From NCBI GenBank assembly GCA_018715225.1, contig DVMB01000071.1:1-35134 (forward strand): 35,134 nt of DNA, given 5' to 3'. Each line of letters starts with the position of its first letter. Position 1 is the stretch's first letter. The notes under the pieces were generated by a model. That model was not told the DNA's origin, did no database searches, and was given only the letters and a program-made list of their open reading frames with translations. This stretch comes from Candidatus Onthoplasma faecigallinarum. Lineage in GTDB: Bacteria > Bacillota > Clostridia > Christensenellales > UBA1242. The position numbers and the translations under genes were made by a program. Below are positions 1 through 35,134 of the stretch, one piece after another.

Positions 1-1417
1 TGGCATCATGGGCGGAATAGAGAGCGGAACATATCCTGACACAAAAAATGTATTGTTAGAAAGTGCCAATTTCTATTACGCCAACATTCGACGCAGTTCG
101 CACGCTCTCGGGCTAAGCAGTGATAGTAGCATACGTTACGCAAAAGGAGTGAATGTTGAAAATACCGATATTGGTTTGAAACGTGCTTTGAATATAATCA
201 CAAAATTAAAAGCGGGAAATATCTCAAACGTCATTGTCGATAAAAACAATGGTCTACCTAAACCTCGCACAATCAAAAGCAATATTGTGAGGATCAACGA
301 ACGTCTTGGTCTAAATATAGAGACTGATGTCATGGTAGATATATTGAATCGTTTGGATATAAAGACACATGTAGAGGGCGACAGCCTTGTGTCCACCCCA
401 CCAGCAAACAGGACTGACCTAGAGAGAGATTGCGATATATGCGAAGAAATAGGGCGAATCTACGGGCTAGATAAAATTTCTCAAGACGCTTCAACTTCCA
501 GCGACTTTTCTACCGTGGGCGAATTGACTGTTGAGCAGAAGAATATAAATAAGTTAAAAACTATGTCCGCCTATACTGGATACAATGAAATAATGACATG
601 GCAATTTGGTTCGCCAAAAACTATAACAAATGCAGGATTAGATCCAGACAAACATATAAAGATACTGAATCCTATCGGTCAAGATTATAGCGTGGTTCGT
701 ACTAGCCTAATTCCAGCCATGCTCAACACCATATCGTTTAACCTAAAACAAGGGAACAAAGATTTAAAACTATTTGAACTAGCACGAGTATTCATTGCTA
801 AACAATTACCTTTGACCGAACTACCTGATGAGCATAGTAATCTCTGCCTTAGTCTAACTGGAGATTATGATTTCTACAAATTGAAAAACGATTTGAACAA
901 AATCATGTCAAGTATTGGTGTTCATCTAGATTATAGACAAGCGAAAATTCCACAAATGCACCCAGGAATCTGTGCAGAAATATTGTTATACAATAGACCT
1001 GTAGGATATATTGGAGAAGTTCATCCAAATATTTTGAGCAACTTTGAGATATCTCAAAAAGTGTACATTGCGGAAATCAATCTGTCTAACGCAATAATTA
1101 GACTTAACGATAGACACACCGGCAACGCTCCAGAAAAATTACCTTATATCACTCGAGACCTTGCCTTTGTGCTAGACAAAGATGTCCCAGCAAACAAAAT
1201 CATAGAAGTTGCGTTAAAAGCAAACAGATCGAGTGTTGTCGCTTGTAAAATATTTGATGTCTACACATCAAAAAGCATTGGCGGAAACAAAAAGAGTGTG
1301 GCAATCACACTCTCAATAAAACAGGGTGAAAAACCTCTAAATGAAGCAGAGATCGCACCTATAGTTGATTCAGTTTTGCAGGCTGAAATCAAAAACTTTG
1401 ATGCAAAACTTAGATAG
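1..1417 (+). CDS. pheT: Phenylalanine--tRNA ligase beta subunit, C-terminal part (5' end outside window)
   Basis: GIMGG...VLLESANF, R-D-L...D-CEE-GRIYG B5 motif, NPIGQDYSVVRTSL, HPG, and a C-terminal FDX-ACB domain (RDLAFV...FDVY...KKSVA). Confidence 0.97.
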   Translation, partial: GIMGGIESGTYPDTKNVLLESANFYYANIRRSSHALGLSSDSSIRYAKGVNVENTDIGLKRALNIITKLKAGNISNVIVDKNNGLPKPRTIKSNIVRINERLGLNIETDVMVDILNRLDIKTHVEGDSLVSTPPANRTDLERDCDICEEIGRIYGLDKISQDASTSSDFSTVGELTVEQKNINKLKTMSAYTGYNEIMTWQFGSPKTITNAGLDPDKHIKILNPIGQDYSVVRTSLIPAMLNTISFNLKQGNKDLKLFELARVFIAKQLPLTELPDEHSNLCLSLTGDYDFYKLKNDLNKIMSSIGVHLDYRQAKIPQMHPGICAEILLYNRPVGYIGEVHPNILSNFEISQKVYIAEINLSNAIIRLNDRHTGNAPEKLPYITRDLAFVLDKDVPANKIIEVALKANRSSVVACKIFDVYTSKSIGGNKKSVAITLSIKQGEKPLNEAEIAPIVDSVLQAEIKNFDAKLR

Positions 1418-1423
1418 ACCAAA

Positions 1424-2656
1424 TTAATTCTCACTTTTTACCTTGATGTCAATATTAAATTTGATGCCATCAAGGTAATTTTTTTCGCCCACTGTACTCA
1501 AATACTCTTCAAATTGCTTATTTTTTAGATTATAAAAATGTTTATAAATACTTAACAAATCTACATCATTTGAAACACAAAACGAGATTGCGTCCAACAT
1601 GTCGAGTTGCACCTTTTCTTTTATCTTTTCCACAACTGCATCAGTCAAAAAGTCTTGTTCCCTACCTAACAGATTTTTATTAATCTCGTCTTCTATGATC
1701 TCATCTATAAATACAGTTAATCCCACTTCTGCATTGTAAACTGGCACACCGTTTTCAAATTTCGGTTTTATTTTAGTATCCTTTTTCAATATATTTAAAA
1801 CAATCTTGGCGTCATTATAAATATGGTCAGTTACATTTTCTATGACGATGCTACCTTTCTGTGCATCGTTTATAAATAGATTTATTTTCTTGACCATATC
1901 TGGAGTAATGTCCATGTATTTTTTACCCTCTTTAAATACAGAAATTGTCCCATCGTTCACAAGAAATTTTTTATTTTCCTCTCCATCTCCTGTTGTAGTC
2001 ATGTTTGAATTTGAACCTGAATCAGTGTTCGCCACCTCTATTGAATTATAGTCCTCTTCTGTCTCCATTTTGATTTTGGGCATGATGCCTAGCGGAACTT
2101 TGTTGTAATAACCTATATAAAAGGTCTCTATATTGCTATCTTGAGAAAGAATATATCGCTTGTCAAAATTTATGATTTCATCTAAATTTAGGGACTTTTC
2201 TAAACTTAAGTTAGATATCGCTTGGGCAAACTCGACAATCTCTCCTGTAAAATTTATAAGAATTGCGTTTCGTCCAACCTTTTTTGCCCTCGTCATATAA
2301 TCGAGTGCTTGCATCACTCCCTCTTCACAAAGTTCGTCGCCCAGTGCCATGATTCCACATTGAGCAAAACCCATCTCTTTTCCTATCGCTAAAGATACGC
2401 TATCCACTGCCGAGCCCAGCGTATCCCCCTCGCCTGAAAACACCTGATAGTTGGCTTTTTTGTCTTGAGAAGGAGTTAGAACAGTTACTGCCACTTTGAT
2501 TTTATCCTCCACTTTGTCCACACACAACATTGTAACGATCGCATCAGTCTGGCTCATCGCCGGCTCGTTGACGGTAGGAAGGGTAAAAATCAAAACTATG
2601 ATAGACAACCACAACACCAATTTTCTAGGACTGAATAATGTTTTTAATTTTTTCAT
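1424..2656 (-). CDS. gerAC: Ger(x)C-family spore germination receptor subunit C
   Basis: Third gene of an overlapping gerA-B-C trio. It has 'GEGDTLGSAV', 'GDELCEEGV..ALDY..R' and a C-terminal 'DLL...F' as in GerAC. No lipobox Cys. Confidence 0.85.
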   Translation of the reverse strand: MKKLKTLFSPRKLVLWLSIIVLIFTLPTVNEPAMSQTDAIVTMLCVDKVEDKIKVAVTVLTPSQDKKANYQVFSGEGDTLGSAVDSVSLAIGKEMGFAQCGIMALGDELCEEGVMQALDYMTRAKKVGRNAILINFTGEIVEFAQAISNLSLEKSLNLDEIINFDKRYILSQDSNIETFYIGYYNKVPLGIMPKIKMETEEDYNSIEVANTDSGSNSNMTTTGDGEENKKFLVNDGTISVFKEGKKYMDITPDMVKKINLFINDAQKGSIVIENVTDHIYNDAKIVLNILKKDTKIKPKFENGVPVYNAEVGLTVFIDEIIEDEINKNLLGREQDFLTDAVVEKIKEKVQLDMLDAISFCVSNDVDLLSIYKHFYNLKNKQFEEYLSTVGEKNYLDGIKFNIDIKVKSEN

Positions 2657-3752
2657 CTGTCTTCTCTCCTTGTTTAATATTCTTCCTTCTATTCTTTACC
2701 GCATAACCAATCAACAACAAGAAAGGTACAATATATTGTGAAACTAACGTGATGATTGAAGCAAAATGGGTAAAGAAAACTTTTTCTAGTCCTATTGTAT
2801 TTTCTCCAATCAAACTCCAAAGGAACAAATAAATCAACACTATCAATATCGATAAGGTATTTCCTTTTATATTAAATAACATTTTTAGACCTTGGACAAT
2901 ACAATAACAATACAACGCCAACTGAACTGCCTGTGCCACTATCCACAATGACACCACCAGCCAAGACAGTTCATTGATGCTAGATTGCCCACTCGTAAAT
3001 TGGCTTATATCGCTGATGCAATAATTATGTGTAGGGCTGGTTACCTCAAAAAGTCCATAAAAAACAAAATACAAAAATTGCACCAAAAGGATAGCAAAAA
3101 TTATATATTTGACCATTTGACTTTTCTTTTCCTTAGAAAAATCAACCTTCCCAAACAGCATCAACAAAAAGGTAGCCGAACCGAACCAACTCAAATGCAC
3201 ATAAGCACTTTCAAATAACGGTAAAACTCCATCATGGAACATAGGTAAATACGACAGAATGTCGACCCCTGCAATCGCCTTAAGCCCAATATAGATGACC
3301 CCCACAACTATTGCCCAGCATATCATTTCGCTGACACGAGCGATGTTCCTTATCCCTTTGTATACCATGAATCCTACCAATATAATCAATGGCAGGACAA
3401 AAACTACCCAGTTGAATTCTGTATACAGATTTTCCACGACAAAAAATTCTAGACCCTTTGAGATGTTTGCCGATACGAGTGCATATTTGATAATCAGTAC
3501 GATCAATATGATTTTGCTCAAAACTGGACCTAGACATTCACGCATAAATTCGTATAGATTTTTTTGCCCACTTTTTTTCATGAGGTCAAGTATCAAAAAG
3601 ACATATAGTCCATCTACTATCATCAAGACCAAAGCCACTAAATAACTCATGTTCCCGCTAATAACATACATCAAACTTGGCAGAGCCAAAAATTTTAAAG
3701 CAATGAAGCTCATGAAAACCATAATGGAGAGTTGTCTATAATTAATCTTCAT
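2625..3752 (-). CDS. gerAB: GerAB-family (APC-fold) germination receptor subunit B
   Basis: About 10 TM segments, 'INYRQ...LP', 'KGIRNIARVSE' and 'YLPMF..G'. Lies between the A and C subunit genes. Confidence 0.88.
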   Translation of the reverse strand: MKINYRQLSIMVFMSFIALKFLALPSLMYVISGNMSYLVALVLMIVDGLYVFLILDLMKKSGQKNLYEFMRECLGPVLSKIILIVLIIKYALVSANISKGLEFFVVENLYTEFNWVVFVLPLIILVGFMVYKGIRNIARVSEMICWAIVVGVIYIGLKAIAGVDILSYLPMFHDGVLPLFESAYVHLSWFGSATFLLMLFGKVDFSKEKKSQMVKYIIFAILLVQFLYFVFYGLFEVTSPTHNYCISDISQFTSGQSSINELSWLVVSLWIVAQAVQLALYCYCIVQGLKMLFNIKGNTLSILIVLIYLFLWSLIGENTIGLEKVFFTHFASIITLVSQYIVPFLLLIGYAVKNRRKNIKQGEKTDEKIKNIIQS

Positions 3753-5196
3753 CTTCGCCTCTCCTGATTGAATGTTTTCGATTGTTGGCTATTGATTTTG
3801 GCCTAAGTTTCATCTCCTTTATCGTCTTTCGCATAAAGGTATCCTTTTGGTCCTCTGGAATATATGGTGCGGTCGGTGCTAGATACGCACTTTTGTAACT
3901 GTCAAAACTGGACAAGTACGATACAACAAACACGCAGAACAAAAGCACTCCATATAGCCCTAAACATGCCCCAATTATGACCGCACACAATCTCAAAATG
4001 CTGAATTGAGCAGCCTGACCTGGAATGATATAGAACGCTATGCCCGACAGCGCCACGATCATAACGGCGGGAGGGCTGACTAGCCCCGCATTGACTGCTG
4101 TCTCGCCTAGGATCAATGCCCCCACAATAGACATAGCCATGCCAAAATATTGTGGCATACGTAAATTCGCTTCATACAATATTTCAAACAGCAAGATTAC
4201 AAACAAGATTTCCACAAACGGAGAAAATGGTATGCCTTGCGTCGTATTCATGATTGTAATCAAAAATTCTGTTGGCAAGATCTTGTAATGATATTTTTCT
4301 AGAGCGATATATAACCCCGGTAATAGTACCGCTAGAATGACGCCCACAAATCGCAGCACTCTAACAAATGCCACTCTAATAGGTTGGCTATAATAATCAT
4401 CGCTATTTTGCAGTTCTTCCAGCAACGTAAATGGCAGGGTCAGTACAATAGGACTCCCGTCCACCATGATACCTACTCGTCCTTCCAGCATTTTGCCCAC
4501 CAAAATATCTGGTTTTTCCACATCGCCAATCTGTTTGAACAAAGAATGAGTGTTTCTCTGTAGATACGAAACTAAATAATGGCTATCTATTATGCCATCT
4601 ATTTTTATTTTCTCTAGTCTCTTGGTAATGTCTTTTACCACACTTTTATCAGCAAGAGAATCAAAATAGACTATAGCGATTTGTGTCTTCGTGAGTTTGC
4701 CTATCTCCATCATTTTGACAACGAAATCTGCTGACTTTACCCTCCTACGTATTAGTGCCAAATTGTATTTTATGCTTTCGTTGAAACCTTCTCGAGGTCC
4801 TTTTATTACCACACTTGTAGGAGGTTCTTCCACCGAACGTACTGTAATTTTTTCTAGATCGCACCCCAGTATTAAATCTGCTCCGTCTACTAACAACAAA
4901 GTGTTGCCTGCAAGCATCTTGTCTATGGCGGTTTGCAGATCAGCACACTCAGTTACTTCTTGGTTTGCCAACACTTTTTCTTTCAATGTAGTAAGGGCAT
5001 CTTGCCCTTTTTCAAACGGATAACTGAGCATTGGAGATAGTATCGTGTTGTTCAGCAACAGATTGTCTGTGATTGGAGCAAAATAACAAATTGATACCTG
5101 CGTGCCAAAAAACTGCATGGTTCGTGTCTTTAAATCACTACTTTCATGCAGTTTTGTCTTTATCTCATTTAGTGTTTTTACTGCATCGACTTTCAT
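3742..5196 (-). CDS. gerAA: GerAA-family spore germination receptor subunit A
   Basis: RSVEEP...KGPREGFNE, EKPD....LEGRV..VDGSP, 'EA.LRMP', 'SIVGALILG..AV.AGL', 'YLAP.AP'. Confidence 0.96.
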   Translation of the reverse strand: MKVDAVKTLNEIKTKLHESSDLKTRTMQFFGTQVSICYFAPITDNLLLNNTILSPMLSYPFEKGQDALTTLKEKVLANQEVTECADLQTAIDKMLAGNTLLLVDGADLILGCDLEKITVRSVEEPPTSVVIKGPREGFNESIKYNLALIRRRVKSADFVVKMMEIGKLTKTQIAIVYFDSLADKSVVKDITKRLEKIKIDGIIDSHYLVSYLQRNTHSLFKQIGDVEKPDILVGKMLEGRVGIMVDGSPIVLTLPFTLLEELQNSDDYYSQPIRVAFVRVLRFVGVILAVLLPGLYIALEKYHYKILPTEFLITIMNTTQGIPFSPFVEILFVILLFEILYEANLRMPQYFGMAMSIVGALILGETAVNAGLVSPPAVMIVALSGIAFYIIPGQAAQFSILRLCAVIIGACLGLYGVLLFCVFVVSYLSSFDSYKSAYLAPTAPYIPEDQKDTFMRKTIKEMKLRPKSIANNRKHSIRRGEDED

Positions 5197-5230
5197 TAAG
5201 TGTAGTTTAACTAATCGTCGAAAATTTATA

Positions 5231-8200
5231 CTAACTAAATTCTAATGTGAATATATATGTGGTCATTTCATTCACTGTATCGTACAGGTTGATGACGTCG
5301 ACATTCACATTCTCATAAATTGAATTGCTGTAGTAAGAATTTATGTCGGCAACAATCGTTTCAATCGTAGAGTTAGAAGGTAGAGAGGTATTCCCCATCA
5401 TAGCACTTCTGCTGACCCTAAATTCGAAACTGCTCCTATTTGATTCGTTCACCAACAATTGATTGTATTTAGCATACAGAACTGCGTTCATGACGTATGC
5501 TTGTAATTGACTATAGCCTTGGGTTCGGTCGTATATTTGATATGTAACCTGACCATTTTCAATATATTCTTTCATATAAGTGAAGTCATCTATATCGCTT
5601 CCTGCTCCGCTGATAGTAGCGTTGATTTCATCTACTGTCATGCCAAAGGTTGCGTTTGCATAATAATCATATGTCGTGTTGCTGACTGGAAGATTGACCA
5701 AATTGCTCTCTAATAAATTTAGATGTTCGCTTAAGAAACTGTCTGTAACTAAGAAATACAAGTGCGAGGACATACCATAGCAATCTCTAAAATTATAAGG
5801 AACATAATAGTTGTCCGAATAAGTCAAATCTAATGAATACCATATTCGTGCATTGTTGTTGTCGGTAACGTCTAGATAGACTTTGTTCCAACTGTGATCT
5901 ATGCTGACATTATCGCCATTCAAGACGTAGGTATATGTCCCGTTGACTTTCCTCGTCTCTATTCCCTCTATTGCACATAGTAGAGTGAAGGCTTTTGAAT
6001 ATGCTTCTGCTGTCGCATTCCTGTTGCCGAGATAAAATTCGCCGTCATGTCCGCCCACTGCACTATTGTTCAAATCATAGAAAATACCTTCTATATAAAA
6101 TTCTTTCCTTAATCCATAATCAGCGACCGTTCCTTCCACTATTGATCCACCAGAAGTGGTCCTGTTCGCATAGTAGTTCAAATTGTATGCATATTCCAAC
6201 CAATCGAATATCGCAGTAACTTTTTCTAAATCTGTCATATTGTTGTTGATAATCGCAACCAAGACAGATTTTGCGTTGGCATACACCTGCTCTGCCACTG
6301 CACTATCCCCAACAAATCTTGGTTTTCTGCCGTATTGTACCGCCATCAATAATTGTTCGGTAGTGGTTACGTCCATCTCAGGTAGAGAATCTATCGCAAA
6401 ACTTGTAGTCGTGTTTCTCCTAGAGTAGATGTCCAAATACTGATAGTCATTGCCGTAATCGGTAGCCAGTTGAATATATGTGTTTGGAGTATCCACCTTT
6501 GGCTCATCTAATAGATTTTCATAATATATTTTGAACATTTGACTATTTGTATCGTGTGATACATTGATCTCGCTCAATACATTTAATTCTGGATATAGTT
6601 CAAGAAGTTTTTCACATAGATAACTAAAAATCGTACTTTCACTGGATGATTCAAGATGACCCAACCAAACATCATCGCCCGCAAAATTATATAATACTGA
6701 ATCGGTCGCTTCTTGAGCCAAACGCTCTAACGCCTCTACCACACTCTCTCCTTCATTTAGACGCAGATACATGCTGAGCATGTGTTCATCATCTACTCCA
6801 AATAGATAATGATACCACAACAAGTTCATTAAGTCGTTCACATCGTCAATGGCAAAATCATAATAACTTCCATACATATACACCGAATATCTCTCAAAAT
6901 CATGTTGAATGGTGTATGTGTAGTAGATAGACCAGTCATCACTGAATGGACTAGAGGTATATTCCATAGCGTTGTTCCCGGTAGAATTTACCATTGATTT
7001 TATGGATACTAAATAGTTTCCTTCTACCGTAATACTATCGTTGATGTTGTACATATCCGTGTCATACGCATGATATTCATCTATTTCGCCATTAGGATCA
7101 GTAACTCTAATGATATAATAATCAGCATGGTCGTCCCCCGTCCATGTAACCAAGAATTCGTCTGCAGAATTATTGGCATATCGTATATCTGTCGGGGTGT
7201 TTAATGTCGTCAATTTATTTAGTACTGCATATGTGCTTGATTCGTCCGAATCTCCATAATAACTATTTTTAGGAGCCAGAGCCGTAACATAAATATAATA
7301 TTCTCCCGCCTGACGAACATATTCTGTAATATCGGTCGATTGTATAACCTCGAACGGATTTTGTAGCCCTAAATCGTATAGATAATCTGTATAAGTGCCA
7401 TCATTGATCTTGACAATTCGCACTCTGTATGAAGCCGCATTGTCCTGCATGTCAAAAGACAACGTATAGATACCATCATTCTCTGCAACTCGTATGTTGG
7501 TCACCTGATTCAACTGCATTGTTAGGACAAATTCGTATGTGGCGTAACTGCTTGGCTTGACGCTTTCGCTATCGCTTGGCAAGGCTCTAACCATAATCGT
7601 ATAACTATTGGCAGATGATACGTAATTCGTGATGTCTACTTCATATAAATTTAAGCCAAAAGTAGCAGGGACATTGATTGTATTGAAGTTTACCATCACT
7701 TCGTATCTTGAGGCAAATTCTACCCCATAAAAACATAGATAATAATATGTCCTTCCATTTATTACCCTTCGAACGACTGGAGCGGGCTCATTGCTATCAT
7801 TTCTCAAAAATTCTGGAGTCGACAACACTCTTTGATGAGAGACTACCAACGAGCCTAGACTCGTCAACGCACTATTTGTGTACCCGCTATAAGGTGCTGC
7901 CACCGCCTGAATCTGCACATAATAATCTCTATATTCGCCCTCTTTTATGATGTACTGAGATAAGTCAATCACAGTGGAGGTAAACAATCTATTGATCCTC
8001 ACCGCTTCGGTATTGTCTCTCCCCATCAAGTATACATAATAGCCAATCGCATTATTAACTCCAGTAAAGGTCAACACATATGGTTCGCTATCTTGGAACC
8101 CTTGTCCGCTACCGATTATTGGAGTAGCCAACTGTATGGTATAACTCAATTCTGCTCTCACAGTCTTGATTGCAAAGTCAGCAGATATTATATGTATAGT

Positions 8201-9682
8201 GATATGTTCTATTACGCCATCGTATGCCAACAAATCTATATAGTTAGTTTGTAGCATGACGATATTGTTGTCCAATTCCACAATATATGTAGCACCTGGC
8301 ACTTCCGTCCATTGAACACCATTATTTGATAGAGAAATCTCTATATCTTCATCTATCGTTGAAGAAGTTTTATTCACAAAATTACTAAAAGGACTTGATA
8401 TATATGCCCCTTGTCCTACCGCTTGAACAAACACTACATTATAATCGTCTGGAAGAGTAAAAGTGCTGATATTTTTGTCCAAGGTGTATTTATCAACAAG
8501 ACTATTATTTTCTGTAAATATGTAGAGATTAAATCCACTTGTATTGCTGAGATTTTCTCCCACCCAACTCGCAATATATCTTTGACTCAATTCATCAAAA
8601 TTTACTTCCAAAACAGGAGCCTCTAGTCTAGTTGTGTTTGAATAATATGTAGCAGTTGTAAAATTCGAATCTATATAATATTTTTCTTGTTCATTAGTCG
8701 TAACATAATTTGCCTGTACTCTAAACTCATACTGCTTTAGTTGCGTCAAGTCAAGAGTCGCTCCATTGATCACAACATCTCTAAAGAATACATTAAGATT
8801 GATGTCCACCATATTGTCCGTCATGCTAAGAGATGGCTCGACAGAGTTTAATTCAATGGTCTTGACATACTCGCCTGAGCGAATGGTAATGGCATTGGCG
8901 TTTGGATCTAGCACAGTTATAAGGTGCAATAACTCCTCTCCTCCCACGCTCGTCACGCTATAAATTGATGGCGATGTAGGGGTATCTAGTGGTACTTCAT
9001 TGAAATATACTGTCTTGCTGGTATATCCGCTGTCTGTATAACGGCTGTCATAACTCACTGCATTGACATAAAATTTATAATATCCCGCCCCTGTCAACAA
9101 TGAAGAAAAATCAAATCTATTTGTACTAAACTGATATGATGATATTTCTGTAGAATTCGCTACACTTTCAGCATCGTCTAGGGCAAGGTCGTCATACGGA
9201 GTAACCACTTTTACTAGATAAAAACTAGCATTTTCTACCGCCTCCCAAGTGAGAACTGTACCATTTATCTGCACATTGTTAGGTTTAGACATCTGTATGG
9301 TATGAGTATACGAAATTGTATTTGTATAATCACTTGACCTTTTGCTCTCTCCTCTAGCCTGTACTCGTATACTATAACTTTCTCCCAAAACAAAAATCTT
9401 TGACGCATCGTATTGCAGGTAATTTATACCATTGTATGTATATAGATCAACGAAATTGCTCTCTAGCGGAAAGACATTTAATTCCACATCGTTAATCGCT
9501 ATTGTATAATAATCTTCGCTCTCATCCTCATTTGAACTGCGTTCAAAAGTGATGAGTCCGCCCGTCTCTACAGTCAAATTGTTTGGAGTCTCAAGAGTCT
9601 GCCTGTTGAAATTGGAACACCCCGTAATCAAAAAAGGCAACACCAAACATATAGATAAAACTAAAATTTTAAATTTTTTCAT
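5231..9682 (-). CDS. Large lipoprotein with tandem Fn3-like modules and a C-terminal transglutaminase-like domain (catalytic Cys absent)
   Basis: Lipobox LITGC (Cys22). Repeated 'L.TP....W/F..V.NA..Y.V...G.Y...V.A.....S' units. C-terminal 'DLEKV.AIFDWL...ATAEAYSKAF.LLC..EGI....V.G...HSWNKV...WY.LDLT'. SD-like AGGGG upstream. Confidence 0.85.
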   Translation of the reverse strand: MKKFKILVLSICLVLPFLITGCSNFNRQTLETPNNLTVETGGLITFERSSNEDESEDYYTIAINDVELNVFPLESNFVDLYTYNGINYLQYDASKIFVLGESYSIRVQARGESKRSSDYTNTISYTHTIQMSKPNNVQINGTVLTWEAVENASFYLVKVVTPYDDLALDDAESVANSTEISSYQFSTNRFDFSSLLTGAGYYKFYVNAVSYDSRYTDSGYTSKTVYFNEVPLDTPTSPSIYSVTSVGGEELLHLITVLDPNANAITIRSGEYVKTIELNSVEPSLSMTDNMVDINLNVFFRDVVINGATLDLTQLKQYEFRVQANYVTTNEQEKYYIDSNFTTATYYSNTTRLEAPVLEVNFDELSQRYIASWVGENLSNTSGFNLYIFTENNSLVDKYTLDKNISTFTLPDDYNVVFVQAVGQGAYISSPFSNFVNKTSSTIDEDIEISLSNNGVQWTEVPGATYIVELDNNIVMLQTNYIDLLAYDGVIEHITIHIISADFAIKTVRAELSYTIQLATPIIGSGQGFQDSEPYVLTFTGVNNAIGYYVYLMGRDNTEAVRINRLFTSTVIDLSQYIIKEGEYRDYYVQIQAVAAPYSGYTNSALTSLGSLVVSHQRVLSTPEFLRNDSNEPAPVVRRVINGRTYYYLCFYGVEFASRYEVMVNFNTINVPATFGLNLYEVDITNYVSSANSYTIMVRALPSDSESVKPSSYATYEFVLTMQLNQVTNIRVAENDGIYTLSFDMQDNAASYRVRIVKINDGTYTDYLYDLGLQNPFEVIQSTDITEYVRQAGEYYIYVTALAPKNSYYGDSDESSTYAVLNKLTTLNTPTDIRYANNSADEFLVTWTGDDHADYYIIRVTDPNGEIDEYHAYDTDMYNINDSITVEGNYLVSIKSMVNSTGNNAMEYTSSPFSDDWSIYYTYTIQHDFERYSVYMYGSYYDFAIDDVNDLMNLLWYHYLFGVDDEHMLSMYLRLNEGESVVEALERLAQEATDSVLYNFAGDDVWLGHLESSSESTIFSYLCEKLLELYPELNVLSEINVSHDTNSQMFKIYYENLLDEPKVDTPNTYIQLATDYGNDYQYLDIYSRRNTTTSFAIDSLPEMDVTTTEQLLMAVQYGRKPRFVGDSAVAEQVYANAKSVLVAIINNNMTDLEKVTAIFDWLEYAYNLNYYANRTTSGGSIVEGTVADYGLRKEFYIEGIFYDLNNSAVGGHDGEFYLGNRNATAEAYSKAFTLLCAIEGIETRKVNGTYTYVLNGDNVSIDHSWNKVYLDVTDNNNARIWYSLDLTYSDNYYVPYNFRDCYGMSSHLYFLVTDSFLSEHLNLLESNLVNLPVSNTTYDYYANATFGMTVDEINATISGAGSDIDDFTYMKEYIENGQVTYQIYDRTQGYSQLQAYVMNAVLYAKYNQLLVNESNRSSFEFRVSRSAMMGNTSLPSNSTIETIVADINSYYSNSIYENVNVDVINLYDTVNEMTTYIFTLEFS

Positions 9683-9708
9683 ATTACCCCTAATAATCTA
9701 TTTAGATT

Positions 9709-9737
9709 ATTATACCCAAATAATCGTCATAAATCAA
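9709..9737 (-). promoter_or_regulatory. sigmaA-type promoter of the lipoprotein gene
   Basis: Minus strand reads TTGATT-17 nt-TATAAT. Confidence 0.7.
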
Positions 9738-9780
9738 ATAATTTAGACAAAATATATTTTTTATATTATTTTTAAGAATA

Positions 9781-9808
9781 TCATATTCAGTGAATTTACA
9801 CATAAATT
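9781..9808 (+). promoter_or_regulatory. Possible sigmaE-like sporulation promoter for the PRC-barrel gene
   Basis: TCATATT-13 nt-CATAAATT resembles the B. subtilis sigmaE consensus, but the spacing is slightly short. Confidence 0.3.
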
Positions 9809-9824
9809 ATTTTTAGAGGTAAAT

Positions 9825-10556
9825 ATGTATTATTGTAATGATTTTCTATCACTTTCGGTGCTATCTTTATATGAAGGCGAATTGTTAGGTGTTGTGGACA
9901 AACTATATTTTGACAAAAAAATGAAAAAATTAATAGAATTAGAATTGATCGGCGAAAATGACACCAGGCTAATTTTACCTACAAAAAATATTTATCATGT
10001 AGGTAAAAATGCTATTACTGTCAAAAACAATCAAGCCGTGAGTCTAAAGGTTGAAGACTCGATCCTTTCACTATGCCCGATTGATTCTAAAGCCTATACC
10101 ATAACAGGGGAATATCTAGGTAAAATAAAAGAGATTAGTCTAAATGAAAAATATTTGACTGACAAATTTTCTTTGGACAACAATTCCACTTTGGACATAA
10201 AAAATCTAGCATCATGCGGGAAAAATACAATCATATTTTATGACACATCTACAAAAATCAATGTCCACAAATTCACTCCACAAAAAACACCAAAAATATT
10301 TAAAACAGAGCCCGAGCAAACTGCTAACATCCTGCCAGTAGTAGAGGACGAGCCATCTCAAGCCGTTCAAATAGAATCAAAACCAAAAACAAACTCACAA
10401 AATGCGGAATTTTTGATCGGTAGGATTTGCACCAAAGACATATTCAATTTCAACAACGAACTATTGATAAAAGCCCACGGCGTAGTAAACAAAAAGAATT
10501 TAAAAGAGATCAACAAATTCGGTAAACTACGTGAATTGATGCTTTACTGCAAATAG
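9825..10556 (+). CDS. PRC-barrel domain protein (YrrD/YlmC-like, two barrels)
   Basis: 'V.SLYEGELLG.V....FD....I..VGKNAITV' and a second 'AYTITGEYLGKI.EI'. C-terminal 'LIGR....DI......LI......V'. SD GAGGT. Confidence 0.75.
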   Translation: MYYCNDFLSLSVLSLYEGELLGVVDKLYFDKKMKKLIELELIGENDTRLILPTKNIYHVGKNAITVKNNQAVSLKVEDSILSLCPIDSKAYTITGEYLGKIKEISLNEKYLTDKFSLDNNSTLDIKNLASCGKNTIIFYDTSTKINVHKFTPQKTPKIFKTEPEQTANILPVVEDEPSQAVQIESKPKTNSQNAEFLIGRICTKDIFNFNNELLIKAHGVVNKKNLKEINKFGKLRELMLYCK

Positions 10557-10557
10557 T

Positions 10558-11070
10558 TTAAATGGACAAAAATCTAACACTATCCCTGATGTATTGAAAG
10601 ACCTTGATATGCTGTTCTTCATCTTCTATTATTCTTGAAAACAGATTTTTAAGGCTTTCATTTTTTACTCTCTTTATTGCCTCTCTATAACTATTGATAG
10701 CCATATTTTCCGCTCTTATATTGTTGTCTAACATCTCTTTTAATTTTGTGGTATAGTTAATGCAATTTGTATTGAAATAATTTCCTTGGCTATCCTCATA
10801 TTTTGGCACTCCGCCGAAGTCTGTTACAGCATGCATCAACAGATCTAGATGTATCATCTCAACTATACCTATCTCTTCAATAATTCCGCCTATCTCCTCC
10901 ATAGTCTTATCCGCCACTACGGATTGATATATGTATTGCAAGACTGCTCCCAATTCACCTGGCCTTGAAATTAAATTTTTCAAAATAGATACCGTCATCG
11001 TATCATCACACGCCCCGACAATCTCTGGATATGGTTTATCAATTTTTACTTTCATATCTTTTAAATTCAT
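10558..11070 (-). CDS. Ferritin-like dimetal protein (Mn-catalase/CotJC-related)
   Basis: GEL.A.LQY.YQ, EM.H, AE..A...Y and DE..H form a complete four-helix dimetal ligand set. SD AGGAGG. Confidence 0.85.
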   Translation of the reverse strand: MNLKDMKVKIDKPYPEIVGACDDTMTVSILKNLISRPGELGAVLQYIYQSVVADKTMEEIGGIIEEIGIVEMIHLDLLMHAVTDFGGVPKYEDSQGNYFNTNCINYTTKLKEMLDNNIRAENMAINSYREAIKRVKNESLKNLFSRIIEDEEQHIKVFQYIRDSVRFLSI

Positions 11071-11306
11071 TTTTCCTCCTCGCTATATTAATTATTCAAA
11101 ATTAATTTATTTTGTTAAACCCAAAAAATAAATATAATATTTGAAATATAAAAAAATGATCATAAAATATCAAAAAAAATTAAAAAAATATTAAAAAATC
11201 GTTCTAAAATTAAAATATTTTAAAAAAATTTATCATTTTATTATATAATTATTGATAAAAATAAAATTTATATAAAAATAAATATATTAAATTACATCTA
11301 AAATCA

Positions 11307-11335
11307 TTGTTAAATTGACTAAGATATGGTACAAT
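11307..11335 (+). promoter_or_regulatory. sigmaA-type promoter (extended -10) of the P-type ATPase gene
   Basis: TTGTTA-17 nt-TACAAT with TG at the extended -10 position, followed by SD AGGTG. Confidence 0.6.
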
Positions 11336-11350
11336 CATATCAGGTGATAT

Positions 11351-13735
11351 ATGAAAAACAAAAAGAAAAACAAACGTACATTGACTCAAAATATAACCAG
11401 ATTCAACCCAAAGCCAAATACTGGCTTGACTCAAAAACAGATACAGCAACGAAGTGAGGAAAATCTGGTCAATATTTCCAACATAAAGACGACAAAAAGT
11501 TCGTGGAGTATATTTGCAAAAAATATATTTACATTTTTCAATATGACTTGTCTAGTGGTAGCTATAGCACTCATCAGCGTAGGTGCGTACACGGATATGA
11601 TGTTCATGGTCATAGTTATACTTAATACCACAATAGGTATCATCCAAGAGATCCGTGCAAAAAAGACTATGGACAAACTGTCTCTAACCAACTCCAATTT
11701 TACCAAAGTGATACGTGATGGAGAAGAAGAGGAAATCTACAAGACAGAGGTCGTGCTAGACGATGTCCTATGCCTCAATCCTGGTATGCAAATCGCCTGC
11801 GACAGCATTGTCCTCGAAGGTCAGGTGGAAGTAAACGAAAGTTTGCTCACAGGAGAAAGTCAACCTGTGAAAAAATCAAAAGGAGACAGCCTGCTAGGTG
11901 GGAGTTTTATCTCCAGTGGCACATGCAAGGCAAAAGTAAACAAAGTTGGAAATGACAACTACATCGTCCAGTTGAGTGAAAAAGCCAAAGCTTTTAAACA
12001 GGCAAAAAGTGAATTGCTCACTTCCCTCAGGGCTTTGATAAAAATAATTACCATATTCATGGTGCCTATCGCAATAATGATGTTATACAACAACTATACC
12101 TACTATTCAGCCAATCCAGCGGCAGAATATTCTCTAATATATATGGTAATCACAAAGACCAGCGGATGTATAATCGCCATGATTCCAGCGGGAATGTTCC
12201 TATTGACGTCTGTTGCCTTGGCAGTCAGCGTCATGCGTCTAGCCAAAAAGCGAACCCTTGTCCAAGACCTGTATTGTATTGAAATGCTCGCAAGGACCAA
12301 TGTCCTCTGTCTAGACAAAACGGGTACATTGACTAATGGTTCAATGAGTGTAAAAAATGTAGTCATGCTCAGCAAAAAGACAGAAAAAGATGTGGACAAA
12401 ATTGTCTCATCCATGGTGGCATCATTCCATGACGCTAATCACACAGCGTTGGCACTAAAGTCCTATTTTGGAAAACCCGTTTACTCTGCCGAAAAATCTG
12501 TACCTTTCTCTAGCGAGAGAAAATTCATGGGCTGTAAATTCAAGTCTATAGGAGCGTATAAATTAGGTGCCTATGAATATGTCTTGGATAATCCAAGCGA
12601 AGAGATAAAAAAGCAAGCAGAAGAATTCGCCCTGAGTGGTTACAGGGTATTGCTACTAACCGAATGTGATAACAACTTTACCAACAACAATTCAAAGCCT
12701 GTGGCTATGATTTTACTTCAGGACAACATTCGAAAAGACGCACCAAAAACTATAGAATGGTTCAAACAAAATGATGTGGACATCAAAATAATATCTGGCG
12801 ATAATCCTATAACGGTCAGCGAAGTGGCTCGCCGTGTAGGAGTTGATAATTATGATAAATACATCAGCCTACATGGACTTTCTAACACAGAGGTTATGGA
12901 GGCTGCCACAAAATACTCTATTTTCGGTAGAGTCAGTCCAGAACAAAAGGCAATATTGGTAAAAGCCTTAAAATCTCAGGGAAAAACTGTTGCCATGACG
13001 GGAGATGGCGTGAACGATATATTGGCACTGAAAGAGGCTGATTGTTCGGTAGCCATTGCAGCAGGAAGCGATGCTGCTCGTAGCGTGAGTCAACTGGTCT
13101 TGCTCGACAGCAACTTTAGTTCTATGCCAAGCGTGGTAGCAGAAGGTAGACGTGTGGTCAACAATATTCAAAAGTCCTCCTCTCTATTTTTGATGAAAAC
13201 CATATTTGCAATATGTATTTCAATCTTTGTGCTGTGTATGAACAAGACTTATCCATTTTCACCAATACAATTCATATTGCTAGAAATATTTGTCATAGGA
13301 CTGCCTTCTTTCTTCCTTGCACTGCAACCAAACACAAATCCTATCAAAGGCAAATTTATGTCTAACCTAGCGAAAAATGCGCTCCCCGCTGGTTTGTGCC
13401 TCGTGGGAGTAACGATCACTATGTACATCTATCAAATGTTCACTGGTATTTCTACCGAACTACTAGTTACAATGTCCTCTATCGCTATCGTTGCTGTAGG
13501 GTTTATGGCATTGTTTAGAATGTGTAAACCATTCAATTGGTTTAAATCTATTATGTACATTGCCTGCCTTGCAATATGTATAACCTGCGTTATCTTCTTG
13601 CATGACTTGTTTAGATATGTTGCTATTCCATATACCGATCTGTTATTCTTAATTATAGTTATAGAATCTGCTTTCCCTGTTTATTTGACTTTCAACTACC
13701 TAGCAGATCTATCAAAACACATATCTAAAGACTGA
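11351..13735 (+). CDS. P-type cation-transporting ATPase (HAD-IC, CtpE-like)
   Basis: LTGES, DKTGT phosphorylation motif, SGDN, TGDGVND and about 10 TM helices. Confidence 0.95.
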   Translation: MKNKKKNKRTLTQNITRFNPKPNTGLTQKQIQQRSEENLVNISNIKTTKSSWSIFAKNIFTFFNMTCLVVAIALISVGAYTDMMFMVIVILNTTIGIIQEIRAKKTMDKLSLTNSNFTKVIRDGEEEEIYKTEVVLDDVLCLNPGMQIACDSIVLEGQVEVNESLLTGESQPVKKSKGDSLLGGSFISSGTCKAKVNKVGNDNYIVQLSEKAKAFKQAKSELLTSLRALIKIITIFMVPIAIMMLYNNYTYYSANPAAEYSLIYMVITKTSGCIIAMIPAGMFLLTSVALAVSVMRLAKKRTLVQDLYCIEMLARTNVLCLDKTGTLTNGSMSVKNVVMLSKKTEKDVDKIVSSMVASFHDANHTALALKSYFGKPVYSAEKSVPFSSERKFMGCKFKSIGAYKLGAYEYVLDNPSEEIKKQAEEFALSGYRVLLLTECDNNFTNNNSKPVAMILLQDNIRKDAPKTIEWFKQNDVDIKIISGDNPITVSEVARRVGVDNYDKYISLHGLSNTEVMEAATKYSIFGRVSPEQKAILVKALKSQGKTVAMTGDGVNDILALKEADCSVAIAAGSDAARSVSQLVLLDSNFSSMPSVVAEGRRVVNNIQKSSSLFLMKTIFAICISIFVLCMNKTYPFSPIQFILLEIFVIGLPSFFLALQPNTNPIKGKFMSNLAKNALPAGLCLVGVTITMYIYQMFTGISTELLVTMSSIAIVAVGFMALFRMCKPFNWFKSIMYIACLAICITCVIFLHDLFRYVAIPYTDLLFLIIVIESAFPVYLTFNYLADLSKHISKD

Positions 13736-14582
13736 TTATGTTGCTGATTTTATGTGAATTTATCTCAAAATTATAAATACCCGCAAGGGTATTTTTTTTG
13801 AATAGAAAGACCTTGTTTTCACTGATTGGATAATAGTCATCAAATTCATCAAAAAAGTCCATTATACTATTTTCATTTTCCTGCCTTATATTGTCATCTA
13901 AAAGTGAATTACAATACTTGAAATTTTTATTCAACAAGCAATCTAAGAACGTGCACGCCACAAACTCGTCTTTTAGTTTCAACTCTTCTTCATCTAGATA
14001 TACGAGATATGTGTCAAACTTTTTGTCTTTGATTTGATACACTCTTCCGTGATTCAATACATCATGCTTTCTACACATAAACAATGTCTCATTATCTGCC
14101 ACATTGATTTCATCATAATAGTCCGCACAACATACCTCAGTCCCATTCAGTATGACAACATACTCTCTCGCTCCAGAAAAATATATAACACAAAGATCCC
14201 CCACCAGTTCGTAATGTGAAAACGTGATTTCTTCGACCCGTGTTTGCAATACAATTTCTCCGCCGACCAAGATCATAAGGTCTTCACTCAAGTTCAGTTG
14301 AACGTCCTTGTTGCCGTATTTAAAAGTGGTATAAAAGCCATTAGTGCTATAATGTGGCATGAGAAAAAAATAGTCGTCAACACCCTCTCTTATATGTACG
14401 ATCGATTTAGTGTTACAATCAGGGTTTGCAAAATTTATGATAATAGGAGATTCATTTCTATATCCTAAAAAAACGCAATTTTGATTCACACTATCTATGA
14501 CCTTATATTTTACATTAGGTAAAATCTCTGTTTTACTTTCCCCAAACATCAAACAATGAAACTTAGATACTAGATAAATCAT
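13725..14582 (-). CDS. Hypothetical protein (acidic, beta-rich)
   Basis: 285-aa ORF filling the space between neighbours. No motif recognised. Confidence 0.7.
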   Translation of the reverse strand: MIYLVSKFHCLMFGESKTEILPNVKYKVIDSVNQNCVFLGYRNESPIIINFANPDCNTKSIVHIREGVDDYFFLMPHYSTNGFYTTFKYGNKDVQLNLSEDLMILVGGEIVLQTRVEEITFSHYELVGDLCVIYFSGAREYVVILNGTEVCCADYYDEINVADNETLFMCRKHDVLNHGRVYQIKDKKFDTYLVYLDEEELKLKDEFVACTFLDCLLNKNFKYCNSLLDDNIRQENENSIMDFFDEFDDYYPISENKVFLFKKNTLAGIYNFEINSHKISNIISL

Positions 14583-14679
14583 ATTAATATTTATGAAACA
14601 AATACAAAAAACTTTCTAAAACTACAAAATCAATTATATACCGCACAATAATTATTCAATTAAAGGTAAAAATAAAATT

Positions 14680-14976
14680 ATGATAAAAAATTTAGTAAAA
14701 ATAAAATCCATCTCAAAAAAAGCAAAATGGAAAGATACAAAATGTAACATACATGTCATGCCCCCAACAATCACTGATGACGACATCACGGCGCTTTTCA
14801 ATGGCATACTAAATGTCATGCGAAAGAAAATAGAACTTGAGACTCGTGCCGAAATCATAAATATGAATGTCAACATTGAAAAGATAATGAAACAACTTAA
14901 CGAGAAAAAAGCAGAGTGTATAAGACTAAAAAATGAAATTTTGTATCTAAAATCAAAATACAACTATATCAAATAG
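14680..14976 (+). CDS. Small hypothetical protein with a C-terminal coiled coil
   Basis: 98-aa ORF with heptad-like 'IEKIMKQLNEKKAECIRLKNEILYLK'. Start uncertain. Confidence 0.6.
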   Translation: MIKNLVKIKSISKKAKWKDTKCNIHVMPPTITDDDITALFNGILNVMRKKIELETRAEIINMNVNIEKIMKQLNEKKAECIRLKNEILYLKSKYNYIK

Positions 14977-15378
14977 TACTTCTATGTCTATTGCATAATT
15001 TTTTACACCTTTATCTATCGCAAAATCAATCATAGAGTTTACAATATGCCGATTTTTTTCCGTAGACAAAAATATAGCGTCAATAGAGTTTTCTATAAGA
15101 TATTTAGTCAACTCTATGTTGTCCGTATTCATAATTTTGTCCAAATTAAATTTTGACTTGGAGTTATTAAAAACCATTATTGGCATTACCTTTCTACCTT
15201 TCGCCCTATCCCTCAGTTTGTCATATATCCGCTTTTCAAAATCGCCAAAACTATCTACATATATTTCATGATAGACGTATGCAATAGAGTCTACGATCTC
15301 TACTAACTTTTTTATAACTACATCATCAAAAAACTTTCTCTCAACAATTCCGTATCCTATTATAAAGCATTTTTTCAT
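14953..15378 (-). CDS. Degenerate SLOG-superfamily (YspA/DUF1273-like) protein
   Basis: Start moved to ATG 15378 (SD AAGGAG). MKKCFIIGYG resembles C.F.GHR, YVDSFGDFE resembles F..G..G.FD, KYLIENS resembles RN.YMID.S, and FAIDKGVK resembles YA.K.GK. Confidence 0.55.
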   Translation of the reverse strand: MKKCFIIGYGIVERKFFDDVVIKKLVEIVDSIAYVYHEIYVDSFGDFEKRIYDKLRDRAKGRKVMPIMVFNNSKSKFNLDKIMNTDNIELTKYLIENSIDAIFLSTEKNRHIVNSMIDFAIDKGVKNYAIDIEVLFDIVVF

Positions 15379-15413
15379 AAGCAAAATTTTTCTCCTTTGT
15401 GCTTTTTCTATTA

Positions 15414-15461
15414 TATACGTATAGATTTCTATACGTATAATTAAATTGATAACGTTTATCA
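15414..15461. promoter_or_regulatory. Operator-like palindromes in the divergent SLOG/XRE intergenic region
   Basis: TATACGTATAGA-TT-TCTATACGTATA (15414-15439) and TGATAA-CGT-TTATCA (15447-15461). Confidence 0.65.
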
Positions 15462-15468
15462 TAATAAT

Positions 15469-15708
15469 ATGAAAATAAACAAGGCTTTTGCATTAAAATT
15501 GTCGAAAATTATGTACGAAAAGGGCATTTCAAAATACAAACTTGAAAAAAAGACAGGTCTGTCACATGCAACTTTTCGAAATATTTTCAATGAAGTAAAT
15601 AGTGATATAATGTTTTCAACAATTATAAATATTTTGTCGGCGTTGGGCATTGAATTGAAAGATTTTTTTGACGATGAATTGTTTGATTACAAAAATCTAG
15701 ATTATTAG
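15469..15708 (+). CDS. XRE/Cro-family helix-turn-helix regulator
   Basis: 'L..IM.EKGIS.YKL...TGLS..T...I.......TI..I..ALGI.L.DFF' is a typical small XRE protein. Confidence 0.9.
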   Translation: MKINKAFALKLSKIMYEKGISKYKLEKKTGLSHATFRNIFNEVNSDIMFSTIINILSALGIELKDFFDDELFDYKNLDY

Positions 15709-15733
15709 TTGAAAAACATGAATTTTCGATTTT

Positions 15734-15757
15734 GTCAAATGATTTTGACTTTTTTTT
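15734..15757 (+). terminator. Intrinsic terminator after the XRE gene
   Basis: GTCAAA-TGAT-TTTGAC followed by T8. Confidence 0.55.
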
Positions 15758-15776
15758 CGTTTTTTTAAAAAATTAT

Positions 15777-15805
15777 TTGCATAAAAAAAATAAAATTGCT
15801 ATATT
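15777..15805 (+). promoter_or_regulatory. sigmaA-type promoter (extended -10) of the DisA_N-like gene
   Basis: TTGCAT-17 nt-TATATT with TG at the extended -10 position. Confidence 0.6.
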
Positions 15806-15826
15806 GTTTTAAAAGCGAGTTGAATT

Positions 15827-17044
15827 ATGGAAGAGATGATTTTTTTTGACAATGCAAAAGAAAACGTAACAAATTTTTTTGAAAAAGAATTTGAAAATTT
15901 TCCACCACTTTTGATGTCCAACTTTTTGAACAAATTTAATGATATCCTCAATTACAGCGAAGAAGGCAAGAGCATTAAACCAAGAATAATTTTCACTGAC
16001 AACATTGAAGCGATAATTAGAACCTTTCCAAAATCAAATGCTCTCACCATCTTTGAAGACGCTGAACCGACCATGTTCAACTCAAGGTTGAAATCGATCC
16101 TAGCGATTACACGTAATGACTGGTGTCTATTCGTGGATATAAAAGAAAACAAAATAACATACGGCCTAGTCATGTCGTTTAGAAGCATAAAGGACAAAAA
16201 ATTTCTTCAACAACTGGAAGAAAATACTACCCTAAAAGATAGACCCACAAAGATTCACTGCGTCGTGATTCGACCACTAAATTTCTTCACCATGTACCTA
16301 CACTCAATTTCGGGCAATGACTTGGTAGTCAATTTCGCTCTCGACAAATCAAAGAACAATATCTTTTCAACGGAAATTAAAGAATTTGTAGATGCAACAT
16401 TTTCAAAACTTAGGACAACTCAACGCAAACTGCAAGACATGAAAAATATGTATATAAATATTTTCACAAACGTCATGAGCGATGTAAATGGTGCAATATG
16501 CGTCATTGTGGACAAAGATTATAAAGACAATGGTCTCTTCGCTGACGGCATTTGGCTGAAAGAGCCAATAAGTTTTAGCAAACTATTCACTCAGTCAAAA
16601 AGTTATAGCGAAGAAAAACTGCAAGCCTATGCCGAACTATTCATCAACATGCTAAATTTTGACGGCATTACTATCATAGACAATCAAGGACGTATTCTTG
16701 CCTACAATGTGTTCGTAGAGCCAAATTCAAAAAAGGTTGGATACATCGTCGGTGGAGCAAGAAAGAGAGCCGCCTATTTCATCTTGAGTAGCAAGCGTAA
16801 AGGTATAGTGGGCGTCTATTTTCAGTCTCATGAGGGGGAAGTATTCTTCCAAGAGATTAAAAAACCTATTAGAAAATCTCAAATCAAAAAACCAGATCCA
16901 AAACCTGAGCCAAAAGCAGAGCCAAAACCCGAACCTAAGCCCGAGACTAAAGCCGACATCAACCCTGAGATTAAACTCGACTTGAACCCTGAGATAAAAA
17001 TTGACACTAAGACTGCTGAGATTGTAGCGGTAGAGGAAAATTAA
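15827..17044 (+). CDS. Divergent DisA_N (diadenylate cyclase fold) protein with an N-terminal putative sensor region and a Pro/Glu/Lys tail
   Basis: Motifs in order: GAICVIV, DGITII, GRILAY, GGARKRAA, FQSHEGEV. These align with DAC GALIV, DGAVII, RI.AA, GTRHRAA, VSEE.G. Confidence 0.7.
   Translation: MEEMIFFDNAKENVTNFFEKEFENFPPLLMSNFLNKFNDILNYSEEGKSIKPRIIFTDNIEAIIRTFPKSNALTIFEDAEPTMFNSRLKSILAITRNDWCLFVDIKENKITYGLVMSFRSIKDKKFLQQLEENTTLKDRPTKIHCVVIRPLNFFTMYLHSISGNDLVVNFALDKSKNNIFSTEIKEFVDATFSKLRTTQRKLQDMKNMYINIFTNVMSDVNGAICVIVDKDYKDNGLFADGIWLKEPISFSKLFTQSKSYSEEKLQAYAELFINMLNFDGITIIDNQGRILAYNVFVEPNSKKVGYIVGGARKRAAYFILSSKRKGIVGVYFQSHEGEVFFQEIKKPIRKSQIKKPDPKPEPKAEPKPEPKPETKADINPEIKLDLNPEIKIDTKTAEIVAVEEN
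16888..17005 (+). repeat. In-frame repeats: (KPEP)-like x5, then [I/L]NPEIK[L/I]D x2
   Basis: KPDPKPEPKAEPKPEPKPETK, then AACCCTGAGATTAAACTCGAC and AACCCTGAGATAAAAATTGAC at a 24-bp period. Confidence 0.85.
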
Positions 17045-17053
17045 ATACGAGAT

Positions 17054-17086
17054 AAAAAAGAAGCATGAAATCATGCCTCTTTTTTT
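17054..17086. terminator. Bidirectional intrinsic terminator between convergent genes
   Basis: AAAAAAGAAGCATGA-AA-TCATGCCTCTTTTTTT: a hairpin flanked by A and T tracts. Confidence 0.85.
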
Positions 17087-17819
17087 ACTTCTTTTTGAAC
17101 TTGATGACTGTTCTAAAAATGGTCTTGTCCACGCACTTGCCTTCAATATAGTAATATGATTTATACTTTTTTCGATATATGTCTATCTTGTCCCCTTCAT
17201 GACTTTCGTTGACAAAATAGATTTCATATTCCTTAATATCCATTGACTTCATCTCATCTACAGAAAAACAATCTAACGCCATAAAATTATATTTCAAATT
17301 GTTCGTGTGATTGTTGACATCTATATCAGTCGATCGAATTGTCTTCGTGTAGACATAGTCATCTTTATCAACATCTAACTTCATATTGGTGTAATTAGTC
17401 GGTATCTTTTTTGTCTCCACCATCTCTAATTGTGGGAAATTTATTGAATTACCTTTCCTTATTCTTCTCGTTTCGTAATCTAGACAACACCATTCAGCGA
17501 TAGCTTTGGCTTTTATTGAAGAGCCCACTTTCAATTCGCAGGCCCTGTCAAACCTGATCATACCTGGTTCATAGGTCCAGGTCTTGACCGTTGCTTTGTC
17601 CCCACTCTTTAGAGAACCAGTTACCAGCAATTTCATCTTGCTGACTATCCAAAAAGCGTTGCTCGTCTTTATCATATTGTCATGGTCTAGCCCGATGCTA
17701 TCCGCATGATTGAAAGTCGCAATCTCAAGCATTCGCATAATTTCAGTAATAGGAACTCTCATTTCATAATCTATGCTGGTATCATCGACCACCAATTTTT
17801 CTTTGTACATATTTTTCAT
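17085..17819 (-). CDS. Acyl-ACP thioesterase (FatA/B-like, double hotdog fold)
   Basis: 'FWIVSK', 'V.TW', 'W..LD..TRR' and catalytic 'DID.N.H.NN.KY'. Confidence 0.93.
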   Translation of the reverse strand: MKNMYKEKLVVDDTSIDYEMRVPITEIMRMLEIATFNHADSIGLDHDNMIKTSNAFWIVSKMKLLVTGSLKSGDKATVKTWTYEPGMIRFDRACELKVGSSIKAKAIAEWCCLDYETRRIRKGNSINFPQLEMVETKKIPTNYTNMKLDVDKDDYVYTKTIRSTDIDVNNHTNNLKYNFMALDCFSVDEMKSMDIKEYEIYFVNESHEGDKIDIYRKKYKSYYYIEGKCVDKTIFRTVIKFKKK

Positions 17820-20800
17820 TATCTTATCCTCATTCTAGTTCTTAATACAATTATGACGGTTACCACTGTGATAACAACTGCCACAACTACAACAATAATT
17901 ATTATCGCCCACACGTTCAATGGTTCTTTTATTACAGACTTGAAGCTCAGTATTACATTCCCCGAACTACTTTCAAGCCTGATGTAATAATCGCCTGCTC
18001 CGTTCTCGCTTTCTGTAATCGTGTATTGCATCTGCTCAACTGCTGAATTCTCATTGATCTCTGTTACAAGTATATCGTTGATATACAGATAACTATCCCC
18101 TACCTGGTCATAAATAATGCCTGGGTTAAATGTTATTGTGAAGCCGTCTGTAGTCGTCTCTCCCGTAGGTAGAGAGCATTCTATATTAGGAGTTTCATTG
18201 TTCATCGTAAACAAGAAGGTTATCTCTCTTCTAGGATAAATTCCGTCATCTACAACATATGTCATTGTAAATGTCTGTTTACCAGAAGCGATCCCCAATT
18301 CAGCACTATTTTCCATCAATTTATCATACGTCAACAACATTCCATTCACACTACTATTCATATTTAGCATATTTAGGAATGTATCCGTAACGTCTCTTCC
18401 ATATCCGTTGATGACAGAAGAAATTTCATAATTACTTAGGCTCGTAAAATCAATAGACACACGGGCTTCATTTTCATTGACGATTGTGAAGATCAAAACT
18501 TTTCTTAAACTCAACCCATTGTAGTTGGCGGTAACCGTAACTCTATATGTGCCGTAATCCGTGAAAGTATAATTATATTGTGATTTGATAGGAGAGTATG
18601 ATTGACCATTGCGTGTAGCGACTAGATCAATTGAACCCAAATCATAGATAGACGGACTATATACACTTATCTCTACTTCTCCGTTGTAATAAGCGTAATC
18701 GATAGGTGCTGTGCCGTTTACTGTTACTGCCACTTCTCTTAAGACAATGATATCTAGATTGGTTTGTGTAGTACCATAGGTTGTTGTAAACACATGTGAA
18801 TTTCCCGCCAAATCTTTGAATACAAATGAATATTTTCCGTTCCCCTCTATCTCGTACTCTACATTCGCTCCATTGTTCTGTTCGTCAATTGTAGATACCA
18901 AGACGTCGTTGTAATACACCTCGAGAACAATGCTATTTTTCCTGATCACATAATTGTTTAGTGCCAGTACTTGTCCAAAGGATAATACATATTCAGTCGT
19001 GCTAGCATCACTATAGACGAATGATAGGTTATTATTAGTAGATAGGTTATCTGTATTTAATCTTATATTTTGTACAATGGTTTCCAAATTAGGAACTTGC
19101 AATATACCTAAATACAGGCTATATGTCGTAGTCGCTATTCGATAAATTTTGAAGACATAACCCGTCGTGCCAATCTCAGCTTCAAATTGTGTCATGGTAG
19201 CCCCTTGGTCCGCCGCCACTATCACAAATAATTCCTCATTGCTGATATACAATGGTATATTTGTGTTGACCGAATTCAAATCAGGAGCTGTAGCCTCTTC
19301 TGTCAGTTTTAGACTTCCCGCAACCGAGTTCGCTGTAATATTAAACACTGCCAGATTCGTGTCCGCAAACAATTCCTGGAATCTAAATGTTGAGTTGGAA
19401 GATACTGCCACATTGTTGCCCGTCTGTACATAATATAGTTGATTAATCATTGATTGAACTGAGAAGGTATAAACTTTGTTCCCTAGATACAACCCCTCTA
19501 CCGTGTAAATCTCTATCTCAAACTTGTATGTACCAGTGCTATCTTGGCTCGTATTGATCACATAATTAGTTTGATTATCTAGTTGAGTCGTAACATATTC
19601 GCCATCTTGCATCAATTCGTGTATTGAATAATAATACCTAAAGTAATCATTAGTTGGAACTGTCCAGGATAGATTCATTGTACCAGAAGTCGTGCTAGTA
19701 TAAATGGTATCCTCATAATTTGTATTGATGTCGATGTTCATATTTTGACTTACATTGTTGGTATCTCTCAAAGTTACCGTACCTGTAGTCGAATCCAGAA
19801 CAATATTATATCCAAATTCATATTCGTTGTTGTATATGAACTGAACTCTCACTTGCAAAATTGCCCCCGCATAATTTGATCCAATGAATGGATATACGAC
19901 AATATTACCATTTTCTCTGTCTATCTCAATGATGGTTATTCCGTTGTAAGTTACAACATTTTGATCGACTGACACTGTGAGATTTTCTCCATTTATATTG
20001 TAAGTTATATTCAATTCATATAAAGATGTGTCGTATGAGATATTGGCTTGATTGAAAGTGTAGTATGTGTTATTTGTCTCATAATAATTTGCAGTCCCAT
20101 CCTCTCCAAAGGACAAACTATAAAATTCTTCGCCCGAAGTGTTGAACCTATAGGTTGAAACTGTCCCAAACGCATCTGTCATAACAATTTGATATGTACC
20201 GCTCAGGTTTGTCAAGATGTGCGATGCAACTGGCTCTAAATTTGAACCATTGACGATGTAATAATTATACTCGTTGTCGCTAGGTATACATCTATAAGTA
20301 GTAGACTCATTGTTATGAATTATCTGTATTTGTTCGGCGTAGTAGACTATGTTGTTGTAAGTCTCATTTGCCCCTTGCAAATTTATCACATATTGCCCAT
20401 CCCTGAATTCTACCAGATTGGCGACATTCAACTCTATTCTGTCATCTGCGTCATAATAATTTAGCGTGCCAGAATATGTATTCGTCCTCGACCTTATTGT
20501 AAAGATATAATTACCTCGTCCAGCATTCTTTACCATATCTATGATTTTTTGTGCCAACTCTGTGCCGACAAAATCATCTGTGCCATTTGTATTGATTGCA
20601 ACTGTCTCTCCCGATGCTAAATTCGTCAATTCAAATCTATAGAATTTATCCACAACAGAATTGAATACATCCACACTTGGCAAAGCCAAATCAAATATAG
20701 TCAAACTGTCATTCATTGTGTCTGTAGATAAGTCAAATACTCTGTTGCTTGCTGAAATGACTCCCGAATTTACAGTAGTCAAATTTAACGTCATGGTCAA

Positions 20801-23800
20801 ATTGTCATATTCTTGGTCTGCATAGAGCACGACATATTGTGTCATATTCCCAGCCGAGTCAATTTCCAAAATTTCCACATATCTACCCTGCTCGCTATAG
20901 GTCAAAATTCCACCATATGTAGATACAAGAGCTAGCGAACTTGCGGCAGTATAACCTGCAAAATTAGTAATAGGCAAACTTAAATTCACTTCGCTAAGGT
21001 CATTTATTGACCTAAAATACACTCTGTCAACATCTGTGTTGTCAAATGGAGTGTTTGCATTCACTACAAAGGCATAGATTTTGCCCGCATTTGAAGTTGT
21101 ATAATATGCGTCATATCTATTGACGAAATATATCCCCGCATTAGTTTCATAAATATAATTAGAAAACATTTCTGTCTCGTTCTCTAAATTATAGTACTCG
21201 ACCAACGTATCATTTTCTACTAAATAATCTATATTGTTTTCAGGTGGGATACGATCTATAATTACTCTATACCTTGTCTCGTAATAAGTTACTAAATTGC
21301 CATTGGCGTCATAGTAATAATAACAATCTATATATCTATTGCTAACACTGTTCCCGCTAAGTTTGTATCTTATAACTATATCATAATATAAGGTGTCATT
21401 GATAGAATCGTAATTGATATTTCCGGAAGAATCACGCAAATAAGTATTCAAATATATCACTCTAGACACGACATTGCCTGAATCGTCTCGTATGTTTTGA
21501 ACAGCACTGGAGTCCGTATTCAAATCAAACTCGCCACCAGTGTTGGAATACTCGTATCTTATATAATCGGTAGTCCTGCCATTTTGCGTCCTGGTAACTA
21601 TCAAATAATTGATATCAACCTGTGCTGTGGTACTATCAACATTGTATTCGTTTAAGTTTATCTTGACGAATTCTTCGCTAGTAGTCAACACATATGTACC
21701 ATCATTATTCGCCTCACTGGCAACGTAATAAGCACTATCCACTCCCAAATCGCTTTCTGGTACCGAATAAACATCTGTTGTTGGGTTGCTTGTCTCGATC
21801 CTAAAGCCTATGATCTTGCTATGACTTCCCGTCGTGCCTACCACAAGGTCTTTGATTATGACAACATAATCTCCAGGAAGACACAACCAATCGGTCTCAT
21901 TGTTCCCACGTATAAAGATCTCTTGTAACGGATTGGACAAATATTGAGTCATATCGATATTGTAATAGTTTCCGTCATAGTTAGATGTGTCGGCACTATC
22001 TGTGGTGTCTATACTGAAAAGTTTTATGGTCGTTCCACGACTGCTTCCGCTCAGTTGATTTTGCCTATCCACAAAATACACATCAAATACCAGTCTCCCT
22101 GCATAATAATTTGAGCCGTATCTTCCGCCGAAATATTTGCCTACTGGTATACTTAGCGTTGCAGGCAATTTATCTGTCCTCAAGTACAAATCATATCTTT
22201 GATTGCTGATATTGTCCTGTATGTAACTGAATGTTGAATTGTCTGTATTGATTTGTGAAAATTCATTGAATTCGGTTTCATTCTCTAAGAGATTGATAGT
22301 TATAAAGCCACCATTTATGTCATTGTTTCTATCTATGATATCATTTCTATCCACAATGAAATAATAATTTTGCACCCAACTATCTTCGCCAAAGTCGGTC
22401 GATTCGTCGCCAACATATCTACGCTCAATGACATACAATCCAGCACGAGTCATTCCGTCTACGACATTGATTAGAGCAAAACCTTGCGTCCCTGAATTGA
22501 ACGATCGTGCTCCGTTCGAGAACGCACCATTGGAATACAATGTGATTTCATTGACGAAAGAATAATATTTGAGATTTGTCCTATCTGCGTTCCAATTGTC
22601 AGTATAGTTGTCCTCACTCAAATTCAACTCATAGAATCGATATGTAATCGAGCCAACTTCGTACGTACCTGTACCCATGTTCCAGACAAAAGCCACATAA
22701 TTGTCGCTAGTAGCCATGGCACCATCAATACCATTATAGGTTATATCCTCAACTGTATTGTCGCTACCAGTATCTAGAATCGTCCCTGAAGAGATGGTAT
22801 CATTGTCGACATTGATCGCATCTTGGCTATAATACACTGTACCACGTGAGTTGTCTTTGTTGATAGTGAGGGTTACAAACGAGTTGGAATCTTGCGAGTC
22901 GGTTATGGTTTGGTTCTCGCTCATCAAATACAACACCCTTATCATGCTGGTCGAAGCAGAAGCCACATACTGCATTGTGCGTGTATGATTCGACGCCGTT
23001 ATATTTTGAATAGATAGTGAGTTATCTAAAATTCCAAGGTTAGAATAAGCAGTCAGCGAATTGTTCTGTACTGTCAAATAATAACTATTGTCATTAGGTA
23101 AATATGTAAAAATTCTACCTAGAGCCGCTGTATTAGTACCGCTCTCCAAGAAATAGTCATTGTCCTGATATTCTCCCTTGATGAGAGAATATAGTTCATT
23201 TGTCTTTTCGTCGCTCGTGGCGTTAGAGTCCATCAACTTGAACACTTTGTGCGTTCCAACTTCAAACTCTATGTCATCGCCATACAGCAAAGACGCACCT
23301 GTTACCATCTCGCCTTCGACTTTGAAATACGCTTCCGTATTGTCAATGACGAACATATATTTGCATGTAAAGCCCGCTTCATCTGTCAGCGTGAATACAT
23401 AAATTCCTTGATTGAATAAAATATTTGATATTTGTACTTGGCTACCTATTGAATCTACCCTAGATATATCAAACGAGCCAATGGTCGTTCCCAATTCATA
23501 ATTCGTAGTGTACCATATCGCACTGTCGGACAGATAGACTTCGCTTGCACTGAGATTGTTGTTTCTCACAAATGGTGTGTAAGTATATGTTGCAGTGATG
23601 TTTGCTCCGCTGGCTTTGTCGTTCCAATACAATGTAACATAACTATCTATTATTGAACTGGTAACTCTAATGTATTCTCCCGAACTCGTTGTCTTGAATT
23701 CATAAGAAGTCGAATTATCCACATTGGAGACTGCTTCCACTGCATAAGGCATAACCCCCGAGATTGGTTGTCTATCTATAGTAAACATTCTATAAGTCGC

Positions 23801-25954
23801 TGCACTACCTTCGCTGATCAATTCAATCAAATATACTGCGAATTGCCCATTTTGAATATTTTGACCAATTAGATCCCCGCTCGTCAATGCGGTGTAATTT
23901 AAATTCAAGAGTTGATCTTTTGTGTACACTTGATTTACGATATAATAATATCTCGCTGTGATTTCACGTTCAAACACATCTGGCTGAGCCCATGTGATGA
24001 TCACATTTTTATTCGTATATCTCCCTGAACCAACGACCTCCCCGTCTTCTGTATTTACATTTATATTTATAGTGTCAGTGGTGTATCTAAAAGCAAAGAT
24101 TTGATAATATCCCTCTGCATTGGTTGGAGTAACATAGATAAATACCAAATAATATCCCGTCCTGTTGAACGACACTTGGTTTGTGTAATTTATGCTTGTT
24201 GAGATGATCTCATCGTTTGAAGTTGTGTATAGACTTGTAGGGCTTATCGCACTCGTCGAGTAGAAATAGAAACTTCTATTCAAACTGAAAGTATCATTAC
24301 TGCTAAGCCACAAAGAGCCTTGATTTGTCTTTTCGTATGTGATCTCGCCCAAGATTTCTGCCACACTATTTATAGCATCGGCATTTGCCGTTGGATCATC
24401 TAGTAATGTGTCATAGTTTTGTACATTATCCGCAAAAGCGTCCGCATCAAAACTAGAATTTATATCATTGATTTTATGATTGATTGTCGCATCTTGATAT
24501 GACCAAACAGTACCTACTTTTGTAGGAGTTTCTGTATTTGAAAATTCTGTTTTGAAGTCATAAGATAGTCCCAAACCGTCAATAGATGGTTCCGCACCGA
24601 ATAGATAACCATTTGGCACAACCAAGTCCACGCCCGCACCAGCATCTTTTGACAAGAGCAAATATCTCATCTGTGCTTCCTGATAATTTGCCTTTGAATA
24701 TTTCAATTCAAAGCCGTGTATATTCAATGCTTGATTGGATATTGTTAAGTTCATATCTGGCATATTGTCCGCATTGTAGCCCGAATATACATACTCAAAC
24801 GAGAAATTATAACTACCCACTTCGGTCAATAATAATACAACTATATTGTTTGTGGCATTTATATCGTACTCCCCTAAGTTGTACGTCTCATACCTTGTCC
24901 CCGAAGAAGATGTGATTGTGCAAACTAAGTTGGCAGTCGTCCCTCCTATAGTCGTATTAGTTGTGTAATCATAGTCGTATGTAGTAACTCTTCCATTTGC
25001 GGTCAGCGTATAACTCATCTTATATTTTGTATAATCGTATGTAAGCGTAGGATAATTTGCTGATGTTTGCCCTAGATTGTATTGCAAAACATTCGACGCA
25101 TCCGTAGTAAGACTCACTCCCTCGCACTCTATCGTAGGCTGTGCATTGTACTGAAATCCGTTATGGCTGATCATCCCATCATAAGAAGATTCATATAAAA
25201 TATAAAAGTTAAATGTTTGGAAATATGTTACATTGTTATATCTATATGTAATATTGAACTCGTAGTACCCTTCATTGCCGTCCACTTGCGGAATTATGTA
25301 TACAAAATCTTGATACAAGTTGTTGTCATATTGTCTCACGCCTGGCAAGTTGGTAATTGGCACACCATTCCTGCTGGCTTGTACATTGATATATTGAATG
25401 TTGGCTCCTGTGTTTTCTCCAGCATATTCTGCAGACGTTGTCCCATTGACAAACACATATTGACCAAATGACACCATCACGGCCTCCGCCAAACTGACTG
25501 GCTCATAGGTTTGCGAGTCTTCATCATATACAAATCCCGTCTGTGAATTTGTATATCCAGATGATGAGATGTCGTTATTCAACATTACAAAATCGCCATT
25601 ATGGATTATATATCTATCCTGCCCATCATTCGAGATATCATCAAAATAATATGCACCATCTCTCGTCAACATTGAATTATATACAGTATCTAATGATTGA
25701 GCATCATATAGTGGGGTTGTGAATGGAGAGTCGTCTTCAATCTCGTCATTTGTGGAAATTACATTTACCTTTTCCACCGCCAGCACAATATTGTTGCTAT
25801 CCACCGCACTAAATTCAGGATTGTTGCTAAGTTCGGCAGCAAAGACAGTTTCTCGTCCTTTATAATTAAAATTTATTGACAAACAAATACCGGCTGTGAG
25901 CAACACAACCATTATTATTAATATTTTATTGATTAATTTAACTTTCCCCTTCAA
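17819..25954 (-). CDS. Giant (2711 aa) cell-surface protein with signal peptide, Ig-like beta-sandwich modules and a C-terminal TM anchor
   Basis: TTG start with SD AAGGGG. Signal peptide ending near VFA. Recurrent 'G.Y.F...D.AG(N)...Y.F.ID..P' motifs. Ends in a poly-Ile/Val TM followed by RTRMRIR. Confidence 0.85.
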   Translation of the reverse strand: MKGKVKLINKILIIMVVLLTAGICLSINFNYKGRETVFAAELSNNPEFSAVDSNNIVLAVEKVNVISTNDEIEDDSPFTTPLYDAQSLDTVYNSMLTRDGAYYFDDISNDGQDRYIIHNGDFVMLNNDISSSGYTNSQTGFVYDEDSQTYEPVSLAEAVMVSFGQYVFVNGTTSAEYAGENTGANIQYINVQASRNGVPITNLPGVRQYDNNLYQDFVYIIPQVDGNEGYYEFNITYRYNNVTYFQTFNFYILYESSYDGMISHNGFQYNAQPTIECEGVSLTTDASNVLQYNLGQTSANYPTLTYDYTKYKMSYTLTANGRVTTYDYDYTTNTTIGGTTANLVCTITSSSGTRYETYNLGEYDINATNNIVVLLLTEVGSYNFSFEYVYSGYNADNMPDMNLTISNQALNIHGFELKYSKANYQEAQMRYLLLSKDAGAGVDLVVPNGYLFGAEPSIDGLGLSYDFKTEFSNTETPTKVGTVWSYQDATINHKINDINSSFDADAFADNVQNYDTLLDDPTANADAINSVAEILGEITYEKTNQGSLWLSSNDTFSLNRSFYFYSTSAISPTSLYTTSNDEIISTSINYTNQVSFNRTGYYLVFIYVTPTNAEGYYQIFAFRYTTDTININVNTEDGEVVGSGRYTNKNVIITWAQPDVFEREITARYYYIVNQVYTKDQLLNLNYTALTSGDLIGQNIQNGQFAVYLIELISEGSAATYRMFTIDRQPISGVMPYAVEAVSNVDNSTSYEFKTTSSGEYIRVTSSIIDSYVTLYWNDKASGANITATYTYTPFVRNNNLSASEVYLSDSAIWYTTNYELGTTIGSFDISRVDSIGSQVQISNILFNQGIYVFTLTDEAGFTCKYMFVIDNTEAYFKVEGEMVTGASLLYGDDIEFEVGTHKVFKLMDSNATSDEKTNELYSLIKGEYQDNDYFLESGTNTAALGRIFTYLPNDNSYYLTVQNNSLTAYSNLGILDNSLSIQNITASNHTRTMQYVASASTSMIRVLYLMSENQTITDSQDSNSFVTLTINKDNSRGTVYYSQDAINVDNDTISSGTILDTGSDNTVEDITYNGIDGAMATSDNYVAFVWNMGTGTYEVGSITYRFYELNLSEDNYTDNWNADRTNLKYYSFVNEITLYSNGAFSNGARSFNSGTQGFALINVVDGMTRAGLYVIERRYVGDESTDFGEDSWVQNYYFIVDRNDIIDRNNDINGGFITINLLENETEFNEFSQINTDNSTFSYIQDNISNQRYDLYLRTDKLPATLSIPVGKYFGGRYGSNYYAGRLVFDVYFVDRQNQLSGSSRGTTIKLFSIDTTDSADTSNYDGNYYNIDMTQYLSNPLQEIFIRGNNETDWLCLPGDYVVIIKDLVVGTTGSHSKIIGFRIETSNPTTDVYSVPESDLGVDSAYYVASEANNDGTYVLTTSEEFVKINLNEYNVDSTTAQVDINYLIVTRTQNGRTTDYIRYEYSNTGGEFDLNTDSSAVQNIRDDSGNVVSRVIYLNTYLRDSSGNINYDSINDTLYYDIVIRYKLSGNSVSNRYIDCYYYYDANGNLVTYYETRYRVIIDRIPPENNIDYLVENDTLVEYYNLENETEMFSNYIYETNAGIYFVNRYDAYYTTSNAGKIYAFVVNANTPFDNTDVDRVYFRSINDLSEVNLSLPITNFAGYTAASSLALVSTYGGILTYSEQGRYVEILEIDSAGNMTQYVVLYADQEYDNLTMTLNLTTVNSGVISASNRVFDLSTDTMNDSLTIFDLALPSVDVFNSVVDKFYRFELTNLASGETVAINTNGTDDFVGTELAQKIIDMVKNAGRGNYIFTIRSRTNTYSGTLNYYDADDRIELNVANLVEFRDGQYVINLQGANETYNNIVYYAEQIQIIHNNESTTYRCIPSDNEYNYYIVNGSNLEPVASHILTNLSGTYQIVMTDAFGTVSTYRFNTSGEEFYSLSFGEDGTANYYETNNTYYTFNQANISYDTSLYELNITYNINGENLTVSVDQNVVTYNGITIIEIDRENGNIVVYPFIGSNYAGAILQVRVQFIYNNEYEFGYNIVLDSTTGTVTLRDTNNVSQNMNIDINTNYEDTIYTSTTSGTMNLSWTVPTNDYFRYYYSIHELMQDGEYVTTQLDNQTNYVINTSQDSTGTYKFEIEIYTVEGLYLGNKVYTFSVQSMINQLYYVQTGNNVAVSSNSTFRFQELFADTNLAVFNITANSVAGSLKLTEEATAPDLNSVNTNIPLYISNEELFVIVAADQGATMTQFEAEIGTTGYVFKIYRIATTTYSLYLGILQVPNLETIVQNIRLNTDNLSTNNNLSFVYSDASTTEYVLSFGQVLALNNYVIRKNSIVLEVYYNDVLVSTIDEQNNGANVEYEIEGNGKYSFVFKDLAGNSHVFTTTYGTTQTNLDIIVLREVAVTVNGTAPIDYAYYNGEVEISVYSPSIYDLGSIDLVATRNGQSYSPIKSQYNYTFTDYGTYRVTVTANYNGLSLRKVLIFTIVNENEARVSIDFTSLSNYEISSVINGYGRDVTDTFLNMLNMNSSVNGMLLTYDKLMENSAELGIASGKQTFTMTYVVDDGIYPRREITFLFTMNNETPNIECSLPTGETTTDGFTITFNPGIIYDQVGDSYLYINDILVTEINENSAVEQMQYTITESENGAGDYYIRLESSSGNVILSFKSVIKEPLNVWAIIIIVVVVAVVITVVTVIIVLRTRMRIR

Positions 25955-26037
25955 AATACTTCCCCTTTTTATTTTCCCTTAAATGGGAAAAAATATTTAT
26001 TTTGTTTATATTATATATAAACATAATTGTTAACACA

Positions 26038-26066
26038 ATTATAGCATAAGGTTTTTTAAAAGACAA
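26038..26066 (-). promoter_or_regulatory. sigmaA-type promoter (extended -10) of the giant surface protein gene
   Basis: Minus strand reads TTGTCT-17 nt-TATAAT with TG at the extended -10 position and a very AT-rich upstream region. Confidence 0.7.
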
Positions 26067-26217
26067 ACAAAAAAATATTTGATTTTAATTAATTTTCAAT
26101 CAATTAATTTATAATATAAAACATTTTTGTAATTTTTATTTTTAAAATTTTTGAAATAAAAAATTTATTTTTTGGAATTTATTTATAAAAAAAATTAAAA
26201 AATATTAAAAAATCAAT

Positions 26218-26257
26218 AAAAAATACGCATAAAACATGAATTTATACGTATTTTTTT
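26218..26257 (-). terminator. Intrinsic terminator after ypeB
   Basis: Minus strand reads AAAAAATACGTATAAA-loop-TTTATGCGTATTTTTT. Confidence 0.75.
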
Positions 26258-26262
26258 ATTTT

Positions 26263-27696
26263 TTATATTAATTTTTGCACTCCTTTCATTGACACCACTT
26301 TCAAAGTTTTTGCTATCTCATTGGTGTTTGCGTCAATGTAATAAAAATATGTCCCATCTATTCTGTCCACCATAAACTCATATGTTGCAACCTCTTTTCC
26401 ACTATCTAGACGAATTATCGCCTTGGTTACTTTCAGTATTTCATAATCAAATCCCAACAATTTTTCAGCATCGCTCTCTTCAATCGTGAAATTTGCTTGC
26501 CTCTCCACATGATTTAGGGCATAATTTACGGCCTCAAAACCAATTATCTCTTGTGCCGTCAAATCTACCTTAACTTTCACCAAGTCGGGATACAAGATGA
26601 TGTCATTCTTTACTGGAGCCAAGTTGATATACGCCACATTTTCATGCGTCTCCAACCATACTGGTTCCATACTATCAAAGCCTATATTGTTGGCAAATGT
26701 TTTTGCCATTTCCATCGCTTGTTCGCTCAGCATCACGGCATCCCCTCCTTCCGCATATCCAGAAAGAGTGATCAAAAGTGAACCAGTTTTGCTCACTTGC
26801 GCATAAAATTTCTTTTTGTTTATCACAATGTTGAAATTATATGTCGCTATGTCTCCGTTCGTCTCATTTTCGTAACTAATTGAAACATCTCTATTTTTAT
26901 ATACAGTATTTACTAGGTAATCATACACTTCTTCTTGACTGACCTCTCTATCTCCCAAGCCTTTCACTTCGCTTGTCTCCAAAGCAGTAGAGAATGGTCC
27001 ATCGAAAATCATTGCAGGATAATCTATACTCTCCCCTGTCAAATCTCCCATGCCAGCGGACAATTCGTTCATGCCAGTACTATCAAAAATCCCCGCATCA
27101 ACAAAAGTGAAATTTGTATCATACATACTTTCGTTTTGTTTATTTAGGTTCGCTTTGATTTTATCCAATACTAAGCCAATTTTGTTGAACATCAATTCTT
27201 CTTCCTGAGTCAACGTCTCTCCTTTGTTTAGAGTGGTGGCATATGCTTCACATAAGCCATTTACTTGATTGAAAAATTTAGTTGCTGCGGCAGCATTTTG
27301 TTCATCAATCGGCAAGACACTTAAACCCGCCAAAATATAATTGCAATCTCCCATCATGTCCTGCAATATAGCCAATTTTGCCTGCCTTGTACTTAAGGTA
27401 GAGTATTTTGAAATGTCTACCGCTAAATTGTTCACATTATCCACCATTGAATAATAACTGGAAGTGTACACCCCCTCTAGAACATTGGCATTTTGCTTGC
27501 TAGATTTGTTGACCTGATAATAGGCTATCAGCACACATGTCAAAATTATCAAAAGAGTAACTATTATCACAATCAAGATTGGCATCGCCTTTTGGGCGTT
27601 ACTTTTTTTCTTGGTCTCTTTGTCTTGATTTACTTTTGACTTTTTGCTTTCTTTTTCTTCGTCAAAATCTACGCTAGATATTTTGTTTTTGTCCAT
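26263..27696 (-). CDS. ypeB: Germination protein YpeB (SleB partner, PepSY domains)
   Basis: N-terminal TM, 'L..LP......KF.NQV', 'YP.MIFDGPFS', 'LYPDLVKVKV.L...IIGFEA..Y..NH'. Downstream of sleB. Confidence 0.93.
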   Translation of the reverse strand: MDKNKISSVDFDEEKESKKSKVNQDKETKKKSNAQKAMPILIVIIVTLLIILTCVLIAYYQVNKSSKQNANVLEGVYTSSYYSMVDNVNNLAVDISKYSTLSTRQAKLAILQDMMGDCNYILAGLSVLPIDEQNAAAATKFFNQVNGLCEAYATTLNKGETLTQEEELMFNKIGLVLDKIKANLNKQNESMYDTNFTFVDAGIFDSTGMNELSAGMGDLTGESIDYPAMIFDGPFSTALETSEVKGLGDREVSQEEVYDYLVNTVYKNRDVSISYENETNGDIATYNFNIVINKKKFYAQVSKTGSLLITLSGYAEGGDAVMLSEQAMEMAKTFANNIGFDSMEPVWLETHENVAYINLAPVKNDIILYPDLVKVKVDLTAQEIIGFEAVNYALNHVERQANFTIEESDAEKLLGFDYEILKVTKAIIRLDSGKEVATYEFMVDRIDGTYFYYIDANTNEIAKTLKVVSMKGVQKLI

Positions 27697-27708
27697 AAAC
27701 TCTCCTTT

Positions 27709-28410
27709 TTACACTGCAAATATATGATTGCCTATTTGCGTAACATATGTCGTTGACCATATCCATTTACTTGTAGCGGTCGCTGGATTGTAATAATAGA
27801 CCGAACCATATGTAGGATCCCAACCATTCAAAGCATCATCTGCCGCTTGATATGCAGTTTGGTCTGGTTCGAGATTTATCTGGCCGTCATTGACTGCTGT
27901 AAACGCCCAAGGTTGATATATGACACCCGCTATAGTGTTAGGAAATCTACTATCTTCCACTCTATTTAGCACTACCGCACCGATAGCAACTTGTCCAGTG
28001 TAACTCTCTCCTCTAGCCTCCGCATATATTACTTTTGCTAGCAGGTATCTATCATTACTAGAATATCCAGATGAACCACTAGAAGAATTTAGAGAAATAC
28101 CCATCTTTGCTGCCGTGAGAGGTCCCACAATTCCGTCCTGCGTCAGCCCATATTTCTTTTGGAATCTTTTTACCGCACTGATTGTAAGAGGACCATTTAT
28201 TCCGTCCACATTACCTGTATAATATCCCCATTTTTTTAGTCTTTTCTGCACTTCTGTGATGTCAGCCGTCGCAGAATATGCGGGCTCAATCTCGGCTATG
28301 GTTTGCCTCGCTTCTCCTGTGTCATCTGTGCCCTGAATCACTCCCACGGTGCCCAAGACACCAAATACAGACGAAAGCATGACCAACAATGCTACTAACA
28401 TTTTTTTCAT
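27709..28410 (-). CDS. sleB: Spore cortex-lytic enzyme SleB
   Basis: Signal peptide, PG_binding_1 (VQ.RLK.WGYY.G.VDG..G..T..AV..FQ) and Hydrolase_2 (LLA.VI.AEARGE...VGA/IGAVVLNRV...GWDP...YYYNP). Start set at ATG 28410 after SD GGGGTG. Confidence 0.95.
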   Translation of the reverse strand: MKKMLVALLVMLSSVFGVLGTVGVIQGTDDTGEARQTIAEIEPAYSATADITEVQKRLKKWGYYTGNVDGINGPLTISAVKRFQKKYGLTQDGIVGPLTAAKMGISLNSSSGSSGYSSNDRYLLAKVIYAEARGESYTGQVAIGAVVLNRVEDSRFPNTIAGVIYQPWAFTAVNDGQINLEPDQTAYQAADDALNGWDPTYGSVYYYNPATATSKWIWSTTYVTQIGNHIFAV

Positions 28411-28419
28411 ATTCACCCC

Positions 28420-28944
28420 TTAATTAAATAAACTCAAAATCCATTCAAGAATTTTTGATTTATATTTAATTTGCATTGAGTTTTCATTTTTATTCACAAA
28501 ACACAAAGGTGGATACATCACACACCACCAATTATCTCCAACCGCATCGCCCAATTCTACAATGACCGCATCATAATATCCCGACTCCAAAGTGGTATTG
28601 CTGTATGTCCTTGTGGGGAAATATTCATTGTTTATTTTTATATTGACAGAATAATTAAACCCCTCCTCACGCAACACATTTTGACATACATTTATCAGTG
28701 TTGGAGTCAAATTCTCTATTATGTCGATCGCCTCTGCTTTACTAGGCACATTACATAGATATGGCGTCAAATATTCTACCAATGTATCCTTCACTTTATA
28801 TTTAACATTTTGGTCGGCTGTCGTATTGCTGTTTGCCCGTATATGTATACGTAGATAATCATATTCCTCACTCTCTGGCAATGCTATACCCATGCACACA
28901 ATACCCACTATCAGCAAAACTATTATTATCACTTTCTTTTTCAT
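28420..28944 (-). CDS. spoIIR: Stage II sporulation protein R
   Basis: LRIHIRANS...DQ.VK.KVKD, FPTR.Y......G.Y.A....LG...G.NWWCV.YPPLCF. Confidence 0.96.
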   Translation of the reverse strand: MKKKVIIIVLLIVGIVCMGIALPESEEYDYLRIHIRANSNTTADQNVKYKVKDTLVEYLTPYLCNVPSKAEAIDIIENLTPTLINVCQNVLREEGFNYSVNIKINNEYFPTRTYSNTTLESGYYDAVIVELGDAVGDNWWCVMYPPLCFVNKNENSMQIKYKSKILEWILSLFN

Positions 28945-28965
28945 AACCTGATCTTTGGCCGTTAC

Positions 28966-28997
28966 AAAAAAATAATACGCACGAATTTGTGCGTATT
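28966..28997 (-). terminator. Intrinsic terminator after the amidase gene
   Basis: 9-bp stem AATACGCAC/GTGCGTATT followed on the minus strand by ATTTTTTT. Confidence 0.75.
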
Positions 28998-29024
28998 TAA
29001 AAGGAAAAACAAAGAAAATACATA

Positions 29025-30083
29025 TTAGTTTGGATTTGCTCTCCCCGAGCTAGCCTCTAATGCCCTCCATGTATTAGCACCAACTATCCCGTCCACGGTC
29101 AAACCATTTTCGCTCTGGAAAGAGCGTACCGCATTCTCTGTCTCCGGGCCGAAAATTCCATCTAAATCAGTTATAGGATATAGGTACGACAACAACAAAC
29201 GCTGCAAGTACAGGACAGCACTCCTTCTACTTCCTCTACGCAGGACATATGCAGTTGGGTCAATGTTCAACAACGCTGACCAAGTATTTGGACCCACTAT
29301 ACCATCTTGAGTTAGACCATTGTTTGCCTGGAAATTGATGACTGCTCTATAAGTATTCCCGCCAAAAATGCCATCTGTTTGCAAGCCATAACCGTATTGA
29401 TTCAAAAGGTATTGCAACATTTCTACAAAATTATTACGATCTCCCTGCCTAACCAATGGTAAATTTTGAATTTCCCTGGCGACATATGGTACACCTAAAA
29501 AGTTACATACACCAATGCATGTACTCTCCCCAACATTCAACACAAAACTTGGGTTGAGCATAAGTTTCGCCTCTTCAAAATTGGTCATAAACCCAGCCTC
29601 CACTAGACTAGACGGAAAATTCACATTCGAAAGCACGCCTATAGATGTTGTTCCAACGAATCGACCTCTCCTTCCTGTATTGTTGACCAGTTGTTCAAAG
29701 ATCTCTTCACTCAACTGTCTACTCTGTTCTGGATATGGGTTGTAAGGGCTGTAGTAGACTTCTATCCCTTGAGCAGAGTTGAAACTCGTTCCCGTACCAA
29801 AAGCGTTATAGGCAAAAGTTACCAATAAACTAAGTCCCGCCCGATTGGCTCTAACCACTCGTGTAGAGACGCTTATATCCTGTATCTCTGGGTGCACGTC
29901 GTACACATTATATCCACATCTTAGACACGCTATTATAAAATCAATTTTTGCTTGTTTATTAAATTCGTTCTCATAAAAACTCCTACCTATATACGGCATA
30001 ATAGGAGTTCTCTTTCCTGCCGTGGGCGGATTGAGCCCATGTTCATCATTCGCTCCAATCAAAAAATCACTTGCTATTGCCAT
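29025..30083 (-). CDS. N-acetylmuramoyl-L-alanine amidase (Amidase_3-like) with two C-terminal PG_binding_1 domains
   Basis: Start moved to ATG 30083 (SD GAGGTG). HG...GKRTP...E.EFN, R..RAN, G.EVYY, LVE.GFMTN..EA, and two 'V..LQ..L...DG.FG..T..AV..FQ..NGL..DGIVG.NTW' repeats. Confidence 0.88.
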   Translation of the reverse strand: MAIASDFLIGANDEHGLNPPTAGKRTPIMPYIGRSFYENEFNKQAKIDFIIACLRCGYNVYDVHPEIQDISVSTRVVRANRAGLSLLVTFAYNAFGTGTSFNSAQGIEVYYSPYNPYPEQSRQLSEEIFEQLVNNTGRRGRFVGTTSIGVLSNVNFPSSLVEAGFMTNFEEAKLMLNPSFVLNVGESTCIGVCNFLGVPYVAREIQNLPLVRQGDRNNFVEMLQYLLNQYGYGLQTDGIFGGNTYRAVINFQANNGLTQDGIVGPNTWSALLNIDPTAYVLRRGSRRSAVLYLQRLLLSYLYPITDLDGIFGPETENAVRSFQSENGLTVDGIVGANTWRALEASSGRANPN

Positions 30084-30367
30084 TTTCACCTCATAATCTT
30101 GTATGAGTATGGATTGAAAAATGTTAATATTTTTATTTACATACATTAAACTACTCTTTATTCTATTGCAAGAAATAATATATATAATAATCATGTAAAT
30201 ATTGATACCTAAATAAATTATAGATAGACAGCAAAATTAAACTCTCAATCAACTGACAAACTTAATCAAAATCTTAAATTATCTTTGAATACAAAAAATT
30301 GAGATAAAATCTATATATAAAGAAAACAATTTTCTTACGAAAATATGTTTTGTTGTTAACACAATAA

Positions 30368-30397
30368 AAAATTTTAAGCTTTTTAACTTAAAATTTT
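30368..30397 (-). terminator. AT-rich inverted repeat, possible terminator of the hisS-hyd-HD operon
   Basis: AAAATTTTAAG-8 nt-CTTAAAATTTT. The stem is weak. Confidence 0.35.
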
Positions 30398-30461
30398 ATT
30401 TTTTATTATTTTATTTAATAATTTACAAATTAAAATTTTTAATAAAATTTATGTCAATAAT

Positions 30462-31049
30462 TTACTCGTCTAAGTAAGTAGCCATAAAATCTGCCATATG
30501 CATCAATACACAATTAGGATATCTTGTGAATGCTTCACTCAAATCAGTGCCAGCCTGTGCTCGTGGATCAAATCCTCCCATGTGCCAGTTGATACACATT
30601 GCTTCTTCTCTGGTTAGACGCATATATCCGCTTATGATATATACAGATTTCTCCCCGTGCCCATAAGGTAATGTGTTGTGATACGCATAATATGGAACTT
30701 GCACCCATTGCCCATCGATCTTTTGATTTTTATAATCTAAGGTATAGGTGTTGACTTTACATATGTCATGTAGCAACGAGATAATTGCTATACTTTCATT
30801 CGATATATGTTTTTCATAATCATCTCCATATTCGTTGATGATTAGATTTTTGAATCTATTGTACACATTGATAGAATGAGATGCCAGTCCTCCCTCAAAG
30901 ACGGAATGCCTCCTGCCCGACGCTGGAGCGGTGAAAAAATCACATGAATTCATTAGATAATCAAGCAATTTATCTGCTCCCTCTCGCTTTATGTTTTCTT
31001 TATAGATTTTAATAAATTCGTCTTTGTATTCTTGTGCTGACTTTTCCAT
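30462..31049 (-). CDS. HD-domain phosphohydrolase
   Basis: APAS..H....GGL..HS, LLHDICK, GHGEKS, I.WHMG, H.AD. SD AGGAG. Confidence 0.9.
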   Translation of the reverse strand: MEKSAQEYKDEFIKIYKENIKREGADKLLDYLMNSCDFFTAPASGRRHSVFEGGLASHSINVYNRFKNLIINEYGDDYEKHISNESIAIISLLHDICKVNTYTLDYKNQKIDGQWVQVPYYAYHNTLPYGHGEKSVYIISGYMRLTREEAMCINWHMGGFDPRAQAGTDLSEAFTRYPNCVLMHMADFMATYLDE

Positions 31050-31056
31050 ATCTCTC

Positions 31057-32364
31057 CTATCTTTCTTTGTATGTTGTATGCAAATACTGCTTTGCTTTGT
31101 CGCTCAAAGGTGCGGTCAAAAATTCATCATAGAGCATTTTGATCACAGGGTTTTCATAACTAGATTTCAGTTTCATAATATCATCCTGATGATACAAATT
31201 TTCTGCTCTCTTTATTACAGCGGTATCATTATCTGCCTGTTTTGGCTGACCGCCTCCGCCTACACACCCATTTGGACAAGCCATAACTTCTATCATATCA
31301 AAATGCTTGGATTTTAATTTGTCTAGCACAGTTCTAGCCGCCATAGTACCAAAAATGACACACAACTTGACATCTCTACCTAGCAATTTGACTGTAGCCG
31401 TCTTCACATCTTTGTATCCACGCAATTTCTTGAAATGCAACAGATCAGCTGGTGGATTTTCTCCTGTCGTAATATGGTATGCCGTCCTGACCGCTGCCTC
31501 CATCACTCCACCACTGGCTCCAAAGATCACTCCCGCTCCACTTCCAGTAGGGAACGCCTCGTCAAAAGGAGTGTCTTTCAAAGATTTGAAATTGATCTTT
31601 TGTTTTTTCAAAAGTTTTCCCATCTCTCTAGCAGACACAACAAAATCTGTATCCTGCCCATAGAGCCCACGGAGTTCATCTCTCTTTATCTCAAATTTTT
31701 TTGCCACACATGGCGTCATAGCGACTAGGACGATGTCGCTTGGATCAACCTTTATCTTCTTTGAAAAATAATTTTTTATGACGCTTGCTTGCATTGATAT
31801 AGGACTTTTGCAACTAGATAAATTAGGTATGTATTTAGGATAAAAAGTCTCAACAAACTTTACCCATGCAGGACAACAACTGGTAAACTGTGGCAAAACC
31901 TTGTTGTTTTTTATCCTGTCGATAAGTTCACTAGCCTCTTCCATGATTGTGAGATCCGCACCAAATGCCACATCAAAAACATAGTCCGCACCCAACTTCT
32001 TTAATGCCGATACCATTTTGCCAGCGACAAATTCGCCCGCAGGATAATTGAACATCTCGCCTAGGGACACTCTAACCGCTGGGCTTGTCATGATTATCAC
32101 TGTCTTTTCTTTGTTGTTGATAGCGTCCATGAGAGACGCCGTATCATCTTGCTCAACGATGGACTCAACTGGGCAGACATTTGCACATTGTCCACAATTG
32201 ATGCACACAATGTCTTCACTATCATATTTCCAATAGCCCGCAACACCCATTTTCTTTTTGCAGACGTCTTTGCATTTTCCACAAAGCACACACTTGTTTT
32301 CTCTTCTCTTTATACTTGGGTTGTCATGACTGATTGGGACTCTTATCTCACTGTATTTATCCAT
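31057..32364 (-). CDS. hydA: Monomeric group A [FeFe]-hydrogenase with a 2x[4Fe-4S] domain
   Basis: CxxCxxCxxxC twice, H-cluster P1 TSCCPAW, P2 TPCVAKKFE and P3 EVMACPNGCVGGGGQP, and a C-terminal small-subunit-like 'S.ENP....LY....LHT.Y'. Confidence 0.93.
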   Translation of the reverse strand: MDKYSEIRVPISHDNPSIKRRENKCVLCGKCKDVCKKKMGVAGYWKYDSEDIVCINCGQCANVCPVESIVEQDDTASLMDAINNKEKTVIIMTSPAVRVSLGEMFNYPAGEFVAGKMVSALKKLGADYVFDVAFGADLTIMEEASELIDRIKNNKVLPQFTSCCPAWVKFVETFYPKYIPNLSSCKSPISMQASVIKNYFSKKIKVDPSDIVLVAMTPCVAKKFEIKRDELRGLYGQDTDFVVSAREMGKLLKKQKINFKSLKDTPFDEAFPTGSGAGVIFGASGGVMEAAVRTAYHITTGENPPADLLHFKKLRGYKDVKTATVKLLGRDVKLCVIFGTMAARTVLDKLKSKHFDMIEVMACPNGCVGGGGQPKQADNDTAVIKRAENLYHQDDIMKLKSSYENPVIKMLYDEFLTAPLSDKAKQYLHTTYKER

Positions 32365-32367
32365 AAA

Positions 32368-33621
32368 TTATCCTTTGTTTAATATTTTTATTTCTACATC
32401 ATTGCTATAATCTTTGTAAGTCGTAACCGCATTGGCTACCTCTACAATTTTTTCATAAAAATTTTTCATGTTTTTAGGTCTAGCATATAGAGATACATTA
32501 TAGTTTTGTTGTAATTTTTCTTTCGCTTGATACACTTTCAATATATCGTCATCTTGATCGTATAATAAAATTAGGTTCTGTCTAGAAGATAGATGCACTT
32601 TTCTCTCAGCCAAAAGCATGGCGACTGGTTCGAATCCTATACTGCACCCAACTGCTGGAACACTGTTTCCGGTCAATTTTTCCACCATTTTGTCATATCT
32701 TCCGCCACCGCCGATTGCTCCAGAGAAGCCATCGGTATATATCTCATACACAGTGCCTGTATAATAGCCCTGTCCACGTACAATGGATATGTCGAATATT
32801 ATTTGAAAACGGTTGCCAGTAAGTTTCCCTAAATTTTCGATTAAATATTTGACATTGTTCACTACCGACTCATCAACCCCGTATTTTACAGATACATCTA
32901 TTCCGTTTTTTATGACATCGTTGATTGTGTCTACAAGGTTGTTTATCTTATCCGTATCAAAGCCTTTTTCTATCAACTCCATCATGACGCCTGTGATAGA
33001 AATTTTGTCTATCTTGTCTAGCGTAACGCATACCGTAGACACGTCCTCGTCCGCAAAGCCAGATGATCGCACAAGCGTGTTTAAAATTCGCCTATCATTT
33101 ATACGCAAAGTCAACTTTTCAAACCCCAATGAATAAAGCGTATCTAAACTTGTTTTCAATAGATCCAACTCAGCACTTATGCTCGTGTCGCCGAATATGT
33201 CAATATCGCATTGAATGAATTGTCTATTTCTGCCCCTTTGTGGACGCTCCGCTCTAAACGCCGAACCTATCTGGATAGATTTGAAGGGAGTGGGCAATTT
33301 TTCTCTATTGTTGGAGTACATTCTCACTAGAGGAACTGTTAGATCATATCTAAGACCCTCTTCCACGATGTCCGCTTCTGTCAAATTCGGTTTTGATAGA
33401 TCCAATTTGTCTCCACGCCTGATTGTCTTGAACATGAGACGCAAGTTGTCTCCACCCTCACTGCTATTCAAAAATTCTAGATTTTCTAGAATAGGTGTAT
33501 CTATCAAATTGTAGCCGTTGGACATATAACTATCTAGGATGATTCTCCTAAGACTTTCTCTTAAAGTCGCTTCATTTGGTAGATAATCAGCAGTCCCCCG
33601 TATTGGATTAAAATTCTTCAT
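32368..33621 (-). CDS. hisS: Histidine--tRNA ligase
   Basis: Start moved to ATG 33621 (SD AGGAG). RG..DYLP, LRYDLTVP, motif 2 FRAERPQ.GR.RQF.Q, HisA RG.GYY, HisB GGRYD. Confidence 0.93.
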   Translation of the reverse strand: MKNFNPIRGTADYLPNEATLRESLRRIILDSYMSNGYNLIDTPILENLEFLNSSEGGDNLRLMFKTIRRGDKLDLSKPNLTEADIVEEGLRYDLTVPLVRMYSNNREKLPTPFKSIQIGSAFRAERPQRGRNRQFIQCDIDIFGDTSISAELDLLKTSLDTLYSLGFEKLTLRINDRRILNTLVRSSGFADEDVSTVCVTLDKIDKISITGVMMELIEKGFDTDKINNLVDTINDVIKNGIDVSVKYGVDESVVNNVKYLIENLGKLTGNRFQIIFDISIVRGQGYYTGTVYEIYTDGFSGAIGGGGRYDKMVEKLTGNSVPAVGCSIGFEPVAMLLAERKVHLSSRQNLILLYDQDDDILKVYQAKEKLQQNYNVSLYARPKNMKNFYEKIVEVANAVTTYKDYSNDVEIKILNKG

Positions 33622-33631
33622 ACAAGCTCCT

Positions 33632-33665
33632 AAAAAAATAATTGCAAATTTTGTTTGCAATTATT
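33632..33665 (-). terminator. Hairpin plus U-tract after veg, overlapping the hisS promoter
   Basis: 12-bp inverted repeat AATAATTGCAAA/TTTGCAATTATT running into T7 on the minus strand. Confidence 0.6.
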
Positions 33666-33691
33666 ATAGGAAAAATAAACTTTTAAGTCAA
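33663..33691 (-). promoter_or_regulatory. sigmaA-type promoter of hisS
   Basis: Minus strand reads TTGACT-17 nt-TATAAT. The -35 overlaps the veg stop codon. Confidence 0.8.
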
Positions 33692-33927
33692 TCATTTGAT
33701 ATCTTTACTTCTCCACACAATATATCATTATATGAATATGTGTAGACCGAGTTTATATCTGTAGAACAAGATTTCACAGTAAACACACTGTTGTATACAT
33801 CTTCTATCCTTGCACGTAAACTGCTGATTTTCCTGCGTCCACGGTTTATATATAAATTGACTTCTTGTCCTTTCAGCATCATGATTTTCTGTTTAATGTT
33901 CTCTACTGTGTTTGGCATTTTTTTCAT
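33688..33927 (-). CDS. veg: Veg-family protein
   Basis: IK......G..V.L..NRGR.K......I..VY.SVFTV........YSY.DIL.GEV. Confidence 0.93.
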   Translation of the reverse strand: MKKMPNTVENIKQKIMMLKGQEVNLYINRGRRKISSLRARIEDVYNSVFTVKSCSTDINSVYTYSYNDILCGEVKISND

Positions 33928-33961
33928 AGTCCACCCCTAGATATTTTTTGCCGAAAAAACA

Positions 33962-33991
33962 ATATTAATCACTGACGACAATATTAGTCAA
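33962..33991 (-). promoter_or_regulatory. Possible sigmaA promoter of veg
   Basis: TTGACT-18 nt-TAATAT, with SD GGGGTGG before the ATG. Confidence 0.45.
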
Positions 33992-33992
33992 A

Positions 33993-34832
33993 TTAATCTA
34001 GATAATCAATTAGATTGTCAGGAGCCTCTTCAAATACAGTATTCACTTTTGAATGATGACAGACCCCCGCATATAAATTCAAAAGAAAATGCAGGTCATA
34101 ATGCTTCAACAAAAATTCAATCTTCTCTTTTGTGCGTGGCACATGCCTAAATTTTCGTGCAAAATTTCCGTCCTCTATTATATCTTCGATAGGTACAGCC
34201 ATATTTTTGGTCAAATAACTGCTGATTATATTGACAAGTAAAAGCAGAGTTCGGTCTATAAGTTGATCTGTCAAAAATTGGTAATACGCTTGTTCGCCTT
34301 TTTGATCTATGATGCTAGATAAATATAGATATATTGGGTGCAGATTATCGACATCGACATTTTTTAAATTCAAAATATTTTCATATATATCCAAAGCCTT
34401 TTTCTCCTCGCCCTCGGCTATAATTTTCTTTTTGACATTGAATAGATGTACAGTGTCCCAATATGGACTGGTCTCGTCTAGATCTTCTCCCACATCTAAT
34501 ATTTTACTGATATATTCTAGTTCAGCAATGTCGTCAATGATAAATATTTGATTGACATCTCCGCCCTCTAGGTCAAATATGTCTATGCAAAAGACATTTT
34601 CTCCACGCCTCACACCCAATAGCACAAAATCTGGGCTATTCTTTATATAACCAACCAATGGACTATATTCTTTAGGAAAATCGGTGTGCCTTAGTCCTAG
34701 ATTGTCAACAAAACAAAGTTCGATCTCTCCGTCTAAATCTCCAATGTGGCTATCTTTCAGTTTGATAGAAATATTGAATTTTTTTTTATTTTCTTTCGTC
34801 CTACTTATTTTACTTATTAAATTTTCATCCAT
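33993..34832 (-). CDS. Hypothetical protein (probably leaderless; start moved to ATG 34832)
   Basis: Long ORF. The upstream 'MSGLWWYNNV' stretch coincides with a promoter. No family recognised. Confidence 0.7.
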   Translation of the reverse strand: MDENLISKISRTKENKKKFNISIKLKDSHIGDLDGEIELCFVDNLGLRHTDFPKEYSPLVGYIKNSPDFVLLGVRRGENVFCIDIFDLEGGDVNQIFIIDDIAELEYISKILDVGEDLDETSPYWDTVHLFNVKKKIIAEGEEKKALDIYENILNLKNVDVDNLHPIYLYLSSIIDQKGEQAYYQFLTDQLIDRTLLLLVNIISSYLTKNMAVPIEDIIEDGNFARKFRHVPRTKEKIEFLLKHYDLHFLLNLYAGVCHHSKVNTVFEEAPDNLIDYLD

Positions 34833-34838
34833 GACATT

Positions 34839-34867
34839 ATTATACCACCAAAGTCCGCTCATTTCAA
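34839..34867 (-). promoter_or_regulatory. sigmaA-type promoter 6 nt before the ATG
   Basis: TTGAAA-17 nt-TATAAT with TG at the extended -10 position, then AATGTC-ATG. Confidence 0.75.
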
Positions 34868-34877
34868 TAGCAAAATG

Positions 34878-34902
34878 AAAAAAACTGGACTATTGCCCAG
34901 CC
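34878..34902 (-). terminator. Intrinsic terminator
   Basis: Minus strand reads GGCTGGGC-AATA-GTCCAGTTTTTTT, directly at the stop codon. Confidence 0.8.
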
Positions 34903-35134
34903 TAATCATCATCTTCTTCGTCATCGTCGTCATCGTCATCATCATCTTCGTCGTCGTCATCGTCGTCTTCTTCGTCGTCAATGATGCCAAGATCTAGGTC
35001 GTCATCATCATCGTCATCTTCATCATCGTCATCCTTATCTAGATCATCGGAAAAATCAAACTCGTCTACAATACCTGTAGTGTCTTCCAATTCGTCTTGA
35101 TCATAAATATCATCTGTCAAGCCATCATCGTCTT
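34902..35134 (-). CDS. C-terminal Asp/Glu-rich tail of a gene starting beyond the window
   Basis: The frame stays open to the window edge (DDDGLTDDIY...), has poly-D/E runs and is followed by a terminator. Identity cannot be determined here. Confidence 0.7.
   Translation of the reverse strand, partial: DDDGLTDDIYDQDELEDTTGIVDEFDFSDDLDKDDDDEDDDDDDDLDLGIIDDEEDDDDDDEDDDDDDDDDEEDDD

Follow-up and report, generated by a model that had tools for sequence, protein, structure and literature searches.

A solo DAC-fold protein of the gut lineage UBA1242 that may be a domesticated conflict-system cyclase

We analysed a 35,134-nucleotide stretch of DNA (the window) from Candidatus Onthoplasma faecigallinarum, a tiny-genome gut bacterium of the reduced-genome Christensenellales family UBA1242. 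One of its genes encodes a protein whose C-terminal domain is predicted to have the fold of the diadenylate cyclases (DACs). The gene derives from a family that elsewhere stands in a tight module of a DAC-like gene and a partner gene, in defence-island-like settings. Taken as a whole, the evidence is best explained by a domesticated former conflict-system DAC-fold cyclase with a partner-independent role, a reading that we hold to be moderately probable.

The open reading frame, P0001, encodes 405 aa plus a stop codon. It is longer than first noted: the earlier note had ended the gene at 16860, which is wrong, as the frame runs to 17044 and position 16861 is the end of its conserved part. The gene, its signals and its parts lie as follows.

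15827..17044, + strand: whole open reading frame P0001, with orthologues in 24/25 genus genomes and an RNA-library contig spanning all of it
15776..15805, + strand: promoter-like site (TTTGCA, 18 nt, TATATT, with TG upstream), from a promoter scan and a genus alignment
17063..17086, + strand: terminator-like hairpin (17063-17076) and T-run, 19 nt past the stop
15827..16351, + strand: N-terminal alpha/beta domain, residues 1-175, of unrecognised fold, with pLDDT mostly >90
16370..16861, + strand: predicted DAC-fold domain, residues 182-345, from VIA-align, Foldseek and hhalign
16862..17041, + strand: low-complexity Lys/Pro/Glu tail of 60 aa, residues 346-405, with tandem repeats

The promoter-like site is weak by itself, because the scan found 21 such sites against 15.8 expected. 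Both of its boxes are kept in 6/9 other aligned genus rows, and the remaining 3 rows end before or within the boxes. This genus-conserved site and the downstream hairpin with its T-run bear out the proposal that the gene has its own promoter and terminator. A contig from an RNA library, which may contain DNA, spans 15808-17150 at a depth of 46, and contigs upstream reach depths of at most 6.4. A variant carries a 12-nt in-frame deletion in the tail. Rfam gave 0 matches on the window. Within the genus the DAC-like gene is a single-copy, near-universal, syntenic, chromosomal core gene. The single genus genome without it (G009) also misses the neighbouring thioesterase gene, and the region is probably unassembled there. 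Both domains of the protein are under strong purifying selection, with pN of 0.086 for the C-domain and 0.175 for the N-domain and pS saturated at 0.82-0.84. The tail, built from a 12-nt unit repeated 3.5 times and a 24-nt unit repeated 2.3 times, is unconstrained (pN 0.60 vs pS 0.69) and varies in length from 14 to 70 aa in the genus.

The AlphaFold2 model is compact and has two domains (pLDDT 93.6, pTM 0.89), which suggests a soluble protein without TM helices, made of an N-domain of ~175 aa and a DAC-fold C-domain. Using VIA-align, a search independent of Foldseek, we found that the best six of 48,161 chains are all DAC enzymes (DisA, DacM, CdaS-like, CdaM and CdaA), aligned over 120-126 residues at 2.8-3.1 A. 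Their Z scores are 11.3 (3c1y), 11.1 (7y0d), 10.3 (7dg0), 10.1 (2fb5), 9.6 (8ofj) and 9.5 (9g69), and the row that follows them has a Z of only 3.9. The match to DisA 3c1y (rmsd 3.1 A, 125 residues aligned) covers model residues 182-345. A Foldseek search, which the earlier note had proposed as a check, likewise put no unrelated fold on top: among the matches listed, all are DisA, CdaA, DacA, DacM or CdaM (best E 4.4e-4). Residues 182-345 of the model thus adopt a DAC fold, in agreement with that note, which had seen a non-canonical version of this fold in the C-terminal half. It had also reported that the protein has neither the HhH domain of DisA nor the TM helices of CdaA, and indeed neither HhH (Pfam, E<=1) nor a CdaA-type match (NCBIfam TIGR00159) was found.

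At the level of sequence, hhalign gives the C-domain its best profile-profile score with CdaG-type proteins, at their DAC domain certified by Pfam (P 3.9e-6, probability 87%), and also matches it to CdaA (P 4.7e-5), compared with P 0.19-0.29 in cross-domain controls. A sequence profile search of the PDB reached E values of 0.07-0.12 only, with the motifs aligned on the DGA of DisA and CdaA. With A6, a C-domain profile of lower diversity, the PDB yielded no DAC chain and the comparison with the CdaG-type profile reached only P 0.0025, so the sequence evidence by itself is alignment-dependent. The motif register is unchanged across all DAC alignments, and the Atlas neighbours of the protein are DAC families. 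Pfam, NCBIfam, PADLOC and PHROGs returned nothing relevant for the query, and the family is absent from all four libraries. The Pfam DAC model, PF02457, has no match to the query at E<=1 and none in its own genome at E<=10; the control genome of E. coli lacks a match as well. It touches 15/57 and 5/51 family members (best member E 1.1e-5); those for which bits are given reach 15-19 bits, under the gathering score of 27 bits. Across 151 genomes of the host family, 15/17 sub-threshold matches to PF02457 fall inside the DAC-like gene. A four-motif pattern, written post hoc, occurs in 1/5,364 six-frame segments of the organism's own genome, namely this open reading frame, and in 0/107,280 shuffled segments. 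The lack of a library match to the query and the modest PDB profile scores might suggest that the likeness of the motifs is a coincidence in a protein unrelated to DACs. Set against the Z scores of 9.5-11.3 to six DAC enzymes, the gap to 3.9 and a motif register that is always kept, such a chance resemblance is hardly credible; the fold searches refute it, barring an AlphaFold2 model that is wrong despite its pLDDT.

The motifs of the C-domain are collinear with those of DACs, just as the earlier note had listed the DisA_N elements in order, and its coordinates for DGI (16661-16669) and GARKR (16754-16768) are correct. Conservation was counted over 57 family sequences.

16487..16495, + strand: N-G-A, residues 221-223, equivalent to H-G-T in the family and x-G-A in CdaA, in register with CdaA
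16661..16672, + strand: D-G-I-T, residues 279-282, equivalent to the DGA motif (D 57/57, G 57/57, I 48/57, T 52/57)
16751..16771, + strand: G-G-A-R-K-R-A, residues 309-315, equivalent to G-T-R-H-R-A-A (G310 and R312 57/57, R314 55/57)
16826..16837, + strand: S-H-E-G, residues 334-337 (S-Q-D-G in the family), aligned by hhalign onto SEDGG of the CdaG-type DAC

The unusual DGI and GARKR are real. DGI and R-x-R are not peculiar to this protein but standard across its family, which has 552 members. The third residue of the DGA equivalent, I here, is I in 48, V in 6 and A in 3 of the 57 sequences, and position 313, K here, is free in the family (K28 T10 R9 S6). His221 is found in 55/57 and G222 in 57/57, and 12/12 genus sequences carry Asn221. 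S334 and G337 are present in 57/57, and position 336 is D in 50, E in 5 and N in 2. The equivalents of the catalytic core are thus kept: D279, G280, R312 and S334 are invariant in the family, R314 is found in 55/57, and position 336 is acidic in 55/57. At the ligand site, three positions depart from canonical DACs: the Ala of DGA is Ile, the Thr ahead of the first Arg is Ala, and the His is Lys.

These departures, with the Thr and His of GTRHR lost and Asn221 in the genus, would suit a pseudo-enzyme that lacks cyclase activity and retains its DAC fold for binding a nucleotide or protein, as would the missing Pfam-level match and the lack of known c-di-AMP readers in the genome. We consider this quite unlikely, since invariance of the core positions across sequences that are 20-50% identical would usually be imposed by catalysis and not by mere binding, and since defence is described as depending on catalysis by a relative whose motif is more degenerate (PMC13069673). 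In a DisA orthologue, a documented triple mutant changing RHR to AAA is reported to abolish ATP binding and activity, and a G to A change in DGA to be tolerated (PMC3328451). CdaA D171N is cited as a standard inactive variant (10.1101/2023.01.09.523207), and DAC catalysis is described as requiring head-to-head DAC dimers (PMC8573169). Our protein may well be active as a nucleotide cyclase. ATP or another NTP would then be bound together with a divalent metal, and two DAC domains meeting head to head would produce a cyclic dinucleotide, of which c-di-AMP or something close to it is the most probable. The N-domain would gate self-association.

The N-domain was earlier described as unrecognised alpha/beta sequence, and it remains so: its ~175 aa are matched by no library, and the VIA-align search with the whole model gave no clear match to it (best Z 3.0). 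With hhalign, it matches neither DAC domains nor its own C-domain. Against DACNH alone it reaches P 0.0095 over 25 columns, in a register differing from that of the full-length alignment described below. The corresponding Pfam model, PF21750, has a faint match in 1/51 family members (E 0.057), and PF21750 (at E<=10) and PF21753 found nothing in the organism's own genome. The domain is well marked in the family, with E45 and E46 invariant and Y43, P52, K89, W99 and G113 nearly so; the first three of these belong to one motif.

15953..15967, + strand: Y-S-E-E-G, residues 43-47, YxEE[GE] in the family (E45 57/57, E46 57/57, Y43 53/57)

Presumably the N-domain is regulatory or sensory. CdaA and CdaS also carry their DAC domain C-terminally, behind a regulatory N-terminal region. 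With canonical DACs the protein further shares the fold (Z 9.5-11.3), Asp and Gly of the DGA motif, the two Arg of RHR and the Ser/acidic motif. It differs from them in having DGI(T) for DGA and GGARxRA for GTRHRAA, and in falling under the Pfam threshold. Unlike CdaA, it gives no TIGR00159 match and is modelled as a soluble two-domain protein with no N-terminal membrane anchor, and the family has a segment, after its first motif and ahead of its second, that stays unaligned to CdaA. DisA ends in an HhH domain, whereas the C-terminus here is a repeat tail.

Among characterised proteins, the nearest relative is the cyclase of CBASS-DAC, an anti-phage system. Its protein family is NCBIfam NF053872, 'DS2_3_antiphage' (Liu-DS2), to which a DAC with the still more altered motif GARYNSA belongs. 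For CBASS-DAC, defence is reported to be lost upon catalytic mutation, and the signal to be sensitive to Acb1 (PMC13069673). Our family and the CdaG/CBASS-DAC proteins speak a common DAC dialect (HGT, DG-hydrophobic, G-A-R.., S-E/Q-D-G), with RHR altered in both. The full-length alignment to CdaG-type proteins is collinear over 265 columns (P 1.1e-4), and both families occur in conflict-system or mobile contexts, as far as these are described for CdaG (PMC13640721). In contrast, CdaG-type proteins consist of DACNG, DACNH, DAC and a C-terminal helix bundle (~590 aa), whereas members of this family have ~345-350 aa, lack DACNG and the helix bundle, and carry R-x-R in place of R-Y-N. The family's partner is unrelated to CdaG and its flanks (P 0.6) and differs from the CD-NTase/patatin operon found there, and the gene here is solo and chromosomal. 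NF053872, PF21750 and PF21752 have no match to the query, and NF053872 has none in eight relatives either.

The family comprises 552 proteins (476 clusters at 50% identity). Directly downstream of the family gene, 32/90 loci carry a partner, an all-alpha protein of ~430 aa, and natural fusions of the two proteins occur 3 times, from which one would predict that the DAC C-terminus touches the last third of the partner; no fused forms of at least 777 aa were found, which is weak evidence. The paired form is scattered over sporadic Bacillota, including Paenibacillus and Desulfosporosinus, 2 proteobacterial plasmids and 3 viral contigs. A Vibrio plasmid pair lies beside restriction-modification genes and IS3, an Agrobacterium plasmid pair beside a patatin and nucleotidyltransferase operon, and other pairs near integrases, Tn7-like genes and IrrE-HTH. 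Searches for either query in GenBank phages returned 0 records. The partner fold is seen elsewhere fused to caspase-family and kinase proteins, and its profile found nothing in the PDB. When paired members and partners were run against PADLOC and NCBIfam, the sole match was that of 1/9 partners to SduA/DUF4263 (E 1.1e-5).

This paired form resembles PanDA, described as a minimal DAC (PanS) with a 2TM-beta effector (PanE), in which an exapted DAC forms part of a gene pair that resides on mobile or defence islands (PMC13640721). Both are DAC-based two-gene modules in mobile or defence settings. By description they are nevertheless set apart, as PanS is a DAC only (~150 aa) and this family has an extra N-domain, and the 2TM-beta effector there contrasts with an all-alpha partner here. 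Alongside PanDA and CBASS-DAC, the paired form would make a third type of two-gene module built on a DAC.

The query is homologous to paired members over its full length (25-51% identity over ~340 aa). In the family tree, the deepest split has paired forms in either branch and the genus is nested among paired and solo forms; at least 2 state changes are required. In the host family the partner was lost at least twice, and the DAC-like gene was kept and acquired its disordered repeat tail. In that family the gene is present in 68/151 genomes and the partner in 12/151, always beside the gene. No partner was found in the organism's own genome or in the 5/5 genus genomes of the family sample, which are this one and four others, and 53 solo loci hold no decayed remnant of one. 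A replacement partner was also looked for beside solo forms and rejected, only housekeeping neighbours being found. Column entropy is not higher in solo than in paired forms, and tails are found on solo forms and absent on paired ones.

The gene might still act in phage defence or another conflict, with the N-domain sensing infection and the nucleotide acting on an unlinked effector or harming the cell directly. Its ancestry in a two-gene module near restriction-modification genes, IS3, integrases, Tn7-like genes and viral contigs, the CBASS-DAC cyclase as its closest characterised relative and the fusions of the partner fold to caspase-family and kinase proteins speak for such a role. However, it is here a syntenic chromosomal core gene of native GC (0.362 vs 0.347 for the genome), solo forms in other genera lie among housekeeping genes, the gene is all-or-none by genus (present in 25/58 host-family genera), and neither a partner or its remnant nor SMODS (0/5 genomes) was found. 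We therefore regard a present conflict role as unlikely. SAVED was also found in 0/5 genomes, but its control was silent as well. Under the preferred reading of a domesticated cyclase, the protein left after partner loss would serve a partner-independent cellular role, its signal read by novel receptors. Sister genera with and without the partner provide a natural experiment, and this contrast could reveal both the partner's role and how an enzyme of a conflict system is taken over for cellular use.

The distribution of canonical DACs bears on what that role may be. In a first sample, canonical DACs were found in 0/25 genus genomes and the DAC-like family in 24/25, and the pattern is reversed in the 16 remaining families of the order, with a canonical DAC in 15/16 and the DAC-like family in 0/16. 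As the sole DAC-fold protein of a genus without canonical DACs, encoded by a syntenic core gene under purifying selection, the protein could simply replace CdaA as the lineage's housekeeping c-di-AMP synthase and, as elsewhere in the Bacillota, control the homeostasis of potassium and osmolytes. At the level of the host family this complementarity disappears: a canonical DAC (PF02457 over cut-off) occurs in 1/151 genomes, compared with 15/16 of the other families, and 33/58 genera have neither gene, so the function is dispensable for the lifestyle. Nor did we find the targets and turnover enzymes that usually go with c-di-AMP. The c-di-AMP riboswitch is present in 0/26 genomes, PgpH, DarA and TrkA_C / RCK_C each in 0/5 genus genomes, and the DHH/DHHA1 proteins of the genus are only of RecJ and NrnA size; among those tested, no known c-di-AMP receptor or dedicated phosphodiesterase was found in the genus. 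No cdaR/glmM-type neighbours lie in the window. Furthermore, paired family members coexist with canonical DACs in 4/5 genomes; a preprint describes immune and housekeeping DACs as tending towards mutual exclusion (PMC13640721). On the strength of the family-level survey we dropped CdaA replacement as the preferred reading and consider it distinctly improbable. A sporulation role like that of CdaS was rejected as well, as presence of the gene (25/58 genera) does not follow that of SpoIIR (52/58).

A c-di-AMP signal in the genus would have no known reader, which, like the dispensability of the function in the host family, also counts against the domesticated cyclase that we prefer. For UBA1242, the protein points to a signalling route without known readers. 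More tentatively, an immune-type cyclase of a mobile module may have turned housekeeping in a spore-forming, reduced-genome lineage that discarded the canonical c-di-AMP network, where it would be the source of the sole cyclic dinucleotide (c-di-AMP or another), read by novel receptors, and its paired ancestor would be an undescribed anti-phage system. If true, this shift from immunity to housekeeping would run opposite to the exaptation reported for PanDA and CBASS-DAC. The family also matters for censuses of c-di-AMP producers, which depend on the Pfam DAC model that its 552 proteins escape; DAC-negative lineages may therefore still make a cyclic dinucleotide. As described in PMC12901056, a gut census from 2026 takes in only DisA, CdaA, CdaS, DacZ and CdaM.

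We also examined the immediate neighbourhood. The gene sits between a P-type ATPase gene and a convergent acyl-ACP thioesterase gene, the latter in the downstream slot that the partner takes in paired loci. Two small features lie upstream.

14953..15708, both strands: private insertion outside the system, comprising orf169 (14953-15462, -) and an XRE HTH gene (15469-15708, +)
14680..14976, + strand: orf98, encoding a small coiled-coil-like protein, in 13/13 genus loci and 0/80 others

The earlier note had linked the DAC-like gene to a SLOG-like/XRE cassette. Its XRE gene is real (HTH_26, E 7.4e-11), whereas the 169-aa product of the other frame is not detectably SLOG-like: it matches 0 families of Pfam (E<=1), NCBIfam and PADLOC, and in the PDB its sequence comes closest to the ligand-binding domain of LacI/CcpA (E 7.5e-4). 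The link itself does not hold, as our neighbourhood survey found both genes missing from 12/12 other genus loci. The insertion has a GC of 0.270 against 0.347 for the genome and lies upstream of the conserved promoter, and we ruled out the cassette as a partner. In other genus genomes, orf98 is directly upstream of the DAC-like gene on the same strand; with pN 0.31 vs pS 0.77, it is a possible functional neighbour.

On balance, we lean towards reading the DAC-like protein of the window (DAC, diadenylate cyclase) as an active enzyme that makes cyclic dinucleotides and belongs to a DAC family both divergent and uncatalogued. Its ancestor would have travelled in a mobile two-gene module, the gene would have been domesticated without its partner in a lineage lacking canonical c-di-AMP machinery, and cyclic-dinucleotide synthesis is its predicted activity today. 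Fold, conservation, distribution and history are what the results below show; activity, product, self-association and role are predictions, and the product may, as the earlier note suggested, be a nucleotide other than c-di-AMP. The earlier note had placed the gene at 15827..16860. The start holds, whereas the gene stops at 17044 and only its conserved part finishes at 16860; DGI (16661-16669) and G-A-R-K-R (16754-16768) lie where they had been put, and a promoter-like site and a terminator-like hairpin are candidates for the promoter and terminator claimed for the gene.

14953-15775, private insertion upstream of the conserved promoter, with orf169 (-) and an XRE HTH gene (+)
15776-15805, promoter-like TTTGCA-18-TATATT with an upstream TG
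15827-17044 (+), DAC-like ORF, 405 aa
last 60 residues of that ORF (+), C-terminal tail, Lys/Pro/Glu-rich and encoded by tandem repeats
16888-16929, tail repeat 1, 3.5 copies of a 12-nt unit
16943-16998, tail repeat 2, 2.3 copies of a 24-nt unit
17063-17086, terminator-like hairpin and T-run after the stop

Promoter-like sites are common in this AT-rich DNA (a scan found 21 against 15.8 expected). Both boxes are kept in six of nine other aligned loci of the genus; the remaining three rows stop ahead of the boxes or inside them. In the metatranscriptomic library X1, a contig of 2,382 nt (depth 46.2) spans 15808-17150 and beyond, differing from the window by 11 substitutions and by the loss of 12 nt, which correspond to one tail repeat, and upstream contigs of the same run have depths of at most 6.4. 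These contigs agree with the promoter, as weak evidence of a kind that cannot prove transcription, strand or ends.

For the protein, no relevant match turned up in Pfam, NCBIfam, PADLOC or PHROGs with the threshold relaxed to E<=1, nor among PDB sequences. Its family comprises 552 proteins at E<=0.001 in a 90%-clustered collection, and the best 120 of these relatives are 76-99% identical and all annotated 'hypothetical'. The 476 family cluster representatives at 50% identity are mostly 340-360 aa and full length. Using an alignment of 57 diverse members (A1), we found E45, E46, G222, D279, G280, G310, R312, S334 and G337 to be invariant, with the family motifs YxEE[GE], HGT, DGIT, GGARxRA and SQDG; position 313 is free (K28, T10, R9, S6). 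DGI and R-x-R are thus what is normal for the family. In the genus, N221 and S-H-E-G are fixed (12 of 12 sequences), whereas the wider family has His221 in 55 of 57 and SQDG.

Sequence evidence for a DAC domain in the C-terminal half is consistent but sub-threshold. The Pfam DAC profile PF02457 touches 15 of 57 and 5 of 51 family members (best E 1.1e-5), with bit scores, where shown, of 15-19 against a cut-off of 27; when 151 genomes of the host's taxonomic family, UBA1242, were scanned, 15 of 17 sub-threshold matches fell inside this family's gene. The A1 profile has two DAC proteins as its top PDB matches, with the motifs in register (2fb5, E 0.07; DisA 3c1y, E 0.12). With hhalign, 12 CdaA proteins of the same order give P 1.6e-4 (C-domain alone, P 4.7e-5), and the Pfam-certified DAC domain of CdaG-type proteins gives P 3.9e-6 at a probability of 87%, against P 0.19-0.29 for cross-domain controls. 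A collinear four-motif pattern, written post hoc, finds only the DAC-like ORF among 5,364 six-frame genome segments and nothing in 107,280 shuffles. Counting against the call, no DAC chain came up in the PDB with A6, a C-domain profile of lower diversity, which reached only P 0.0025.

An AlphaFold2 model built on A1 (mean pLDDT 93.6, pTM 0.89) was searched, without Foldseek, against 48,161 representative chains. The six best are all DAC enzymes: 3c1y, DisA (Z 11.3; 125 aligned, 3.1 A, model residues 182-345); 7y0d, M. smegmatis DisA (Z 11.1); 7dg0, DacM (Z 10.3); 2fb5, the B. cereus 'membrane spanning protein' (Z 10.1), described as a CdaS homologue (PMC8573169); 8ofj, CdaM (Z 9.6); and 9g69, CdaA (Z 9.5). 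The seventh row falls to Z 3.9. All among the Foldseek matches listed are likewise DAC enzymes (best E 4.4e-4). As modelled, the fold settles the C-terminal half as a DAC domain, which the earlier note had proposed. The two other sub-threshold PF02457 matches of the genome scan (16-18 bits; G449:C7:111143-111460 and G525:C26:25729-25941) lie in ORFs of 331 and 168 aa, which may represent another DAC-like protein in relatives.

The closest characterised relative is the CdaG-type DAC of the CBASS-DAC system. A DACNH-DAC protein (locus L120) matches Pfam DACNH (E 2.3e-23), DAC (E 5e-12) and NCBIfam NF053872 'DS2_3_antiphage' (E 2.9e-123). Its relatives, ~590 aa with DACNH, DAC and DACNG, have the CdaG architecture, which is reported to include a C-terminal helix bundle as well (PMC13640721). 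In CBASS-DAC (Liu-DS2), defence is reported to be abolished by mutating the DAC catalytic residues and immunity to be suppressed by Acb1, the product not being identified in that study (PMC13069673). Since that family has G-A-R-Y-N-S-A where GTRHRAA is canonical, an altered RHR motif is no bar to function. RHR to AAA is reported to abolish ATP binding and activity, whereas G to A in DGA does not (PMC3328451), and D171N is described as the standard dead CdaA (10.1101/2023.01.09.523207). DAC catalysis reportedly requires head-to-head DAC dimers (PMC8573169), and we infer such self-association for the DAC-like protein too.

Residues 1-175, where an unrecognised alpha/beta region had been noted, are confidently modelled as alpha/beta and have no clear structural match in the 48,161 chains (best Z 3.0). 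Residues 20-124 give weak matches (Z 2.4-2.6) to histidine-kinase ATP-binding domains (ThkA, HprS, CheA P4); this likeness of the model is a lead at most, far below significance. In the ESM Atlas, the protein has as neighbours DAC clusters with DACNH, DACNK, DACND or DACNG. Full-length hhalign against the DACNH-DAC profile is collinear (265 columns, P 1.1e-4); the N-domain alone against DACNH gives P 0.0095 over 25 columns in another register, leaving that link unsupported. PF21750 and PF21753 have no match in the host's own genome.

Elsewhere in the family, a gene of ~430-460 aa lies directly downstream, often overlapping, in each of the 10 diverse loci that were looked at first (B. cereus, B. 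fungorum, Paenibacillus, Desulfosporosinus, Syntrophomonas, a Geobacter MAG, a spirochaete MAG, Lachnospiraceae, Congzhengia and a Bacillota MAG). Among 90 tree loci, 32 have this partner, 46 lack it although 1.3 kb or more of sequence follows the gene, and 12 cannot be assigned to either group. No Pfam family was found in nine partners or in two plasmid copies; against NCBIfam, six of eight have no match and two have chance-level matches far below cut-offs, and one of nine touches SduA (PADLOC). In its Atlas model the partner is an all-alpha module, seen again in fusions with caspase-family and Ser/Thr-kinase proteins (TM 0.76-0.77 by query). Three natural fusions of 521-631 aa join a whole DAC-like protein to the partner's last third (E 8e-17, 5e-14 and 4e-12). 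The pair occurs with integrases, Tn7-like TnsA/TniQ, IrrE-HTH, RelA_SpoT and D12 methylase, on a Vibrio plasmid in the order HTH, pair, type II R-M, IS3, on an Agrobacterium plasmid back to back with a patatin and nucleotidyltransferase operon, and on three IMG/VR contigs; no GenBank phage record has it. Canonical DACs are retained in four of five genomes hosting the paired form. In the B. cereus-type genome G590 (locus L059), a fourth PF02457 match (G590:C25:48845-49114, 28.9 bits, 439-aa ORF) may be yet another non-canonical DAC, the other matches there being ORFs of CdaA, CdaS and DisA size.

In a quick maximum-likelihood tree (90 rows, provisional midpoint root), paired forms stand on both sides of the root and deep inside a large Christensenellales-type clade. 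The tree requires the paired/solo label to change at least 2 times, where shuffled labels require 25. Tails of 4-152 aa are present on nearly all solo forms (a single one is tailless), compared with 0-3 aa in paired forms (one exception, 29 aa). No partner remnant was found downstream of 53 solo loci. Synonymous sites are saturated in the genus (pS 0.82-0.84), with pN at 0.086 in the DAC domain, 0.175 in the N-domain and 0.60 in the tail, and solo forms vary no more than paired ones do. In other genera, solo forms adjoin housekeeping genes (cardiolipin-synthase-like PLD, LysM-GH18, YqeY, Ham1, epimerase). A two-PLD-domain cardiolipin-synthase-like gene lies downstream on the same strand in 12 solo loci, at 6-268 bp (median 63; PLD-neighbour loci listed: L042, L048-L052, L055, L077, L079, L082, L085, L086, L093), which could be an operon or mere synteny.

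The host's own genome (1.01 Mb, 75.6% complete) has no PF02457 match at E<=10. Across the genus, PF02457 is found in 0 of 25 genomes and the DAC-like family in 24; the exceptional genome is without the neighbouring gene too, probably through an assembly gap. Of the 16 further families in the order, 15 have DAC and none has the DAC-like family, and 400 other genomes of the phylum have no member. Within the 151 UBA1242 genomes (58 genera), the DAC-like gene occurs in 68 genomes of 25 genera, mostly all-or-none per genus shown, the partner in 12 genomes of 5 genera, always beside it, and a canonical DAC over cut-off in one. Canonical DACs seem to be missing from this whole family of ~1 Mb genomes. 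That sole DAC-positive genome, G450, has the gene on a contig with ~2.7 kb retrievable, in an assembly with 4% contamination. Simple replacement of CdaA was considered and rejected: 33 genera have neither DAC nor DAC-like gene, which argues against it. In the genus, c-di-AMP riboswitches were found in 0 of 26, PgpH, DarA and TrkA_C in 0 of 5 each, and DHH/DHHA1 proteins only at RecJ and NrnA size. Among named records, the nearest is a MAG that bears the label Candidatus Onthoplasma (L109); a 2025 paper places Onthoplasma in GTDB family UBA1242 and reports reduced genomes that retain sporulation genes (PMC12306168). Sporulation and germination genes are dense at 1424-5196 and 26263-30194 (GerAC, GerAB-type permease, GerA, YpeB, SleB-type hydrolase, SpoIIR, CwlD-like amidase), and their presence in a genome of ~1 Mb fits the retention of sporulation by UBA1242, a published surprise. 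SpoIIR, present in 52 of 58 genera, has a distribution that does not follow that of the DAC-like gene.

The XRE/'SLOG-like' cassette, to which the earlier note had linked the gene, was rejected as partner: the XRE gene and the 169-aa ORF are missing from 12 of 12 other genus loci, and their low-GC insert (0.270; genome 0.347, DAC-like gene 0.362) sits upstream of the conserved promoter. Among 80 loci of other taxa, an XRE-like ORF occurs only in L099, ~2 kb upstream. The product of orf169 has no family in Pfam, NCBIfam or PADLOC; in the PDB it comes closest to a CcpA/LacI ligand-binding domain (E 7.5e-4). Only 6 bp separate the two start codons, which makes a later orf169 start likely.

The conserved genus order is P-type ATPase, orf285, orf98, DAC-like gene, acyl-ACP thioesterase and a giant protein. 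orf98 (14680-14976, +), a small coiled-coil-like protein with the conserved core HVMPxxISDxDIxALFxG...RLKNE and no family or PDB match, lies directly upstream on the same strand in 13 of 13 genus loci and in 0 of 80 others; the solo gene might have in it a companion peculiar to the lineage. orf285 (13725-14582, -), with synteny kept in the genus at 36-47% identity, has no significant family, NCBIfam and PHROGs being touched only at chance level (E 0.09 and 0.46), and PDB sequences gave no match at E<=1. The giant 2,711-aa protein (17819-25954, -) is Asn/Thr/Ser/Tyr-rich with a hydrophobic C-terminal segment, and keeps its place beside the locus in the genus, at 37-79% identity over the available parts.
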